From: Giardia intestinalis
Lineage: Eukaryota
Reading direction: 5' to 3' (one strand)
DNA: 64,000 nt
Assembly (NCBI GenBank): GCA_000002435.2
Contig: CM018792.1
Shown here: one piece after another, positions 1 to 64,000 of the stretch
How positions within the stretch are numbered: position 1 is the first letter of the stretch
Layout of the letters: every line of letters begins with the position of its first letter
The notes under the pieces: generated by a model
Databases searched by the model: none
What the model was told of the DNA's origin: nothing
What the model saw: the letters and a program-made list of their open reading frames with translations, nothing else
Program-made: the position numbers and the translations under genes

Positions 1-1533
1 ATCAACAACAGATTTATCAATCATATTCTCGTCAAGGAATTGCTGAAGCCTAACCAGGAGCTCCTCTCTATACAACCCTACATTGTCATGGACCATTTCC
101 AACTCATCGACAATCTCCACCGGTTTGTCCATCAGAGAAAGTACGTAGACAAAAGATACTTGATTCGGAAGAGAAATTTCAACGTTGATGCGAGACGTGA
201 GACTAGACTTGGTTGGTCTGCGCTTAATTACAACTGAAGAGGCTGTATCTAAATTGGCAGGAACATGGAGAATAGAGCCTGACTGATCAGTGGACACAGT
301 CTCAGAAGCAAGCACATGGCTCAAAGAGTTTGTCACTGCTGTAGTGGGCACAGCAACATTAACAACACTAACGCCCATGCTCGCCGGGCACACAGGCTTA
401 GATAAAGACTGTGGAATGTGGGACTGCTGAGGACCACGTGGCGAAGAAATTGGTAGAGAGGATTGCTGTGGAAGTTTTAGAGCTGTCTGAGCCGCGTTAA
501 CAGCAGTATGGCCTGTTGACTGCATAGTTTGTTCATGTGTTCCAAGAGATACTTGTGCAGAGGGTCCATGGTCCTTTGCATCGGTGGTGAGCTTTCCTGT
601 GTCGGACATATTTGACAGAAAGGGCTTGCTTAGCAACTCGCGTGCACTCGGGCGAGCAGAGGGATCCTTATTAATACATAGCAATATAAGGTCCTTCATC
701 TCCTTGTGAACAACTTTATTTAGCCCGTTCGGTGGGATATTGCCCTCGACCTTCTTGAGCACATCAACTATATTCGCACACTCTAGGTATGGGGTATCGC
801 GCGTAATAAGTTCCAACAGCAACATACCGAATGCATAGATATCCACCTTCTCATCATAGTGTGCATTGCTGTATGTTTCAGGCGCCATAAACTCAGGTGT
901 CCCTATGCAACTGACTGCTGTAGATTGAAGGCCTAGCGAAGCGCACAGACCCAGATCCCCGACCTTAACAACACCAGTGGCCCCGTTAATAAATATATTT
1001 TGTGCCTTAATGTCGCGATGGATTATCTTTGGTTGACACGTGTGCATGTAGTTTAGGGCTTCTAAGATCTGAAGGGCCCAACTCTTAAGCACAGGGGTTG
1101 TCAGGGCTGTGGGGTTCTTCTTCAAGTACTTCTTTAGGCACCCAGACGGCATGAGCTCAGTCGTGAAGATGAGCAGATTGCTACCTTCGAACCAATGATC
1201 ATAGAGCTTAATTATATTCTCGTGGTCAACATCTTTGAGAGCCTTGATCTCCTGAAATAGCTTGCTTGATGCCATTGGCTCCAGAGTGTCGAGGACGACC
1301 TCGTTCCAAGCCACCTCTCGGCCTGCTATCAAATCAAACGCCCTATAGACAGTTTTGAACGCGCCTTTTCCCAAAACATCCCCCGAGTACTTCAAGTAAC
1401 GGTCGGACGGCCCAAGAGTATCGGAGAATGGATTGTAATAAACGCCTTCGTTACGGAGCGGAGAGGATTCTACCTCAGGATACGGCTGATTCTGGGTGCC
1501 CGCAAATACACTGAGTGGAGCAACAATCTCCAT
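1..1533 (-). CDS. WNK-family Ser/Thr protein kinase, C-terminus beyond window start
   Basis: My translation of the minus strand from the ATG at 1533-1531 stays open for 511 codons to position 1. Stops lie just upstream of that ATG. Motifs are GKGAFKTVY, EVAWNEV (no beta3 Lys), IIHRDIKAQNIFING, VKVGDLGL and IGTPEFMAPE, which match the WNK pattern. It is missing from the ORF track because the window edge truncates it. Confidence 0.85.
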   Translation of the reverse strand, partial: MEIVAPLSVFAGTQNQPYPEVESSPLRNEGVYYNPFSDTLGPSDRYLKYSGDVLGKGAFKTVYRAFDLIAGREVAWNEVVLDTLEPMASSKLFQEIKALKDVDHENIIKLYDHWFEGSNLLIFTTELMPSGCLKKYLKKNPTALTTPVLKSWALQILEALNYMHTCQPKIIHRDIKAQNIFINGATGVVKVGDLGLCASLGLQSTAVSCIGTPEFMAPETYSNAHYDEKVDIYAFGMLLLELITRDTPYLECANIVDVLKKVEGNIPPNGLNKVVHKEMKDLILLCINKDPSARPSARELLSKPFLSNMSDTGKLTTDAKDHGPSAQVSLGTHEQTMQSTGHTAVNAAQTALKLPQQSSLPISSPRGPQQSHIPQSLSKPVCPASMGVSVVNVAVPTTAVTNSLSHVLASETVSTDQSGSILHVPANLDTASSVVIKRRPTKSSLTSRINVEISLPNQVSFVYVLSLMDKPVEIVDELEMVHDNVGLYREELLVRLQQFLDENMIDKSVVD

Positions 1534-1666
1534 GATGGGGTAGTAGTAGTCTTACTAAAGAGGTAGGCTGTACGGATGTCCGCTCTTTTGTACCAACTTA
1601 ATTTTTCGCATTAAATGTTAGTATTTTTTAATTTCTATACTTCAGCCCTCTGATTTACACGTCAAC

Positions 1667-2068
1667 ATGTGCATATTCTGCTCCATTGTTGCCCGCGATG
1701 TCCCTTCTGAAGCCGTTTATGAAGACGAGCACGTTCTTGCCTTTTTGGATATTATGCCGAGCGCCCCGGGTCACTGTGTAGTCATACCGAAGTATCACGC
1801 GGCCCTTTTCCATGAGCTCCCCCCTGCCTCCGCAGCTGCTCTAGGCGCTGCTCTTGTCAAGGTGTCTGGCGCGTTAATTAAGGCCATGGAATGCTCGTGT
1901 TACAATATTGTCAACAATAACGGGCCAGAGGCAGGACAGGAGGTTCCACATGTTCATTTCCACATCATTCCTCGTAAGGCCGGCGACGGTCTTGGGTACA
2001 AGTTCTCTCCGCAGAGTGGAGGAGACCTCTCTAAGATTGCAGCTCGCATAAGAGAATGTATGGAGTGA
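1667..2068 (+). CDS. HIT-family (HINT-like) nucleotide hydrolase
   Basis: 133-aa ORF starting at an ATG. It carries the histidine-triad motif HVHFHIIPR and an N-terminal CIFC. Confidence 0.85.
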   Translation: MCIFCSIVARDVPSEAVYEDEHVLAFLDIMPSAPGHCVVIPKYHAALFHELPPASAAALGAALVKVSGALIKAMECSCYNIVNNNGPEAGQEVPHVHFHIIPRKAGDGLGYKFSPQSGGDLSKIAARIRECME

Positions 2069-2153
2069 CTCAGCTGTCGCTAATTCCTGTCTACTATGAG
2101 CTCCAGTAATAACCAGGACTGCAGACGATCACTGAGCATCTGTAGAGCTGTGA

Positions 2154-3617
2154 CTAAAAGAGGAGCATAGCTGTTTCTACCAACTTAATGTATATAGGCT
2201 CTATGAGATCAATCTGATCGTTTATCCGCTGCACCTGATTGCTGGCTAATAGGGTAAATTGGAGTTCTTCAATTTGTTTCAATTTGCTCCTCATGTTATA
2301 GAGACAAGTAAAGGCTGCGTTGGCAGCCACGGAGGAGAAATTGGGGTTAGTGCTATACAGGAAGTAGCTCGTTTCAACCTTTGGTTCTGCACTGGTGGAC
2401 AGCATGGTTATCTGCAGGTACCCCTCTGTGCATAGTGTTGTGAGGAGCGAGACGGCCTGAGACCGTGGAATCATCCCCTCGGCAGCCACAACTGACGCCT
2501 CCATCATCCCTCTTGCTCGTATGATGTTGAACATGCGACGGGCCATGGGGCCATGGCGCTCCGCAACGATGCGTAGAAGCACTGCCATCTGCATGCGCTC
2601 TATTGCTGCATCTATGTCTACAATGTATTGCCCATCACTGGTCATGTGCATCATGGCTTTAGGTTCTGAAACGTACAGCTTGAGCACTGACGCACAAAAG
2701 GAAAGCGTGAAGTTGCTTCCTGTAGCATTTAGACTGTATTGTGCATTCATCAATGCGTCGTGCAGTTGCTCCAAGTTAAAAGAGCGCGTACTGGGTCGCA
2801 CATCTGCTGGAGAAAATGGACAAAATCCTAGAGCCTGAAAGGAGTTGGAGATGAAAAGGGCTGCACGAAAAACAGTGCCCATATCTCTGTCATAGACAGT
2901 ACAGACGTAGTCTGCCAGCTCCTCTTCCTGAAAGAGCGCGATAAGCTGCTCAACGCTCACGCAGTATGACTCTCCACTATCAGATACATTATCAGACTCC
3001 AGACTGTGCAAGCCATGGGAATGCTTCCGTGGGGGCTCTGTGGACTCGGGACCTTTGACGTTGTGACTCTGATGGTGATGTGCATAGTAAACCGAGGTAA
3101 GAAGATTCTGACAGCGTTCTCTGAGTTCTGAACTGCGTTGAACGACTCCGCGAGATAAGAGAGTGGATAAGGTTTCCAACAGACGTGGAAGCCCTACGTC
3201 TACGCCCATGGTGCGAAGAACCTCCAAGATCTCTGGTGCTGTCATGGAGCCACCCAGAGTGAGGGCGGCTAGTAGCTGATCCCCCAGACCATCAAGGTCA
3301 GAAACCCGGGGCAGAACAATGGGGCAGAACATTCGCACCATTGCTTGCTCAGAAAAAACACCATAGACCATGTGCTTTCTGCTCAACTCATGTCCATTGC
3401 GAATAACCGGAAGTTCCACAAAAAAAGCGATATTGTGCCTCAAGAGGGCCATCATGGATGTCTTGATGATGTCAGGCGGCAATCTAACGGCGGTAACAAG
3501 GTCATTGAGCGTGCCGAAAGCCACCTCCATGAGATATTGCACAATAGCGACCGCTGTGGTGTCAAAGTACTCCTCGACGCAGGAGAGGACAACACTTTTG
3601 AATCCTGAAAAGTGCAT
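2154..3617 (-). CDS. RNA polymerase III subunit RPC3/RPC82-like
   Basis: The ORF-track start at 3680 is TTG, and the first ATG is at 3617. The N-terminal pattern (FG..V..I...L, HN.., winged-helix-like repeats) resembles RPC82/POLR3C. This assignment comes from memory of the family, not from a search. Confidence 0.5.
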   Translation of the reverse strand: MHFSGFKSVVLSCVEEYFDTTAVAIVQYLMEVAFGTLNDLVTAVRLPPDIIKTSMMALLRHNIAFFVELPVIRNGHELSRKHMVYGVFSEQAMVRMFCPIVLPRVSDLDGLGDQLLAALTLGGSMTAPEILEVLRTMGVDVGLPRLLETLSTLLSRGVVQRSSELRERCQNLLTSVYYAHHHQSHNVKGPESTEPPRKHSHGLHSLESDNVSDSGESYCVSVEQLIALFQEEELADYVCTVYDRDMGTVFRAALFISNSFQALGFCPFSPADVRPSTRSFNLEQLHDALMNAQYSLNATGSNFTLSFCASVLKLYVSEPKAMMHMTSDGQYIVDIDAAIERMQMAVLLRIVAERHGPMARRMFNIIRARGMMEASVVAAEGMIPRSQAVSLLTTLCTEGYLQITMLSTSAEPKVETSYFLYSTNPNFSSVAANAAFTCLYNMRSKLKQIEELQFTLLASNQVQRINDQIDLIEPIYIKLVETAMLLF

Positions 3618-3683
3618 GTGTTTAGAGCCTGGCGCAGACCTGGGACGAAAAGGCAGACAACCCTCACCGACAGAATTCAAAAA

Positions 3684-4253
3684 ATGGATATACGTACACT
3701 TAACGTTTTACTCAAAGACGTCGTCTCTTTTGTGGAGCGTGTCCTACTACACGAGCCCTCTCTTTATCGTATACCGGGTCCAGACACAGAGGCACGAGCC
3801 ATGCTTAACAAATATTTGATGGGGGAGCGGCCTAATCTGGACACTGAGCTTGTCGATCCATTCACCGCCACAACACTGTTAAAGTATGCCATTAAGAACC
3901 TTGACAAACCCCTCATCGCGAGAGAATTTTATCCTGCCCTAAAAATGATCTTGTACTTTGAGGAAAAATTGGGGCACGCTCCGGAACGGGCCCTCACCCG
4001 TGTATACGATAGCTTTCTGGACCAGGATAGAAGAGAGTTCTTCGAAGTCTTTGCCAAGCATTTACTGAAAGTAGCTGGGGAGCCAGAAAATAACATGACA
4101 CTGATAAACCTTGTAACGGTATTTGGCCCAACATGCATCTTGCCGTACCGGGAGATGCAGCTTGAGCAGATGCGTACGGGCCCAGCAATCCTCTTGTACA
4201 TTATAAACTTTGCTGCCAAGAGAGCAGGCGTGGCACAAGTCTGCACTACATGA
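3684..4253 (+). CDS. RhoGAP-domain-like protein
   Basis: ATG at 3684 preceded by 'ttcaaaaa'. 'SLYRIPG' resembles the GIYRxSG arginine-finger motif, followed by 'TLLKYAIKNLDKPLI', which resembles LK.FLR.LP.PL. Confidence 0.5.
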   Translation: MDIRTLNVLLKDVVSFVERVLLHEPSLYRIPGPDTEARAMLNKYLMGERPNLDTELVDPFTATTLLKYAIKNLDKPLIAREFYPALKMILYFEEKLGHAPERALTRVYDSFLDQDRREFFEVFAKHLLKVAGEPENNMTLINLVTVFGPTCILPYREMQLEQMRTGPAILLYIINFAAKRAGVAQVCTT

Positions 4254-4288
4254 TTAGTAGGGCTGGATCTGCGAGGAAACAGACAGAA

Positions 4289-4618
4289 TTAAAAGAATCC
4301 TTTCTTGCGTGCAACGTGAACAAGGATAGTCTTAATTACATAGCTGCCAAGCACCAATATATTAGCCACAAGCAGAGGTGTGTGCATGCGCAGAGATTGG
4401 CTCTTCTGAACGACCTTACTAGAGCCTAAGGTGTTGTGAATGTGTGTTATGTTTCTATTTGTATGACTTCGAAGATGAGATAGACGCCTTTCAGCCTCCT
4501 CTATAGACCGCTCCAGGGTGTTAATAGTAATTTCTAAGCGCCTATCCTCTCGAGCAAGCGCCAAGGCACGCGTGTAGCAGGCGTGTGCTTGGGTTGCTAT
4601 CTCTGCTAAAGTCTCCAT
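4289..4618 (-). CDS. small tail-anchored coiled-coil protein (hypothetical)
   Basis: The track start is TTG. The first ATG is at 4618, preceded by 'ttaataaaa'. A heptad-like helical region is followed by a C-terminal hydrophobic segment, LLVANILVLGSYVIKTILV. Confidence 0.5.
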   Translation of the reverse strand: METLAEIATQAHACYTRALALAREDRRLEITINTLERSIEEAERRLSHLRSHTNRNITHIHNTLGSSKVVQKSQSLRMHTPLLVANILVLGSYVIKTILVHVARKKGFF

Positions 4619-4726
4619 TTTTATTAAGATAAGTTGGGGCTGACGGACAGAGCAAGGGTCGTACCAGGTATCTAAGGGCCTGTGGATAAAGGTAGATAGA
4701 ACCAAGAAAGACAATAAGCTATTGCA

Positions 4727-5044
4727 TTATTGCATAATGCTCGATTGAAGAACTTGGAGGAGAAGAATGCACACTATTGCTACTAGCGAACAACAATTGA
4801 CAAACAACACAGTGCTGTGAGCAGCACCTGTGAGCTTGAGTCGAAGAAATATGACCTCGCCATTTTTGTCCCTCCGCACGACATCAGCTTCTGTTCTTTT
4901 CCTCAATTGGTTCAACCTTGTTGTAAACGTATCGATAAGCTCCTGCATCTCGCCTATTCGTTCGTCCAGCTGCTGTATTTCATTGTTGAGGCGAATGCCC
5001 TCCATATAAAGACTCTGTGCTTGGTCTTCGATCAACGCCAGCAT
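4727..5044 (-). CDS. small tail-anchored coiled-coil protein (hypothetical)
   Basis: ATG at 5044 preceded by 'gagaaaaaatag'. A coiled-coil N-terminal part is followed by a C-terminal hydrophobic segment, LFVNCCSLVAIVCILLLQVL. The architecture matches the neighbouring gene. Confidence 0.5.
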   Translation of the reverse strand: MLALIEDQAQSLYMEGIRLNNEIQQLDERIGEMQELIDTFTTRLNQLRKRTEADVVRRDKNGEVIFLRLKLTGAAHSTVLFVNCCSLVAIVCILLLQVLQSSIMQ

Positions 5045-5063
5045 CTATTTTTTCTCTTAAGCA

Positions 5064-7121
5064 ATGATACAATTAACTCTACGAACAGATGCTATTGAAG
5101 GACTCTGTGCTGCTATCTCCTACTTCATAGATGCAATGGCTGTATTCAAAGAGATTAATATGTGCTTCCTCTTTGAAAAGGCTCCTGCAAACCAGGCTAT
5201 TCACATTTTTGCAGCCACCACTGGCATTGACCCAAGCGGCGGCACTGCCTCTTTCCTCATTGACTCACCATTCATTGACATTGTCAACACGCCAGATCCG
5301 GCTCGAAGAGGAGATAATTCGTCAATCTTATTATCTGTCTATTCCTCTACCTTGGTTCCTCTTAAAACTCTGTTGGAGCATCACGGGGAGTACCCTCTAG
5401 TGATAGAGTTTAATGTTGTTGACGGTACCAGCTATGCCGTTTTCTTGAGGTACCTCTCGTTAATGAAGTTCAAGCAAGCGTTTGACAGTATGTATGTTTC
5501 CTCTCAGATCCATCTGAGTCTGATCAGCGTTACATATGGACTTACGCCTCTACAATATTTAGTAGCTATTACATCTATTTTTCAATCTACTTACCCAATT
5601 AGATTGCACGCACAAAAAAATGGTGGGCAGAATCCGCTGGCAAGCGCTCTTACAATTCGGCTTTTAATGAATAGTTGCTGTAGTCTAGTCTATGGATTGC
5701 CAGCATTTTATCCTAGAGTGCATTTACCCATCTTTTCCGTTGACGCATCTGACGCAAGTTCATTCCTGCGTCTTTTACGCAAATCTAGTGGCCATTCTGA
5801 TGGAAATCACCTTTCACTATCAACAAGCATTTGTAGGACAGCAGAGGCAGAGTTTGAGCAGCTTCAAACGTCCATCAAAGACAAGGTACCAGAGGTGCTT
5901 GATTTACTACATTGTCCGCATACATCTCATGCACAACAACTGGCTGGCCTTGTTTGGGGTACACTCAATACATCCCTTCTGACTCTTATGCATTGCCCCA
6001 AGCTCCTTGTCCAGCTGGGAGGTGCCACAACCAAGGCGATGCTGAATGCAGTCACCACTCAGACCAAGCCAATGCTTCAAGCGTCAGTGGATGTGGACCA
6101 GATTGCATCGTGCATTGCAGCAGCTCAGGGCCCTGAAGAATGCTACTGTGCATCCGATCTTTTCACATACTTTCAGTCTTCGCTTAAGTATGCATCTGCG
6201 TGCATGTATCTTCAAGGAGAAACAGCGCTGCGGTCGTTTCTTGATCTACAAACGCAGTACCCATCCATCTCCTATGAAGTAGTATTGAGTGCTTCTAGCC
6301 AGGAGGTCCTGGCCAGAGATCTTCAAAGCACAACTGGGGTCTTTGCATCATCTCTACCTGGAGTAGAGCTTCATGTAATGCGGCGCCTGGGACCACAAAC
6401 ATATGCAGTGGTGACAACCAAAGACCTTGTCAATCAGTTTTTTTTCGCTTTTTCTGGTGCTTTCTTCCCCTCGTCACCTCCCACACAAAAGGATAAAGCG
6501 ACGATGGACTATAAGCAAGGGTACGATAATTATACAGTTCCATCTCTGAGTATGCAATGCACGTCCAGTGGCAGCGGTGGACAGCAGATTAGACTTAATG
6601 TCAATCCGCAGCCGATTAACTATGTACACTCGCAATCTCCTGTGGTTACCAGTATAGAGCTGCAGCGGACCAAAAATACTCCACAGGTAAAAGAGACTTC
6701 ACCAACCAGCATGTTTGGTGTCAGGACTCCACCTACCCCAAAGGATGGTTCACCCATCCTTGACGACGGTTCTGTCAAACTAGTGGACCAAACACCAATC
6801 TACCTATCGCAGCAAAGCCCCAGTTCTAAGGATATTTGTCTAGATGCCTCTGGGAGTATAGTTGCCACATGCTTGAACAGTGTTGCCCAAGTATCATTAG
6901 GGAAAACTGCGGATGATGGTAATAGTATGACCCCTTTTCAATCTACCCTCCTTACCAGAGACAAGTCATTGCCCTCAACCAATCAACAAGCAGGTTCTGT
7001 TGTATCGACCCACCTATCAGATTGTCAATCCGAACATAATCTTATTTCCTATATTCTAGGGACGGACAGCGACAGTGGCATTAGTGGGGATATTGAGTTC
7101 ATAATGGATGCACTGTTGTAG
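5064..7121 (+). CDS. hypothetical protein (685 aa)
   Basis: Long ATG-initiated ORF of host composition. No family recognised. Confidence 0.6.
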   Translation: MIQLTLRTDAIEGLCAAISYFIDAMAVFKEINMCFLFEKAPANQAIHIFAATTGIDPSGGTASFLIDSPFIDIVNTPDPARRGDNSSILLSVYSSTLVPLKTLLEHHGEYPLVIEFNVVDGTSYAVFLRYLSLMKFKQAFDSMYVSSQIHLSLISVTYGLTPLQYLVAITSIFQSTYPIRLHAQKNGGQNPLASALTIRLLMNSCCSLVYGLPAFYPRVHLPIFSVDASDASSFLRLLRKSSGHSDGNHLSLSTSICRTAEAEFEQLQTSIKDKVPEVLDLLHCPHTSHAQQLAGLVWGTLNTSLLTLMHCPKLLVQLGGATTKAMLNAVTTQTKPMLQASVDVDQIASCIAAAQGPEECYCASDLFTYFQSSLKYASACMYLQGETALRSFLDLQTQYPSISYEVVLSASSQEVLARDLQSTTGVFASSLPGVELHVMRRLGPQTYAVVTTKDLVNQFFFAFSGAFFPSSPPTQKDKATMDYKQGYDNYTVPSLSMQCTSSGSGGQQIRLNVNPQPINYVHSQSPVVTSIELQRTKNTPQVKETSPTSMFGVRTPPTPKDGSPILDDGSVKLVDQTPIYLSQQSPSSKDICLDASGSIVATCLNSVAQVSLGKTADDGNSMTPFQSTLLTRDKSLPSTNQQAGSVVSTHLSDCQSEHNLISYILGTDSDSGISGDIEFIMDALL

Positions 7122-7148
7122 TAAGCTCGTGTTCGTAAACAAAAAAGG

Positions 7149-7886
7149 ATGGGGTGGGATCTGCCAATTGATGGGCTTCCTTCACCAGCTACAAGTCCTG
7201 GCCGTAAGTATTTAGAAAGTGACTACAAAATGAACAATAGCTTTCTGTGCGAACCGGAGTGTGAGGCGCCAGAACCCCATGCTGGGTACCATACTAATAC
7301 TGATTCTAGACAGGCTCCTATTGACACACCCGTAGAATTTCGCTATGTAAATGTTACAAATCCGCGGCAAACAAGCATAGAAACAGGCACATTCACGGTT
7401 AACACCCCCTCTGTCCCATGTATTACGGAATCCATAATTGATGATCAGGAGCTGGAGGGCCCCGCTGTTTGGCAGAAAAAGCAGCACGTAGGTATTCACT
7501 CAAGTTGTGGCAGCGACGATGATCTGTCTTTGAAGAAACCTGATCAACCAAAGATGATCAAGCCAGACTACACGTATCAGACCATGTCGTCTAACTTGCC
7601 TAAGATACCCACGGACGAGGAGCTGAACACGCTGATAGCTACAGAGACACACAAAACCAATATTCCTAAAAAGCGCCCTGTAAGCAATTTTGCCAAGACT
7701 GTTGAGAAAAAGGCACAATTGGCCCCTAAATCTGGCGTAGGAAGGGACGTAATAATGCGGAAACTTGGAGCCCTTCTTACAGACACTCCAAGCGACGTTC
7801 CAGTTTACTCTATGGACGACAAGACTCTAGTTGCTCTCACCGAACAAGCTCTAATGAGCTTCAGTGACTCTCTTTATAAGTGGTAA
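7149..7886 (+). CDS. hypothetical protein (245 aa)
   Basis: ATG preceded by 'aaaaaagg'. ORF of host composition. No family recognised. Confidence 0.5.
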   Translation: MGWDLPIDGLPSPATSPGRKYLESDYKMNNSFLCEPECEAPEPHAGYHTNTDSRQAPIDTPVEFRYVNVTNPRQTSIETGTFTVNTPSVPCITESIIDDQELEGPAVWQKKQHVGIHSSCGSDDDLSLKKPDQPKMIKPDYTYQTMSSNLPKIPTDEELNTLIATETHKTNIPKKRPVSNFAKTVEKKAQLAPKSGVGRDVIMRKLGALLTDTPSDVPVYSMDDKTLVALTEQALMSFSDSLYKW

Positions 7887-7984
7887 ACCATATCACCAAC
7901 GCATGCAGAGACGTCAAAGGTTTGAAGAGTCCGTAGAGTACTAGATTGCCCCAAAGACTAAAATTCAGAAATTAAAAACATTAA

Positions 7985-9307
7985 ATGGTCAAAGGACTGG
8001 CGAAGGAGCAGAAGGTGCGTCTCTACCTTGGTGGACTGAAGAATGTAGAGCAGCTAATGAAAGGGGATGTTTTGATGGGCGACGACGGGAATCCACGTAC
8101 CATCAGTGCTGTGCATTCGTCAATGTCCAAAACGTACACCATTACCTATTCGTCCTATTTGGATGTTAAGGACGACCGGAGTTTTGTCTGTGGAGATGAT
8201 GCTGTTCTTATTTTAATCCCCGATGGGAACCGAGAGGTGAATAGAATTATTAATACCGGAGCAGACAACCAATATGTGGTTGAGTTTGTTGAGCCTGTCA
8301 CGGACGCAATGAAGTCCATCTCTGGCGTCAAGCTGCAGTGGAAAGTCTTTGCACAAGCTGACGACGCGCTTTCATATGTGGATCGTAGTCTCCCGAATTT
8401 TCTCTATGAATCTAAGTTGAGCGACTTCATCAAGTTAGAGCCTAAGCTTCAGCGCATGTTCAAGCTTGTTCGTCCGCTTCTTCCAATACGTTTTGTTGAC
8501 GCAGTAACGGTGATTCAAGATGAAACCAAAACAGACGTTGATATCTTGAAGAATATGGATATTCGCCCAACAGACCTGCCATGGTTGTGTGGCCTCTATC
8601 TGATTACCGGGATATGTATTGATGAGAGGTCGTTCCGCTTCCACTTGAAGGAGCTCAATAGTAACATTGCGGGAGAGGTTAAGCGTATATTCCGCTGTTT
8701 GAATTCCTATTATGAAATACAATTTGATGAGGCTTCGGAGAATTACACCATTAGGTTCCAAGGTGCCAGTGAGACAAACGACTTTTTCAAGCGGTTTATG
8801 ATCCAGTTTGGAATGTATGACGCTCGTACGAAGCGATACGTGAAGGATTCATTGAACCCACAGGTGTATCTTGAGAGCTTCAGTAGAATACGGGGCCCTT
8901 TTCTAGCAGGGATCCTCGATGGTAGCTCTGGGTACGGATTATCGGACATAAACCATGGACTGGAGTGTTATATTAGAGGGATCTCATCACCGGCGACACG
9001 GGAGGTGGTCGCTGACCTTGCCCGTTCGTGCTCTCTTAGCGCTGTTGTTGACCAGAGTGACAATAATACGCTAATCTTAGCAGGCGGAATGCTCTTCCGT
9101 GTACCGTGTGTCTCCACAATTCCTAAGGACTTTCCAGGGCTAGTGTCCCTCACATCCTACCCCAACCCAGACGGGAGCTCTGTTCTGCTTGGCATGCCTA
9201 TGCCATTCTCCATAAAAGAGTCTGGCACGCGCGAATGCTATTTCTTGGACATCCAGGAGCCGAACAAGCGGTGCCTTCTCTCCGACTACACCGTTGTTCA
9301 TCTCTAG
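7985..9307 (+). CDS. free-standing VMA1-intein / HO-endonuclease-like protein (Hint + LAGLIDADG architecture)
   Basis: Collinear similarity to PI-SceI as I remember it. GLAKEQKVRLYLGGLKNVEQLMKGDVLMGDDGNPRTI aligns with CFAKGTNVLMADGSIECIENIEVGNKVMGKDGRPREV. WLCGLYLITG aligns with LLGLWIGDG. FLAGILDGSSGYG aligns with FLAGLIDSDGYV. DLARSCSLSAVV aligns with SLARSLGLVVSV. The C-terminal TVVHL aligns with VVVHN. Confidence 0.7.
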   Translation: MVKGLAKEQKVRLYLGGLKNVEQLMKGDVLMGDDGNPRTISAVHSSMSKTYTITYSSYLDVKDDRSFVCGDDAVLILIPDGNREVNRIINTGADNQYVVEFVEPVTDAMKSISGVKLQWKVFAQADDALSYVDRSLPNFLYESKLSDFIKLEPKLQRMFKLVRPLLPIRFVDAVTVIQDETKTDVDILKNMDIRPTDLPWLCGLYLITGICIDERSFRFHLKELNSNIAGEVKRIFRCLNSYYEIQFDEASENYTIRFQGASETNDFFKRFMIQFGMYDARTKRYVKDSLNPQVYLESFSRIRGPFLAGILDGSSGYGLSDINHGLECYIRGISSPATREVVADLARSCSLSAVVDQSDNNTLILAGGMLFRVPCVSTIPKDFPGLVSLTSYPNPDGSSVLLGMPMPFSIKESGTRECYFLDIQEPNKRCLLSDYTVVHL

Positions 9308-9332
9308 AGGTTAGAAATCCATCAGAGTAAAT

Positions 9333-10880
9333 TTACTCACTATGAGGGACGGCTGAAGCAGTGGGTGGATGGAGGCTTGCGCTTGTGGATAAAGCGCTAC
9401 CAGTCACTTCCCGGTGCTTCTTCAGAGGAATATATTTGGCAGCATCCTCAATCTCGTCCTTCGTAAGAAACGTGAGATTCTGTGGTTTCTCGGGGACATC
9501 ACAGCGATCACACTCCGTGAGGTGCTCAACAAAGTTCACGTCTTCGTCAACTGGATTCATCTTCGAGATCATGCGCTCAAGCTCCTGGTTCACGCGCTTG
9601 GCTTCTAAGTCGTCATCATACCCTTGTCTCAGAGTGTTGCGTAGGTTACTTCTATTGAGCTCATCCTCCCTTCGCTGAGCCTCATCAAGCTCCTTTAATC
9701 GGGCAGCATTGGCACGCTCGCGCTCTATCTCCTCTCTACGCTGCCGCTCGGCTTGTTCCTTCTGGTTTTTGATTTCGTCCGCCAAGTCTTTCGCCATCTG
9801 CCTATTGTGCTTTCGTGTCTCCTCTGCCAGTCGTGCATTTTCAGCGGCTATTTGATCGTGTAGCTTCCTTGCTATTTCCTTTTCACGCTCGCGCTCCTCT
9901 GTCTCCTTGGCCAATTGCTCGTCTTTAAGACGTTTTTGTTCTGCAGCAAAGTCATTTAGTTCAGCGAGTTTTCTAAGTCTCTCAGCTTCAGTTTCTTCCT
10001 GCCTTCCTACGGGCCCAATATAATCGTTTATCGCTGCCTTCTCCTCCTCGCGTCGCCTATCAGCCTCCTCCTTGCGCCTACGGATGTCAGCCTCGTGGTC
10101 ACGTTTCTGTTGGTCGGCAAAAGCACGCTGGCGTTCCAGTTCTCGCTGAGCATACTCCTGTGCCTCTCGACGTGCAGCCTCTTGTTGTTCCTTTTCGCGT
10201 TCTAACTCGCGCTGCATAGCCTCCCGTGCAGCTTGACGTGCCTTCTCACTCGCTCTAATTGCGGCCTGGGCATCATCTTGCACCCGCTTTCTCTGCAAAC
10301 GTTCAAGAGCAGCCTCGATATCAGCCAACTTTTTAGCATCATCTGCCTGTTGCTTGGCCGTCTTCTTTTCTTTGTCGCGTTCCATCTCTTCCAATAGCTT
10401 CCTCTTCGCCATATTTAGCTCATTGATGCATGTTGGACACCATGCATCCTCGCAGCGATCAACAACAATTCCAGATTTCATTGGATCATTGTGCCTGCAG
10501 TGAAGCGCCTTCTGCTCATTATAGTCTTTCATAGCAGCAAGAAGGTCCTTCTTTTCATCCAAGCTCATTGCTGCTAGTTGTGCAGTGGTGACGTAGGGTG
10601 CTGCTTTGGGCTGAATCCGAGAGCTGCCAGCAGAACCAGTGCTTGATCGAAGACAGCCTTCTTGTGGAGTCCTCTTTGCAGACGAGTTACCCACTGGAGT
10701 CATGGAGCCAGAGGGCGCCAAATCGTCCAACTTCAGATCACGCGGCTTAGCAGCTGGACTCACCACAGGTGGCTTCTCGCGGGGAGCCACAACCTTAAGC
10801 TCAGTGGAGCGGCTGATGGGATGGATGGGCTCGCTGGGAATGCTAACACCCAGGCTTCCCAGAATATCAAAGTCTGTCAT
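9333..10880 (-). CDS. charged (E/R/K/A-rich) coiled-coil protein, hypothetical
   Basis: ATG preceded by 'ataaaaaa'. There is a long ERK-rich helical region and a short Cys/His cluster (HCRH...CEDAWCPTC). Confidence 0.6.
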   Translation of the reverse strand: MTDFDILGSLGVSIPSEPIHPISRSTELKVVAPREKPPVVSPAAKPRDLKLDDLAPSGSMTPVGNSSAKRTPQEGCLRSSTGSAGSSRIQPKAAPYVTTAQLAAMSLDEKKDLLAAMKDYNEQKALHCRHNDPMKSGIVVDRCEDAWCPTCINELNMAKRKLLEEMERDKEKKTAKQQADDAKKLADIEAALERLQRKRVQDDAQAAIRASEKARQAAREAMQRELEREKEQQEAARREAQEYAQRELERQRAFADQQKRDHEADIRRRKEEADRRREEEKAAINDYIGPVGRQEETEAERLRKLAELNDFAAEQKRLKDEQLAKETEEREREKEIARKLHDQIAAENARLAEETRKHNRQMAKDLADEIKNQKEQAERQRREEIERERANAARLKELDEAQRREDELNRSNLRNTLRQGYDDDLEAKRVNQELERMISKMNPVDEDVNFVEHLTECDRCDVPEKPQNLTFLTKDEIEDAAKYIPLKKHREVTGSALSTSASLHPPTASAVPHSE

Positions 10881-10911
10881 TTTTTTATCGAGTTTTGCGG
10901 ATCATTTTTGC

Positions 10912-11634
10912 ATGACGGGCGGAACAGATCTTCCGCGACGCGACTGGCGAGAAAGCGAAGACGAGGTGCGGCTCCCTTCTTTGTCTTTTCACGTGAGCGA
11001 CGAATACTTAGGAAGCGCTAGTGTCCAAGCTTCAGAGATATCGATTATTGCATTAGTCTCGAAACCGCTAATCAACACATTTCTAGAGGACGGACGAAAA
11101 GGGCAATTGGTTGTCATTATTCCATCGCAATATACGTCTGCCACATCATTTCTTTCTCTCTTACAGAGGATGCTTGAGTCTATGGTTCTCTTGGAGGCAC
11201 TCACAGCGACTCGTGTGATACTGCGCATACTCCCGTTGTCTCTCAATGGATCGGAACTTTCATGGCTTCATCTGGCCGGCATGTTGGCCTTAGTTGATTC
11301 AGGAATTCCATTACGTTATCTCAGCACGATGGTAGGAGTTGGACTGTCATACAATAAGCACGATGCATCCCAGAAGATAGTCCTTGATCCATACGGTGGA
11401 GAAGCAGACGCAACTCTCTATGTGGAGGCAGCCATAGATTCAATAGATGTAGAATGTAAGGAAGCTCCTGCAACAAGCGTTATAGCAAACCACACAAGAA
11501 GTACAGCTCCCAAGAATATCATTAGAACAGTGGCTAATGGTCCTCTTCTTGTTTCCCACCTTGACCTGTGTATATGCAAAGCCATGAGTGCTTTAGAGCC
11601 ACTTAACAGATGTATCCTACAAGCAATAGCTTAG
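10912..11634 (+). CDS. exosome RNase PH-like subunit (RRP41/RRP46/MTR3 class)
   Basis: The track ORF starts upstream, overlapping the divergent gene. The first plausible ATG is at 10912, after 'catttttgc'. 'LAGMLALVDSGIPL' resembles the RNase PH domain-2 motif (A..AL.DAGIP), and 240 aa is the size of this family. Confidence 0.5.
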   Translation: MTGGTDLPRRDWRESEDEVRLPSLSFHVSDEYLGSASVQASEISIIALVSKPLINTFLEDGRKGQLVVIIPSQYTSATSFLSLLQRMLESMVLLEALTATRVILRILPLSLNGSELSWLHLAGMLALVDSGIPLRYLSTMVGVGLSYNKHDASQKIVLDPYGGEADATLYVEAAIDSIDVECKEAPATSVIANHTRSTAPKNIIRTVANGPLLVSHLDLCICKAMSALEPLNRCILQAIA

Positions 11635-11661
11635 CTACTCAACTAGGTATTAACCTCATCT

Positions 11662-14600
11662 TTAGATGAAGTTTCTATCGGTCATTTGTGTAAATTTGTC
11701 AATGTACCAGTGCGTCAAATTGTACTTTGCGGCAAAGGGCTGCTTTCGCAGTGCCCAGAAAACAGAGAGGCACAAAGGATTTCGCATAAATGACAGACTA
11801 TCCAAATCACTAATGGTATTAAAGGAGATTGCAGAGCGAATAGTCCTTATGAGAAAACCGGCGCAATAATGCTTGAGAATAATATGCTGAGCTGGAAGAC
11901 TCTCTGGGGGAAGAATAAAGTCTAGACGACCGTAAATATGTCGTATGTCATGCAGGAGGATATACGGTGGGACAAGTCCGTAGAGATCTTGAGACGGCGA
12001 AGCATAGATGCAGGTCAAGCCGTACTCACGCACTTCTGAATCCAGGTCCAGCTCTTTATCATCAAGAAAATACGGTAGCAGAAGAAGAAGCATGCGTATG
12101 CAGTAGCTTTGAAGACAGGTTAGATCGTAAATAGCCTCCTTAGTTTCTGGATTCATCTTCTCTGCGGTGCTAGAAAGCAAACTAAGCTTGAGTTGTTCTT
12201 GTGCTAGCTTCTTGTCCAACAGAATACCCAATATTGATCCTATTGCGTAAAGAAGATTGGTAACCAAAAATGGATCTTTAATACTTAGCTTACCAGACTT
12301 AAGCACGATAACTGGTTGAGGGTCTGTATACTCCTGAGTACCTGGAGTGTGTATGTTTGAGAGAACGTAGCCGTGTAATAAATGAATTAAAAGAATCAAT
12401 AGAAATTTCAATCGACGAAGATTGGAAAGTAAAATACTTATATGTGAATTTTGTATGAGAAGCCCAAGTGCCTCAAAAAGGCGAAAATCAATGGTTATTT
12501 GCAGACCGATGAGCCATTGAAAGGTGGTGAAATGGGTCCCGATAGAAGGGCTTGTTTCTGCATATTGCTCAGTAAACTGGATTGGAAGATCTGCAGTGAA
12601 AATCTCAAAGATGCTCCCAGTCTGCCAGTTAGGTGGCCCGGGGTGGGCAGATGATGCTGAAGGAGATGTCTCGGAAATTGAAGGGCTGTGTCTATCTTCG
12701 TAGCGTTTATATGTGCTAAGAAGAATATAGGTTGCTTCGTAGATAGAATAATTTAGAATCAGGGTATACAACAGGCTCTCTTTGCAGTCAATAATGTTGA
12801 ATATTCCATCAGCGCAACGGCCAGTGAATACAGCAAGGCTGATGAGGTAAGAAACGTCTCCATATGGTGTCCATGAAATGATGGGGTGACTATCCTCATT
12901 AGCAAAAAGGATACGATAACATAATTTGAAAGCTAACTCCCAGGAAAGACCTACTTCCCATATGTTAATATCACTGAATGAATCTGCAAAGGATTGAATC
13001 GTGAACAACATGTACAGATCAAAGAATCGCTTGTTGACACAGTCATTCAACACGGTAGCTGCTCTATCCATCAATCCGCTATTAGATAGATCTACAAATA
13101 GGCTGCGTATCTTTAAAATGGGGATTTCAGTCTTATTTATGACCGGGTTGTCTGCTGAAAGAATGCACGGAGGATCATTCATCAAGTCAAAAGTTGGTTG
13201 AGCTCGTTGTGAATGCTCCTGAAGCATAAGAGCTAGAACCTGGGGAAAGTATGTGTCCATGTCCAGATGAAAATCAACAATATACAGGAAGCTTCTGGCA
13301 AGAGATAATGTCTCAAACAATGTGCCCATGCGACACTCATGCAGAGAAGCGTTGCAGTATGAGATTATTGAATGAGATACACCGTAGCTGTGTGATACTG
13401 GTTGCTGAACATGTGTTAGGATTGCTTCTATCAAAGAGTAATCGTTGCTTTGTGTATTATAGTGTCCTCCTTCTTCGGCAATCTGGTATGGATAGGTGTT
13501 ATGGTGATGTATCCGTCTGAGGCCTCTGTATCTTCTAGTTGTATCCACTGCTTTACAATCGGCATAGTATTGTCTATACAAGAGAGTTAGCATATGCTGG
13601 GCTTCTTCGTTACTTAGATAAGTATGGGAACACTCTGCCTTGCACTGATTGCTAACTGAGCGTCCAATTGCTTCAACATATCCTAGCTTTTCATTAATAC
13701 TGTAGTATTCGTTTAGCTCTGATATCACCGAAACACTCTGTGACAAGGAGCTACTGGACTTGAAGCAGGAGAAATCGGGAATAAAATGTGTTACTTTTGA
13801 CTTTCGTCGTCGTGATGTTGAGAATTCTCCAAATGACCGGGCTTTCCTTAGTTTGGCATCTTTTGCCACTTGGCGCAGTTCGTGTTCTTCACAGACAAGG
13901 TTTAGTGGTTGAGATTTGTAATCAGAAGTAGCTTTTCGCGAAGGAGACACAAAAGATGATGGCGACGTTTTAGCTGTCATGCTTTCAAGCTTCAGTAAAG
14001 GCTGCTTATTGATACTTGGACCCTTTTTAGGAAGAGAAAACGATCGAGAGAATAACTCACGACGCTTTTGGACTAGAGAGTCAAAGTTTAGATCTAAATC
14101 GGAGGAAGAGCTTAGTTCTGACTCACTGCTAGACAGATCCTTTGGAGGAGGTAACGCTGCATCCAGCAGTCGATATTCTACATGTCTTTTTCTTGACAAT
14201 AAGCAACCTGTGGAAGAACTTTGCAAAAACCTATCTGATTGCAAGCGAGTCAGCGAAGCCTTCTCAGTCGCTACACATGTGACTGAAGATTTTGGCTGTG
14301 CTTTATTTGGCCAAACATGAGATAGTCTTTTCACATCCTTGAAAGCAGGTCCATCCAGGACGGTATCAGTGTTATCGGTTTCACTAAAGACGGGTGCAGA
14401 TAACTCTCGTATGACATGTGCTGGGGCTATTTCAGAAAATGTACTGCAGCTAAGGGATGTTGCTGATTCTTCTACGTTACAAGTAAGCCTTGCTGCATTA
14501 GGATTGATACTGGATCGATTCTTTTTATAGTGCTTCATCTCATTAGCTAGTATTCGTGGCGAAAATCCACCTATTTCTAGGAAGAGCATAGCGGCATTTT

Positions 14601-15255
14601 GTACCCTGCGAGAGTGATAGTTCTTGGATATGATGTTACAAAGAGCGCTATGCAAAATGTCAGACCGACTCCTTTGCGCATCAAGTGCAGCACACCTAAG
14701 CTCTACTGAGGGCTTAAATATCTGTGACACTTGTGACAGGGGAGATTGCATGATAAAGGCCTCATGCTCTTTGATCTTTTCCATGTTGGTCATGTGTGTA
14801 GCAAGAATAGTAGGCGCTGTTTGTTTTGAAATAGGTTGGCAGACGATAGAACTAGGAGATCGCTCATGACATTGAGCCTGCGGGCGAAGAGTTACTCCTA
14901 CGGGTGAAGCGTAAGTCTTGGGGAATACAGTCGCACGGTTAATTGGGGACGACTGTGCTGTCGGATCGATGCTATGATTTGCTTTAGATGGGCGCATTTT
15001 AATGGAGTTATACTCAGCTATGGCATCTGCTGAATATGGAACAACCGGGACACGGCCTTTTGTACTAGCTGCCAAGCGACTAGAAAAAAGATACCCGTGA
15101 GAACTGTGTTGCCTTCCATTTGATATCTCATGAGCTTTGTGTGACGAAGCTGTGGCTACAGTCGACCTGGCACAATTCAAAGGTGGCTCGTGGGCTGCAT
15201 TACGCCGGGAGAGCTTCTCTTCAACCTTTACTTTAATAAAAGGCACCGGCACCAT
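11662..15255 (-). CDS. large hypothetical protein (~1197 aa)
   Basis: The track start at 15300 is GTG, and the first ATG is at 15255. This is a single long ORF of host composition. Confidence 0.6.
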   Translation of the reverse strand: MVPVPFIKVKVEEKLSRRNAAHEPPLNCARSTVATASSHKAHEISNGRQHSSHGYLFSSRLAASTKGRVPVVPYSADAIAEYNSIKMRPSKANHSIDPTAQSSPINRATVFPKTYASPVGVTLRPQAQCHERSPSSIVCQPISKQTAPTILATHMTNMEKIKEHEAFIMQSPLSQVSQIFKPSVELRCAALDAQRSRSDILHSALCNIISKNYHSRRVQNAAMLFLEIGGFSPRILANEMKHYKKNRSSINPNAARLTCNVEESATSLSCSTFSEIAPAHVIRELSAPVFSETDNTDTVLDGPAFKDVKRLSHVWPNKAQPKSSVTCVATEKASLTRLQSDRFLQSSSTGCLLSRKRHVEYRLLDAALPPPKDLSSSESELSSSSDLDLNFDSLVQKRRELFSRSFSLPKKGPSINKQPLLKLESMTAKTSPSSFVSPSRKATSDYKSQPLNLVCEEHELRQVAKDAKLRKARSFGEFSTSRRRKSKVTHFIPDFSCFKSSSSLSQSVSVISELNEYYSINEKLGYVEAIGRSVSNQCKAECSHTYLSNEEAQHMLTLLYRQYYADCKAVDTTRRYRGLRRIHHHNTYPYQIAEEGGHYNTQSNDYSLIEAILTHVQQPVSHSYGVSHSIISYCNASLHECRMGTLFETLSLARSFLYIVDFHLDMDTYFPQVLALMLQEHSQRAQPTFDLMNDPPCILSADNPVINKTEIPILKIRSLFVDLSNSGLMDRAATVLNDCVNKRFFDLYMLFTIQSFADSFSDINIWEVGLSWELAFKLCYRILFANEDSHPIISWTPYGDVSYLISLAVFTGRCADGIFNIIDCKESLLYTLILNYSIYEATYILLSTYKRYEDRHSPSISETSPSASSAHPGPPNWQTGSIFEIFTADLPIQFTEQYAETSPSIGTHFTTFQWLIGLQITIDFRLFEALGLLIQNSHISILLSNLRRLKFLLILLIHLLHGYVLSNIHTPGTQEYTDPQPVIVLKSGKLSIKDPFLVTNLLYAIGSILGILLDKKLAQEQLKLSLLSSTAEKMNPETKEAIYDLTCLQSYCIRMLLLLLPYFLDDKELDLDSEVREYGLTCIYASPSQDLYGLVPPYILLHDIRHIYGRLDFILPPESLPAQHIILKHYCAGFLIRTIRSAISFNTISDLDSLSFMRNPLCLSVFWALRKQPFAAKYNLTHWYIDKFTQMTDRNFI

Positions 15256-15543
15256 CCACTTATAGCTGGTAAATATGAAAACCAAATATGCTCTGAACAC
15301 GAAGACTTAAAATGTAACTCATATTTACCAATCACAGTATAGCCATCTTACTCATTACAAGTTCTCCAATATCTTAATTGTTATTGTGTGCTATTAAGGT
15401 AAGCAGCTGCTTCACTCATCGTTCGAGAGTATGCCATTTACCAACCAAAGGACTGCTTCTTTATGCCCGCAAAAGTGCACACTGGAGCCACAAGCGGCGG
15501 GAACAGTAACTATGGCTGATGCCCCCATGTGATAACTTTAAAA

Positions 15544-17673
15544 ATGCAGCTACCTAAGGTTTATCGGAAGTGCAAAACATGTCTAGTAGGAAATAGTCTG
15601 CTCCATTGCGTCGCCGAATCACTCACTGTACAAGGTCTGACTCCTGAAAAACTAATCTCACTAGCCAAGCGGCTAGTAAGCAAGTGCTCTGGGGTGGGTC
15701 ACGCTTTGATTTCATACTATAGCGTGACTATAAAAGGTGTTAGCACAATAGAGTTTATATCTCCATATGTAGGATGGTCCATAGAAGACTATCTCATGCT
15801 TACACTATATGAGGGAAGGACCATTCCAGAGGAACAAGTATATAGATTTATGGCCGCCATCATTTGGATACTTAACCAGCTCGTGCACATATGCAGAACC
15901 TCACTTCTTATGTGGATCTTTCTTGGATACGCCAATCTATCACTAAATAATTTCTGCCTAGATGAGTTTGGAGCAATACGTTTCCGCTTAGATCTAGGTC
16001 ACACGCTAAAGAACATGATACTGGTCGATGAACGACTTGCGGACTGGCCACGGATCAAAGGGAGTGAGTTAGGTGTTCATCTTAAACTGCATATAATACA
16101 GTGCATCTTACGTCTAGCGTTTCCCCTTAACAATTTAGAAATAAATGGAATTGATCCGTACTCGGGCGCATTTTCTCGAGTATTTAAAGACTCGGAACGA
16201 AGCAAGGTGTTTTGCAGTCGCATGGAGCGTTTAATTTATTTATTTCAAAAAGAAGACATAACGTTAAGTCATATATTACATACAAACTTATTCAAAACAG
16301 AATTAGAAAAGTACTGGCAATCCTTGGGCATAACAGCAGATGACGATGCATCAACGCCTCTCATCGACTCTGTGCGTGCAAACGATATACAAAAAATATA
16401 CAATTTTTATGGACGGCAGGCTGGAATGATGACTTCTTCTGGTAAAACTGCACTTATGATAGCAGCTTCCAGAGGAGACACACGCGTGACCACACTCTTA
16501 GCGACACGGGAAGCTAACTACAGAGACATTTATGGAAACTATGCAACTCTGCTGGCAATCAAGAATGGATACAAAAATGTGGCGTTGCACCTTGCAGCGT
16601 ATGAGTCCATGGTTCTTCAAGAGGATGGTATCACCCCGTTAATGCTTCACGTTATCGGCAAAAATCTACAAGTCCCATTTCAAGAACTGATACAGGATGC
16701 GGGGAAGCAAATGAAAAATGGATTTTCTGCTCTTATGATTGCTTCCTTGACTAATGATCTGGACTATTCAATGGTACTCGCAAAGAAAGAGGCAGGATTG
16801 TGTAACGCAGAAGGGAAGACAGCAGGAACACTAGCTAACGAGCAAGGAAATACACAAATTTCACAATTCTTGGCTCGTTATGAAATAGTAATGGGAGTTG
16901 ATGGAGAAACACAGCTTCATCAAGCAGTATTAGCGGGTGATCTGCGCGCAGTGGAAGCTTATGTACATGCTGCACGTTCATATAATAAGGCTGGCTATAC
17001 AGCGTTAGGATTAGCAGCAAAGTTCAATCATACTGATATCATAAAAACTCTGATTCCCCACGAAGCTGGGATGCGGTGTAAAGTTAGCTTCGAGGCATGC
17101 GGCAGGACGTTTCAGGATCCAACGGCTTTGGCCATAGCAGTCTATCATAATAACGAGCAGGCAGTGAATCTTTTAAAACGGTATGAGGCAGGATTGGGAA
17201 TGAAGCCCCTCCAAACTACTGCCATGATGCTTGCAGCAGCGTGCGGATATAGCGGACTTATATCTCTTCTGCGAACTCGAGAAGAAAAGATGCAAGACAC
17301 ACACGGCAACACCGCGCTGATGTACGCCGTGAATAGCTCTTCCCTAGACGCAGTTTATAAACTAATGAAATACGAATCTCGAATACAAAATACAGAAGGA
17401 TACACTGCACTTATGTATGCTGCCTTCCACAATAAGGTACAAATTGTTGCTGCTCTTATGAAACTGGAAGAGGGGATGATCAATGTGCAAGGCGAACCGG
17501 CTATTATCTGTGCTATCAAGGCAGAAGCTAAAGAGTGTATAAGTATACTTGTTCGAGGATCAGAGGTGTCGTATTCTAAACAGTGTATTGAAATGATTAA
17601 ATCCAGTGCTACACTGACTTGCGCTATGAAGAGAGTTATGTTGAGGTATTTTAAAGAGGAGAAATTTCATTGA
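15544..17673 (+). CDS. ankyrin-repeat protein with degenerate kinase-like N-terminus ('protein 21.1'/dead-NEK style)
   Basis: The track start is GTG. The ATG at 15544 follows 'aactttaaaa'. There are many TALM.AA..G ankyrin repeats. The N-terminal ~170 aa has kinase-like spacing but lacks the catalytic motifs. Confidence 0.7.
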   Translation: MQLPKVYRKCKTCLVGNSLLHCVAESLTVQGLTPEKLISLAKRLVSKCSGVGHALISYYSVTIKGVSTIEFISPYVGWSIEDYLMLTLYEGRTIPEEQVYRFMAAIIWILNQLVHICRTSLLMWIFLGYANLSLNNFCLDEFGAIRFRLDLGHTLKNMILVDERLADWPRIKGSELGVHLKLHIIQCILRLAFPLNNLEINGIDPYSGAFSRVFKDSERSKVFCSRMERLIYLFQKEDITLSHILHTNLFKTELEKYWQSLGITADDDASTPLIDSVRANDIQKIYNFYGRQAGMMTSSGKTALMIAASRGDTRVTTLLATREANYRDIYGNYATLLAIKNGYKNVALHLAAYESMVLQEDGITPLMLHVIGKNLQVPFQELIQDAGKQMKNGFSALMIASLTNDLDYSMVLAKKEAGLCNAEGKTAGTLANEQGNTQISQFLARYEIVMGVDGETQLHQAVLAGDLRAVEAYVHAARSYNKAGYTALGLAAKFNHTDIIKTLIPHEAGMRCKVSFEACGRTFQDPTALAIAVYHNNEQAVNLLKRYEAGLGMKPLQTTAMMLAAACGYSGLISLLRTREEKMQDTHGNTALMYAVNSSSLDAVYKLMKYESRIQNTEGYTALMYAAFHNKVQIVAALMKLEEGMINVQGEPAIICAIKAEAKECISILVRGSEVSYSKQCIEMIKSSATLTCAMKRVMLRYFKEEKFH

Positions 17674-18611
17674 ATACCAAACCTTTGTGATAGTTTTCTT
17701 GCCCGTTCCATGTCCATGCTTAGTACAGTTGATAGTCCTTTCCAAATGACAGGGTCGAACTCATGTTGGTAAGCAGAATCTACTTGATCATCTGATTGCT
17801 GCGTATCCGAAAAACAAATTGTTGACCTAACATATAAAGACTCATATTCGTGCTTATTAAGGTCTATTTGTAGACCATGAATTGCGTAAAGTCGTTGCTG
17901 TTCTATCTTATCTGTGTATCTTCTTATCGTAATTAATCCTTCTGCATACAATTGCGCTATATCAAAGATAGCATGCACCGTTCGAGTAAAGTCTGTTGGG
18001 CTGAGAAATACGAAGGCCAGGGGGTAGAAGCCGCGGCGCGAGAGCTCCGTGACCCGCGCGAGGAGCCCCTGCTTCCGGCGCTCCTGGAGCTCGGCGCCGC
18101 ACATCGCGAGGGCCTCGTAGCGCCGCCGCTCGACGGCCTGCGCGCCGGAGGGCTCTGCCTCCCGGGGCCGCGGGGGAGCCCTGGGGGCTGCGGGCCCTGC
18201 GGTGCCGGCGGCGCACCCCGCGTACAGCGAGGCCGCGAGCTCGGGCGGGAAGCGGGCGGCGTACCCGGCCTGGAACGCGTCGGCGAGGAGGCGCAGGTCG
18301 ACGCGCGGCGGGTCTGCAGGGGCCCCGGCCCGGGGGAGGAGCCGCAGCTGGCCGCGGAGGAAGCCGGCGCCCTGGTCCTCGGCCGCCCGGGCCACCCGCG
18401 CCTCCAGGCTCCGGGCAGACAGGCGCACCGTGGCGGACAGCGCGGCCTCCGTCTGCAGCATCAGGCCGACGTCCCCCCGGGGCTGGGCGGCGTAGGACTC
18501 GTAGCCGTCCCGGAGCTCGGCCAGGAGCGCCGTGACCGCCGCGTGGTCCCGGGCCTGCGCGGCCGCCTGCACCCGGGCGGAGACGCTCGCGAGGCGCGCA
18601 CGGGGCTCCAT
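17667..18611 (-). CDS. cassette gene A, full-length form (314 aa): GC-rich N-terminal ~202 codons fused in frame to ~111 host-composition codons
   Basis: The ATG at 18611 lies 11 nt from the A/T island 'gaatttt'. GC3 is near 100% up to 18012, and the same frame then continues without a stop through normal-composition DNA to the TGA at 17667. The upstream part of the 780-aa track ORF is a GC artefact. Confidence 0.65.
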   Translation of the reverse strand: MEPRARLASVSARVQAAAQARDHAAVTALLAELRDGYESYAAQPRGDVGLMLQTEAALSATVRLSARSLEARVARAAEDQGAGFLRGQLRLLPRAGAPADPPRVDLRLLADAFQAGYAARFPPELAASLYAGCAAGTAGPAAPRAPPRPREAEPSGAQAVERRRYEALAMCGAELQERRKQGLLARVTELSRRGFYPLAFVFLSPTDFTRTVHAIFDIAQLYAEGLITIRRYTDKIEQQRLYAIHGLQIDLNKHEYESLYVRSTICFSDTQQSDDQVDSAYQHEFDPVIWKGLSTVLSMDMERARKLSQRFGIQ

Positions 18612-18653
18612 CGGACGGGGCGGAATTTTGCCGGCCGGCCAAAAATTCACTCG
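18612..18653. promoter_or_regulatory. 42-bp divergent A/B promoter with near-palindromic A/T islands
   Basis: GAATTTTGCCGGCCGGCCAAAAATTC (18623-18648) sits between the two divergent ATGs. It is one of only about five A/T-rich spots in the whole block. Confidence 0.55.
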
Positions 18654-19793
18654 ATGGACTGCATCGGCCGCGGCGTCCTCCTCCCCCCGGGCGGGGCGTG
18701 CTCGTGCGGGGCGCTTCTGGCGGAGCTGCAGCGGGTCTGCCCCCTCCTCGCCGCCTCCCCGGGGGTCTGCGCCGCGCCCCGGGCCCTTGCGTGCTGCCAC
18801 CAGCCCCCGTGCCTCGAGATCGCGCCGGCGCCGGCCACCCCGCGCAGCGCCGTCCGGGTCCCTGGGTCCGCGTGCACGGCTCCACCGCCCGCCGCAGGGC
18901 CCCCGGAGGCCGCCCCGGCCGAGAGCGTCCAGGTGACCCTCAGCGCCCAGCGCGAGTCGTTCGTGATGCAGACGATGCGGCAGGCGCACTACGGCGGCGG
19001 AGAGGCCCCCGCGAGGGCGGAGAGCGCCCGCCTGCCCGCCCCGCAGGCCTCGGACCCGAGGGAGGCCCGGCGGAGCCACGCGTCCCGCCCGCGGACGGCC
19101 GGCCCCCGCCTCCCCGCCTGCCCCGAGGAGCCCCCCGGCAGGGTCCAGTTCCGGGGCGCCCCCGAGGCCCCGCCCCTGCGCTGCGAGCCGGCCCCGCCCT
19201 CCGAGTTCAGCGACTTCGGGTGCGAGCTGCTCGCGGCGGGCCAGCCCGAGGACCGGCGGGTCTGCGGCGCCCCGTGGGTGGACGCGCAGGACCTGCTGAG
19301 CGACGGCTCCGAGCACAGCGAGTTCTACCGCCTCGTCGAGAGGGAGCTCGCGCGGCTTCCGGAGCCCGCGGCCCCGGCCCTCCCGGAGAGCGAGCCCTCG
19401 CTGGACGCGCTGCCCGTGCACGCCTCGCCCCGGGGCCCGCAGATCATCGAGCCCACGCCGGCCGCCCTGCAGGAGCCAGAGGAGCCCGCGCCCCCGCAGC
19501 CCCCCACGCCGGGCCGCTCCGACAGCGTCTCGGCAGACATCACGGAGTCGCTCCTCGTGGAGGGCCGGCCCCTGCCCGACCGCCCCCCGGGCCCGGAGCC
19601 GTCCGAGGGCAGCGCCGGGTACAGCGGAGAGGCCTTCGACAGCTCCGGCTCGCCCCGGGGCCTGACCGACGAGGCCGCGGGGTCTGCGGGCCTGGACGAG
19701 GAGGACCTGCTGGGGTCCGTCGGCGGGGACCTGCGGGCGCTGCTCATGGACAGCGGGTCCGGGTCGCTGTCTGCGGGGGCCTGGCCGGAGTGA
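18654..19793 (+). CDS. cassette gene B: acidic, Pro/Ala-rich, probably disordered protein (379 aa)
   Basis: ATG preceded by 'ccaaaaattcactcg'. GC3 is near 100% in this frame. The TGA stop is embedded in AGTGAAC (19789-19795). The N-terminal ~100 codons are uncertain, because the substitution cluster there is mostly nonsynonymous. Confidence 0.55.
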   Translation: MDCIGRGVLLPPGGACSCGALLAELQRVCPLLAASPGVCAAPRALACCHQPPCLEIAPAPATPRSAVRVPGSACTAPPPAAGPPEAAPAESVQVTLSAQRESFVMQTMRQAHYGGGEAPARAESARLPAPQASDPREARRSHASRPRTAGPRLPACPEEPPGRVQFRGAPEAPPLRCEPAPPSEFSDFGCELLAAGQPEDRRVCGAPWVDAQDLLSDGSEHSEFYRLVERELARLPEPAAPALPESEPSLDALPVHASPRGPQIIEPTPAALQEPEEPAPPQPPTPGRSDSVSADITESLLVEGRPLPDRPPGPEPSEGSAGYSGEAFDSSGSPRGLTDEAAGSAGLDEEDLLGSVGGDLRALLMDSGSGSLSAGAWPE

Positions 19794-19795
19794 AC
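19789..19795 (+). terminator. AGTGAAC poly(A)-signal-like motif overlapping the gene B stop
   Basis: It matches the Giardia-type AGTRAAY consensus and is an isolated A/T-containing motif in GC-rich DNA. Confidence 0.5.
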
Positions 19796-19816
19796 TCGGG
19801 AGAGCCTTTTTATTGA

Positions 19817-22327
19817 ATGGATTCTGCGCCACTCGCCGTCGCGATCCGGGAGCACGTCCCGGGCCCGAGGCCCCCGCCGCGGCCGTCCGGGGGGCGGTCC
19901 CTCTTCGCGCAGGCCGTGGCCGCCGGGGCCGGACAGACCGGGAGGCCCTTCGCCCTCGGGCAGCCCCCGCCGCGCGCCCCGGCCCCAGCGCCGCCCCGGG
20001 GCCCCCCACCGCCCCCCGCCGCAGAGGACCCGGGCGGGCCCCTCCTCGGGTACGGGGGCGCCGCAGACCCGGAGGCCGTCCCGTTCTGCAGCGCGGCGGA
20101 CATCGGGCTCCTCTGCCGGTCGACGAACCCCGCCCAGCGCGAGTACGGGCTCCGGATGCTCGCGAACGCCGTCGCGCTCCGGCGCGTCCGGGACGGCGGC
20201 GCCCCCGACCCCGTCCTCGAGGCCCTGCTCTGCCTCCCCGCCGACCCGCACGCGTGCCCCTCGTCTGCCGGCCACCTCCTCCTCCTGGGCCTGCGGGACG
20301 CCCTGGAGTCCGGGAGCCCCGGCCTCCTCGACGCCGCCCTCTCCGGCCTCGCCACGGTCTTCGTCGCCGACGAGGGCTTCCTCAGCGAGACCGTCCACGT
20401 CGGGGCCGCGCTGCTCGGGCTGACGTCCAGCTCGGTCGCCTTCCCCCTCGGCTCCCTGCTGCGGCGGCTCGTCGAGCACGGGCTCCCGGGGCTCCTGGGC
20501 CAGGCCCTCGACGCCGCCGCGCGCGCAGACGAGCGGCGCCGGGAGCGGCTCGCCCACAGCGCGTACCTGCTGGCCGAGCGCGTGCTCATCGGCTGCTGCC
20601 CCGCAGACGAGCCCCCGGAGACCGCCGCCGGCCTGCGGGCCCTCGCGGAGCGGCTCCTCGCGGCGCTCCTGGGCGAGCTCGCCGGGCTGGCGGAGACGGG
20701 GGCCTTCCTGACGACCGCCTCCCGCGTCGCCCTCCGGACGCTCTGCTACGACCACGTCCTCGACGGCCACGCGCTCGGCCGGGACGCCGTCGCCCTCCTC
20801 GTCGAGTCCCTCGAGGCGTTCGTCGGGGCGCTCCCCGGCCAGGACGAGGCGGTCCGCACAGAGCTCCTCTCGGCCGCCACGCTCCACTACCTCCTCGTCG
20901 CCCGGGTCCTGCGGGGGAGCCCCGAGCTCTGCGCCCTGCACGCGGCCGTCTCTGCGACGTGCGCCGCCGCCCTGGAGCGCCACGCCCCGGCCGCCCCCGC
21001 GGAGCTCAGCGCGCTCCTCGTCCTGCTCCGGATCCTCCGGGCCCGGGCCGCCGTCCCCCGCGCGCGCCTGGGGCTCTCGGAGGCATGCTTCCGGCGGCTG
21101 GTCGACTGGCGGGCCCCGCCCGAGGCCGGGGGCTTCGCGCTGCCCCAGGGGCCCTCCGCGGCGTTCGCCCCGTTCTACGCCCTCGCGGCCGTCCAGTGGC
21201 GCGGCCCGGGCGAGTGGGGCGCGGCGGAGGCCTGGGTCGGCTGCGTGATGGACGTCCTCGCCAGCGGGCCCCCGGTCGCGCGCTGGGCGCCCCCGGCCGT
21301 CGACGCCCACCGGCGGGCAGGCGTGCTCCCGTGCGCGGTGACCGACGCAGGGGTCGCCCTCGCGCTCCTCGTCGCGGCCCTGGCGGCCGTCTGGGGCCCC
21401 GGGCTCCCGTTTGCCGCCGGCCTCGCCGAGCGGGTCGGGGAGCGCCTGGCAGGGCTCCCGGCCGAGTTCCGGTTCGTCGTCGCGTTCCCGCTCGCCCGGC
21501 TCCTCCCCCCGCTGCCCGCTATCGAGTGCGGGCTCTACCCGAACGCGGCGCTCCTCGGGGCGCTCCGGGCCGTCACGGGCCACCCGGGCTACGACCCCGC
21601 GGCAGAGGCGCTTGCGCACGTCGACGCCCGCTGCCCGTGCCCCGCGCTCGCGGCCCTCCACGCGGCGTGCGTGCTCGCCTCGGACGGGATGCGGCGCGAC
21701 GGGGCGTGGCGGCTCGCGGTCCTCCGGCTCGCGCTGCAGCGCCTGGCCGGGCTGGAGACCGCAGGGGCCGCCCGGGGCCGCGTCCTCGCGTACGGGCTCC
21801 TCTGCGTCCTCGACACGCTGACGGGCGTCTGTCGCCTCCCCCCGGACGCCGCGGCCCTCCTCGCGGAGACGCTCGCCGGGGTCCTCCGCCTCGCCCGCGC
21901 AGGCCCCGCCCCCGCCGCCGAGCTCCTCTACGCAGCGCCCGCCGGGGGGCTCCGGACGCTCGACGCCGCCGCCGGCGCGTTTGTCGAGGGCCTCCACGGG
22001 GGCGCGGCGGTGCTCCCCGAGGCCCCGCTCGTCTACCTCGCGCTCCTCCACCCGCAGCTCGTCCCGGACCCCCGCCGCCGGGCAGAGCTCTGGTCCGGGC
22101 TCGCGCTCCTGCGGCTCGACTTCGCGGCGCTCGACGGGGGCCTCCTCGCGGGGCTCTGCGAAGACGACCCCGCGCCCGTCCTCGCGTGCCTCGCGTGCTA
22201 CGAGCGCCGCGCAGAGACCGCCCTGTCGCGCCGCGTCCTCGCCCGGTACGCAGAGGCCCACCGGGGGCAGAGGCCCGACCGGGTCGTCGTCGCGGCCGTC
22301 GAGGAGGCCCTCCGACCAGCGGGCTAG
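19817..22327 (+). CDS. cassette gene C: 836-aa Ala/Leu-rich alpha-helical-repeat (ARM/HEAT-like) protein
   Basis: ATG preceded by 'cctttttattga'. GC3 is near 100%. Six of the 7 between-copy substitutions are third-position synonymous changes in this frame. The overlapping 925-aa (+) and 978-aa (-) ORFs are Arg/Pro/Gly low-complexity artefacts. Confidence 0.8.
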   Translation: MDSAPLAVAIREHVPGPRPPPRPSGGRSLFAQAVAAGAGQTGRPFALGQPPPRAPAPAPPRGPPPPPAAEDPGGPLLGYGGAADPEAVPFCSAADIGLLCRSTNPAQREYGLRMLANAVALRRVRDGGAPDPVLEALLCLPADPHACPSSAGHLLLLGLRDALESGSPGLLDAALSGLATVFVADEGFLSETVHVGAALLGLTSSSVAFPLGSLLRRLVEHGLPGLLGQALDAAARADERRRERLAHSAYLLAERVLIGCCPADEPPETAAGLRALAERLLAALLGELAGLAETGAFLTTASRVALRTLCYDHVLDGHALGRDAVALLVESLEAFVGALPGQDEAVRTELLSAATLHYLLVARVLRGSPELCALHAAVSATCAAALERHAPAAPAELSALLVLLRILRARAAVPRARLGLSEACFRRLVDWRAPPEAGGFALPQGPSAAFAPFYALAAVQWRGPGEWGAAEAWVGCVMDVLASGPPVARWAPPAVDAHRRAGVLPCAVTDAGVALALLVAALAAVWGPGLPFAAGLAERVGERLAGLPAEFRFVVAFPLARLLPPLPAIECGLYPNAALLGALRAVTGHPGYDPAAEALAHVDARCPCPALAALHAACVLASDGMRRDGAWRLAVLRLALQRLAGLETAGAARGRVLAYGLLCVLDTLTGVCRLPPDAAALLAETLAGVLRLARAGPAPAAELLYAAPAGGLRTLDAAAGAFVEGLHGGAAVLPEAPLVYLALLHPQLVPDPRRRAELWSGLALLRLDFAALDGGLLAGLCEDDPAPVLACLACYERRAETALSRRVLARYAEAHRGQRPDRVVVAAVEEALRPAG

Positions 22328-22328
22328 C

Positions 22329-22335
22329 GTTCACT
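22329..22335 (-). terminator. AGTGAAC poly(A)-signal-like motif overlapping the kinase stop
   Basis: The minus strand reads TGAGTGAAC. Only 7 bp separate the convergent stops of C and D. Confidence 0.5.
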
Positions 22336-23264
22336 CAATCAGGGGCACCTGACCCCAGGGCGGCCCGCAGGCCCGCGACCTCCCCCCGGAGCCGGGCGAC
22401 CTCGTCCTCCAGGGCCTTGAAGCGCAGGGCCGTCGCGACCGCAGGCGCCCCGCCCTCTGCGTCGAGGAGCTCCACGAGGGCCGCGGCGGTGAGGCGGCGC
22501 TCCGGCTCCAGGACGAGGAGGTGGGCGAGGACGCCCCGGACGACGGGGTCCCCGACCGCGCCCAGGTCCGGCCGCCAGCCCGCGACGTAGACCTCCGCGG
22601 GGGCCCGCCCGGAGAGGAACGGGGGCCTGCCGCCCGCCGCGAGCTCGTAGGCGACCATCCCGAGGCTCCACATGTCCGCGGCCGGCGTGTGGCTCCCGCC
22701 CCGCAGGACCTCCGGCGCGGCGTAGACGGGGACGGCCATGGAGGCGAGCCCCCCGGGGCCCTCCCTGCAGAGCCCGAAGTCGGAGATGGCGAACTCCGCC
22801 CCGGCCTCGTCGAGGAGGACGTTCGCGGGCCGCAGGTCGCAGTGCGTGAGGGCGGGGAGCGGGGCGCCCGCGGCGTCGGTCTTCCCGGGCCGGTGGAGGT
22901 AGGCGAGCCCCGCGCCCACCTGGCGGAGGACGGCGACGACCATCTCGCGCGGGGCGAGCTGCCTTCTGCGGCGGAGGCTCCGGATGGCCCCGTCGAGGGA
23001 GCCTGCGTAGCGCCGCATCTCGACGTAGATGTAGCCCTCGTGCCGGACGACGCGCCCGTACTCGACGACGTTCGGGTGGCGGAGGCGCGGGAGGGTCCGG
23101 AGCTCGAGCTCGAGCGAGGCCTGCGCGTCGGGGGGCAGCCCGTCGGTCGGGATCTCCTTGACCGCCCTGTCGGGGGCGCTCTTCAGGCCGTAGACGGTCC
23201 CGTGGGCCCCGCTCCCGAGCTCTGCGCCCAGGTCTTCGAGGAGGGCGTCGATGGCCTCGGACAT
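22335..23264 (-). CDS. cassette gene D: NEK-like Ser/Thr protein kinase with short coiled-coil tail (309 aa)
   Basis: ATG preceded by 'attaaaaag'. Motifs are LGSGAHGTVY, AVKEI, HPNVVEY, HCDLRPANVLL, SDFGL, AAPEV and DMWSLG. The TGA stop overlaps AGTGAAC. Confidence 0.9.
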   Translation of the reverse strand: MSEAIDALLEDLGAELGSGAHGTVYGLKSAPDRAVKEIPTDGLPPDAQASLELELRTLPRLRHPNVVEYGRVVRHEGYIYVEMRRYAGSLDGAIRSLRRRRQLAPREMVVAVLRQVGAGLAYLHRPGKTDAAGAPLPALTHCDLRPANVLLDEAGAEFAISDFGLCREGPGGLASMAVPVYAAPEVLRGGSHTPAADMWSLGMVAYELAAGGRPPFLSGRAPAEVYVAGWRPDLGAVGDPVVRGVLAHLLVLEPERRLTAAALVELLDAEGGAPAVATALRFKALEDEVARLRGEVAGLRAALGSGAPD

Positions 23265-23268
23265 CTTT

Positions 23269-23595
23269 TTAATCCGCGACTGGGCGATTGGGTGGGCTCA
23301 ATCGCTTGGGCTCAGATCGGGGCCTGTATAGATTCACCGAACAGATATGACAATTAGCGCACTTACTACCTAAGTTACGTCTTCCTGCAGCAGAAAAATC
23401 CAATGAGACCACCGCGCTCTTAGTAATATTAGAATTTGCGCATTTTGTCTTATCGTTATTAGAGTCAAAGATTTTTATCCTGGCACAATTATTGGATCTG
23501 TCCTTGTAGTTAGTAGTGGAAAATCCCACTCCACATGATGTTTGTGCCCATATAAACTGGATAATTAAGGCAACAAACACAAATCTGCCAAGCAT
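23269..23595 (-). CDS. small ORF with signal-peptide-like N-terminus, reading into the right end of copy 1 (doubtful)
   Basis: ATG at 23595 and a hydrophobic N-terminus, MLGRFVFVALIIQFIWA. The first 93 codons are host-composition DNA, and the last 15 codons plus the stop lie inside the repeat. Confidence 0.25.
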   Translation of the reverse strand: MLGRFVFVALIIQFIWAQTSCGVGFSTTNYKDRSNNCARIKIFDSNNDKTKCANSNITKSAVVSLDFSAAGRRNLGSKCANCHICSVNLYRPRSEPKRLSPPNRPVAD

Positions 23596-24034
23596 TAAGG
23601 GATAAGCTGCTGCACAAAGGCCTTAGCTTAAAAGGAATGAAGTTGCTCTCCGTAAATCTCTGACTGAGAGTCTCTCTACCGCGGTCGATCATATCGCTCA
23701 TTTTCGAAGGTCTGCTTTCCCTATAAATATGTTAATGATACCGTGAAAATTTAGTTTGTTGCAAAATTTGCTTTGAGAGATATGCTGGTCAGGTTCCTTA
23801 TTCCTTAATTAATCTGTAGCTCAATATCGTATGAATTGCGGGTTAGTAATAAAGCTGATCAAGTGGTAAAATGCATGCATAATCAAGGGAAGCTGTTACG
23901 ATAGAATCCTGAAAAAAGTGTTATTACACCGTAAGCACCCGATGAAACCAACCAAAGTAGAGAACAACTTGGCTATTTGCTAAATAAAATAGAGGGAGTT
24001 CTAAATACATTTAGGTCAGTAACGGATGGAGCTG

Positions 24035-24508
24035 CTACTCAGAAAAGGGTAGTGATCCCGGGCGCAAAGCTGACAACATAGCTAAAAGTAAAAACGAGGG
24101 AAACGTTATTGAAACTGTCGCCGCATACGTTATGATAATGAAGACGCCACCCCCACGTATCATGGCCATGTACTCCAGTCCGGCTATGTCGACCATGAAA
24201 ATCAAGCTTCCTGTGGAGACAACGCAAAAGGTGCTTCCATTATAAAGGTAGAACCTTTTCTGTGCTTCAGGACCCTGTTGAAAACATCGAAGCAGAGCAA
24301 GGATAGATTCTTCAGAGGTCTCCCTTGGTGGCTTGATGACTGATATTCTCACATTTGTTGCGTGGTCTGCATCTGGACCTTCACTCTTTACAAGCTGCTT
24401 AGAGGTGTAAACTGGAACCTCCGTCACTATACAGAGCGATGTGAGGAATATACAATGATCCAGAAAGCTCTGGACAAACTTATTATAAACATGACTGACA
24501 GATGCCAT
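24035..24508 (-). CDS. hypothetical protein (157 aa)
   Basis: ATG preceded by 'taatgaaaa'. The C-terminus is hydrophobic. No family recognised. Confidence 0.45.
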   Translation of the reverse strand: MASVSHVYNKFVQSFLDHCIFLTSLCIVTEVPVYTSKQLVKSEGPDADHATNVRISVIKPPRETSEESILALLRCFQQGPEAQKRFYLYNGSTFCVVSTGSLIFMVDIAGLEYMAMIRGGGVFIIITYAATVSITFPSFLLLAMLSALRPGSLPFSE

Positions 24509-24547
24509 TTTTCATTAGCCAAAAACAACAACTAATTCACAGAACCA

Positions 24548-26578
24548 TTAGCGTCTATCACGAGCCTGGCCGGAGATCTTACCAGAAAGGAGATGCTTCT
24601 GACGTGTTACGGCCGGTTTCTTATAGTCGAAGCGGCCCTTGCCCGTGTAGTGCCTATCCTGGTAGTCAATCTTCCGCATTTGTTCAACAGATACTCCGTC
24701 TCTACGTGCCTGCTCCTCCATGCGCTCTTGGAGAGTTCGCCATTTATCCTTCATCGGTCTGTTGGGGTTCGGGAATACAGTCCTTGCCACGCTACTATTG
24801 AACTTCTGACCAGTCTTTTTCATGACAAACCTATCCAGTTTTGCACCAGCTGCTGTTCCATGGATCTGAGCTAAGCGCGGCATGGAAGAGCCCAGAAGAT
24901 CCATTCCCTTGAGAGTTGCTTTTTTAATGCGGCGATTATCAGTCAGCTCGCGGTACAAAGCAAGCTTTTCGAATAACCCTTTGTCATCAAACGCGCTTTC
25001 TGCTGCGACCAGTCGCTCTTCTTCTTCCTCAAGTAGCCGGAGCTTTTCATCTATATCCTCGTCAACGGTGATAAAGTCCAGAATGTTTTTACCCTTGTAG
25101 AAATATGGAATAGCGTCATATTTCCAGTCGTCATTGCTGAGAAGCCAATTCTTTCGTTCATCAGGCTTGTAAACGCGTGCGCCTCCATTCTCCAATTCAA
25201 GAACGCGCTCGCTAATAAACCCATCTTCTATTGTGTGGGCCCGCACAGGCATATGGGCCTCTTGGAGAGCCTTAACTGATTCGGGAATATAAGTGCCTCT
25301 CTGCTTACTATCACGCTGGACGGGATTAGCAACGTACTGCCTATCAGCTAGCAGCTCCTGTTTCCTGGCTGTGAACAGCTGAGCTTCTCTAATCCGGAGA
25401 AGCTGCTCACACGCGATAGCCATGGCACGCTCAACGCCTTGCATGTTGACTGTGGAGGCTGGGATAAAGAGTGGATCACCTGATGCTGCTTGTGCAAGAA
25501 TCCTCTGACGCAACTCGTCTTCTTCCTTTACCCGACCCTGGATATTCAGTGAAAGCTCTCCACCACGTGCCAAACAGTCATCGATTTCTGCCTTACTGGG
25601 ATACAAGACGTCGTATAGCTTCAAAGCTTCTAGGAAGGAGACAGCGGGGGACATGGACTGGAGCAGTTGGATGTCGTCAGCAGAAAGCTGATCAGGTGTC
25701 CATGTATCTGCCTTTGAGAGCACAATTACTGTTGGCTTGTTTTGAAAGAAGAGCTTCATCGACTGAAACAGATGAACTTGTTTTTGCAGGTAGTCTCCTC
25801 CACAAGAGATATCGATAAGGAAGAGGATGGCAGCGTTTAGGTATGCCAATGCTGCGACAGCTTGGAGCTCTATGTTGTTACGCTCTTCCAGGGGGTGGTC
25901 CAGCAGACCTGGGGTATCGATTAGCTGATAGCTGAGCCCCTTATAGTCGGAGTGTCCAACAAAAAGGGACTGGGTCGTGAAATCCCAAGACTCCACCTCC
26001 ACATTGGCACGGGTTAAAGCATTGAGAAAGCTAGATTTTCCAACAGAAGGGTATCCCGTGAGAAGTAGAGTGCGTGTCGACGGATCGATGGACGGCAACC
26101 TACTCATGTGCTGGCGGACCTGTTCCAGATATGCGAGATACTCGTTCTGCTTCCTTAGAAGGGAGATCATTCTTCCAAGGGCTGCACGCTTCAGAGTCTT
26201 GCACTGAAAAAGTGAATCTGCGTGCTTAAGAAGCTTTACGTAGTGCTGCCCTACCTTGTCAGTGAGATTCTTACACTGGTGAAGCTGTCCAAGGGCAATC
26301 TTGAAATGGTCCTTATCATACATAATGTTGAACCAGTAACGGTAAAATGGGTGGATCTCATCTATCTTTGGAAACTCGTCTACGATAGCACTTATCTTTT
26401 GCCCAATAGTGTTCTGGGTAAACTTTACCTTGAGCATATAAAAGGCACGGATGCGGCATATCTTCATGGTTTTTCGAATGACAGTTGGAGTCTTCCTCTG
26501 CGTCTTTGAAAGGACAATGTCAACCAGGTCTTTGCCGCTGGGTATAGACCCGATGGTCCGAAAGTCATAGATGGGCAT
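24548..26578 (-). CDS. NOG1: nucleolar GTP-binding protein NOG1
   Basis: NOG1 N-terminal pattern (YDF..I..IP....L.D..LS.TQRKTPT), the G motifs GYPSVGKSSF and DTPGLLD, and the basic C-terminal NOGCT-like tail. Confidence 0.9.
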   Translation of the reverse strand: MPIYDFRTIGSIPSGKDLVDIVLSKTQRKTPTVIRKTMKICRIRAFYMLKVKFTQNTIGQKISAIVDEFPKIDEIHPFYRYWFNIMYDKDHFKIALGQLHQCKNLTDKVGQHYVKLLKHADSLFQCKTLKRAALGRMISLLRKQNEYLAYLEQVRQHMSRLPSIDPSTRTLLLTGYPSVGKSSFLNALTRANVEVESWDFTTQSLFVGHSDYKGLSYQLIDTPGLLDHPLEERNNIELQAVAALAYLNAAILFLIDISCGGDYLQKQVHLFQSMKLFFQNKPTVIVLSKADTWTPDQLSADDIQLLQSMSPAVSFLEALKLYDVLYPSKAEIDDCLARGGELSLNIQGRVKEEDELRQRILAQAASGDPLFIPASTVNMQGVERAMAIACEQLLRIREAQLFTARKQELLADRQYVANPVQRDSKQRGTYIPESVKALQEAHMPVRAHTIEDGFISERVLELENGGARVYKPDERKNWLLSNDDWKYDAIPYFYKGKNILDFITVDEDIDEKLRLLEEEEERLVAAESAFDDKGLFEKLALYRELTDNRRIKKATLKGMDLLGSSMPRLAQIHGTAAGAKLDRFVMKKTGQKFNSSVARTVFPNPNRPMKDKWRTLQERMEEQARRDGVSVEQMRKIDYQDRHYTGKGRFDYKKPAVTRQKHLLSGKISGQARDRR

Positions 26579-26657
26579 TTGAATTATTTCTCTGGTTTGT
26601 TAAGCATTTTTTATCAAAACATTGAAAGTATCGGTTGAAAAACACTTTGCGATTCAT

Positions 26658-28061
26658 ATGCTCCCCAAGACAGATGTTACAGGTACAAAAACGAAGCCCT
26701 TGAGACCTATGGACCCGGGGCTTCGATACATCCAAGTATCAGCTTTGCCCCTGAGCACACCGATTATTCATTGTGCGCGGCCATTTTCCGCTGATACTAA
26801 CAGACATCGCATGTCTCCTCTAGCCTTTCATTCCTACCGACATAGTACGCCTCCATCCTCGCGGCAAGTACTCAACATTTCTGCTCCAACGGCGTCTACA
26901 AAACCCGATTTACCATACTTTATAGATCCATGCATAGACCAATATGCCAATTTAGATTTGACAGAGCCGTCAAGCCCGCGCCCTTCAAGGACTCCGACTA
27001 CAAGTGAGGAGCCGATAAGATACAATACATATATCCCACACCCTCGGTTCAGAGGCCCTAATAAGCTAACTCATAACATCAGTGAACCCCGTGACCCTGT
27101 TTTAGGAGAGTCTGTACTTTTTAACGAGATTAGTTTGGAGCGAGCACGGATAAATCCGGTAGTCATAACTGGCACCTTTCCATTCAATGAAGATTTGACA
27201 GTTTCTCAGTCCCTGCCAACACGAATTCTATCTGCTTCCACCTCCACTGCAGCAGCCCCAAGTCCATATAAAAATTTAGCCACCGCGCGCTCTATACCCA
27301 TCATTACATTCCCAAAGAAGGAGAATAAGAGCGCCCACCTTGGTGCCTTTCTAGATGTGCCTTTGCTGACAGTAGAGGCAAGCATTTCTAAAGCTCCAAA
27401 CCCCAAGAGTTATATAGAGCAGGAGATGCTTGGCCTTAAACTAAGCCATACTCCAGATATTCTCCACAAGGAACCTATTAATGAAGTGATTCAACGACGA
27501 CGTACCCAACTGAAAAAGACCGTCATTGAGACAGTTAGTGACATGAGTCTACACAATGCAAAGTCGCCTCATCTTGATCATCTATCTATCAACAGCGTCA
27601 GCAGCCCACAAGAGCAATCCATAATCAAGGAGCAACGAGGGGGGATTCCATCACGCATCACAAACGACACTAGGAGGTATAGAAACGGGTATAGCAGTCA
27701 ACTATCGCACCGCTCGTTCGCAACAGCTACAGATATATATAGTTCTGAGAGTCTTGCACCAGAAATATCGGTGGATTCGCCACTAACTAAAAACCACATC
27801 GATACAGAGGATGATATTAAAATATTCACCACTCGTGCTTCTCCGATTAATGATGAGCTTTCCGGATGTGTAATTGACCAGAAGCAAGTGTCGAGTTCTT
27901 ATGAACCAAGTAGCGACACACGGCCAAAAACATCTCCAAACATCTGCTGTTTATCTGTCAAGCCATTAACTCAAACAAGTAACATTGATAAATCGCAACG
28001 AGAATTGTCTAGTATGCTAGAATTATTAGATAATCGCATGTATCCGCAAAAAAGGCAGTGA
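26658..28061 (+). CDS. Ser/Pro/Thr-rich hypothetical protein
   Basis: The track start is TTG, and the first ATG is at 26658. Long ORF of host composition. Confidence 0.5.
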   Translation: MLPKTDVTGTKTKPLRPMDPGLRYIQVSALPLSTPIIHCARPFSADTNRHRMSPLAFHSYRHSTPPSSRQVLNISAPTASTKPDLPYFIDPCIDQYANLDLTEPSSPRPSRTPTTSEEPIRYNTYIPHPRFRGPNKLTHNISEPRDPVLGESVLFNEISLERARINPVVITGTFPFNEDLTVSQSLPTRILSASTSTAAAPSPYKNLATARSIPIITFPKKENKSAHLGAFLDVPLLTVEASISKAPNPKSYIEQEMLGLKLSHTPDILHKEPINEVIQRRRTQLKKTVIETVSDMSLHNAKSPHLDHLSINSVSSPQEQSIIKEQRGGIPSRITNDTRRYRNGYSSQLSHRSFATATDIYSSESLAPEISVDSPLTKNHIDTEDDIKIFTTRASPINDELSGCVIDQKQVSSSYEPSSDTRPKTSPNICCLSVKPLTQTSNIDKSQRELSSMLELLDNRMYPQKRQ

Positions 28062-28072
28062 GCTTGTCTTCG

Positions 28073-31000
28073 CTAGGGATACTGCTCTGTTGGTGTAAGA
28101 ATATACTGTTGGAGTATTTGAATTATGCGGTTTTTGCAAGTAGGATCCACACTCTTATGACAATTGATCGCCCAGTCTAATGCAGTTAGACCGTTTTTAT
28201 CCACGAGGCTGTGTTCCCTTGGAGCAAGGAGACTAACACACATACCGTACCCATAATAAGCTGCGTACATTAATGCCGTTACGCGGGAGCCGACCAGCCC
28301 TGCAGTCTCTACACACATACCGCCTTCTAATTCAATGAGGGCCTCGACAATCATTGGATGGTTGGCTCTTGTTGCAAGCATCAGGGCAGTATGATGCTCC
28401 TGATTCCGCATTCGTGCCTCTGCTCCCTTTAGCATGTTGACTGCATCTACCTTGTTGTTCACCGCAGCCAACATAAGTGCTGTAGCTCCTTGAGTATTTG
28501 TTATTTTCTTTTCGATGTCTAGTAGGATTCTTATCGTATCTGCATGACCCCTCTCAGCTGCATACATTAGAGCAGTGCACCCACTCATGTCTCGCAATCC
28601 GCCTTGTACATGTCTAAAGCAATATACCCGAACTATATCATTGCGCATTGCAGCTTCCATTAGTTCAGTTTTTCTGCCACCAATCCGGACTAATTCTTCT
28701 GACGAGTATCCTTCGTATGGAATAAGCATGTCTGCAATAGCATAGTTCTGTGCAGAAATGGCAATATCAATTGCTCTTCGCCCATCTGCACGACTCAGTC
28801 CAGCTTCACACTGGATCAGAAGACGCGCAAACTCTGGCTCATTATGCTCAGCTGCAAGCATTAAAGCCGTGACTCCATTCTCCATTGCTTCTCCAGCTAA
28901 GCTTAGGTTAGCATAAAATTTCTCTCGGTCACCGTTCACAACCGATGTCATGAGATCTGTAGGCACATTAGATGCATACACCATCGACTTGGTTAGCTTC
29001 TCCGACAAGATAGATTCCAATTTGCTCGGAGAAGTGGATACTATTGGCATAGTTGGAAGAGAGCTTATCTGATGATCAAAAGAATTTCTACCAACAGGTT
29101 GATAACTACGTGGTATCTGAACAGACTTGACTCCTCTCTCTCTACCACTCCCGCTTGATTGCTTGGCTGAATAGTGTCCACGCTGTACTAGTGGACTAGG
29201 GGATCCATCAAGAGAAGGGCTACGCCAAGCTGATGCAACTGTGTGGCTTCTATGTACGTCGCCTTGATTGCCGTCGAGGTTTTCAACTGGTAGAGATATC
29301 AGATCAGACATGTTCAGAGATTCTTGCGTAAGCTGCGCAGATCTAGTGACATGTGAACGCGCAAAGGGGTTTATAACTGGTGGTCTGTGAGTTGAATTAA
29401 TAGTAGACTGGAAGGTTCTATAAGCACGACATGTATTTAGTTCTTTTTCCACCAGCTGATGCTTTAGTTCCAGTTGGGTATAAGCAGCACGTATGGATTC
29501 GTATTTATGTAGTAGTACTTTATATTTATTGGCAATATTTTCTTGCTCTATTCTATAACTGCGTTCCACGGATCCATATGAAATCAGGGATCGCTTGATA
29601 CTCTGCATCTGAGACTCTAGAGCTCTATTCTTCTTTTGTAACAGACTCACTTCTGCATTTGCCGTCTTCATCGTGCGCTCTTCTGATAGAGTACTTTCTA
29701 GTGCGGCAATTCTCTCCTGGTAACCAGCAAGCTCTCCCATCATTCTTTTGTTGCTTTCTTCTGCGTTTGCTAGCTTTTGCATTAGTACATTTTGCTCCAT
29801 CTCCATGGCTACGTACTTTGGCTCGGATTCCATGGCTTTTTTGAGATTTTGTGCTAACAAGGCATTGGAAGACTTCAGCTTGCTTAGCTCATATTCCATA
29901 ACGCGGACACTTGTCTCTAATACACCATCAGCGGCCGCGTCACGTGTGGAATGTTCTAAATTAGATAATTGTTCCTTCAATGCGGCATTTCTCTGCGACG
30001 ATTCTGCTAGGCGAGTAGTAAGCTCTTCTATTGTGGCCTTAGATATATTGAGATTTTCCATCAAGTTATCTTCTATGCAATCATGCACCTGTACCCCAGT
30101 ATTGACATAGGTGATAGAGGTTAATGCATCATCTAGGTTATATTGTGTTGTGACATCTCTTCCTGGTGTGTCTGCCTTTTTCTCTAACATAGAAATCTTA
30201 TTCTGCTTTTCTCGCAGCCGTTCCTCTAACATAGCAATTTGTACGTCCTTTTCAACGCCTGTGTCATCGCCTACGTATTTTGTGCGTTCCATAATAGTTA
30301 GTAGGTCTTCAACATTGTTAATACTCAGCTCTTCATCTCCCATGGAAATTACATTGTTAGACACACTCTCATCAGTACCCTCTGTGATGGCAGCTATCTT
30401 GGCCCGAAGGGCTACTCTAAGAACGTAAATTTCCCTTTTCTGATCTTCGATTGTGGACAGTGAGAGCTGCAGCTTTTCACGCATTTCGGCCTTGATTCGT
30501 TGGAAGTCCGACAGGTGCTGTTGCATCGTTTCTATAAGATTCTTCTCCTCAGTCTGCTTACTCTTTAGCTCACTGTTTTGGAGCTGTAGTTTGTCAACTA
30601 AATCTGACGTGGACGTGCTTGCTATTATCTTTACCAAAGAAGGAGCTCTATCAGGCTTAGGCAAGGGGGCAGACGTCTGGACTTGTAACTTAACGGATGT
30701 ATCTGTGATTGGAGGAGATATTGTGTCCAATTGTGGGGTCAAATTGTCAGAAAAAATATCAAAAGAGTCTACAGAAGAGTGAGTGTCTGATGCCTCTGGA
30801 TTAGGTGATTCATTAGTCACCGTAAAGATATGTCCGTTACTATTTTTCTTAATGTATTCTGGCAGTGCTTCACCAAAATGTCGAACAACAAGCTCTTCAA
30901 ATTCAGCTAAGTTTTGTCGCTTGACAAAAAGGGAAGCTTTGTTTAAGGATTGCCAACTGTATGTAAATTTGCTCATAAGTATCCTTACGGCTTTAAAATG

Positions 31001-31423
31001 ACCTCGTGTTAGAGCTAACTCAAGGGCTGTCTTTCCATCTGCACCACGTACGTCCTCCATGTATTCATTTTCAAGTAAAAAGCGAAGGCAGCGGGGCGCA
31101 TTATAGGTAATCGATAGAGTTGTAAGGCTTTGGCCTTTAGAAGATAGTTTCTGTTCTAAAGGATACAGGTGAACGAAAATATCTATGTAGTCATTTTTCA
31201 AGGAGGCAACCAAGGCCGTCATGCCGTCATTAGAGATAAGTCCTACCTCGTCTGGAAGAAGTAACTCTAGAATTTCTGAGTGTCCCGCCCTGGCCGCATA
31301 CATCAGTGCCGTTCTACCCCATCTATCAACTGTCTTCCTGAACTTGTTCCGATTAAGTCGTATAAATTCTGTGTCGCCTGAGTATGCTGCTTCGAACCAC
31401 GCAAGTTTGTCCATGGGCTCCAA
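28073..31423 (-). CDS. ankyrin-repeat / long coiled-coil protein (1116 aa)
   Basis: Ankyrin repeats at both ends (TALMYAA..GH) with a central heptad-rich region. Confidence 0.8.
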   Translation of the reverse strand: MEPMDKLAWFEAAYSGDTEFIRLNRNKFRKTVDRWGRTALMYAARAGHSEILELLLPDEVGLISNDGMTALVASLKNDYIDIFVHLYPLEQKLSSKGQSLTTLSITYNAPRCLRFLLENEYMEDVRGADGKTALELALTRGHFKAVRILMSKFTYSWQSLNKASLFVKRQNLAEFEELVVRHFGEALPEYIKKNSNGHIFTVTNESPNPEASDTHSSVDSFDIFSDNLTPQLDTISPPITDTSVKLQVQTSAPLPKPDRAPSLVKIIASTSTSDLVDKLQLQNSELKSKQTEEKNLIETMQQHLSDFQRIKAEMREKLQLSLSTIEDQKREIYVLRVALRAKIAAITEGTDESVSNNVISMGDEELSINNVEDLLTIMERTKYVGDDTGVEKDVQIAMLEERLREKQNKISMLEKKADTPGRDVTTQYNLDDALTSITYVNTGVQVHDCIEDNLMENLNISKATIEELTTRLAESSQRNAALKEQLSNLEHSTRDAAADGVLETSVRVMEYELSKLKSSNALLAQNLKKAMESEPKYVAMEMEQNVLMQKLANAEESNKRMMGELAGYQERIAALESTLSEERTMKTANAEVSLLQKKNRALESQMQSIKRSLISYGSVERSYRIEQENIANKYKVLLHKYESIRAAYTQLELKHQLVEKELNTCRAYRTFQSTINSTHRPPVINPFARSHVTRSAQLTQESLNMSDLISLPVENLDGNQGDVHRSHTVASAWRSPSLDGSPSPLVQRGHYSAKQSSGSGRERGVKSVQIPRSYQPVGRNSFDHQISSLPTMPIVSTSPSKLESILSEKLTKSMVYASNVPTDLMTSVVNGDREKFYANLSLAGEAMENGVTALMLAAEHNEPEFARLLIQCEAGLSRADGRRAIDIAISAQNYAIADMLIPYEGYSSEELVRIGGRKTELMEAAMRNDIVRVYCFRHVQGGLRDMSGCTALMYAAERGHADTIRILLDIEKKITNTQGATALMLAAVNNKVDAVNMLKGAEARMRNQEHHTALMLATRANHPMIVEALIELEGGMCVETAGLVGSRVTALMYAAYYGYGMCVSLLAPREHSLVDKNGLTALDWAINCHKSVDPTCKNRIIQILQQYILTPTEQYP

Positions 31424-31470
31424 GAGGACGATAAGGTTATCAAGCCAATGTGTAGAATTTATTCCTCATC

Positions 31471-34400
31471 TCATTTGTCTCCTTTGGACGGAAGAAGAAG
31501 GTCCAGATAGTCGTCTCTCGTCATACGTCGCACATTAGTCTTGCTAGGCTGGTTATCATAGGCATCCACATGCACCAGATTTCCGAATTCATCACGTCTC
31601 TGTCCTCGAAGGACCAACTCTTGGACAATCTCCTTGCTTCTTGCTTTTTCCAATATCTTCTCGTCAATGCTGCCTTCTGTGACAAGCCGATAGATAACGA
31701 CTGACTTCTTCTGACCTAAACGATGAACCCGGTCCATTGCCTGGGCATCTTGTGTGGGGTTCCAATCATTTTCATAGAAGATAACAGTGCTTGCCCTTGT
31801 CAAGTTAAGACCTAAAGATGCTGCCCTTGTGCTCAGTAGGAAAACAAAGATGGTGTCATCCGTCATAAAGCGCTCTACAATCTGCCCTCGCTTATTTACC
31901 GCATCACCTCCGTCCAAGCGCACGTAGTTGTAGCGCCTGAAAACTAGGTAGTCCTCTAGAAGATCAAGCATTTTGGTCATCTGACAATAGATCAAAACAG
32001 GCTCACGCGTCTTGTACAGGTTGTGCAGAAGTTTATCGAGGGCTGTCAGTTTTCCTGAGTCCTTTATTAGACGGAGAACAGACTTAGAATAAACGGGGCA
32101 GTTTAGCAAAGAGTTGCTTACGTACTTTTGATCATATAGCTTAAGAGGAAGGTAGGACTGAGGTGTAATTAGAGATCCCATAAACGTGCTTTCTCGATAA
32201 AGCTCCTCGCCTCGCAGGAGAGCCTGTACGTCGTGAGTATGCATCGGTTTAAAGATAGTCGGGATATGGACCTGAGGTTGCAGCCCAAAGACCTTAGGTG
32301 CTATAGCATCATAGACCAACAAATGATTGAGATGTTGGCTTTCTAGAAAATCGTTTGCCGCCTTTATCAGCCAATGCTGCTTGAACTGATGCAGCGCCAG
32401 GAGATCCCTCTGAGTATACCTTACATGATATTCTTTAGAAAGTGTATTAGTGAAAACACAGCTAGTCTTTTCGATGGCAAAGTGCTCAGCTGAGGTGTCT
32501 GATTGGCCGTTTTCAAGGGCATCAGAAACCAAGAGATGAGACATTGGAGAAACTATTAAAAGACTGGAAGGATTAACCAAGATGGATGGCAGCGTTGATG
32601 AGAAAGTACTAGAAAGAATCGATCTATCAAAAGACATGAGCTGGCTTCCAATTAGACTATACAGATGTAACACTATAGAAAACCTTGTTTCATACTTCGT
32701 GTCGAAGGGGAAATGTGCTATCATCGGGAATAGAGCTGGCCATGCTGCATTGTGTGCAATAAGCAAAGGACAATATGCTAAGAACCCCAAATCCTGAACC
32801 GAAAGGGCTAAAAATCTCGAAATTGTCCGCAAAACAGGTACATCAGTATTCCAAATGTTAAAGTATTTTGCTATGGTACACTCTAGGATCTTTTGAGCGA
32901 GGTCACTACAGAATCCAAGGAGAACAGGTGAGGGAAGGGAAAGTTCTATGTCACTACATGCGTTCGATGGGTTGATGCGACGTCCAATATAATTGGCGCG
33001 TGCTATATCTGGTATTCCTATCTTGACAAAGATATCTGTAAACGCCTCTACATCGCTCTGCGCAGTACGCTTGAAAATTAAATCTCTACGCGCATTAAGC
33101 AGCTTACTATTTCCTAAAGAATCGTCTGCTCCTGTAGCTACTAGTGAAGACTGGGAATCAACTGTGGATATCTGGTCTCCATCAAGTTGGAACACTCCAG
33201 GAAGATCACTCAACCCAGAAATAAGTGGCATACTAGAAGTCGTAGGAAGCACAGCATCTTGGGCAGCAGGTCCATTGTGAATAGAAGATAGTGATGACAC
33301 CCCGGCCAGACCAGAGGTCTGACTGGATGTAGATACACGACGCAAGTTTTTCTGCTGCTTCTGGCCAGCTGCCACCAAGCCTGTTGCTGAGGTCACAGTT
33401 GATAGTCTGTCATCGTCATCATCAGGGTCTCCCTCCATGTCAGCCTTCATAACCTCTAAGTACTTTGTTCCTTGGCACCATCTAGACTGTGAGATGAAGA
33501 AATAAAGCATAAACGGACCCACGGAACTAGTGTGTTCAAAGAGATCTGGATGGCAGCATATTTTTCTCAATTGCATGACAATATTTCTAATGTCTGCGTC
33601 ATCTTTAGAGCTGCGCATGGTATCTAGGGAAAACTGCTGCTGAACAGTCTTGTACAACCGTGCCTGATGATAGCTCATTGAGCACTTGATAATTATTTCT
33701 TTCTTTGATCCCAGATCCTTCTCTACATCTCCTTTTACACGGCGTAAAACAAAGGGTGCAAGGATTCCCTGAAGGCGGCGAAGTTGGTCTGCATTTAACT
33801 TGACTGCACCAAGCCTACTAGCTGCAGACTCAATATCTTTACTAAACCACTCTGCAAAGTCATCCTTCCGCTCGAAAAGCTCTGGCATGACAAAGTGCAA
33901 TAAAGCCCAGAGCTCTTCGAGTGAGTTCTGAATAGGCGTACCACTCAGCAACACCTTGCAGCGCGACTTGTACTTCATGATAGTCCTCCAACGTTGCGTT
34001 CCACTGGACTTAATAAGCTGGGCTTCGTCCAGCACTATTGTCTTCCACGGTATCGCTGCAAGGGTCTTTATGTCAGACACTGCTATCTGATATGAAGTTA
34101 TAACAACATGTAAGATTGAGTCGGATTTCCCCAGGACACTTTCGTTCTTTTCCATGGCAGTATCTATGTTGTGGCCAAAGTTCAGAGTCGTGGCCCATCC
34201 ACGTTTGATGAGCATCCTTTCCCGCTGGGTTCCCCAATACGGCCACAAAAGTAAACTAGGCACAAACTTCTTAAGCTCCTTTATCCAGTTTATCAGAAGA
34301 GAGTTGGGTGCTATGATTAGGAACGGGCCATGATAATGATACTTTTCGACCAGATGTTGAAAAAATGCAATTGTTTGGACAGATTTTCCCAGCCCCATTT

Positions 34401-37050
34401 CATCTGATAGAATGGAATTTAGTTCCAGTTCAAACCGATTGACAAGCCATGAGAAACCGATAATTTGGTATTTCTTAAGCTTGCCAATAAACTTCGTCGG
34501 CTGCTTCTTTAAGTCAATATTGAGCCCGCTTATGTTTAGAGTCCTTGGATTATCCTTTGCCTTTGAAAGCGCCTCTTCTTCGTCAGTGTACTCGTTCTCA
34601 AGGTCTTCTCGTAGAATCTTTAGTTTAAACAAATCGGTGCTATCCAGGTTTGCCTTTTCCGCTCCTGTGTTCACCAGAGTCACCCCTGTTTTAGATTTTA
34701 TATTATCAAATGTGTATTGTTCGGTCTGCCTTATCAAAAAGTCAAGCCTCTCTCTTTGATGCTTCTCCTGTAGTTGCTCTGCTCTTTTAGACTCTAGCTT
34801 AACTCGAATTTTAGAGTCTCTGTTGTAAGCGTCGCGTCCCTCTCTCAGTAGCCTCTTATACGTTGATATTTGGTCTTTTACTACGCGACGGATTCTGGCT
34901 AACTCTGCGCCAGGCGCGAATGCTTGTTTGTTACTACGAAGACGCTTCATCATGTGCTTTGTGGCATAGGAAATCAACCTGTTCTGGATTGTTGTTGCTG
35001 TTATCACATGTGGTGGTAGAAAAGCCTTGTTTCGCTGTAATCGTTCTTCAAATGAATAATTTGTATAGTCGAAGAGGGTTACCGCACTATCGATATATTC
35101 GTCTGTATGATTGTATAGCGTCTTAAACTCAGTGGTGCTACCAATTGCTAGTTGACTGAGCGAATTGATCGTGAGTATCCCCCCGTCGGTAGTACCTGGA
35201 TTTAGACCTAAGGCACTCCCTTGATGGAGGGCGTCTGTCAGAGCCCAGGCTGCGGAGTGACTATTGCCTATATCCTTAAGATCGGAGGACTGGTCATGGC
35301 TGCGAGATCTCTTTTGAACGTCTGGTACCGTTCGTCGCTTTGTCCGTGATGATTTCAGGGATGTGTCATGGTGGCGAAGGGTAGAAACACGAAGCGGCTT
35401 AAGAGGAATCGAGCGTTGAAGAAAGGTACTGTTACTAAGTGCTTCCTTGGTACAATAAGATGATAGTTGTGGGTCGTAGTGAAACTCCTTCCCTGTATTA
35501 CTTATCAGAGACGACGGTGTTTCAGTAAGCAATGGATACAGACAAGCATGTGGGGTGATACTGTGTAATCCATAGTCTTCATACCAAGAAAGGCTACCAC
35601 GACAGAACTGCACCCAAGAGGGATATGGAAGGGCACTTATATTTTGTGAATAGCGCTCTTTGGCATCTATGTAAAGAAGTCGTTGGGAAAATCCACCATA
35701 GTTCTTAAGATTAGTGCCCAGCTTCTTGCACAAAGTAAGAGTAAGAAGCAAGGATTCTTCATTGGTCATGACCTCAAGTGTACTAAGAACAGATGAATCA
35801 AGTGCAGTAAGACCAACAGCTACATTGGTCTGTAAAATTTGTGACTGAATGGATGTGTCACTGAGAAGAAAAAGCAGCGCGTTGTACGATGTGAATACTT
35901 GGCTAAAGTTCTCAAGCAAAGGCAAATGAAGGAATTGCATAGATGTGAGCATGTCTTGATCTTCATGTTCAATGGCAGGTGATTGGAAAAAAGAAATAGA
36001 GTGCAAAGTATAAAGATTGCTGAAGTCAGAGACCCTCTCAAATAAGAGCTGGGCTAACCCAATATATGAGGTAAAGAAGAGAGAAAGGAAGCAAAGATAG
36101 ATATTTGCCGAAAACTGGGAAGACTGGAAGGTCGACGGAACTAACAGAAGATATGCTTGGGGCCGGTCAGTAAGGACCTGCAGAGACCAGAATTCATTGG
36201 CTGATAATGTTGCTGCAGTGCTAGTTCTAAAACAAGGAGGAGTGCTGCTATCAAGACCAAAGGAACGTGTCAGCATGGAGCTTGCATGCTTGATACATTG
36301 AAACAACAATCTGTGGATGTCAACAAAAATTGTGCTGGTATCACGAGGAACTTTAGAGACTAAATTTGAGGGCAGTGACAGAATATCTGCTATACTTACC
36401 TCTGTATATGGTTCTGCACGGTTTGAGGAAAGGTAGAATATACTCCAATCAATACAGCATGGTCTTTGTAGCAAGTTATCAAACGAATATGTTGGGGTAG
36501 GAAGTACTGGAGCGGTACCCACGGGAGCGTCCATGACGTCCAAGGATGTATGTACACATGTCAGTAGAAACTTCTCTGTGTCGTCGTTAATTGGAGGAAA
36601 AGGATCTTCCATGGGAGCAAGTGCGCGTTCTCCTTGTAGATATTCGCATATTTCAAAGGTACACGAGGAGATAACATCTGCAGAAAGATTCTCGCAATCA
36701 TATGGTCTCGAGAGAGGAGGCATCGAAAGACGGCCGTAGTGATCAAGAGCTTCCAACTGTATGCGAGATAGGAGCTCTCTCTGCTGGATAGCAATCGAGT
36801 GGTAAAGCTCAGTCCAAGTATCTCGATCATAAAAGAGTTGCTGAATGTCCTTAGCTTCCTGCGGTTTCTCTGGAGCAGGGCATGCGGACGTTTCGTTGGA
36901 AGGCGCGTGTGATGCAGCATACGCCAAAGAAGGCCCAACCCGCTGCGGGAGAACATACATTTGATAAAGGTGCTGTGCAAGCTCTCTAGGGGACAGTGCA
37001 GATGTACCACAAGACTGCGGGGCCACCGAGCTCCTGGAAAGTGGGTCCAT
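31471..37050 (-). CDS. INO80: INO80-type SNF2 chromatin-remodelling ATPase
   Basis: SNF2 motifs are ILSDEMGLGKSVQTI, DEAQLIKSSGTQRW and LLSGTPIQNSLEELWALLHFVMPELF. FAEWFSKDIESAA is a signature of INO80. There is a long insertion between the ATPase lobes, and the C-lobe motifs are LSTRAASLGLNLT and DWNPT.DAQAMDRVHRLGQ. Confidence 0.85.
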   Translation of the reverse strand: MDPLSRSSVAPQSCGTSALSPRELAQHLYQMYVLPQRVGPSLAYAASHAPSNETSACPAPEKPQEAKDIQQLFYDRDTWTELYHSIAIQQRELLSRIQLEALDHYGRLSMPPLSRPYDCENLSADVISSCTFEICEYLQGERALAPMEDPFPPINDDTEKFLLTCVHTSLDVMDAPVGTAPVLPTPTYSFDNLLQRPCCIDWSIFYLSSNRAEPYTEVSIADILSLPSNLVSKVPRDTSTIFVDIHRLLFQCIKHASSMLTRSFGLDSSTPPCFRTSTAATLSANEFWSLQVLTDRPQAYLLLVPSTFQSSQFSANIYLCFLSLFFTSYIGLAQLLFERVSDFSNLYTLHSISFFQSPAIEHEDQDMLTSMQFLHLPLLENFSQVFTSYNALLFLLSDTSIQSQILQTNVAVGLTALDSSVLSTLEVMTNEESLLLTLTLCKKLGTNLKNYGGFSQRLLYIDAKERYSQNISALPYPSWVQFCRGSLSWYEDYGLHSITPHACLYPLLTETPSSLISNTGKEFHYDPQLSSYCTKEALSNSTFLQRSIPLKPLRVSTLRHHDTSLKSSRTKRRTVPDVQKRSRSHDQSSDLKDIGNSHSAAWALTDALHQGSALGLNPGTTDGGILTINSLSQLAIGSTTEFKTLYNHTDEYIDSAVTLFDYTNYSFEERLQRNKAFLPPHVITATTIQNRLISYATKHMMKRLRSNKQAFAPGAELARIRRVVKDQISTYKRLLREGRDAYNRDSKIRVKLESKRAEQLQEKHQRERLDFLIRQTEQYTFDNIKSKTGVTLVNTGAEKANLDSTDLFKLKILREDLENEYTDEEEALSKAKDNPRTLNISGLNIDLKKQPTKFIGKLKKYQIIGFSWLVNRFELELNSILSDEMGLGKSVQTIAFFQHLVEKYHYHGPFLIIAPNSLLINWIKELKKFVPSLLLWPYWGTQRERMLIKRGWATTLNFGHNIDTAMEKNESVLGKSDSILHVVITSYQIAVSDIKTLAAIPWKTIVLDEAQLIKSSGTQRWRTIMKYKSRCKVLLSGTPIQNSLEELWALLHFVMPELFERKDDFAEWFSKDIESAASRLGAVKLNADQLRRLQGILAPFVLRRVKGDVEKDLGSKKEIIIKCSMSYHQARLYKTVQQQFSLDTMRSSKDDADIRNIVMQLRKICCHPDLFEHTSSVGPFMLYFFISQSRWCQGTKYLEVMKADMEGDPDDDDDRLSTVTSATGLVAAGQKQQKNLRRVSTSSQTSGLAGVSSLSSIHNGPAAQDAVLPTTSSMPLISGLSDLPGVFQLDGDQISTVDSQSSLVATGADDSLGNSKLLNARRDLIFKRTAQSDVEAFTDIFVKIGIPDIARANYIGRRINPSNACSDIELSLPSPVLLGFCSDLAQKILECTIAKYFNIWNTDVPVLRTISRFLALSVQDLGFLAYCPLLIAHNAAWPALFPMIAHFPFDTKYETRFSIVLHLYSLIGSQLMSFDRSILSSTFSSTLPSILVNPSSLLIVSPMSHLLVSDALENGQSDTSAEHFAIEKTSCVFTNTLSKEYHVRYTQRDLLALHQFKQHWLIKAANDFLESQHLNHLLVYDAIAPKVFGLQPQVHIPTIFKPMHTHDVQALLRGEELYRESTFMGSLITPQSYLPLKLYDQKYVSNSLLNCPVYSKSVLRLIKDSGKLTALDKLLHNLYKTREPVLIYCQMTKMLDLLEDYLVFRRYNYVRLDGGDAVNKRGQIVERFMTDDTIFVFLLSTRAASLGLNLTRASTVIFYENDWNPTQDAQAMDRVHRLGQKKSVVIYRLVTEGSIDEKILEKARSKEIVQELVLRGQRRDEFGNLVHVDAYDNQPSKTNVRRMTRDDYLDLLLPSKGDK

Positions 37051-37144
37051 ACAAGGGGGAAGATCCGTTAACGATCAGCTTTTCCAGATAAAAATCAAAA
37101 TAGAATGTACTCCAGTGATAGCTCCCTCTAAGCACTAAAACCCG

Positions 37145-38536
37145 TTATTGGGAGGCCTGAACACGGGAAGCCAGGAGGATCCTCTTCTCCCGCTTTTCAA
37201 CCACTACTATTTCTCCACTATCGGTGCGTCCTACCTCACGAGTATAATCTTCGGTGATGGCGTTAGGGTTTTCGTGAGGAGCACATACATCTATCATTAG
37301 TGCTGTAAATGCGCTCTTGCTCCATCGCTGTTGGATATCGAGCAGTTCAAATGCCCTGTTAAGCGGATTGCTACTCAAATGGGAACGCTCTATGTACATA
37401 AACTGAGACTCAACTGAAAGATTGCGCTCTGGTGCCATCCAGCAGGCTGATGTGTCAACGCTCCTTAGGTCCCGTAAACTCCTTGGGGCCAGAAGATCCA
37501 CATAAGCTATAATGGGCAATGAAAATATCTCGCTGACCTTTTGCGCTAGCTGCTCTCCCAGCATTGCCTCTTCCATGTAAGCCAAAAGGAAGTCGTGAGG
37601 AAGAGATATCTCACCCACCTTGGAAACAATAGCTTTAAGTGTGAATTCAATTACGTGAATACCTGCTTTGGTCATGTGTATCCCGGACTGAGTGATAAAG
37701 GAGAGTACAATGCTTGCAAGTATCTGCCTGGAACTCAAGCGTATTGCAGTTTGAGGGCTTAAATGTAGACTCGTTGGGTCAGAGACAAACCCAGCCAATT
37801 TCTCCAGTGACAGTATACACCCATCGATGGCATTAGAAAGAGATATTATTGCGTGGGCAGCTACTCCCCAGGAGACCCCTGGAAGAACGCGCTGTATGAT
37901 GTCTACCAGAGCAGCTAGTGGTATTGATGGAGTGCACCAGGATAAAGTGCTTTGATCTGCTCCAAGACCACTCGGATCGCCTCCTAGAAATATGGCCAGT
38001 ATCTCGGCAACTTTACCGGTATGGAAGCGGGCAAGAGGATACTCCCCATTGGCAGCAAATAGGCAACGCTCTGAATTAGCGTCTAGATCACACGGAAGCA
38101 TAGCAAGGGATGCCAAGTAGGTACAGACATCTCTCTTTGTGCCAATATAATTAGATTCTGAAAGAAGCCTAGATAGATAGATGGGCGCAACAATGTTGCT
38201 TCCCAACTTTTGGGCGACGCAGCGCCTCAGAATACTGTTCACAATTGGTGGGCACGGGTCTAATTCAACAACTGACCCAAATACACACAGAACACCGTAT
38301 GTCTGTGATGATTCCGAGGCTTCACTGGGGGATGTTATAAGGAATCGTGTATTACTGCTGTCACGAGCAAGAAGCTTGTATATATGTGTGTCTGTGATGT
38401 AGTATGCCTGTGAGCCCTCAGACATTGCGACAACTTGACCGTTGCATTCATTTTCTAAATCAGATGGGAGCTGCATAACAATGTACTCTGTTGAGGTATA
38501 CTCCAGAGTGCTTGGAGCATGGATGAGACAGGTCAT
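37145..38536 (-). CDS. DCC1 (Ctf18-RFC sister-chromatid-cohesion subunit)-like protein
   Basis: The track start is GTG, and the first ATG is at 38536. The N-terminal pattern (..QLP..L......G......A.YIT...IYKL....SSN..LI) and the C-terminal 'QRWSKSAFTALMIDVC' resemble DSCC1 as I remember it. Confidence 0.45.
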   Translation of the reverse strand: MTCLIHAPSTLEYTSTEYIVMQLPSDLENECNGQVVAMSEGSQAYYITDTHIYKLLARDSSNTRFLITSPSEASESSQTYGVLCVFGSVVELDPCPPIVNSILRRCVAQKLGSNIVAPIYLSRLLSESNYIGTKRDVCTYLASLAMLPCDLDANSERCLFAANGEYPLARFHTGKVAEILAIFLGGDPSGLGADQSTLSWCTPSIPLAALVDIIQRVLPGVSWGVAAHAIISLSNAIDGCILSLEKLAGFVSDPTSLHLSPQTAIRLSSRQILASIVLSFITQSGIHMTKAGIHVIEFTLKAIVSKVGEISLPHDFLLAYMEEAMLGEQLAQKVSEIFSLPIIAYVDLLAPRSLRDLRSVDTSACWMAPERNLSVESQFMYIERSHLSSNPLNRAFELLDIQQRWSKSAFTALMIDVCAPHENPNAITEDYTREVGRTDSGEIVVVEKREKRILLASRVQASQ

Positions 38537-39575
38537 ACACCCAGTACCAATCAGACTACTGCAGGACACTAGTGGTATAGATGGTAGGCCGACCGGCTAG
38601 AGAACGATGCCCTGGAAATTATTAGCAAGGGCACGTGCTTGATGGTTAACATTTCAAATGCTTTTAGATGGTCACTAAGGACTGGGCGTACCATAGACTA
38701 CATCAGCCCACGACCAAAGTAGTTCCTAAGGTAATGTTGCGTAACATTATGGCAAAGACGTTGGCAAGTGTAACACAATTTACTCTAATTGAAAGCAGAG
38801 CTCGCTATCGTGTTGCGTATCGTTACATGGCTATAGCAATTTTCTGTGGCAAGCGAAGTGCAGCAGGGATAGAGCCTACAACCTGATCCACAACACCTTT
38901 CTACATAGAGAAAACAATCGGTTAGCATGACCGCAAGCGGGTCACTGCCCTTCATTATGATTCTCTGCCAGGTGATACTGCTCATATTCAAAAACGAGAA
39001 CCCCTGACAGTAGCTCTAAAAGATCAATAAGCATTTGTTCTTTGTCCGGTCCCTCCTATCTATCTCTGCTTGTGTACTGCTCTAATCTCCACTTATCCTT
39101 TCACTATTCTGGCAGTAACGATACTAATAAGGATGATTTTCGCTTTTCTCAATAATTACTTTCAATCTAAGCTCCAGAAACAATGACGCTGGCTCAAAGG
39201 ATTTAGTGGAATGTTGTGAATGCGAAATAGAAAGGATATAGCTACTCCTATGCACGGACCTTGGGAGGAGACGTTACCATAACACAATGCTGGCGGTCCT
39301 GACAAGCGAGCAAATGAAAATTAATGCCAATACGTATCTGGTGCCGCTGCCTCCTAGACTAAGTGATAAAAAGAATAAGACGAATGCTCATATGTTTGAG
39401 CTGTCATAACATAGTCACAAATGGGTTTACAAAATGTCGACCCTCGCCTTCCCTATAACGGATGTGATACTGTGGTGAGCACAGAAGTATATCCGTGCCG
39501 CTGTTCGAGTCACCGTCATACATTTTTACTGTCACCACACTTTAACCTTTGAAGCTTTGTCTGCGTCTCAAAAAA

Positions 39576-41075
39576 ATGTCTATGCTTTCCTCTCTACTTG
39601 TTGGCCTATGGGCGCTCCAGTGCCCACAGGGCATGACAAGCCACGCTGACCGGTGTGTACCACAGTCGTGTATCAACAATAAGACAGTTTGTGGGGCCCA
39701 TGGGGTCTGTGACAAACACGGCATCTGTAGGTACAAAGACAGGCAAGCCGTTCCACGTGTCGTGAAGGAGCCCCAAGAGTGCATGGACGGCGAGCTCCTC
39801 TGCAATGGCCGCGGGCAGTGCGTGCAGCAGCCCGGTGGAAGCTATCAATGCAAGTGTGAGAACGGCTTTTCCCCCTTCGGCTCATCATCGCATTGTGTTC
39901 CAGATATATGCATAACCGGCGACAAATTATGTAGTGGCAGAGGAGAGTGTGTGGACGACCGCGAAGCCGATGAGCAGCGATGCAGCTGTGTAGAGCTAGT
40001 GACTGGGAACCAGTGCGAATCGTGCGACCAGGACGGCGTTGACGTAGATGGGAAATGCGTTTATAGAGAATGCGTGGTGACGTATCCGGATGGAACCATA
40101 GGTGAATGCAATGGGATCGGCGTCTGTGGAAAGCTCGATGGCCGCTATCAATGTATCTGCAGTCAGCTGGACTCATATACAATCGATCGCTTCACGTGCC
40201 TGGCCTATGCTTGCTTAGCAAGTGATCTGACAAAAGGAGTGTGTTATCGTCATGGCTTCTGTAAGGGGGGAAAGTGTATTTGCGACGAGGGGCACAGTGG
40301 ACACCTTTGCGAGATCACCAGTGTGGGCTGCGACGAAGGAGAGACGCAGGTCGGAGAGCGATGCTACCCGACAGGCTGCATCAGTGAAATAGGTGAGACA
40401 TCTCCTGTCTTATGTAACGCTGCTGGACACTGCAATTACAAAACAGGCGTCTGCGAATGTTCTATAGCGTACGTTGGCAGTCTCTGCACGGAGTGCGCAG
40501 ATACGGCAATACTGTTCAACGGAGCTTGTGTCGACAAAGCATGCGTCACAGATGAGCCAGATGGGAGCATCAGCGTCTGTAACGGTCATGGAAAGTGCAT
40601 AGAAGGCCTCGAGGACTCCGTGAAATGTCTTTGCGATCAGGATTATCGCACGATTGGCACACTGCTCTGTTATCCTTCTTCTTGCGTCAGGTTCAACGTT
40701 CTCTGCAACAATCGTGGAACCTGTATAGATAAGGAATGTGTCTGCGATGATGATTTCTATGGTGACTATTGTGAGTTTTCTAAGTCATGCCCCGCTGGCC
40801 ATCAGCTTGTCCTCGGCTACTGTGTGCCAAATGTCTGCGTGACTACTTATTCGGATGGCTCCAAGACCGTCTGCGGAGGCTACGGACACTGTGTCGAGAA
40901 GGAAGGCGGCCACACCTGCGAGTGCATTAAGGACGGCCGCTTCATCAACGGCGCTTGCGTCAGTGACGCCTGTATCACTAACAAGATGTACGACGTAGTA
41001 TGCTCGAATAATGGTCAGTGCAAGGGAGGGGTGTGTTTTTGCAAATACGACAACCCGTCGCCAACCTGCTCGTAG
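39576..41075 (+). CDS. secreted cysteine-rich EGF-like repeat protein (high-cysteine non-variant type; no C-terminal TM)
   Basis: The track start is TTG. The ATG at 39576 follows 'tctcaaaaaa'. The signal peptide is MSMLSSLLVGLWALQC, followed by many repeats of the form C..NG.C....C.C. Confidence 0.8.
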   Translation: MSMLSSLLVGLWALQCPQGMTSHADRCVPQSCINNKTVCGAHGVCDKHGICRYKDRQAVPRVVKEPQECMDGELLCNGRGQCVQQPGGSYQCKCENGFSPFGSSSHCVPDICITGDKLCSGRGECVDDREADEQRCSCVELVTGNQCESCDQDGVDVDGKCVYRECVVTYPDGTIGECNGIGVCGKLDGRYQCICSQLDSYTIDRFTCLAYACLASDLTKGVCYRHGFCKGGKCICDEGHSGHLCEITSVGCDEGETQVGERCYPTGCISEIGETSPVLCNAAGHCNYKTGVCECSIAYVGSLCTECADTAILFNGACVDKACVTDEPDGSISVCNGHGKCIEGLEDSVKCLCDQDYRTIGTLLCYPSSCVRFNVLCNNRGTCIDKECVCDDDFYGDYCEFSKSCPAGHQLVLGYCVPNVCVTTYSDGSKTVCGGYGHCVEKEGGHTCECIKDGRFINGACVSDACITNKMYDVVCSNNGQCKGGVCFCKYDNPSPTCS

Positions 41076-41297
41076 CTTGCGTTGTTCTCATCTTTGGAAT
41101 TATTCTTTCTTACAGCGAATCCTTACCACTTTGTAACAAGCGCAATCCAAATTAATGTAAATTTGATAGGAAGAAAATAATTGACCGTTGACTAGCTTGT
41201 TAAGACGCCGCAGTTTTGCTATGGGGTGCGTGGTGGACTTAGTTATGAAGGGCAGTGCATCGTACAAGAGCCCGGTGAGACAGTTAGTTAAAAAATA

Positions 41298-42500
41298 ATG
41301 AACATCACCAACACAACGAAGACGTCTATATACCGCAGAACCGGCTTGAAAAAGCCTAAGGTTCTCTGCATCTACACCGGAGGTACCATAGGAATGAAGA
41401 AGGACAGCAGTGGTTCGTATACTCCTGTTCCAGGGTATCTACGGGAAGTGACAGATAGAACTCCGAACTTTAAGGACCCAGAAATGCCCCTCTTTGAGAT
41501 ACTCGAATACTCCACGCTAATTGACTCCTCCAACGTGAAGCCTCAAGATTGGCTCAACATTTGTCAGGACATCGAGGCCAACTACGCTGCTTATGACGGC
41601 TTCGTTGTAATTCACGGAACGGACACCTTGTCGTTCACTGCCTCGGCACTGTCATTCTTCCTACGGAATCTCAGCAAGCACGTTGTGCTGACTGGTGCAC
41701 AAATACCCCTTTCGGAGCTCTACAACGATGGGCTATTCAATCTTATAGGGGCTATATACATGGCCGGGTGGTACGAAATTCCTGAGGTTACGCTCTTCTT
41801 TGCAGGCAAGCTCTACCGTGGCAACCGCACGCAAAAGTACTCGTCGTGGGAGCTGACGGCCTTCGACTCTGCGTGCTTCCCTTGTCTGGCCCAGTGGGGC
41901 GCGACCATATCTGTACACGATGAATTCGTCATGTATCACAAGGAGTTCCTCGACCTTAAGGAGAACAGCAAAAGCAAGCACATAGGTTCGCTCGAGCAGA
42001 CAGAGTCGCTGGAGCTCATGGCAGACGATAAGCCCATGGACATCATGACCCACCCAAATGAGGCCCTGATTATCCCAACTAAGGTGTGCAACGACGTGGT
42101 GATGATTTACCTCTATCCAGGGATCAGCGGGCAAGACATCCTCGCGGCTGCAGCAAGCAAGCGTGGCGTTATTCTTCTTGCATACGGTGCGGGCAACGGG
42201 CCGACAGACGACAAGCACTTTGTATCTGCGATCAAGCTCCTTAAGTCTAAGAACGTTGTGGTCATTGGGGTCACGCAGACACACTGGGGCTTGGTGGATC
42301 TCGGGATGTACTCGGCGGGCTTGGGTCGTGCAGGCGCCATCTCGGGCTTCACTATGACACCATCAGCAGCATACACGAAGCTCGTGTACCTGCTCTCCAT
42401 CGGCTGTAGCTCGCTAGAAGAGATTGAAACGGCTATGTGTACAGACATCCGCGGGGAAATCGAGACCTTCCAGGCATCGACCGCGAGAAGTAACTACTAG
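41298..42500 (+). CDS. L-asparaginase (type I / cytosolic class)
   Basis: Catalytic motifs TGGTIGM and IHGTDTLSFTA. ATG preceded by 'ttaaaaaata'. Confidence 0.85.
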   Translation: MNITNTTKTSIYRRTGLKKPKVLCIYTGGTIGMKKDSSGSYTPVPGYLREVTDRTPNFKDPEMPLFEILEYSTLIDSSNVKPQDWLNICQDIEANYAAYDGFVVIHGTDTLSFTASALSFFLRNLSKHVVLTGAQIPLSELYNDGLFNLIGAIYMAGWYEIPEVTLFFAGKLYRGNRTQKYSSWELTAFDSACFPCLAQWGATISVHDEFVMYHKEFLDLKENSKSKHIGSLEQTESLELMADDKPMDIMTHPNEALIIPTKVCNDVVMIYLYPGISGQDILAAAASKRGVILLAYGAGNGPTDDKHFVSAIKLLKSKNVVVIGVTQTHWGLVDLGMYSAGLGRAGAISGFTMTPSAAYTKLVYLLSIGCSSLEEIETAMCTDIRGEIETFQASTARSNY

Positions 42501-42656
42501 TCTCTTTCCGCAGACATATCTAGACGTTTGTAAATCTAATAGGCCAGTGTTCAGCAAAGCATATGGCCTGCCGATTGGTGCGCTGGAAATGTTTATAAAA
42601 AGGATTCAATTTAGAATCTGAATTGTCCCTGCAAAAAACGGGTCCTCCGAAGCGTG

Positions 42657-42977
42657 ATGGGTATTGTATATGAGCATACGATCCGCCTCAACAAGGCAGT
42701 TCGGGGGAAGCCGAGTAAGAAGGCTGCGCCTATCGCCATCCGCGCCATCCGCGCACAGGTTGAGAAGCTTGCAAAGGTAGAGGACGTTCGCCTTGACCCT
42801 TCTGTCAACGTCTTTGTTTGGTCGCGAGGCATTCGCCACGTTCCTCGTAGGATCCGTCTCGAGGTGAGGCTGGAGGGAGACGACGAGCATAAGTTCGCCT
42901 ACGTCATCAACAAGGACGTGGAGAACTTTAAGCACCTCACTACAGAGAAGAAGGGCAGCGAAGACGGCAGCGAGTAA
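42657..42977 (+). CDS. RPL31: 60S ribosomal protein L31 (eL31)
   Basis: The track start is GTG, with the ATG at 42657. The eL31 pattern is present: YTI.L.K...G...KK.AP.AI..IR....K......VRLD..VN..VW..GIR.VP.RIR. Confidence 0.9.
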   Translation: MGIVYEHTIRLNKAVRGKPSKKAAPIAIRAIRAQVEKLAKVEDVRLDPSVNVFVWSRGIRHVPRRIRLEVRLEGDDEHKFAYVINKDVENFKHLTTEKKGSEDGSE

Positions 42978-42995
42978 ACTTGTGCACGCTCGCAT

Positions 42996-45900
42996 TTACA
43001 TATGCTTTTTTGCCGTAAGTGGGTCGTCCTCGGCAGGCGCCGTCTCGACTGGTATCAACACAGGCTCGATCATGGGCTCGGTCAGGGGGCCACTTACATC
43101 CGGTGAGACGTGCTCAAAGTCGGGGCAGGTGCCTGGTACGATGGTAGGAGACGCTTGACGCCTCTCTCCGTACATCAAATCGGATATAGAGAGCTTCCCA
43201 GGGGTGCGGGTCACCGTTCTCGGATTTGGATCCATCTTGGGGGCATTCAGAACTGATATTTGGAGCGATTGCCCACAGTTCAACGAGCCAGCGGACTTTG
43301 GAATGACTGCACTGAGAAAGCTGGGATCATTGGGTTCTTGGATCTGCGTTGTGCTCTGTCGAAATAGTTTGGAAACCTGTCTCCTTGCTCGCGGGCTTCC
43401 CCCAGACGCATCTGTATTTAGCTCCAGATCAGTGTAGACGGCATCCACAGCTGCCTTTAGAAGCGGAATAGAGACAACACTCTCCATAGCTTTGTCGCTA
43501 TTGACTGTTGCTAGCTGCCTTTCTATTCGCTTTGTATAGGTCTCTAAGCATGCGATATGCTTCTGCCGAATGTTCTTAAGGGCCACAGCGGCAGCCTCCT
43601 GTGTCTGTGAGTCCGTGCTTCCAATCAAGGTCAGCAATCCATAAATACCGCCGTTCTGTCTGAAGAGAATAGCACACTTCTTGTTCTTAGAAAGCTCTGC
43701 AATACAAACAGCAGCTGCCCTGTTGGTGATAATGTAGGGATTATCTGTGGCCTGCGGATCTTTATCAACAGGTGCATTTACGTCAAGGACACTAGATGCT
43801 TCCTTGAAGTTGACATAAGACCCATACTGGTTGGGGCATTCAATAACTGGCCCGCCGACGACAGTGGTTTCAGCTTGAGAGATGGGGTCGAAAATAGAAG
43901 TGCCGTCTGTTGCTGTTATGAAGCGTACAATGGAAGGTATTGTCCCGAGAGTTGCAATTTCGTTCTTGTTAGGTTCTATCTTGGAGAGAGATGCTAGTGC
44001 CAGAGCACACTTTTCACGCACCAGCTGGAAAGCGTGAAAAGCATAAGGATGGTCTACCTTCGCGTCAGACACAGAGTACTGCCGTGTTAAGTCACAGATA
44101 ACAGGTAACACACCATACTCTGTCAATATCTTCGCATTCTCCTCGTCTCGGCAAAGTTCTGCAACTATTCCTGTCAACCAACCCTTACATTCTAATGTCA
44201 GGTACTTACGATATGTATTGTCTGTAATTGAGTCTGTTGAATTCTCGAGGACTGTTGGGCACTTAAGAAGTAAGCTTAGCTGCTCTAGAGACCCATTGAT
44301 TTGCCGACCAACCACCTGAGCACGACTTTTATCATAGAGCAAAGGCACTAACGCACGAGCTACAGCTGTCACTACAAGAAGATTTGGATGCTTGATAAGG
44401 GACCAGAGCTTTTTCAAGCCATCTTGAGCCGTTATCTGTTTGCACGTTTCTGGGTCTCCCTCGGCGCCAGTTCCTAGCGCAAAGCATGTTGCAGTTATAA
44501 CTTCTGGATCAGCGACATTGATGTGCATAAGTAACGCATTGAAAAGCTGTTTGCTGGCCCTAAATGCAGCGCGACCCTCCTTGGATGATAGAAGAGGGAC
44601 GAGAGCACGGGTTGCGCTGAGAACCAAGAGTCTCTTTTGCTTTGCAAGGGAAACTTGTATTTGGTCCTTTTCATCAGCACTAGCTGTCACAATCAGATTT
44701 GCCGATGGATTTTCGCTGACGCCTAGAACATCTAGGCTCACTTCTATGTGTGCTGCTAGGTTAGTAATGGACTTGTAGCGCACTAAAGCTAGGATGTTTT
44801 CATCGTTGCGTGCATTAAAACTAAGATACCCGTTATGAACACCATAGACCATTGAATCATCATAGCTGCCAAAATATGGTCCACTACGACAGACCAGCAC
44901 AATCGTTTTGCACGCAGATAAAAGGGTATCAACATCTTGGGATAATAAAAGTGAACTGAGCACGGCAAGACCACCAGCTTTTCGTACAGCCGAGTCTACA
45001 CCGGGATCTTGGGCGCAATTCGCTAAAATGGCAACAGAGCGCTGCCTCACACGTGCACTTTGTGTTTTTTGCAGAAGGGAGCACACCTTAGGGATACCGC
45101 CAAAGTGATGTATGTCTTGACGGCCTGCTTTAGATTGAGAAAGGGTCCTGAGAGTAGTGGTTACTGTTTCAAAGAGAAAATCTGGAGGGTTGCCTTCCTT
45201 AACAGCGTCTCCAGTCAATTGTGACATATCGTCAGTGATGGGAAACGTAAGGGGCATCTCCGAAATGATCTGAACCAAGACGCTGATGCCATTTTCCAGT
45301 CTGAAGGCCTCTCTACACTTTGCAGACCCCATTAGTGAATCTAGCACGGATGCTGTTGCATATAGGATAGAGCCTGCCTCAGGAGATGGTTTTGCTTGGT
45401 AGTCTTTCATCGCTTGACGCAGCAATCCAATAATTATAGGGACGGCCCCTATTTTCCGTGCAGTGCGTCGACACTCGGCGTTTAGAAGACAGCCAGCTAT
45501 CATTCGAAGGGCTCTCGCCTTTATTCCAGCAACAAAGGGTATCTGGGACGAAAACTGTGCTCGAACGACAGACAAGCCAATCTTCAAACCGTCATTATCA
45601 ATGATCATCTTCCGTGAGTCATGTGTGAGGTCGGCTAAGGAAGCTAGAATGAAGAGACTTTCATAAGCCAACTTTGGATCGCTCCTGATAAGAGTGTCTT
45701 GGGTCGCCCCGTCCTCCGCTGGCTTAATAGGATACAGAGATACTGTCGAGACAACGCGGAGCAGTGAAGAAATGCCTCCAGCGGTCAGGAAGAGCTGGCG
45801 AGTCTTGAGAACCGTAAAATCAGTCGACTTAAGCGTGGCAACGGCCAAGATTGCTTGCAATCCACTATTATCGTTTATTGCCTGAACCATCCGGACAAAG

Positions 45901-46223
45901 AGATTGCTTGAACTGGGAGCCACAGAGGGGGTTCCATGCCGCCCATCGTCGATTTGTGCCTTTGGACAACCCTCGCAGTCTTGGTCATCCAGGGATACAG
46001 AGTTCATTGAGATATCATCATCGTCTGATATCTCTGGGAATGCCTCTGTAGTAATAATCTCATCACGACCCTTTTGAGATCTGTGCTGCGAATATGCCAG
46101 CGAAGACTTAGACAGGCCCACACCACGGGACGCATTCAGCATACCAATGTTTTGGCTTCTTGCTCGGAAAATTCCGCCCAACGGAGTAGAGCCATAGAAA
46201 TCCGTTGCCTCCTTTGTGGCCAT
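42996..46223 (-). CDS. armadillo/HEAT-type helical-repeat protein (~1075 aa)
   Basis: The track start is GTG. The ATG at 46223 follows 'agttttaaaa'. It contains repeated ~40-aa helical units with an ARM-like character. Confidence 0.6.
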   Translation of the reverse strand: MATKEATDFYGSTPLGGIFRARSQNIGMLNASRGVGLSKSSLAYSQHRSQKGRDEIITTEAFPEISDDDDISMNSVSLDDQDCEGCPKAQIDDGRHGTPSVAPSSSNLFVRMVQAINDNSGLQAILAVATLKSTDFTVLKTRQLFLTAGGISSLLRVVSTVSLYPIKPAEDGATQDTLIRSDPKLAYESLFILASLADLTHDSRKMIIDNDGLKIGLSVVRAQFSSQIPFVAGIKARALRMIAGCLLNAECRRTARKIGAVPIIIGLLRQAMKDYQAKPSPEAGSILYATASVLDSLMGSAKCREAFRLENGISVLVQIISEMPLTFPITDDMSQLTGDAVKEGNPPDFLFETVTTTLRTLSQSKAGRQDIHHFGGIPKVCSLLQKTQSARVRQRSVAILANCAQDPGVDSAVRKAGGLAVLSSLLLSQDVDTLLSACKTIVLVCRSGPYFGSYDDSMVYGVHNGYLSFNARNDENILALVRYKSITNLAAHIEVSLDVLGVSENPSANLIVTASADEKDQIQVSLAKQKRLLVLSATRALVPLLSSKEGRAAFRASKQLFNALLMHINVADPEVITATCFALGTGAEGDPETCKQITAQDGLKKLWSLIKHPNLLVVTAVARALVPLLYDKSRAQVVGRQINGSLEQLSLLLKCPTVLENSTDSITDNTYRKYLTLECKGWLTGIVAELCRDEENAKILTEYGVLPVICDLTRQYSVSDAKVDHPYAFHAFQLVREKCALALASLSKIEPNKNEIATLGTIPSIVRFITATDGTSIFDPISQAETTVVGGPVIECPNQYGSYVNFKEASSVLDVNAPVDKDPQATDNPYIITNRAAAVCIAELSKNKKCAILFRQNGGIYGLLTLIGSTDSQTQEAAAVALKNIRQKHIACLETYTKRIERQLATVNSDKAMESVVSIPLLKAAVDAVYTDLELNTDASGGSPRARRQVSKLFRQSTTQIQEPNDPSFLSAVIPKSAGSLNCGQSLQISVLNAPKMDPNPRTVTRTPGKLSISDLMYGERRQASPTIVPGTCPDFEHVSPDVSGPLTEPMIEPVLIPVETAPAEDDPLTAKKHM

Positions 46224-46312
46224 TTTTAAAACTTGGGGCAGAATCTGGGGAGGAATCCCAAAGGGAGGTCTCACAACTCACCGGTTTACTCTGGGTAGTC
46301 TGACAGAAAACC

Positions 46313-46738
46313 TTACGCTAGCCCCATCTTAGAGGCGACGTCCATGGCCTGCACGTCCGGGGCCAGTCTGATAAACGCCTTCTTAAGTCCGAGGGGAGTA
46401 ATGAGGGTGTTCACGCGGGCAACCTTGGTCTCAAAAACGGTCTCGAAGGCCTTCCTGATCTCGGGCTTTGATGCCCTCCTGTCCACGATAAATACTATGG
46501 TGTTGTTCTTCTCGATCTGGGTTGTATTCTCATCTGTCTTAATCGGGTAGCGAAGAAGGTCACACGGATCATCCCAAGACCCCTTCTTGATCGGGTTGCG
46601 GGGATAAAGAGGTGCCTTCTTGTGAACCAGGGTCTTGGGGCGGAAGAAGTGAACATTGGTCCTTATCTTCTTCGCCTCGACCCGCGTGCCGTGCAAGATC
46701 GCCTTTTGGGCCTTCAGTGCCTGCGCCTTCTCGGACAT
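46313..46738 (-). CDS. RPL23A: 60S ribosomal protein L23a (uL23)
   Basis: KKIRTNVHFFRPKTL...YPR, IKTDENT..IE.NNT.VF.VD..A.K..I and ..V.TL..P.G.KKA...L. Confidence 0.9.
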   Translation of the reverse strand: MSEKAQALKAQKAILHGTRVEAKKIRTNVHFFRPKTLVHKKAPLYPRNPIKKGSWDDPCDLLRYPIKTDENTTQIEKNNTIVFIVDRRASKPEIRKAFETVFETKVARVNTLITPLGLKKAFIRLAPDVQAMDVASKMGLA

Positions 46739-46796
46739 GTCTCGCCGGCACGAGATATTAGACGGCGAAATTTCAATTTAAAATAGAATCGCCAAG

Positions 46797-47099
46797 ATGC
46801 AGGGAAGCATGCCATCCTCCTCCGAAGACGTCACAACCTTGTGCTACCGTGTCACAGGTAAGGTCCAGGGGGTCTTCTTTAGAAAGTATACCAAGAAGGA
46901 GGCCGACGCGCTCTCCCTTGTGGGATACGTCACGAACAATGAAGACGGAAGTGTCTCTGGCGTAGTGCAAGGCCCTAAAGAGCAGGTAGACGCATTTGTT
47001 AAGTATTTACATAAAGGAAGCCCGAAATCCGTCGTCAAGAAGGTGAGCATACACGCTTCTTCCCGTGTAGATGCAGATGGGTTTGAGATACGGCGCTGA
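46797..47099 (+). CDS. acylphosphatase
   Basis: V.GKVQGVFFRKYT...A..L.L.GYV.N..DGSV.G..QG signature in a 100-aa protein. Confidence 0.85.
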   Translation: MQGSMPSSSEDVTTLCYRVTGKVQGVFFRKYTKKEADALSLVGYVTNNEDGSVSGVVQGPKEQVDAFVKYLHKGSPKSVVKKVSIHASSRVDADGFEIRR

Positions 47100-47133
47100 T
47101 CTGGTGTGGAGACCTCCTAACACAACATGCGTG

Positions 47134-47808
47134 TCAAAGGATGGTCAGGACAAAGAGGAGAACAGGCTGCATAATCGCCCAAAGAAGCACGAACCAATTC
47201 TGAATCGAGATCTGGCGTCTACTGAGATATAGCTCCGACTGAGTAGCCTTTATACAGCCAATTCCGTAAAGAGCCAGGTGAACCCCGAGGGCAACGCCCA
47301 ACCAGACTAGAGCTATATAGTACAGCACCCGATTGAATATTGAGATAAATGACGCTATCACTGAAACGAATACTTTGTAGCAGGAAAGTGCTATTAGCTC
47401 CAGTTTGGGCACCTTAAGGCTTACACTAGAGGAAATGCCGATTACCACGAGTGCTTCCAAGCCAACAATTATAGCTGCAAGTATAACATTCCGTGTAAAT
47501 AGAGCAGGCCTGAAGCCTCCAGTGGAGAGAATCTCTGTGAATGCCATTATGACACCGTATGCGGCATGTCCCACCAGTGGCATGTAAAGGTCCAACGGTA
47601 GGTTTGTCGATCGCTCATTGAACCGCACGTAGGGAAACATCAAAAGGCCAAGACGCTTAAGGAAGGTGGAGGTCGTTATATTGAAGTATGGTCGCAGGCT
47701 CCGCCCCAACACACCCTGCTGTTCTTGTGCAAACTTAATAGCAGGCGCAGCTTGAGGAAGCGTAGCGCCTCCCAGCTTAGCCAACTGTGCCGGGTTGAAC
47801 AAGTTCAT
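47134..47808 (-). CDS. Yip1/YIF1-family Golgi membrane protein
   Basis: 224 aa. The N-terminal region 'LRPYFNITTSTFLKRLGLLMFPY' is followed by about 5 hydrophobic spans, as in YIF1. Confidence 0.6.
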   Translation of the reverse strand: MNLFNPAQLAKLGGATLPQAAPAIKFAQEQQGVLGRSLRPYFNITTSTFLKRLGLLMFPYVRFNERSTNLPLDLYMPLVGHAAYGVIMAFTEILSTGGFRPALFTRNVILAAIIVGLEALVVIGISSSVSLKVPKLELIALSCYKVFVSVIASFISIFNRVLYYIALVWLGVALGVHLALYGIGCIKATQSELYLSRRQISIQNWFVLLWAIMQPVLLFVLTIL

Positions 47809-48007
47809 GATCCTGTTGAGTTTTTAATGAATCATCCTACATCCAAACCTCCACCTATTTGCATACGACGATTACTGGAAGGCTTGCTGGTTTTTAAAAA
47901 CATGGATTGTTCTTAAGGTGCTCTCCCTGCGTCTTTCCCTGACTCTTGCCAGCTCAGCTAGCAAAATTGGACAAGAAAATTAATTAAATTCTGCCCGATC
48001 CCGATCT

Positions 48008-50341
48008 ATGCAGTCAAACTTCTCTGTCTGCGTGCGCGTCCGGCCTCTTATTGAGCGGGAAATTCGAGCGAGAGAGGAGGAAGTCATTCAGATTAGCGAC
48101 GAGTCCAAAGTTATCACCATACTGGAGCCCATGATCAGTTCAACAGTGGACACCGCAGCCTACGCTAGGCATAGTTTTACTTTCAACCAGGTCTTTGGGC
48201 CAAACGTTTCCCAAGCTCAAGTATATAATCAGCAATGCAAGCAGATAATAGATTCTGTTTTCCGTGGCTTCAATGCGACAATCTTGGCTTACGGACAAAC
48301 AGGGACAGGAAAATCCTTTACCATTTCTGGAACGCCTACAGAGCCGGGTATCATACCCAGAGCAATAGAGGATATCTTCGCTAAAATACACGAGGCAAAA
48401 GACACACAGTTTCTTCTGAGAGCTTCATTTCTGCAACTGTACAAGGAGCAGCTCCAAGACTTGCTGGACACTCGCACAAAGAACTTGCGTATTAGGGAGC
48501 AGCAGACCCAAGACGGCGTTCTGATTTATGTAGATAACCTATCGGAGTTTATTGTGCGAAATCCCCAAGAATTGTTTCAGCTTCTAGAGCATGGAGGAAA
48601 AAACCGCAAAATAGGACCCACACACATGAACGTAGAGTCGTCGCGTTCACACTCCGTTTTCTCTCTCACAATAGAGCAACGTAGCACCACGTGTGATGGA
48701 GGAATCATCTTATCTAAGTTAAATATTGTGGACTTGGCTGGAAGCGAGCGCATTTCAATGACTAAGGTTAATGGAGAGAGGCTTGAGGAGACAAAGAAGA
48801 TCAACTCCAGTCTTACGGCTCTGGGGAACGTTATTGCCGCGTTAATAGATCTAGAAAAAGGCAAGAGAAGTCACATTCCATACAGAGACTCCAAGCTCAC
48901 CAAACTTCTCCAGGATTCCTTAGGTGGAAACTGTAAGACAATCTTTATAGCAAATGTCACGCCATCCAGTTCTTCTTATCAGGAAACACTCAACACACTA
49001 AAATTTGCAGACAGAGCACGGAAAATCCAGAACAAGGCACACATCAACGAGAAATTCGATTCTAAAGTCATGATAAAGCGTTACGAGAAAGAGATATTAC
49101 GTTTGCGGCAGGAACTCAAGATGCTACAGAGCTTGGAGGGAAGTCAGTTGGACGGCAATGGTCAGCTGTGCCACCAATCTACGAACATTGTTTCTACAGA
49201 TAAGTACACGGCTGATCGCACGGCCATTTACAGCGAAATAGAGTCCAAGTCAAGAGAGGTGCTTGAGGAGAAGAGCTTGATAAAGAAGCTGCAAGATCGA
49301 ATCATATTATTGGAAAGCTATTTACAGGACAACACAGGTCAGACAAGAGCAGTGTCAGATGATGCCAACGACTGGGTTGCCAAGCTGAATCAGATAGAGC
49401 TAGAGCGAAACGAGCTTCTTAATGAGAAGCGGCACATTGAGCAGTACAGAGAGATGTTGCTGAAACAGAAAGATATCATTATATCTCTGACAGGAAAGCT
49501 CGATGAAAGAGACAAACATCTTAGTGAGCTGAATGAGCAACTAGAGGAGGCCGACGATGAGCAGCAGAACATCGAGGATGAGATAGTGTATCTTCGGCGA
49601 GCAGTACGGTTCTTGGCGGGAAAGCTGAAGCTTGGTGTCATCGTCGATGGCGAGGGCAACCTTTCTGACGAGTTCTGCAGGGAAAATAAGATCAAACCCG
49701 TGAAGTTTATGCGAGAGCAGCACGTCTTCATGGACTTTACCAGCATTGGGCCCGGACCTAATGTGGGTTTAGCATCTGAATTCCTTGCTGAAATGAAGGA
49801 GCACAGCGATACCAGTACAGGATCTACCTGTGATGGACAGACATTAGAACAGGAACGAGTCGCAGGGCTCCAAGAGATTCTATTAGAAAAGCAGTTGGAG
49901 GAAGAGGAACTCCGCAACAAAATTCTGGGGCTGAATGCAGAGATAGCGGCCGCAGAAAAAACGCTTTCAGAAGGCATTGAGCAGATCATGGCCACAGAGC
50001 TTGCCGACGGGTCTGCGTCTCGGGAGTGGGGGAGTAACTTTGCAAGTACTGACTACCTGAAAGAACGAGAGCGCTATGTTCAAATCTTGAAAGAAGCCAG
50101 CCACGAAAGGAGCCTGGTTCTCAAGATCTTTACAACCAAATTAAAGCCCATGCTGGAGTATGTTGGAACACTAATCAAAAGTCCGGATTACAAAAAGAGT
50201 GTCTATAAGCAGATGCTTTCCTTTGAGAATTTTGTCCTAGGAACGTCTGAGGCACTGGTAAATTCTACAGTAGCCCAAAAGACTAATAATCTCACCGCAA
50301 TCCCCAACGCATCCGAAATTGCCCCTGAAATCCAATTGTAG
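48008..50341 (+). CDS. kinesin-family motor protein (N-terminal motor, coiled-coil stalk)
   Basis: Motifs are GQTGTGKSFT, SSRSHSVF, LNIVDLAGSER and HIPYRDSKLT. Confidence 0.9.
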   Translation: MQSNFSVCVRVRPLIEREIRAREEEVIQISDESKVITILEPMISSTVDTAAYARHSFTFNQVFGPNVSQAQVYNQQCKQIIDSVFRGFNATILAYGQTGTGKSFTISGTPTEPGIIPRAIEDIFAKIHEAKDTQFLLRASFLQLYKEQLQDLLDTRTKNLRIREQQTQDGVLIYVDNLSEFIVRNPQELFQLLEHGGKNRKIGPTHMNVESSRSHSVFSLTIEQRSTTCDGGIILSKLNIVDLAGSERISMTKVNGERLEETKKINSSLTALGNVIAALIDLEKGKRSHIPYRDSKLTKLLQDSLGGNCKTIFIANVTPSSSSYQETLNTLKFADRARKIQNKAHINEKFDSKVMIKRYEKEILRLRQELKMLQSLEGSQLDGNGQLCHQSTNIVSTDKYTADRTAIYSEIESKSREVLEEKSLIKKLQDRIILLESYLQDNTGQTRAVSDDANDWVAKLNQIELERNELLNEKRHIEQYREMLLKQKDIIISLTGKLDERDKHLSELNEQLEEADDEQQNIEDEIVYLRRAVRFLAGKLKLGVIVDGEGNLSDEFCRENKIKPVKFMREQHVFMDFTSIGPGPNVGLASEFLAEMKEHSDTSTGSTCDGQTLEQERVAGLQEILLEKQLEEEELRNKILGLNAEIAAAEKTLSEGIEQIMATELADGSASREWGSNFASTDYLKERERYVQILKEASHERSLVLKIFTTKLKPMLEYVGTLIKSPDYKKSVYKQMLSFENFVLGTSEALVNSTVAQKTNNLTAIPNASEIAPEIQL

Positions 50342-50429
50342 CTCTGCTTTCTTGTGGGCTGCTTCTAGTATAATTTCAAAAAATTATATTTGCTCCGCTT
50401 CGTAAAAAACTTCAAAATCAGGGCAAGGT

Positions 50430-51146
50430 ATGAATGTTACACCTCCGCGAGCTTTTGAGAAGAAGATGGAGCAGCAAGCGCCCATGAAGCTTGTTCCAAA
50501 AATTAAGCCGGGGACCATAACGGCTCCGAAGCCGCGTCCAGGAAAGCGAACCAGCCCGTTTGAGATTCGCGACATGCCTCCAACAGAGTTTCGTCTCTAC
50601 TATAACCGCGGAGACATCCCCGCGTCCATCCAGCACGGATCATATAATAACCGCCTCCTTTGGAAGACTGAACTTCATAATTTAGATTATCATCACTACC
50701 TTCCGCTCTTCTTCGAGGGCCTCCGTGAGCTTCAGTACCCATACAACATCGTTGCGGAGCAAGGGACGCGAGACCTTTTGATGGCAGGGGGCCAGAGGAT
50801 AGTTCCAGTCATCCCCCAGCTGATCCTCCCCATCAAGCAGGCTCTTGACACGCGCAATGAGTTTATTATCTGCCGCGTTCTCCGATGCCTGCAGCTTCTT
50901 GTAAGTTCGGACGATCTGGTTGGCCCCGCGCTAGTGCCTTACTTCCGCCAGATTCTCCCTGTGTTCAATCTGTTCTACACGAGAAACATAAACATCGGTG
51001 ACTCTATTTACTATGGTCAAAAGGAGAATAACAATATCGGCGACCTTATTATGGAAACTCTGGAACTGTTTGAGAGGAAGGGTGGCTCGGATGCACTCAT
51101 CAACATACGGTACATGGTCCCTCAGTACCAGTCCTGCATCTTGTAA
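50430..51146 (+). CDS. PACRG: PACRG (parkin co-regulated gene) axonemal protein
   Basis: FRLYYNRGDIP..IQH, LDYHHYLPLFFEGLRE..YPY and VIPQLILPIKQALDTRN match the PACRG family pattern. Confidence 0.85.
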   Translation: MNVTPPRAFEKKMEQQAPMKLVPKIKPGTITAPKPRPGKRTSPFEIRDMPPTEFRLYYNRGDIPASIQHGSYNNRLLWKTELHNLDYHHYLPLFFEGLRELQYPYNIVAEQGTRDLLMAGGQRIVPVIPQLILPIKQALDTRNEFIICRVLRCLQLLVSSDDLVGPALVPYFRQILPVFNLFYTRNINIGDSIYYGQKENNNIGDLIMETLELFERKGGSDALINIRYMVPQYQSCIL

Positions 51147-51165
51147 ACAATTATTTCCGCCTCTT

Positions 51166-51534
51166 TTATGTGTCCTCTTGTGACCGATAGTTCTCGAGGA
51201 GCTCCAGAGTCAGTGCATGGTCTTCATCAGATTCAAACAGCAGGTCTAGGGGGTGAAGCGTGTCATAGAAGTAAAGGCGTATAATGAGGCCTAATGCCTT
51301 GAAGTTTGCAAGCGCTCCCATGCTCATCACGAAGTCCTTTTGGTACATGGGATCAATGTTTGCTTGGTTAATGAAGTAAAGCATGTTATTGCTATGCGCA
51401 ATGAAGCCTACAAACTGCTTGCAGTCATTGATTTCCATGCTGCTGCTGCACGGCACAAGGGTTACCCTGTTCTTTGTGTGCCACAGACACAGCTCTGGGA
51501 TACGCTCAAGGTCAACGAGGCACGGAATCAGCAT
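51166..51534 (-). CDS. hypothetical protein (122 aa)
   Basis: ATG-initiated ORF packed tightly between neighbouring genes. No family recognised. Confidence 0.4.
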   Translation of the reverse strand: MLIPCLVDLERIPELCLWHTKNRVTLVPCSSSMEINDCKQFVGFIAHSNNMLYFINQANIDPMYQKDFVMSMGALANFKALGLIIRLYFYDTLHPLDLLFESDEDHALTLELLENYRSQEDT

Positions 51535-51554
51535 CTACGGTCGAAGAACAAGCT

Positions 51555-53183
51555 CTATAGGGGAAAGAGGACAGGGTTTTTATTTTGCATATCCATCCTG
51601 CTACTAGAAACCCCTTGGTAGAACTCAGGCGTTGCTAAAGAGCCCTGTTGGAGCTCGTGCAGACCAGCATCACTCTCTTCAACCAGTACTATTGATTTAC
51701 CTCGGCGCCCGGCTTCCTTCTGGATAGAGCAATCAGGGACGTCAAGAGGTTCATCCACCACACTGGTCACAACAGTGGACAATGCGAAAGTCGAACTGAT
51801 AGGGGCTGGTTCTTGCCGAAGGTCGTGTCTTCTATGTATAGATCCGCTAACGTCTGTGGCCGCATCAGCAGAGTAATTAGAATCGGATCGCGAATAGTGA
51901 GTGATCGGTGATAGAAGGGCCGCTAGCTCTGTACGCTTGATATATTCTGTAGCCACAGGGTTGAGCATCGCTGAATGCGGCGGAGGAGTAAATATGTGCT
52001 CAGAAGACGACGCAGGCTGCCAATCTTCAATGGACGGTTGAGCTATGAGGGAGTAAAATTGGGCAGTAGGAAGCACGCCCTCTGGAAGACCCTTGTAGGA
52101 AAAAAGATTGCAGATAGTATCCTCAACAGCAGATAGCGTGTTCCAGCCAGCAGGCAGAAGAAATGTAGTTATTTTAAAGGAAGTAAGAGAGAAAAGGAAT
52201 GCCATAAACCCGCGTAGGTCATCTAAAAGATCAGCTTCAGAAACAGGGTGCGCAAGCTTTCCTCCAAAACTCAAGAGAATGGAGTATATCACAAGGATGG
52301 TTACTGGTGAATACAAGCGGCATGGCACGTCGGAGAGCCGAGAGGCAAGGTCTTTAAAGTTAGAAAGGGAGTCACTTGTCTTGCTAGCCAACAGGAAAAG
52401 GGCTTCCGATATATTTGCCTGCTGGTCATGTAACGTACTTGTCTGCGTGGCTTGTGTAGCCTGAGATAGACGAGTTGCTGAATCTACAGACTTTGCTGGC
52501 TGATCTCTCTGCAGGGACATTACAGTCGATGGATAGAACGAGGACAGATAATATAGGGGAATAAGTGCTGCGCAGGGCGGTGCAATACTATCCATGCTCT
52601 GTGGAAGTAGGGGGATGCCACTGGTGTTAATGAGAAGATGGAATAGTGGCCAAGTTCTGCCATGGGCGACGGCTGATGGCAATCGATCAACGCGCATGGC
52701 ACCAGAATAAGTTTTTGTGGCTTGGTCGTTCATCAGTTTAAGTAGAAGGTTCTGTATATTGATCGATTGGTTATTGCAGCGCCCCTGGAAGAGGCTAGCA
52801 ATAACCTGCTCAGCGGCATATGCTTCTGTGCAAGATGCCGCATACATAGAGCAGTTTATCGCTGTGAGAAGTATGCAAGAAGTTGACTCCTCTTCTAGAG
52901 CCTGAATGGTGCTTGAATGGAGTTGTGCCTCTTGGGGACTAAGAAAAGACACAAAGCGGATAGTAACGCAGTGATTGCCAATAGTTGTCGTAGCACAGTT
53001 CAAAAACTGATCTTGGTAGATGAATGTATCCGTGAGAGACGAGTCGATGCTGGTGAACAAGGCCGTGCAGAGGTCGCGTGCGAGTCTCCACGCATCGTTA
53101 AAGAGGAAGAAGGTAAGAATGTGCTCGCTTTCCTGGTCCGAGACCCAGCTTGACGTGGCCAGCTGGGGAATACTGTCTGTCAT
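51555..53183 (-). CDS. hypothetical protein (542 aa)
   Basis: Long ATG-initiated ORF of host composition. Confidence 0.55.
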   Translation of the reverse strand: MTDSIPQLATSSWVSDQESEHILTFFLFNDAWRLARDLCTALFTSIDSSLTDTFIYQDQFLNCATTTIGNHCVTIRFVSFLSPQEAQLHSSTIQALEEESTSCILLTAINCSMYAASCTEAYAAEQVIASLFQGRCNNQSINIQNLLLKLMNDQATKTYSGAMRVDRLPSAVAHGRTWPLFHLLINTSGIPLLPQSMDSIAPPCAALIPLYYLSSFYPSTVMSLQRDQPAKSVDSATRLSQATQATQTSTLHDQQANISEALFLLASKTSDSLSNFKDLASRLSDVPCRLYSPVTILVIYSILLSFGGKLAHPVSEADLLDDLRGFMAFLFSLTSFKITTFLLPAGWNTLSAVEDTICNLFSYKGLPEGVLPTAQFYSLIAQPSIEDWQPASSSEHIFTPPPHSAMLNPVATEYIKRTELAALLSPITHYSRSDSNYSADAATDVSGSIHRRHDLRQEPAPISSTFALSTVVTSVVDEPLDVPDCSIQKEAGRRGKSIVLVEESDAGLHELQQGSLATPEFYQGVSSSRMDMQNKNPVLFPL

Positions 53184-53260
53184 GTGCTGTACGAGTTTGC
53201 CTTTGCATTAAAGAAATGATTTTGAATTGACTTTAGAAGGACAAATTTGAGGTGGGCTGA

Positions 53261-53698
53261 ATGTCTCGCAAAGTAACCTACGCGCCGGAGAATCTTCCAG
53301 CGAAGAACAACAACAGCGAGGCCTTCGCTGTGTGCCACATCTACGCGGGCAAGAACGACACATTCATCCATGTGACCGACCTCTCGGGCCGCGAGACCAT
53401 TGGCCGTGTGTCAGGTGGAATGAAGGTGAAGCGCCACTGTGATGAGCCATCGGCATACGCTGCAATGCAGGCCACCCAGGATCTTATCGAGATCATTACC
53501 GACCGCGGTATAACCGCCGTGCACATCAAGATCCGCGCCGACGGCGGCACGGGCAAGCGCGTCTATGGCCAGGGCGGCAGTGCTGCCATCCGCGCCCTTG
53601 TGCGCGGTGGGATCAAGATAGGGCGTATAGAAGACTCCACCCCGATACCTACAGATCGCACGCGCCACAAGGGTGGTCGCCGCGGTCGCCGTCTGTAA
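53261..53698 (+). CDS. RPS14: 40S ribosomal protein S14 (uS11)
   Basis: The uS11 pattern is present: [19 protein letters not shown]...V.GGMKVK...DE.S.YAAM.A, ending in GRRGRRL. Confidence 0.9.
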
Positions 53699-53759
53699 GC
53701 CAGTAAATCGGTACCGAACTCCCTCTATGTTTACATAACACGGCGCTTGTTCGTTTTGG

Positions 53760-55400
53760 TCACTCCTCCCATCCATCCAGGTTATAGTTGTCCTCTTCAT
53801 CAGAAGCGGCCTTTTTAGGAGTGCTAAGGCGCTGCATGTCTAGATCTGCAGTTAGTTGACCGCCTTTTTCTGAAGAAACCTTGTCTTGAGGGACAGAATC
53901 ACCGCGGGCTTGGTCCTGCGGATCTCTGTCAGATTCTCCATTCATCTCGGCAGCCAGATCAAAATGATCATCCTGCTCGCTCATGTTTGCCAATGACTGC
54001 GCTTCTTGTCCACTCAGATCCAATTCAGCGTTATGAGTGCGATCAGCAACCGCTGCGTCATCGACGTGAGTCTCTGCCTCGTCAAAATAGTCATCATTGT
54101 CAGGCAGACCCTCCTGCTGGGGCTCTGCAATCGTGTCATCGGCTACAATGGTCGTCTGCCTGTAGGTGTCAGTAGGGACAAATGTCCGTGTACCTGCAGC
54201 CACGGTGTACTCGTCTGCTATATATTTCTTGAGAATGGATTCTCCATCTAGCGTAAGAATAGTCTTGTTCGCCATCTGTGCGGAATACAGTGCCTCGCCA
54301 CTCTTGTCTGTAGCCATAATATCCTGTCCGGTTTCGTCGAGACTGAATGGTGAGTCATTAGGAGCTTTCTTTAGCTTCACCATCTCGTGCTTATGCTTCA
54401 GAACAATCTCATGCATGATGTTGGTTTGTCTATTGGTCAACTTATCCTTATCCAGCTGATAGGATTCATTCAGTGCCTTTCTGCCGAATTTTATCTTATT
54501 CTCAAGTATTTCTGTTTCAACCACTTGGCGAGATTGCATCTTCTTACGTAGTCGCACGATATTCTGATGGGCCTCTAGGCTTCTCTTCTCATCTTCAAGC
54601 TGTTGCTGGGCATCTGCTTCTCCCCTCTTCTTCGTAGCATCCTTATATCTTCCTGCACGTAAAAGTTGTGCCTGCGTATACCGCATATCAAGCAGCTTCG
54701 AGGAGTATTTAGGGTGAACCTCAGCGTGCTTCTTCTCTAAAGAAGCTGTGTATTCATCTAGTTCTGCCTTTTGCTTATTTGCAAGAGTCTCACGCATGTT
54801 CTTGACCTCTGCTTCGAAGTTTATCCTCCGTGTCTTATAGGCCTCTTCAAGTTCCAGCCTTTCCTCCTCAAACTGTGCTTCTACAACGCTGACTTCTAGC
54901 TCTTGCTTCCTCTTAAGGCGACCTATTCGCAGCTTCTTGTCCTCAGCAAAAACGGACACCAACTTAAGGCGAATGTTGTCGGCCCGGATATACTCCTCTG
55001 CAGCCTCTAAGTCAGCCCGTGCCTGACGCATACGCCGTATCTTATCGTGAAGTGCAAATATCTGATCATCCATTTCGTCCACATATGGAGCGGCTTCTTC
55101 AACGGCAAAGGATTCATCGTCATATTTAGCAGTTATTTCACTTATATTCGTTATGCCACCTGGTCCGTCGGTGGTATTGCCGTACGATTTGTTCTGTAAA
55201 TCATCCGATTGCTGCGATCTAGGTGCCCCGTTTTCCTGGGGTGTGCGTAGCCGCATCAATTCACAGGAGGAGCCTGGTGACTGGATTGTATACTTGTTAG
55301 CATCACTTTCAATTTGGTCTTTGGTTGTATCGAAGCCCGGGGTAACAAGGCGCGCCAGTTCAACATCGTTAGCGGCATTCTGGTACATCTTGGGAGGCAT
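53760..55400 (-). CDS. coiled-coil protein, hypothetical (~546 aa)
   Basis: The track start is TTG. The ATG at 55400 follows 'ttctaaaaat'. The central region is long and heptad-rich. Confidence 0.55.
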   Translation of the reverse strand: MPPKMYQNAANDVELARLVTPGFDTTKDQIESDANKYTIQSPGSSCELMRLRTPQENGAPRSQQSDDLQNKSYGNTTDGPGGITNISEITAKYDDESFAVEEAAPYVDEMDDQIFALHDKIRRMRQARADLEAAEEYIRADNIRLKLVSVFAEDKKLRIGRLKRKQELEVSVVEAQFEEERLELEEAYKTRRINFEAEVKNMRETLANKQKAELDEYTASLEKKHAEVHPKYSSKLLDMRYTQAQLLRAGRYKDATKKRGEADAQQQLEDEKRSLEAHQNIVRLRKKMQSRQVVETEILENKIKFGRKALNESYQLDKDKLTNRQTNIMHEIVLKHKHEMVKLKKAPNDSPFSLDETGQDIMATDKSGEALYSAQMANKTILTLDGESILKKYIADEYTVAAGTRTFVPTDTYRQTTIVADDTIAEPQQEGLPDNDDYFDEAETHVDDAAVADRTHNAELDLSGQEAQSLANMSEQDDHFDLAAEMNGESDRDPQDQARGDSVPQDKVSSEKGGQLTADLDMQRLSTPKKAASDEEDNYNLDGWEE

Positions 55401-56287
55401 ATTTTTAGAATTCCGTGGAAGTTTAATTTTTCCGCTATCGCATGAAAGACGCTGGCTTTGACGTCCGGTCGACAGAAGCCACGCATTCTCCTGATGAGGA
55501 CTTCCCAAAAATGGAAAGCGGCTTTGTGAGCCTTGACCCAGAAGAGGAGAAGCTTTTGGCAGAAATTAGGACAGATCTCGAAGGTATGAAGAAGAAAGAA
55601 GCAGCTATGGAGGCGCTTCTTCAAGAGCTTGCAGCGTCTAACAAGATAACTTATGCGGCCATAGCCGCTCACTCGGGTGTTTCTGTCCCAGCTGCTCCTT
55701 AGTGTTTTGGTACTGATGGCATTGCTCAGGTTAGGTATACGGGCATCTGCGGGCCAGTGAAAATGACTGCCATCTTCGAGATCAATCTGTGCGGAAGGTG
55801 TCGTGTAAACAGATGCATACCAGTAAAGCACATTCTTTTCGCTTCCTTAGTGCGTGAGTTTGTTGGTGAGAAGGTACGGATTCTGATGTTTCTAAGTCAG
55901 GGACACTGCTATGAGATATAGGTCTTTATCTAGATAGATGAGTGTTTTCTTGAAATCCCAGGACACTCCTGCCAGCCCTAATTGAACATATTTCAGTATT
56001 TATGCTATCAAGCGTTTTTGCCACAGTATGCTCAGAGTCTTGGTCTATCTATTAACACCCATTTACAAAGGCGCTATGTTATGAGAAATTTAAATTAGGT
56101 ATATAAGAATAGATTAAATGTATAGATAGTTAAGTACAATTGAACACAAAATTTAATTAACTTCAAGAGCTATGACAAACACACCATGAGACTCACTTAG
56201 AAGCAACCAAAAAGAAACAAAGAGGAGCATGAGCTAACTATAAGGCTTTCTATAGATGGTTCAAACGTGTAATTCTCGGTATTTAAA

Positions 56288-56911
56288 CTAAAGAGTAAGC
56301 TTAAGAAATACGAAGGCCAGGGGGTAGAAGCCGCGGCGCGAGAGCTCCGTGACCCGCGCGAGGAGCCCCTGCTTCCGGCGCTCCTGGAGCTCGGCGCCGC
56401 ACATCGCGAGGGCCTCGTAGCGCCGCCGCTCGACGGCCTGCGCGCCGGAGGGCTCTGCCTCCCGGGGCCGCGGGGGAGCCCTGGGGGCTGCGGGCCCTGC
56501 GGTGCCGGCGGCGCACCCCGCGTACAGCGAGGCCGCGAGCTCGGGCGGGAAGCGGGCGGCGTACCCGGCCTGGAACGCGTCGGCGAGGAGGCGCAGGTCG
56601 ACGCGCGGCGGGTCTGCAGGGGCCCCGGCCCGGGGGAGGAGCCGCAGCTGGCCGCGGAGGAAGCCGGCGCCCTGGTCCTCGGCCGCCCGGGCCACCCGCG
56701 CCTCCAGGCTCCGGGCAGACAGGCGCACCGTGGCGGACAGCGCGGCCTCCGTCTGCAGCATCAGGCCGACGTCCCCCCGGGGCTGGGCGGCGTAGGACTC
56801 GTAGCCGTCCCGGAGCTCGGCCAGGAGCGCCGTGACCGCCGCGTGGTCCCGGGCCTGCGCGGCCGCCTGCACCCGGGCGGAGACGCTCGCGAGGCGCGCA
56901 CGGGGCTCCAT
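56288..56911 (-). CDS. cassette gene A, C-terminally truncated form (207 aa)
   Basis: Codons 1-202 are identical to copy 1. At the repeat edge the frame runs into the local flank and ends ...FVFLKLTL then TAG. Confidence 0.5.
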   Translation of the reverse strand: MEPRARLASVSARVQAAAQARDHAAVTALLAELRDGYESYAAQPRGDVGLMLQTEAALSATVRLSARSLEARVARAAEDQGAGFLRGQLRLLPRAGAPADPPRVDLRLLADAFQAGYAARFPPELAASLYAGCAAGTAGPAAPRAPPRPREAEPSGAQAVERRRYEALAMCGAELQERRKQGLLARVTELSRRGFYPLAFVFLKLTL

Positions 56912-56953
56912 CGGACGGGGCGGAATTTTGCCGGCCGGCCAAAAATTCACTCG

Positions 56954-58093
56954 ATGGACTGCATCGGCCGCGGCGTCCTCCTCCCCCCGGGCGGGGCGTG
57001 CTCGTGCGGGGCGCTTCTGGCGGAGCTGCAGCGGGTCTGCCCCCTCCTCGCCGCCTCCCCGGAGGTCTGCGCCGCGCCCCGGGCCCTTGTCTGCTGCCGC
57101 CAGCCCCCGTGCCTCGAGATCGCGCCGGCGCCGGCCACCCCGAGCAGCGCCGTCCGGGTCCCTGGGTCCGCGTGCACGGCTCCACCGCCCGCCGCAGGGC
57201 CCCCGGAGGCCGCCCCGGCCGAGAGCGTCCAGGTGACCCTCAGCGCCCAGCGCGAGTCGTTCGTGATGCAGACGATGCGGCAGGCGCACTACGGCGGCGG
57301 AGAGGCCCCCGCGAGGGCGGAGAGCGCCCGCCTGCCCGCCCCGCAGGCCTCGGACCCGAGGGAGGCCCGGCGGAGCCACGCGTCCCGCCCGCGGACGGCC
57401 GGCCCCCGCCTCCCCGCCTGCCCCGAGGAGCCCCCCGGCAGGGTCCAGTTCCGGGGCGCCCCCGAGGCCCCGCCCCTGCGCTGCGAGCCGGCCCCGCCCT
57501 CCGAGTTCAGCGACTTCGGGTGCGAGCTGCTCGCGGCGGGCCAGCCCGAGGACCGGCGGGTCTGCGGCGCCCCGTGGGTGGACGCGCAGGACCTGCTGAG
57601 CGACGGCTCCGAGCACAGCGAGTTCTACCGCCTCGTCGAGAGGGAGCTTGCGCGGCTTCCGGAGCCCGCGGCCCCGGCCCTCCCGGAGAGCGAGCCCTCG
57701 CTGGACGCGCTGCCCGTGCACGCCTCGCCCCGGGGCCCGCAGATCATCGAGCCCACGCCGGCCGCCCTGCAGGAGCCAGAGGAGCCCGCGCCCCCGCAGC
57801 CCCCCACGCCGGGCCGCTCCGACAGCGTCTCGGCAGACATCACGGAGTCGCTCCTCGTGGAGGGCCGGCCCCTGCCCGACCGCCCCCCGGGCCCGGAGCC
57901 GTCCGAGGGCAGCCCCGGGTACAGCGGAGAGGCCTTCGACAGCTCCGGCTCGCCCCGGGGCCTGACCGACGAGGCCGCGGGGTCTGCGGGCCTGGACGAG
58001 GAGGACCTGCTGGGGTCCGTCGGCGGGGACCTGCGGGCGCTGCTCATGGACAGCGGGTCCGGGTCGCTGTCTGCGGGGGCCTGGCCGGAGTGA
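56954..58093 (+). CDS. cassette gene B, copy 2
   Basis: It has the same signals as copy 1 and differs by 5 amino-acid changes and 1 synonymous change. Confidence 0.55.
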   Translation: MDCIGRGVLLPPGGACSCGALLAELQRVCPLLAASPEVCAAPRALVCCRQPPCLEIAPAPATPSSAVRVPGSACTAPPPAAGPPEAAPAESVQVTLSAQRESFVMQTMRQAHYGGGEAPARAESARLPAPQASDPREARRSHASRPRTAGPRLPACPEEPPGRVQFRGAPEAPPLRCEPAPPSEFSDFGCELLAAGQPEDRRVCGAPWVDAQDLLSDGSEHSEFYRLVERELARLPEPAAPALPESEPSLDALPVHASPRGPQIIEPTPAALQEPEEPAPPQPPTPGRSDSVSADITESLLVEGRPLPDRPPGPEPSEGSPGYSGEAFDSSGSPRGLTDEAAGSAGLDEEDLLGSVGGDLRALLMDSGSGSLSAGAWPE

Positions 58094-58116
58094 ACTCGGG
58101 AGAGCCTTTTTATTGA

Positions 58117-60627
58117 ATGGATTCTGCGCCACTCGCCGTCGCGATCCGGGAGCACGTCCCGGGCCCGAGGCCCCCGCCGCGGCCGTCCGGGGGGCGGTCC
58201 CTCTTCGCGCAGGCCGTGGCCGCCGGGGCCGGGCAGACCGGAAGGCCCTTCGCCCTCGGGCAGCCCCCGCCGCGCGCCCCGGCCCCAGCGCCGCCCCGGG
58301 GCCCCCCACCGCCCCCCGCCGCAGAGGACCCGGGCGGGCCCCTCCTCGGGTACGGGGGCGCCGCAGACCCGGAGGCCGTCCCGTTCTGCAGCGCGGCGGA
58401 CATCGGGCTCCTCTGCCGGTCGACGAACCCCGCTCAGCGCGAGTACGGGCTCCGGATGCTCGCGAACGCCGTCGCGCTCCGGCGCGTCCGGGACGGCGGC
58501 GCCCCCGATCCCGTCCTCGAGGCCCTGCTCTGCCTCCCCGCCGACCCGCACGCGTGCCCCTCGTCTGCCGGCCACCTCCTCCTCCTGGGCCTGCGAGACG
58601 CCCTGGAGTCCGGGAGCCCCGGCCTCCTCGACGCCGCCCTCTCCGGCCTCGCCACGGTCTTCGTCGCCGACGAGGGCTTCCTCAGCGAGACCGTCCACGT
58701 CGGGGCCGCGCTGCTCGGGCTGACGTCCAGCTCGGTCGCCTTCCCCCTCGGCTCCCTGCTGCGGCGGCTCGTCGAGCACGGGCTCCCGGGGCTCCTGGGC
58801 CAGGCCCTCGACGCCGCCGCGCGCGCAGACGAGCGGCGCCGGGAGCGGCTCGCCCACAGCGCGTACCTGCTGGCCGAGCGCGTGCTCATCGGCTGCTGCC
58901 CCGCAGACGAGCCCCCGGAGACCGCCGCCGGCCTGCGGGCCCTCGCGGAGCGGCTCCTCGCGGCGCTCCTGGGCGAGCTCGCCGGGCTGGCGGAGACGGG
59001 GGCCTTCCTGACGACCGCCTCCCGCGTCGCCCTCCGGACGCTCTGCTACGACCACGTCCTCGACGGCCACGCGCTCGGCCGGGACGCCGTCGCCCTCCTC
59101 GTCGAGTCCCTCGAGGCGTTCGTCGGGGCGCTCCCCGGCCAGGACGAGGCGGTCCGCACAGAGCTCCTCTCGGCCGCCACGCTCCACTACCTCCTCGTCG
59201 CCCGGGTCCTGCGGGGGAGCCCCGAGCTCTGCGCCCTGCACGCGGCCGTCTCTGCGACGTGCGCCGCCGCCCTGGAGCGCCACGCCCCGGCCGCCCCCGC
59301 GGAGCTCAGCGCGCTCCTCGTCCTGCTCCGGATCCTCCGGGCCCGGGCCGCCGTCCCCCGCGCGCGCCTGGGGCTCTCGGAGGCATGCTTCCGGCGGCTG
59401 GTCGACTGGCGGGCCCCGCCCGAGGCCGGGGGCTTCGCGCTGCCTCGGGGGCCCTCCGCGGCGTTCGCCCCGTTCTACGCCCTCGCGGCCGTCCAGTGGC
59501 GCGGCCCGGGCGAGTGGGGCGCGGCGGAGGCCTGGGTCGGCTGCGTGATGGACGTCCTCGCCAGCGGGCCCCCGGTCGCGCGCTGGGCGCCCCCGGCCGT
59601 CGACGCCCACCGGCGGGCAGGCGTGCTCCCGTGCGCGGTGACCGACGCAGGGGTCGCCCTCGCGCTCCTCGTCGCGGCCCTGGCGGCCGTCTGGGGCCCC
59701 GGGCTCCCGTTTGCCGCCGGCCTCGCCGAGCGGGTCGGGGAGCGCCTGGCAGGGCTCCCGGCCGAGTTCCGGTTCGTCGTCGCGTTCCCGCTCGCCCGGC
59801 TCCTCCCCCCGCTGCCCGCTATCGAGTGCGGGCTCTACCCGAACGCGGCGCTCCTCGGGGCGCTCCGGGCCGTCACGGGCCACCCGGGCTACGACCCCGC
59901 GGCAGAGGCGCTTGCGCACGTCGACGCCCGCTGCCCGTGCCCCGCGCTCGCGGCCCTCCACGCGGCGTGCGTGCTCGCCTCGGACGGGATGCGGCGCGAC
60001 GGGGCGTGGCGGCTCGCGGTCCTCCGGCTCGCGCTGCAGCGCCTGGCCGGGCTGGAGACCGCAGGGGCCGCCCGGGGCCGCGTCCTCGCGTACGGGCTCC
60101 TCTGCGTCCTCGACACGCTGACGGGCGTCTGTCGCCTCCCCCCGGACGCCGCGGCCCTCCTCGCGGAGACGCTCGCCGGGGTCCTCCGCCTCGCCCGCGC
60201 AGGCCCCGCCCCCGCCGCCGAGCTCCTCTACGCAGCGCCCGCCGGGGGGCTCCGGACGCTCGACGCCGCCGCCGGCGCGTTTGTCGAGGGCCTCCACGGG
60301 GGCGCGGCGGTGCTCCCCGAGGCCCCGCTCGTCTACCTCGCGCTCCTCCACCCGCAGCTCGTCCCGGACCCCCGCCGCCGGGCAGAGCTCTGGTCCGGGC
60401 TCGCGCTCCTGCGGCTCGACTTCGCGGCGCTCGACGGGGGCCTCCTCGCGGGGCTCTGCGAAGACGACCCCGCGCCCGTCCTCGCGTGCCTCGCGTGCTA
60501 CGAGCGCCGCGCAGAGACCGCCCTGTCGCGCCGCGTCCTCGCCCGGTACGCAGAGGCCCACCGGGGGCAGAGGCCCGACCGGGTCGTCGTCGCGGCCGTC
60601 GAGGAGGCCCTCCGACCAGCGGGCTAG
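58117..60627 (+). CDS. cassette gene C, copy 2 (836 aa)
   Basis: The ORF is intact, with one replacement (Q->R) and 6 synonymous differences relative to copy 1. Confidence 0.8.
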   Translation: MDSAPLAVAIREHVPGPRPPPRPSGGRSLFAQAVAAGAGQTGRPFALGQPPPRAPAPAPPRGPPPPPAAEDPGGPLLGYGGAADPEAVPFCSAADIGLLCRSTNPAQREYGLRMLANAVALRRVRDGGAPDPVLEALLCLPADPHACPSSAGHLLLLGLRDALESGSPGLLDAALSGLATVFVADEGFLSETVHVGAALLGLTSSSVAFPLGSLLRRLVEHGLPGLLGQALDAAARADERRRERLAHSAYLLAERVLIGCCPADEPPETAAGLRALAERLLAALLGELAGLAETGAFLTTASRVALRTLCYDHVLDGHALGRDAVALLVESLEAFVGALPGQDEAVRTELLSAATLHYLLVARVLRGSPELCALHAAVSATCAAALERHAPAAPAELSALLVLLRILRARAAVPRARLGLSEACFRRLVDWRAPPEAGGFALPRGPSAAFAPFYALAAVQWRGPGEWGAAEAWVGCVMDVLASGPPVARWAPPAVDAHRRAGVLPCAVTDAGVALALLVAALAAVWGPGLPFAAGLAERVGERLAGLPAEFRFVVAFPLARLLPPLPAIECGLYPNAALLGALRAVTGHPGYDPAAEALAHVDARCPCPALAALHAACVLASDGMRRDGAWRLAVLRLALQRLAGLETAGAARGRVLAYGLLCVLDTLTGVCRLPPDAAALLAETLAGVLRLARAGPAPAAELLYAAPAGGLRTLDAAAGAFVEGLHGGAAVLPEAPLVYLALLHPQLVPDPRRRAELWSGLALLRLDFAALDGGLLAGLCEDDPAPVLACLACYERRAETALSRRVLARYAEAHRGQRPDRVVVAAVEEALRPAG

Positions 60628-60634
60628 CGTTCAC

Positions 60635-61564
60635 TCAATCAGGGGCACCTGACCCCAGGGCGGCCCGCAGGCCCGCGACCTCCCCCCGGAGCCGGGCGAC
60701 CTCGTCCTCCAGGGCCTTGAAGCGCAGGGCCGTCGCGACCGCAGGCGCCCCGCCCTCTGCGTCGAGGAGCTCCACGAGGGCCGCGGCGGTGAGGCGGCGC
60801 TCCGGCTCCAGGACGAGGAGGTGGGCGAGGACGCCCCGGACGACGGGGTCCCCGACCGCGCCCAGGTCCGGCCGCCAGCCCGCGACGTAGACCTCCGCGG
60901 GGGCCCGCCCGGAGAGGAACGGGGGCCTGCCGCCCGCCGCGAGCTCGTAGGCGACCATCCCGAGGCTCCACATGTCCGCGGCCGGCGTGTGGCTCCCGCC
61001 CCGCAGGACCTCCGGCGCGGCGTAGACGGGGACGGCCATGGAGGCGAGCCCCCCGGGGCCCTCCCTGCAGAGCCCGAAGTCGGAGATGGCGAACTCCGCC
61101 CCGGCCTCGTCGAGGAGGACGTTCGCGGGCCGCAGGTCGCAGTGCGTGAGGGCGGGGAGCGGGGCGCCCGCGGCGTCGGTCTTCCCGGGCCGGTGGAGGT
61201 AGGCGAGCCCCGCGCCCACCTGGCGGAGGACGGCGACGACCATCTCGCGCAGGGCGAGCTGCCTTCTGCGGCGGAGGCTCCGGATGGCCCCGTCGAGGGA
61301 GCCTGCGTAGCGCCGCATCTCGACGTAGATGTAGCCCTCGTGCCGGACGACGCGCCCGTACTCGACGACGTTCGGGTGGCGGAGGCGCGGGAGGGTCCGG
61401 AGCTCGAGCTCGAGCGAGGCCTGCGCGTCGGGGGGCAGCCCGTCGGTCGGGATCTCCTTGACCGCCCTGTCGGGGGCGCTCTTCAGGCCGTAGACGGTCC
61501 CGTGGGCCCCGCTCCCGAGCTCTGCGCCCAGGTCTTCGAGGAGGGCGTCGATGGCCTCGGACAT
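60635..61564 (-). CDS. cassette gene D, NEK-like kinase, copy 2
   Basis: The ATG at 61564 follows 'attaaaaag'. There is one replacement (P->L). The 15-codon upstream extension in the track ORF (start 61609) is created by the 8-bp insertion and lacks an initiator. Confidence 0.9.
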   Translation of the reverse strand: MSEAIDALLEDLGAELGSGAHGTVYGLKSAPDRAVKEIPTDGLPPDAQASLELELRTLPRLRHPNVVEYGRVVRHEGYIYVEMRRYAGSLDGAIRSLRRRRQLALREMVVAVLRQVGAGLAYLHRPGKTDAAGAPLPALTHCDLRPANVLLDEAGAEFAISDFGLCREGPGGLASMAVPVYAAPEVLRGGSHTPAADMWSLGMVAYELAAGGRPPFLSGRAPAEVYVAGWRPDLGAVGDPVVRGVLAHLLVLEPERRLTAAALVELLDAEGGAPAVATALRFKALEDEVARLRGEVAGLRAALGSGAPD

Positions 61565-62019
61565 CTTTTTAATCCGCGACTGGGCGATTGGGTGATTGGG
61601 CGGGCTCAATCGCTTGGGCTCAGACTGAGATACCGCCTAGCTGAGCGCCGCTCAATGAGGGTGATCGGGCGGAATTGAACGAAAAGGAAAGGACCCGACC
61701 ATCGTTCCAGAGATGGCTTGACCGAGTTCGCCTGTCGACTAGGATCAGATCAGGCAGCTAGTACTGGACTACTCACTATCAATATGTATTCTATCACTGG
61801 AGTTATGGAACAGCTAAGTGAAGTCTATATTCTTAAGATGAATCTTAATTGTCAATAATTGATGTTTACAAATCTGGAGTCTCTGCATCTTAGGTCAATC
61901 CTAAATAGGTAAATATGAGCATGTCCAGATAAAGTTTACTGTCAACCCACATAGTAAGATAAGTTAAAGCAGATTACGACCTCCGAGGTTGAAAGAGGGA
62001 ATGCTTGTTGATGACCTCA

Positions 62020-63588
62020 TTATGGATGCAGTGACGTATTTTCACTTTTCCGTGAGCGGTCCTTCTTTTTCCCACAGCAAAATATGTAGGACACCAAAGC
62101 AATCACTGCAACCAGAATCGGAATAAGTACAAATACAACTATGATACCATTGCTCCTGAGGAAGCTAGATGTCTGAGGGGGGTCAACATCCAAAGCATGC
62201 TCATTCCCTCGCTGAAGAATGTCAGTCCAGACGTTGTCTTCAAGTGTGGGTGCTCTATTGGCATACAATTGATTCGCGTCTTTTCCTTTTAAGGGGAAAT
62301 ACTTTGGTATTTCTGAGTACAGTTCCTGTTCGGTGCACAGTGAGTTCTTCCCGATTGGAGCGTAGAAGTGGCCTTTGCTGCCCCAGTCATCGCCCCAGGA
62401 GTTGCGAACGATCCAGACGTCAATTCCGTTCCGTTTTCCGTACCCTACTATCGTTACTTGATGATCTATAGTCGTATTTTTGCAAGGAACATCAAGAATG
62501 CCTGACTTGTAAGTATGTAGAATCGCTTCAGTTTCTTCTTTTCCATTAGAAATAGTGTTCACAGTAATGACAATGGGGATTCCGCGTGCAAGGAGAGACT
62601 TTGCAACCTTAACGGCGTTCTTAAAGCTATTCTTCTCGAGATATTTGTCATAAACACGAATAAGAGCTGTCTGACAATTAGCCGCAGGTACTATGTTACC
62701 AGGAAGAAACGCTTTTTTAACCTTCATTGATGTGCTGTTCTCTATGCTAGAAGGATTAGCGGATAAATTAACGGCGGTTAAGGGAAAGTTGGTCAACGAC
62801 TCAAGCGTATCTAACCCTTGTTGGTTAGCATAGTCACGAGAAACTCTTAGATAATTACCACCTTCGCAATAATGATTGGCTGGATATGACCTGTTCATGA
62901 TGTACTGCTCTGAAGCCTTGAAGTGAGGGTCCTTGAAGGCATCGTCAATGGTGGAGTCTGACTGAAAGTAATTTCTGGTCAGTCGGACCGATATTTCATA
63001 GAACGCAGCAGAAGCCATTGCCCAGCAGCAGCCACAAGAACCCTGATCTCTAGCTAGATCGATCAAGCCGAGTTCTCGCAAGTCGACAGATGGGGGGAGA
63101 GAAGACAGTGTAGTCAGGGGATTCTTGCGAGAGAAGGCAAATGTCTTGCAATCATAGTTACTCCTCTGAGAGTTCGCAGAAGTAGAGCGACTAAGTTTGA
63201 GCAAGAGCCGCTTGACCGAGAAGGAGAACCGGCGCCAGGGGGTGCTTAGATCAATCATGTCAGCAGGATCAATCGGCACGTACCCATTCTGGCTGATATC
63301 GCGGTTAAGAGTGGGGTTGAGGCCGTATTTAACTGACCCCTCTGTGCGCTCGAGAATGTTGCGGAGGTGACTGAGGTTCTGCGCGTGGCCAGCCCCAAGA
63401 AGAGCCAGATTCTTGCGAAAGTGCTCCAGCGCCGTCTCATACTCCTCAGCGGACCTGTAGAAGTGGGCAAAGTGTGCGTTAAACTCGTCAAAGAGGGTAG
63501 CATCCCCGCGTAGACTATCGATATTTTCGACGCGAGCAAAGGAAACTCCTAGCCAAAAGATTGTTGTGGCACAAAGCATCGACACCAT
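62020..63588 (-). CDS. papain-family (C1) cysteine protease with I29-like prodomain and C-terminal membrane anchor
   Basis: The signal peptide is MVSMLCATTIFWLGVSFA. The prodomain is F..F...Y.S.EEY......F..N. The active-site residues lie in QGSCGCCWAMA (Cys), DHQVTIVGYG (His) and VRNSWGDDWG (Asn). The C-terminal hydrophobic span is IIVVFVLIPILVAVIALVSYIF, followed by CCGKKKDRSRK. Confidence 0.85.
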   Translation of the reverse strand: MVSMLCATTIFWLGVSFARVENIDSLRGDATLFDEFNAHFAHFYRSAEEYETALEHFRKNLALLGAGHAQNLSHLRNILERTEGSVKYGLNPTLNRDISQNGYVPIDPADMIDLSTPWRRFSFSVKRLLLKLSRSTSANSQRSNYDCKTFAFSRKNPLTTLSSLPPSVDLRELGLIDLARDQGSCGCCWAMASAAFYEISVRLTRNYFQSDSTIDDAFKDPHFKASEQYIMNRSYPANHYCEGGNYLRVSRDYANQQGLDTLESLTNFPLTAVNLSANPSSIENSTSMKVKKAFLPGNIVPAANCQTALIRVYDKYLEKNSFKNAVKVAKSLLARGIPIVITVNTISNGKEETEAILHTYKSGILDVPCKNTTIDHQVTIVGYGKRNGIDVWIVRNSWGDDWGSKGHFYAPIGKNSLCTEQELYSEIPKYFPLKGKDANQLYANRAPTLEDNVWTDILQRGNEHALDVDPPQTSSFLRSNGIIVVFVLIPILVAVIALVSYIFCCGKKKDRSRKSENTSLHP

Positions 63589-64000
63589 AGCACGCTATCT
63601 TTAAAAGTTGTGCAAATTTTACACTTGCTTATAATTGTAAATATAAGCATTTCTTTAATTGTACTGTAAAAGAAGATTTATCGGAAACAGAGCACAGTGG
63701 GGTCAAGGAGACGCACAATCAGAGTGGTCATATTTCCTGCAATATTCCATTTTTCCAAGAAAAATCTTGACCAAAACAATGAAGACTGACGTGTAGATAG
63801 ATCGATTGGAGATTGGGGCCGTTGCAAATCATCACGTGAGCAGAAGCGTGAAGAAGACGTTCCGCTTTCGACAAGTGCAGATTAAAAAAGTCAGGCAGAT
63901 AGGACCTTTTTGCTGCTTACGTGCTCAGGCTCATGGCTATCAGTTTTCTATGTTACACATCTATCGATGGGCGTATAAAGAGGCTACAATTGGTTTCAAA

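Follow-up and report, generated by a model that had tools for sequence, protein, structure and literature searches.

A conserved, duplicated gene in a GC-rich chromosomal segment of Giardia intestinalis, possibly encoding a very divergent factor for RNA polymerase II assembly

Introduction

The closest described counterparts of the locus analysed here are the ribosomal DNA of Giardia, the RPAP1/Rba50/MINIYO proteins and, at the level of fold class, the armadillo scaffolds. Giardia rDNA is GC-rich, and GC-biased gene conversion has been raised as one explanation for this composition (PMC10123126). The segment described below likewise forms a repeated locus with a GC content far above the genome average. 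It differs from the rDNA in being protein-coding, chromosome-internal within the analysed DNA, present in two copies and free of any rRNA found, and the action of GC-biased conversion on it is something that we infer.

For MINIYO/RPAP1, an order of RPAP1_N, RPAP1_C and ARM repeats has been described (PMC6748027), and the function of RPAP1 in yeast and human has been summarised (PMC8136413). The protein of the gene under study, here called gene C, resembles these factors in carrying a short conserved N-terminal block, followed some 45 residues later by an L-x-R-S-x4-Q-R-x3-L-x2-L motif that matches RPAP1_C, and then, in the same order, a long armadillo-like helical region. With 836 aa it lies in size between yeast Rba50 (439 aa) and the plant and animal RPAP1 proteins (about 1400 aa). 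However, its RPAP1_C match, at 14–21 bits, falls short of the gathering score (27) and takes in profile positions 40–65 of 69 only, and RPAP1_N is undetected. The likeness to armadillo scaffolds such as p120 catenin, plakophilin, APC, beta-catenin, importin-alpha and ZYG11B extends to fold class only, at 9–15% identity and with a structure model of pLDDT 66.5.

All coordinates refer to the window, which is the whole 64,000-nucleotide stretch of contig CM018792.1 (assembly GCA_000002435.2) that was analysed. Exact protein matches, including those of the neighbouring NOG1, INO80 and NEK genes, identify the source as G. intestinalis WB. The locus is very probably best explained as a constrained, duplicated Giardia gene residing in a GC-rich segment and possibly coding for a very divergent factor in the assembly of RNA polymerase II.

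Organization and origin of the GC-rich segment

Comparison of the window with itself by BLAST revealed one direct repeat (18004–23316 versus 56304–61624), the alignment of which spans 5321 columns and is 99.57% identical, with 15 mismatches and one gap. The two copies, of 5.3 kb each, are located 38.3 kb apart on the same chromosome. At the repeat boundaries the composition changes sharply, from a background of 45% GC to about 79% GC within the island, and GC at third codon positions (GC3) reaches about 0.96 in every island gene. Copy 1 (18004–23316) carries gene A (minus strand), gene B (plus strand), gene C (plus strand) and a NEK kinase gene (minus strand); copy 2 (56304–61624) was delimited by the repeat alignment and by composition.

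Gene C is a true G. intestinalis protein-coding gene, present in two intact and near-identical copies because it lies inside the duplicated 5.3-kb segment. Copy 1 (19817–22327, plus strand) matches exactly the 836-aa hypothetical protein GL50803_00d60704 (KAE8304033.1), with Q at residue 444, and copy 2 (58117–60627, plus strand) corresponds to hypothetical protein GL50803_0060704 (KAE8304057.1), with R at residue 444, differing from copy 1 by seven nucleotides and one residue. Upstream lies gene B (18654–19793, plus strand; counterpart in copy 2 at 56954–58093, plus strand), which encodes a low-complexity, Pro/Ala/Ser-rich protein of 379 aa identified by exact look-up as hypothetical protein GL50803_00d23876, and which has orthologues upstream of gene C in all of the orthologous loci L001–L004. 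The GC-rich part of the gene A reading frame occupies 18004–18611 on the minus strand, with its ATG at 18611 and a GC3 of 0.95 in the minus-strand frame plot. The frame extends to 17667 in copy 1 and corresponds to 56288–56911 (207 aa) in copy 2. A 171-aa orthologue of gene A occurs in L004, and in another isolate the gene is partly annotated as DHA2_152232. That a gene was interrupted at the copy-1 insertion site was considered and rejected, as the extension that gene A has in copy 1 finds no continuation in the reading frames to the right of 23316. Convergent with gene C, with 7 nt between the stop codons, the NEK kinase gene (22335–23264, minus strand; 60635–61564, minus strand, in copy 2) encodes a 309-aa protein (KAE8304034.1) that carries the source name "Kinase, NEK" and matches Pfam Pkinase at E = 4e-32. 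Genes A, B and C have no Pfam match at curated thresholds.

Short AT-rich promoters are characteristic of Giardia. The 23-nt spacer between genes B and C contains a single AT-rich patch, cTTTTTATTgA (19806–19816, plus strand; 58106–58116 in copy 2), which abuts the ATG of gene C. This element is kept in all orthologues, including the most diverged (L003 and L004), while adjacent bases vary, and is likely a putative Giardia-type initiator or promoter.

Homologues of gene C place its composition in context. The G. muris protein GMRT_14638 (TNJ27022.1; 809 aa, 31% identity) is a full-length homologue, with E = 4e-107 to the family profile, and two more distant organisms contribute proteins of 982 aa and 1125 aa, the former from a gene whose GC3 is 0.52 and whose 19-kb surroundings are ordinary. 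Searching the family profile against 1.84 billion representative proteins revealed no homologue beyond four proteins, and further word-indexed searches with family alignments, probably swamped by low-complexity words, returned the same family only. The WB protein consists of 21% Ala and 49% Gly+Ala+Arg+Pro (GARP), with 5% FYMINK residues and not a single lysine among its 836 residues. The likewise unnamed G. muris protein shares the same conserved blocks, but is of ordinary composition (25% GARP, 16% FYMINK) and has lysines. Since the distant homologues are ordinary in composition and all island genes have a GC3 of about 0.96, the Ala richness and the absence of lysine are by-products of local GC pressure rather than characteristics of the protein family, and on this comparative evidence the odd composition of gene C is a derived local effect. 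The first-pass annotation had described the protein as Ala/Leu-rich, of helical-repeat character and without a recognisable family. The helical character agrees with the solenoid predicted below and the lack of a family with the Pfam result at curated thresholds; the Ala richness, on the other hand, reflects GC pressure on this reading, and a sub-threshold RPAP1_C signal recurs among family members.

The same data bear on whether the island could have come from a very GC-rich donor, as foreign DNA or as a mobile element, with gene C as a passenger without a housekeeping role. Such an origin would fit the jump from 45% to 79% GC, sharp at the repeat boundaries, as well as the presence of the island in two copies with genes of unknown function. 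It is nevertheless very improbable, given that homologues of gene C occur both in G. muris and in a relative further removed, where composition and chromosomal context are ordinary, that the L003 lineage is intermediate (GC3 of 0.73), that the fourth gene is a NEK kinase, a family so named in Giardia annotation, and that the putative promoter element is of host type. Furthermore, neither inverted terminal repeats at the island nor transposase or integrase domains (Pfam) were found. The flanks at the repeat boundaries are unrelated, with no duplicated target site seen. A tRNA scan found none. No Rfam family, rRNA included, matched anywhere in the window, and the island was therefore rejected as rDNA despite the GC richness of Giardia rDNA.

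Reading frame and selective constraint

At this base composition, several overlapping frames can remain open by default, and the first-pass annotation had counted six open frames across gene C. That count proved too high: in WB three frames (+1, +3 and −1) are open, and the other three contain 5–10 stops. Its choice of the true frame holds, as this is the sole frame kept open in the orthologues, where indels are all multiples of three. In L001–L004, with proteins 89, 79, 69 and 69% identical, a full-length reading frame of 821–853 aa occurs in the gene C frame in four of four, and in L003 (GC3 of 0.73) every other frame contains 11–15 stops.

That the real gene is instead another overlapping reading frame, or that the region is non-coding GC-rich DNA with artefactual frames, is scarcely credible. 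Two rival frames are indeed fully open in WB, one of 978 aa on the minus strand (19325–22261) and one of 925 aa with a TTG start in frame +3 (19813–22590), since few stop codons occur at 80% GC. In L003, however, the minus-strand and +3 frames contain 12 and 15 stops, respectively, and the minus-strand frame has two stops in L001 and L004. Estimates of omega by frame tell against the rivals as well, at 0.19–0.22 for frame +1, about 1 (1.0–1.2) for frame −1 and about 3 for frame +3. The antisense 978-aa gene and the 925-aa gene in frame +3 were thus rejected on orthologue stops and omega. In addition, the pattern GC1 > GC2 << GC3 (0.85/0.58/0.96 for gene C) fits frame +1 of the plus strand only, and the Rfam result for the window argues against a non-coding region.

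The two copies of gene C had been reported to differ at seven sites, and a column-by-column comparison gives exactly these (19933, 19942, 20134, 20209, 20296, 21145 and 21147) and no others. With the frame counted from the ATG at 19817, six are synonymous third-position changes (GGA/GGG, GGG/GGA, GCC/GCT, GAC/GAT, CGG/CGA and CCC/CCT) and one is a replacement (CAG/CGG, Q444 in copy 1 to R444 in copy 2), in both respects as previously noted. The probability of about 0.007 attached to this pattern was reproduced as the binomial tail for at least six of seven changes at p = 1/3 (0.0069). All seven differences are transitions. Under a mutation-aware null that allows GC-to-AT transitions only, third positions make up 40% of the mutable sites, because GC3 is 0.96, and the tail rises to about 0.02; choosing the reading phase after inspection can weaken it by as much as another factor of three. 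Phase alone does not set the strand; the antisense frame with the same wobble position is ruled out by nothing but its stop codons. On their own, the seven sites are therefore only suggestive, and weak, evidence for selection. The earlier statement that both copies encode a functional protein stands to the extent that neither copy is disrupted and that the conserved start context is the same in the two; function is beyond what seven sites can show.

Purifying selection on gene C had also been proposed, with additional copies or strains named as the test that could refute it, and the proposal survived that comparison. In orthologue comparisons, dN/dS ranges from 0.26 to 0.58 (Nei-Gojobori), and a codon model with F3x4 frequencies, which accommodate the extreme codon bias of the gene, returns an omega of 0.10–0.22, with 2dlnL of 89–420 relative to omega = 1. 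Six assemblage-A copies contain 20 synonymous and 16 replacement segregating sites (pN/pS of about 0.33). As judged from these substitution patterns, the gene C protein is under purifying selection across the G. intestinalis species complex.

These results also weigh on the view that the six-of-seven pattern reflects chance or a mutation bias, in which GC-to-AT transitions favour G/C-saturated third positions, and is uninformative on selection. This view draws on the weaker tail and the cost of phase choice given above, on the exclusive occurrence of transitions, and on the neighbouring genes in the same repeat: between copies, gene B shows five replacement codons and one synonymous codon, and the NEK gene shows one replacement. 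It is improbable all the same, as the orthologue data in the same frame concur (omega of 0.10–0.22, pN/pS of about 0.33) and the differing pattern of gene B points to a constraint peculiar to gene C. Since gene B in the same repeat has mostly replacements, the selection signal appears specific to gene C. The case for selection is independent of the seven between-copy sites, and the question of chance is largely settled. Under purifying selection, the synonymous excess between copies would represent the same constraint, acting on the few mutations that have arisen since the last homogenisation by gene conversion.

Predicted fold and possible function

The gene C protein is predicted to be an all-alpha, armadillo-like solenoid, based on a model of moderate confidence with about 40 helices (pLDDT 66.5); an earlier prediction built on five sequences was of unusable quality (pLDDT 47.7). 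Foldseek searches with the model returned HEAT/ARM solenoids, those from the PDB being of a generic kind (TM-scores of at most 0.26), and the family profile had no match at E <= 10 among PDB sequences. The N-terminal 90 residues are disordered and Pro-rich, with one short conserved block.

RPAP1_C (PF08620) is the only recurrent Pfam family, appearing in five of the eight members with a best E of 0.005 and always at the same motif. In WB this sub-threshold match lies at codons 94–117 (20096–20167, plus strand; ADIGLLCRSTNPAQREYGLRMLAN) and scores 14 bits against the gathering score of 27, while a consensus fragment reaches 21.4 bits (E = 2.4e-4) over profile positions 40–65 of 69 only. RPAP1_N (PF08621) was not detected at E <= 10, either in the eight members or in consensus N-terminal fragments, a search in which HMMER filters may drop very weak matches. 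The architecture of gene C follows the order of long-form RPAP1, with N-terminal motifs preceding armadillo-like repeats. Because the sub-threshold RPAP1_C motif is rightly placed and the architecture matches, an RPAP1-type function is proposed. The most likely role of gene C is tentatively that of a highly divergent RPAP1/Rba50/MINIYO-type factor, a reading held at a little under even confidence and offered as a lead, not as membership of the family. A protein of this type would act as a scaffold aiding the assembly and import of RNA polymerase II together with GPN GTPases. Members of the RPAP1 group bind GPN-loop GTPases and the Pol II subunits Rpb2/3/10/11.

Alternatively, gene C may encode a lineage-specific armadillo/HEAT scaffold with no relation to RPAP1, such as an adaptor of the cytoskeleton, of flagella or of trafficking, in which a short helical motif matches RPAP1_C by chance. 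The prospects of this alternative are likewise close to, and just short of, even. It is favoured by the partial and sub-threshold Pfam score, the absence of RPAP1_N, the restriction of the family to Giardia and close relatives, and structural neighbours of a generic ARM/HEAT kind, with axonemal ARM proteins, catenins and karyopherins among them. Against it, RPAP1_C alone recurs across members, always on the most conserved N-terminal motif, and the order of elements matches that of RPAP1/MINIYO. Literature searches found no mention of RPAP1 together with Giardia, and the identifiers of gene C are absent from the searchable literature. The RPAP1-like lead is testable, in an organism with a highly reduced and divergent transcription machinery.

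Exchange between the copies and wider relevance

The two WB copies of gene C differ at seven sites, compared with 10–22 sites between WB and any other strain. In another isolate, a contig of 38,171 bp runs from within the NEK gene into gene A, where it stops, which implies the same two-copy layout there. From these distances and this contig layout, the island copies probably exchange sequence by gene conversion, and between-copy differences would therefore not provide a clean divergence clock.

A bolder reading, possible but rather less than evenly likely, is that the island constitutes a chromosome-internal hotspot of GC-biased gene conversion, in which mutual homogenising has driven four ordinary genes, with gene C as a probable essential Pol II assembly factor, to about 96% GC3 and remodelled their proteins while selection held the fold. 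If true, the locus would represent a natural experiment on the limits to which conversion bias can drive a protein under constraint, as well as a direct and measurable footprint of recombination in an organism of debated sexuality. Gene C itself is ordinary and the finding of constraint carries little weight; the odd part is the GC island, which illustrates how local GC pressure can strongly rewrite amino-acid composition without destroying a conserved protein.

The sharply bounded, duplicated island of 79% GC also accounts for the breaking of short-read assemblies at the locus, and the same duplicated GC-rich context explains why gene C was missing from the first genome release. It has been part of the reference annotation since the 2020 WB assembly, which the constraint result simply confirms.

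Coding frame and selection on gene C

Gene C, the 836-codon plus-strand ORF at 19817-22327 (copy 1) and 58117-60627 (copy 2), is already annotated in both places, as GL50803_00d60704 (KAE8304033.1) and GL50803_0060704 (KAE8304057.1), in each case under the label 'hypothetical protein', and it is mentioned in none of the searchable literature. In the paper on the 2020 reassembly, a number in the 60000s (60288) is carried by a newly added gene, and the letter 'd' denotes a duplicate (PMC7000408).

A protein search returned full-length relatives at 99, 89, 79, 69 and 69% identity, and the DNA of gene C relatives was taken as the set L001-L008. Frame +1 was found to be open in every relative (821-853 codons), and the indels in the nucleotide alignment of the orthologues are all multiples of three. 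In L003, a diverged orthologous locus with a GC3 of only 0.73, each of the five other frames carries 11-15 stops. The GC content of gene C at the three codon positions (0.85/0.58/0.96) is likewise consistent with the plus-strand frame. Two overlapping ORFs, of 978 aa (19325-22261, minus) and 925 aa (19813-22590, plus), were rejected: in the lower-GC orthologue they contain 12-15 stops, and their omega is at least 1. They are artefacts of the scarcity of stop codons at 80% GC. An 11-nt AT-rich element, cTTTTTATTgA, directly adjoins the gene C ATG and is kept in all lineages, and the adjacent spacer bases are variable. This putative initiator resembles the short AT-rich element that characterises Giardia genes.

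The first-pass annotation had derived both the frame and purifying selection from seven differences between the two copies. Comparison of the copies reproduced these exactly, at 19933, 19942, 20134, 20209, 20296, 21145 and 21147, including the six synonymous codon pairs, all changed at the third position in the frame from the ATG at 19817, and the replacement at codon 444, CAG (Q) in copy 1 and CGG (R) in copy 2. The chance figure of about 0.007 is right under a uniform null (binomial tail, 0.0069), with the codon phase chosen post hoc, after inspection; the tail becomes about 0.02 if the mutations are GC-to-AT transitions, since a GC3 of 0.96 places 40% of such targets at third positions. As a frame identifier, the seven sites give the phase but not the strand, and three frames (+1, +3 and -1) are open across gene C in WB, not the six initially reported. 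The synonymous excess is specific to gene C, because in the same repeat five codons of gene B carry replacements between the copies and one a synonymous change, and the NEK kinase gene has one replacement, although the excess is based on very few events. Gene B, which is of low complexity and rich in Pro, Ala and Ser, has four of its five replacement codons within codons 37-64 (18763-18843), a pattern opposite to that of gene C inside one repeat.

The interpretation of purifying selection is supported, mainly by evidence beyond the seven sites. Nei-Gojobori dN/dS for gene C was 0.26-0.58, values inflated by a 96% GC3 that restricts synonymous change. When a codon model (F3x4 frequencies) was fitted pairwise by maximum likelihood, omega was 0.10-0.22, and twice the log-likelihood difference from omega = 1 was 89-420. 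The same model gave about 3 in frame +3, about 1.0-1.2 in frame -1 and 0.31-0.34 in frame -2, the last being an antisense frame that has its wobble position in common with gene C and contains many stops. Furthermore, six assemblage-A copies contain 36 segregating sites, 20 synonymous and 16 replacement, corresponding to a pN/pS of about 0.33 over 733 synonymous and 1776 replacement sites. The claim thus survived the addition of copies and strains, and no frameshift or stop was found in frame +1 of the relatives compared.

Homologues, composition and a possible RPAP1 relationship

Only four relatives emerged when 1.84 billion representative proteins were searched with a family profile, among them G. 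muris GMRT_14638 (E = 4e-107) and two further proteins of 982 and 1125 aa. The 982-aa homologue has a GC3 of 0.52 and different neighbours, in a 19-kb contig whose GC content is 50%. The WB protein consists of 21% Ala, 49% Gly+Ala+Arg+Pro and 5% Phe+Tyr+Met+Ile+Asn+Lys, with no lysine in 836 residues, 0.6% Ile and 0.4% Asn, whereas the G. muris orthologue has 25% and 16% of these two groups and 2.2% Lys; the L003-lineage protein is intermediate (Lys 0.7%). Arginine appears to take the place of lysine throughout the WB protein. Given the ordinary composition of the homologues, the Ala/Leu-rich character described in the first-pass annotation is present, but stems largely from local GC pressure acting on a protein whose composition is otherwise ordinary, rather than being a protein trait. 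The extreme GC is a derived state, with a GC3 of 0.52 in the distant homologue and 0.73 in L003.

An AlphaFold model of the gene C protein based on eight sequences was of moderate quality (pLDDT 66.5, pTM 0.57), with residues 1-90 disordered and followed by about 40 helices; Foldseek against the PDB returned generic HEAT/ARM solenoids with low TM-scores. That the protein matches no family holds at curated Pfam thresholds, but a recurrent signal lies below them. At a permissive threshold, RPAP1_C (PF08620) was the only family matched by more than one of eight members. It matched five of the eight (best E = 0.005), and in each case the matched segment was DIGLLCRSTNPAQREYGLRML (aa 94-117), the N-terminal motif with the highest conservation. 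A consensus fragment reached 21.4 bits (E = 2.4e-4), below the gathering score of 27, over profile positions 40-65 of 69, and RPAP1_N was undetected in the eight members and in consensus fragments. The order of elements, a conserved N-terminal block, spacer, motif and ARM-like region, is as in MINIYO/RPAP1 (PMC6748027), and RPAP1/Rba50 serves as a platform for GPN GTPases in RNA polymerase II assembly (PMC8136413). True homology to RPAP1 is plausible, if a little short of probable, and constitutes a lead rather than membership. Gene C is real, conserved and already annotated, with a testable RPAP1-like lead.

The duplicated GC-rich island

The more unusual feature is the island rather than gene C itself. 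Self-BLAST identified a single direct repeat in the window, 18004-23316 against 56304-61624, aligned over 5321 columns at 99.57% identity with 15 mismatches and one 8-bp indel. GC reaches 79% in two stretches, at about 18.0-23.3 kb and 56.3-61.6 kb, against a background of 41-52%, and the composition jump falls at the repeat boundaries. The island is a sharp-edged block of about 79% GC in a 45% GC chromosome, with its copies 38.3 kb apart. All four island genes have a GC3 of 0.95-0.96 (flanking genes, 0.38-0.53): gene A (start 18611, minus), gene B (18654-19793, plus; GL50803_00d23876, other copy 0023876), gene C (19817-22327, plus) and the NEK kinase (22335-23264, minus). Exact matches assign the window to a 2.76-Mb chromosome contig of Giardia intestinalis WB clone C6, and neighbours in the window include NOG1, an INO80-type ATPase, an ankyrin-repeat protein and NEK kinases.

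The seven sites separating the WB gene C copies are fewer than every WB-to-other assemblage-A distance (10-22 sites). In another isolate, a 38,171-bp contig runs from within the NEK gene to within gene A, and so represents the stretch separating two islands. In every lineage, short-read contigs also end close to the island edges or at them. These observations suggest an old island duplication homogenised by gene conversion, with GC-biased conversion as a plausible driver of its composition. Such conversion has also been raised for the GC-rich rDNA of Giardia (PMC10123126). A foreign or mobile origin was considered for the island and is unlikely, because gene C is vertically inherited and inverted terminal repeats, a target duplication and a transposase were all absent at the island. 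In L006, another assemblage-A sample, positions 1-400 match the copy-1 left flank (window 17810-18209), yet its gene C is nearer to WB copy 2, with 10 differences against 13 from copy 1; 20296 and 21145 are among several sites at which strains share the two WB alleles. This pattern fits between-copy gene conversion or collapsed assemblies.

Outside the window, this chromosome contig carries a third NEK kinase (308 aa; P0027, KAE8303967.1) that belongs to the 90% identity cluster of the island NEK. There may therefore be a third copy of at least part of the island, which would explain short-read contig breaks just inside the NEK 3' end.

Gene A (minus, ATG at 18611) is absent from the NCBI WB proteins. 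Its copy-1 ORF (17667-18611, minus) crosses the island boundary, gaining 112 codons of ordinary composition, and ends 7 nt inside the end of the ankyrin gene; the copy-2 ORF (56288-56911, minus; 207 aa) meets a stop 16 nt beyond it. The full-length gene may be the original form, preserved in copy 1 and truncated in copy 2; alternatively, the copy-1 extension is fortuitous. Genes A and B are separated by a 42-bp divergent spacer (18612-18653), probably their shared bidirectional promoter; its patches GGAATTTTG ... CCAAAAATTCAC are the sole AT-rich ones in this section of the island. The sole indel between the island copies, the 8-bp GATTGGGC present in copy 2 (23293 / 61594-61601), is located in the presumed promoter of the NEK kinase, about 29 nt ahead of its ATG, and could cause an expression difference between the NEK copies.

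Follow-up and report, generated by a model that had tools for sequence, protein, structure and literature searches.

How does a Giardia kinase gene come to be written almost entirely in GC-rich codons, and is its product a working enzyme? The gene lies in a window of 64,000 nucleotides of the Giardia intestinalis genome (contig CM018792.1, assembly GCA_000002435.2), within a sharp island of 79% GC in a genome of ~45% GC. The best overall explanation, to which we give a probability of roughly 0.7, is that an endogenous Nek-GL1 kinase resides in an island whose GC was driven upward by a fixation bias, combined with ectopic conversion between copies.

Identity and copies of the kinase gene

The kinase coding sequence in the first copy of the island occupies positions 22335–23264 on the minus strand and encodes 309 aa. 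An open reading frame by itself is no evidence for a kinase gene here, because the 79% GC DNA carries long ORFs in all six frames. The frame is instead fixed by a Pfam match to Pkinase (PF00069; kinase residues 14–217, E=4.4e-32, 111.9 bits versus a cutoff of 31.7), by the period-3 GC pattern, by orthologues in four other Giardia lineages and by a confident AlphaFold (AF2) model. The first-pass annotation, made from the letters alone, was therefore right to call the product a eukaryotic protein kinase. An exact-sequence look-up identified it in Giardia intestinalis WB as GL50803_101307 (GK086, XP_001706129.1), which GenBank labels “Kinase, NEK”. Table S1 of the Giardia kinome of Manning et al. 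(2011) lists the same gene as Nek-GL1, “Active (K,D,D present)”, with the entry 3:1:1 and the remark “almost identical to two others”. The kinase was thus already known as such, and its family, predicted activity and three near-identical copies are all tabulated in that work.

This Giardia-specific kinase has three near-identical copies (GK086, GK088 and GK088b), of which the ORF is one. The second copy in the window (60635–61564, minus strand, 309 aa; KAE8304058.1, GK088b) differs from the first by a single base, as the first-pass annotation had noted: codon 105 (22950–22952, minus strand) encodes Pro (CCG) in copy 1 and Leu (CTG) in copy 2, the change at 22951 giving P105L with Leu as the derived allele. 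The third copy adjoins GWT1 and lacks the three genes, here called A, B and C, that accompany the kinase in the window.

In other respects the kinase gene is ordinary, vertically inherited and transcribed, and has a promoter and a poly(A) signal of its own, both of Giardia type. Its promoter stub (23265–23316, minus strand) lies within the island and consists of an AT-rich initiator, GATTAAAAAG, abutting the ATG, with CCAATCG and CAATCGATTG-like boxes; copy 2 has one additional 9-nt box. The promoter motif is preserved in WB, P15, the B-like lineage and the distant lineage. At the other end, AGTGAAC (22329–22335, minus strand), the Giardia-type polyadenylation signal, overlaps the kinase stop codon, and homology to the GWT1-linked copy stops just after it. 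Expression, the absence of which the first-pass annotation had said would count against its reading, is on record: SAGE values are given in the kinome table, and the third copy is among the transcribed regions in the TSS-seq/RNA-seq data of Tolba et al. (2013). A literature search on these gene IDs returned the kinome tables and one transcriptome table and nothing further; enzymatic, localisation and knock-down data were not found in the literature searched for the kinase gene.

Placement of GL1 in the Nek family rests on Manning et al. (2011). The description “NEK-like” was well founded within Giardia, where GenBank, the curated kinome and eight GL1 paralogues of normal composition (134–255 bits against the kinase) agree with it, and where a canonical Nek-GL2 scores 80 bits. 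Outside Giardia the support is weak, as human NEK2 (66.3 bits) scores level with CaMK1 (66.1). The closest normal-GC paralogue, which the first-pass annotation had proposed to look for, is GK178 (GL50803_3546; 45.6% identity, 255 bits). When a low-GC orthologue was used as the query, ~17 Giardia “Kinase, NEK” proteins followed the orthologues (E 1e-66 to 1e-21), and the first non-Giardia match appeared at ~1e-18. An assignment based on structure was abandoned: Foldseek against the PDB returned at least 2000 kinase chains at E<=0.001, generic in kind and headed by CDK2, ASK1, CaMKII and Aurora, with no Nek signal.

Kinase motifs, fold and predicted activity

The AF2 model of the kinase (pLDDT 90.6, pTM 0.88) shows a bilobal kinase fold and comprises an N-terminal helix (residues 2–11), the kinase domain (~12–268) and a C-terminal helix (272–304; 22353–22451, minus strand). 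The C-terminal helix is amphipathic and spans about four heptads in the AF2 secondary structure, with hydrophobic residues at 7 of 9 a/d positions. A coiled-coil-like tail of 50 aa had been suggested; the helix is indeed predicted, the tail is 42 aa long, and the kinome table gives no predicted coiled coil for GK086. In NEK2, a leucine zipper after the kinase domain mediates dimerisation. By analogy, the C-terminal helix, a possible dimerisation zipper, probably lets the Giardia kinase dimerise.

The core motifs, all on the minus strand, are the Gly loop GSGAHG (aa 17–22, 23199–23216), AVKEI (aa 34–38, 23151–23165), the catalytic loop HCDLRPAN (aa 141–148, 22821–22844), DFG (aa 162–164, 22773–22781) and APE (aa 183–185, 22710–22718). 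E54 is likely the alphaC Glu. In the catalytic loop, Cys replaces the HRD Arg and Arg replaces the Lys at HRD+2. Since C142 instead of Arg precedes the catalytic Asp, the protein is a non-RD kinase, as had been claimed. The Cys does not set the gene apart, because the HRD Arg varies across GL1 (HRD, HGD, HGG, HGN), HCDLRPAN is found identically in several GL4 Neks, and C142 is Gly (HGD) in the distant-lineage orthologue. Around it, H141, D143, L144, R145, P146, A147 and N148 are invariant in all orthologues, and so are K36, D162, G17, G19, G22, E54 and A183–E185.

From the presence of these motifs the first-pass annotation had concluded that the enzyme is probably active. The motifs are there and the kinome calls the kinase active, but that argument passed over two residues, R145 at HRD+2 and V178 at APE-5, which depart from the Ser/Thr consensus (consensus per PMC6570481). 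Position 145 is Arg, and position 178 Val or Ile, in all orthologues. Lys occupies HRD+2 in 86% of Ser/Thr kinases and in all human Neks but Nek10, and its replacement in Nek1 lowered activity 6–8 fold (van de Kooij et al. 2019, PMC6570481). The motifs thus do not guarantee a catalytically competent kinase. We lean toward the view that the protein is a Ser/Thr kinase that is weakly or unconventionally regulated, in a manner that would be independent of activation-loop phosphorylation.

The same residues could be read as marks of a pseudokinase or scaffold, in which the K/D/D triad survives but the missing HRD Arg, HRD+2 Lys and APE-5 Thr disable catalysis, and the protein serves a non-catalytic role. 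[quoted passage not shown] 2011). Against it, K36, E54, D143, N148, D162, the Gly loop and APE have stayed invariant although the lineages differ at 35% of residues, which would be unexpected if ATP binding and phosphotransfer were dispensable. Moreover, Arg at HRD+2 fits catalysis in Src-type tyrosine kinases, which carry HRDLRAAN, and the curated kinome counts GK086 as active. We consider a purely non-catalytic role doubtful, and an unconventionally regulated Ser/Thr kinase the better description.

We also noted that HCDLRPAN has a Src-like D-L-R-x-x-N arrangement, with Arg rather than Lys at HRD+2, and that the APE-5 Thr, an anchor for Ser/Thr substrates, is absent from the HCDLRPAN Neks. 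Giardia is without tyrosine kinases, yet phosphotyrosine is clearly detectable, and its tyrosine phosphorylation is unexplained. The HCDLRPAN Neks, meaning GK086 and several fast-evolving GL4 Neks, might conceivably be shifted in phospho-acceptor and be the source of part of that phosphorylation; we regard this as very unlikely.

The GC-rich island and its origin

High GC belongs not to the kinase itself but to an island of four genes, of which it is the last. Copy 1 of this A-B-C-kinase cassette spans 18004–23316 (5,313 bp, ~79% GC), with A and the kinase on the minus strand and B and C on the plus strand. Copy 2 (56304–61624; 5,321 bp) lies 38.3 kb downstream in the same orientation; 15 substitutions and a single 9-nt indel separate it from copy 1. 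Gene A (17667–18611, minus strand) encodes an unannotated conserved protein; its ORF runs into the flank to 17667, and homology and high GC stop at 18004 (...PLAFVF). In copy 2 it occupies 56288–56911 and encodes 207 aa. Gene B (18654–19793, plus strand; 56954–58093 in copy 2) encodes a hypothetical protein of 379 aa rich in Pro, Ala, Ser and Glu (GL50803_00d23876), and diverges from A over a 42-nt palindromic, AT-cored promoter. Gene C (19817–22327, plus strand; 58117–60627 in copy 2) encodes a diplomonad-restricted alpha-solenoid protein of 836 aa (GL50803_00d60704), and is convergent with the kinase, the stop codons being 7 nt apart.

The AF2 model of C is an alpha-solenoid of moderate confidence with only generic HEAT/ARM matches, and a PDB profile search with C gave no matches. 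A motif resembling RPAP1_C at aa 94–117 scores below threshold (13.7–17.2 bits versus a cutoff of 27) and is found at the same place in 4 of 5 Giardia orthologues of C and in P0160. RPAP1_N was not detected in C with Pfam, and an exhaustive profile search with C returned no RPAP1 proteins. A relation of C to RPAP1/Rba50 may be taken as a lead only.

The first-pass annotation had described the kinase as travelling with A, B and C, and the association holds beyond the window. Its speculation that the four might form a self-contained regulatory module is a conjecture that sits uneasily with the identical third kinase copy at GWT1, which has none of the three genes beside it, and with the different neighbours of C in G. 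muris. All four genes occur on one contig in the B-like lineage (GC3 0.88–0.97). At the C-kinase junction, the poly(A) signal of the kinase sits directly against the stop codon of C; this junction is common to the A, E-like, B-like and distant lineages, although in the E-like and distant lineages the cassette-linked kinase copy is visible only as 24–28 nt at contig ends. The junction of the kinase with GWT1 is common to the A, E and distant lineages. The B-like cassette contig has no significant flank homology to either WB copy beyond the cassette. Some short-read contigs (L003 and L004) connect the flanks of the cassette with GWT1 by way of the repeat, and these could be chimeras of the assembly. 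Insertion of copy 1 into a gene was also considered and discarded, as joining the flanks over the 11-nt repeat at its ends gives no continuous ORF.

The composition is as extreme as had been claimed. The kinase coding sequence is 76.5% GC (GC1/2/3 = 0.81/0.52/0.965); 299 of its 309 codons end in G or C and 10 in A or T. Gly, Ala, Arg and Pro (GARP) make up 44% of its residues, compared with 21–29% in the paralogues and 23.5% in the adjoining NOG1. Within the G. intestinalis species complex the island stands at 75–80% GC (GC3 0.93–0.97). The distant lineage has 54–66% GC in the island and in two interposed genes, versus 35–45% elsewhere in that lineage, and the elevated GC of the interposed genes indicates that the effect is regional. 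In G. muris, where C is the one gene examined as an orthologue, it has normal GC (52.9%, GC3 0.55), like its neighbouring genes, which differ from those in the island. GC thus climbs in steps from one lineage to the next (53%, 66%, 79%), and the enrichment is, judging by these sequence comparisons, both derived and regional. At the GWT1 locus, the third kinase copy forms an isolated 1-kb GC spike, the edges of which are the edges of paralogous homology.

The kinase copies are 99.5–100% identical within assemblage A; those of A are 93% identical to those of E, 84% to those of B and 73.5% to those of the distant lineage. The cassette-linked and GWT1-linked copies have stayed ~100% identical though their junctions predate the assemblage splits, which in these alignments is concerted evolution, and conversion therefore does act on the kinase sequence. 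Substitution patterns were also compared. Among 14 differences between the two WB cassettes that could be polarised by parsimony, 10 are GC->AT, 2 AT->GC and 2 G<->C, and copy 2 carries the derived state at 12. The long WB branch has 34 GC->AT, 31 AT->GC and 64 G<->C changes (Fisher p=0.0011 for the GC->AT share). Recent changes are thus mostly GC->AT and long-term changes half G<->C, a pattern indicative of a fixation bias, for example GC-biased gene conversion (gBGC). Between A and B the kinase has a synonymous divergence of only 0.25 and hence a dN/dS of 0.4–0.7, whereas the protein identities of 89% and 74% between lineages are typical of Giardia Neks.

A high-GC bacterial or viral segment, acquired horizontally with its own kinase, would explain the composition by origin, and the first protein search hinted at this: when the WB protein was the query, actinobacterial, myxobacterial and planctomycete kinases came first after the orthologues (E ~1e-13). 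These matches are an artefact of the word index and composition bias, given that GL1 paralogues score 134–255 bits and bacterial kinases ~70, and the GL1 comparison and the search with the low-GC orthologue together ruled such an origin out. The sharpness of the island and the lack of a Pfam family above threshold in A, B and C would also suit foreign DNA, but for C a search of 1.8 billion proteins brought up a G. muris orthologue with normal GC, two more diplomonad-like relatives and no others. The stepwise increase in GC, the Giardia-type AT-rich initiators and AGTGAAC signals on the genes, and a divergence between assemblages equal to that of ordinary Giardia Neks all speak for an endogenous gene, and we find a foreign source hardly credible. 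Neither an integrase nor a transposase turned up, nor did terminal inverted repeats (at >=100 nt), tRNAs or Rfam families; the sole candidate for a mobility feature is a direct repeat of 11 nt, imperfect, TTGGGCT[G/C]AGA, at the ends of copy 1 (17996–18006 and 23306–23316). An rDNA origin was considered as well, as rDNA is the best-known GC-rich DNA of Giardia and has a unit of about the size of the cassette, and was rejected because Rfam detected no rRNA or other RNA family in the window.

It is harder to separate a fixation bias from other forces that could keep GC high in an endogenous region, namely selection (on codon usage, on mRNA or on a property of the DNA such as chromatin, R-loops or an overlapping function) or a locally GC-biased mutation process. 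Very strong codon selection could account for a GC3 of 0.96, but it predicts none of the shifts in GC1, GC2 and amino-acid composition (GARP 44%), and the SAGE levels are unremarkable. The edges of the island match gene edges, as selection on the genes would have it; the two interposed genes of the distant lineage, though unrelated, have raised GC as well. A GC-biased mutational input is contradicted by the young differences, which run 10:2 in the opposite direction. Gene conversion is not directly observable here, although concerted evolution demonstrates that it acts on the kinase sequence. We judge selection or biased mutation unlikely, if far less so than foreign DNA; gBGC and selection for G/C would fit these data alike.

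The mechanism we favour would run as follows. A fixation bias favouring G/C would have driven the island to 75–80% GC, most plausibly through gBGC at a recombination-prone locus. Ectopic gene conversion would keep the cassette-linked and GWT1-linked kinase copies identical within each genome and would so produce the isolated 1-kb GC spike at GWT1. Strain WB, in addition, carries a duplicate of the whole island 38 kb away.

An interstitial four-gene island at GC3 ~0.96 in several Giardia lineages, with paralogues homogenised across loci, was not discussed in any paper in the literature searched. If the bias is gBGC, the island would serve as a natural indicator of repeated homologous recombination. 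How often Giardia recombines, if it does so at all, is debated, and existing isolate genomes could test the idea. The island also carries a practical warning: proteins skewed in this way draw spurious high-GC bacterial “relatives” in word-indexed searches, and their genes disrupt short-read assemblies, so that they are easily misread as foreign or overlooked.

Comparison with known kinases and GC-rich loci

The nearest relatives of GK086, including GK178 and GK087 (GL50803_11040), are GL1 paralogues with kinase domains 40–46% identical to it. They have in common with GK086 a long insert before the catalytic loop (YLHxPxKTDxxGxxLP), the P+1/alphaF region (APEVLxGxxxTPAADMWSLG) and an equivalent helical segment after the domain. 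GK087 ends after the helix, without ankyrin repeats, as does GK086, whereas most of the paralogues have 5–10 such repeats. The paralogues differ further in their normal composition (GARP 0.21–0.29), in having HRD or HGD, and in the Lys at HRD+2. GC saturation, triplication and linkage to A, B and C are found in GK086 only.

Human NEK2 is the best-scoring solved structure, at a score level with that of CaMK1. It resembles GK086 in the extended linker before the catalytic loop and in the helix after the kinase domain, which dimerises in NEK2. Y69 of GK086 (Cys in the B-like orthologues) aligns with NEK2 Tyr70, which corresponds to NEK7 Tyr97, the “Tyr-down” position. NEK2 differs in being an RD kinase with Lys at HRD+2, Thr at APE-5 and an autophosphorylated activation-loop Thr. 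The dual-specificity human NEK10 (PMC6570481) is, as GK086, a Nek with a residue other than Lys at HRD+2, a position that helps set phospho-acceptor specificity (van de Kooij et al. 2019, PMC6570481). In NEK10 the HRD+2 residue is Thr and the APE-4 residue Ile, and its I693P change abolished tyrosine phosphorylation (PMC6570481); in GK086 these two residues are Arg and the Pro of the Ser/Thr type.

For the composition of the island, the closest parallels are the Giardia rDNA unit, GC-rich including its spacers, with gBGC the suggested cause, and the “runaway GC” gene clusters of gerbils and birds, which are ascribed to gBGC. In these tracts, as in the island, extreme GC is confined to a short stretch and affects all three codon positions and the amino-acid composition. 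The island (18004–23316 and 56304–61624) differs in being interstitial and protein-coding rather than subtelomeric rDNA, and Giardia differs in that meiosis has not been demonstrated. A further difference lies at GWT1, where the linked paralogue seems to obtain its GC by ectopic conversion.

A GC-saturated kinase gene native to Giardia

The 309-aa ORF at 22335-23264(-) matched the Pfam Pkinase family (E=4.4e-32), and an exact-sequence look-up returned XP_001706129.1 / KAE8304034.1, "Kinase, NEK". The same protein is listed with SAGE values as GL50803_101307 = GK086 (Manning et al. 2011, PMC3218828, Table S1), and the other two copies of the kinase are GK088 (GL50803_86934, 308 aa) and GK088b (Manning et al. 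2011, PMC3218828). The third copy, then unannotated, was reported as a transcribed region by TSS-seq and RNA-seq (Tolba et al. 2013, PMC3792122, Table 2). These records bear out the expression that the first-pass annotation had presupposed. Considered purely as a kinase, the protein was known before and is fairly ordinary for Giardia.

The GC-rich codons and the shift toward Ala, Gly, Pro, and Arg described earlier were both readily seen. The gene is 76.5% GC with GC3 = 0.965, only 10 of its 309 codons end in A or T, and Gly+Ala+Arg+Pro account for 44% of residues vs 21-29% in paralogues. Mean GC of the window is ~45%, with two ~79% GC blocks at 18-23 kb and 56-61.6 kb. DNA of 79% GC has long ORFs in all six frames, so an ORF by itself is no proof of a gene; here, the reading frame was established from the domain score together with period-3 GC, the orthologues, and a confident AlphaFold model (pLDDT 90.6). 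An rDNA reading of the GC-rich block was rejected, as an Rfam search found no RNA genes in the window. The kinase ORF has as its neighbor the gene for NOG1, a nucleolar GTP-binding protein (24548-26578(-)).

A word-indexed protein search with the kinase of WB (assemblage A, the strain to which the window belongs) returned three Giardia orthologues first (89, 74, and 65% identity). Every later match was a GC-rich kinase from bacteria or plants (E ~1e-13), which at face value would suggest a foreign origin. With the least GC-skewed orthologue as query, the orthologues were followed by ~17 Giardia "Kinase, NEK" proteins (E 1e-66 to 1e-21), no Giardia Nek paralogue having been returned for the GC-saturated WB protein, and non-Giardia matches began at E ~1e-18. 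Among the GL1 domains printed in the kinome table, GK178/GL50803_3546 scored 255 bits against the kinase (45.6% identity) and is its closest normal-GC paralogue, while seven others scored 134-211 bits. Lower scores were obtained for a canonical Giardia Nek-GL2 (80 bits), the bacterial matches (~70), human NEK2 (66.3), and CaMK1 (66.1). Foreign origin was rejected because the GL1 paralogues, at 134-255 bits, stand far above the bacterial kinases, and the bacterial "relatives" are a composition artefact. The paralogue scores and the low-GC search together show that the kinase is a native GL1-clade member of Giardia. Composition bias alone is thus able to give a native gene a bacterial appearance.

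The description "NEK-like" holds within Giardia, where the relatives are GL1 or "Kinase, NEK" proteins, but beyond it NEK2 leads CaMK1 by only 0.2 bits and Foldseek matches are generic kinases. With so marginal a signal outside Giardia, placement of GL1 within Nek rests on the published classification. Details in favor of Nek are a long linker ahead of the catalytic loop, like that of NEK2, Tyr69, which aligns with NEK2 Tyr70, and a predicted helix after the kinase domain.

The AF2 model has a helix (2-11), the kinase domain, and then a single helix (272-304). The tail after the domain is 42 residues rather than the 50 aa first claimed, with 7 of 9 a/d positions hydrophobic in the best heptad register. 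GL1 paralogues have the same helical element, followed in most by ankyrin repeats; GK087 ends after the helix, as this kinase does. Each kinase motif named in the first-pass annotation is at its expected place, and K36, E54, D143, N148, D162, and APE are invariant in orthologues differing at 35% of positions. HCD is indeed present, and is kept in assemblages A, B, and E, with HGD in the most distant orthologue. It is not peculiar to this kinase, however: the HRD Arg position is variable within GL1 and several GL4 Neks have an identical HCDLRPAN, so non-RD status is a family habit. Two replacements conserved in the orthologues had gone unremarked, Arg for Lys two residues after the HRD Asp (HRD+2, R145) and Val for Thr at APE-5 (V178); the Ser/Thr-type Pro is still present at APE-4. 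Lys occupies HRD+2 in 86% of Ser/Thr kinases and in all human Neks but Nek10, and changing it in Nek1 lowered activity 6-8 fold (van de Kooij et al. 2019, PMC6570481). Although the core motifs are all present, R145, V178, and the Nek1 effect mean that "probably active" carries real doubt, and catalytic activity is a reasonable prediction qualified by that doubt. Overall, the earlier observation is confirmed and its interpretation partly supported.

The four-gene island across lineages

The four cassette genes were delimited by codon-position GC and orthologues. Gene A (-) starts at 18611, its homology ending at 18004, and is followed by gene B (GL50803_00d23876; 18654-19793(+)), gene C (GL50803_00d60704, 836 aa; 19817-22327(+)), and the kinase. 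A and B are transcribed divergently from a palindromic, AT-cored spacer of 42 nt, an AT-rich initiator lies ahead of every cassette-gene ATG, and AGTGAAC, the Giardia-type polyadenylation signal, overlaps the B and kinase stop codons. All of these are expression signals in the style of Giardia.

The current WB annotation lacks gene A, though it has conserved counterparts in three other lineages. Its first copy reads past the cassette boundary into 112 further codons of normal-GC sequence (17667-18003(-)), and its second meets a stop 5 codons beyond the boundary. CCAATCG / CAATCGATTG boxes are repeated upstream of the kinase ATG (23265-23316 and 61565-61624, and upstream regions on contigs L002, L016, L009, and L001). 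Conservation of the boxes extends from WB as far as the most distant lineage, with an extra box in one WB copy via a 9-nt indel, and they may be a conserved transcription-factor site.

Pfam gave no family above threshold for A, B, or C. Gene C has a sub-threshold RPAP1_C match at aa 94-117 (motif ADIGLLCRSTNPAQREYGLRMLANA) in four of five Giardia orthologues and in P0160, a diplomonad-like relative; the G. muris gene C had no Pfam match. RPAP1 is RNA polymerase II-associated protein 1. The AF2 model of gene C is an alpha-solenoid of moderate confidence with only generic HEAT/ARM structural matches, and gene C may be RPAP1/Rba50 in highly diverged form. When 1.8 billion proteins were searched exhaustively with a profile of gene C, the relatives recovered were all from Giardia or diplomonad-like, among them G. 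muris GMRT_14638.

Gene C orthologues (89, 79, 69, and 69% identity) are carried by short contigs rich in GC, and the B-like lineage has A, B, C, and the kinase together on one 6.4-kb contig of 75-79% GC. Contig L012, from a further lineage (~78% identical to WB), has A-B-C with AT-rich flanks on both sides and without the kinase. Gene order in the most distant lineage runs A, UQ_con, ankyrin-Nek, B, C, and the kinase 3' end, and the A-to-kinase stretch is 54-66% GC vs 35-45% in ordinary genes there. The ubiquitin-conjugating enzyme and ankyrin-Nek genes (L015, 801-3439), both with regionally raised GC, occupy an A-B gap that is only 42 nt elsewhere. Gene C of G. muris is 52.9% GC (GC3 0.55), with neighbors alike in GC and different flanking genes. 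This comparison indicates that the enrichment arose inside the G. intestinalis complex; the island is old and its high GC derived, and the enrichment is regional, not bound to one protein.

Kinase copies and conversion between them

The kinase is also found as a lone 1-kb GC spike beside GWT1 in WB-type contigs, P15 (assemblage E), and the distant lineage. Its homology with the cassette copies extends from ~50 nt 5' of the ATG to just beyond the poly(A) signal. The C-kinase junction, at which the poly(A) signal of the kinase directly adjoins the stop codon of C, is common to A, E-like, B-like, and distant lineages, and the kinase-GWT1 junction to A, E, and distant lineages, so both loci are older than those splits. 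Copies within assemblage A are 99.5-100% identical, vs 93% between A and E, 84% to the B-like lineage, and 73.5% to the distant one. These identities amount to concerted evolution by gene conversion, which also explains why the GC spike at GWT1 stops exactly at the end of paralogous homology.

Copy 2 of the WB cassette (56304-61624) lies at an offset of exactly 38,300 bp from copy 1 (18004-23316), and 15 substitutions plus one 9-nt indel distinguish the two. As first reported, the kinase copies have a sole difference at 22951, CCG to CTG (P105L). Copy 2 has the derived state at 12 of 14 polarisable differences and looks like the drifting copy; among these derived states are five amino-acid replacements in B, of which four fall within 18763-18843, a single replacement in C, and P105L in the kinase. 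An 11-nt imperfect direct repeat, TTGGGCT[G/C]AGA, flanks copy 1 only (17996-18006 and 23306-23316) and may be microhomology used in placing it; joining the flanks across it restored no ORF. The far-upstream flank of P15 is similar to that of copy 2, and a short upstream element is common to copy 1, P15, and the B-like contig; no cassette flank homology reached significance. Logan contigs L003 and L004, from assemblage-A samples, each link the right flank of one WB cassette, by way of the kinase, directly to GWT1, and may be chimeras induced by the 1-kb repeat or real rearrangements between kinase copies in isolates. The window also holds two ankyrin-repeat (protein 21.1-type) genes and a kinesin (15544-17673(+), 28073-31414(-), 48008-50341(+)), a canonical GL2-like Nek truncated by the window start (1-1533(-)), and, immediately to the right of copy 2, a cathepsin-like cysteine protease (62020-63588(-)).

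Cause of the extreme GC

The shift extends to every codon position and to the amino-acid composition, and synonymous divergence is depressed (A-B dS only 0.25, dN/dS 0.4-0.7). Protein identity is 89% with P15 and 74% with the B-like orthologue, close to the means for unclassified Giardia Neks of 88% (WB-P15) and 78% (WB-GS) (Manning et al. 2011, PMC3218828). The polarised differences between WB cassettes (n=14) comprise 10 GC->AT, 2 AT->GC, and 2 G<->C changes, vs 34, 31, and 64 on the long WB branch, where G<->C transversions account for half of what was fixed. Young and old changes are unlike in their GC->AT share (p=0.0011, Fisher), so new mutations are AT-biased as usual, yet are not fixed.

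Some force, on these substitution patterns, favors G/C at the island. Selection on G/C may be that force; GC-biased gene conversion (gBGC) is the most economical candidate because conversion demonstrably acts on the kinase sequence, and it would push A-B-C-kinase to extreme GC. The evolutionary state of the locus, glimpsed in the first-pass annotation as "GC-rich codons", is more interesting than the kinase itself. Its best explanation lies in known processes, namely GC-biased gene conversion, at work in an unusual place, and gBGC has already been suggested as the cause of the GC-rich rDNA of Giardia.
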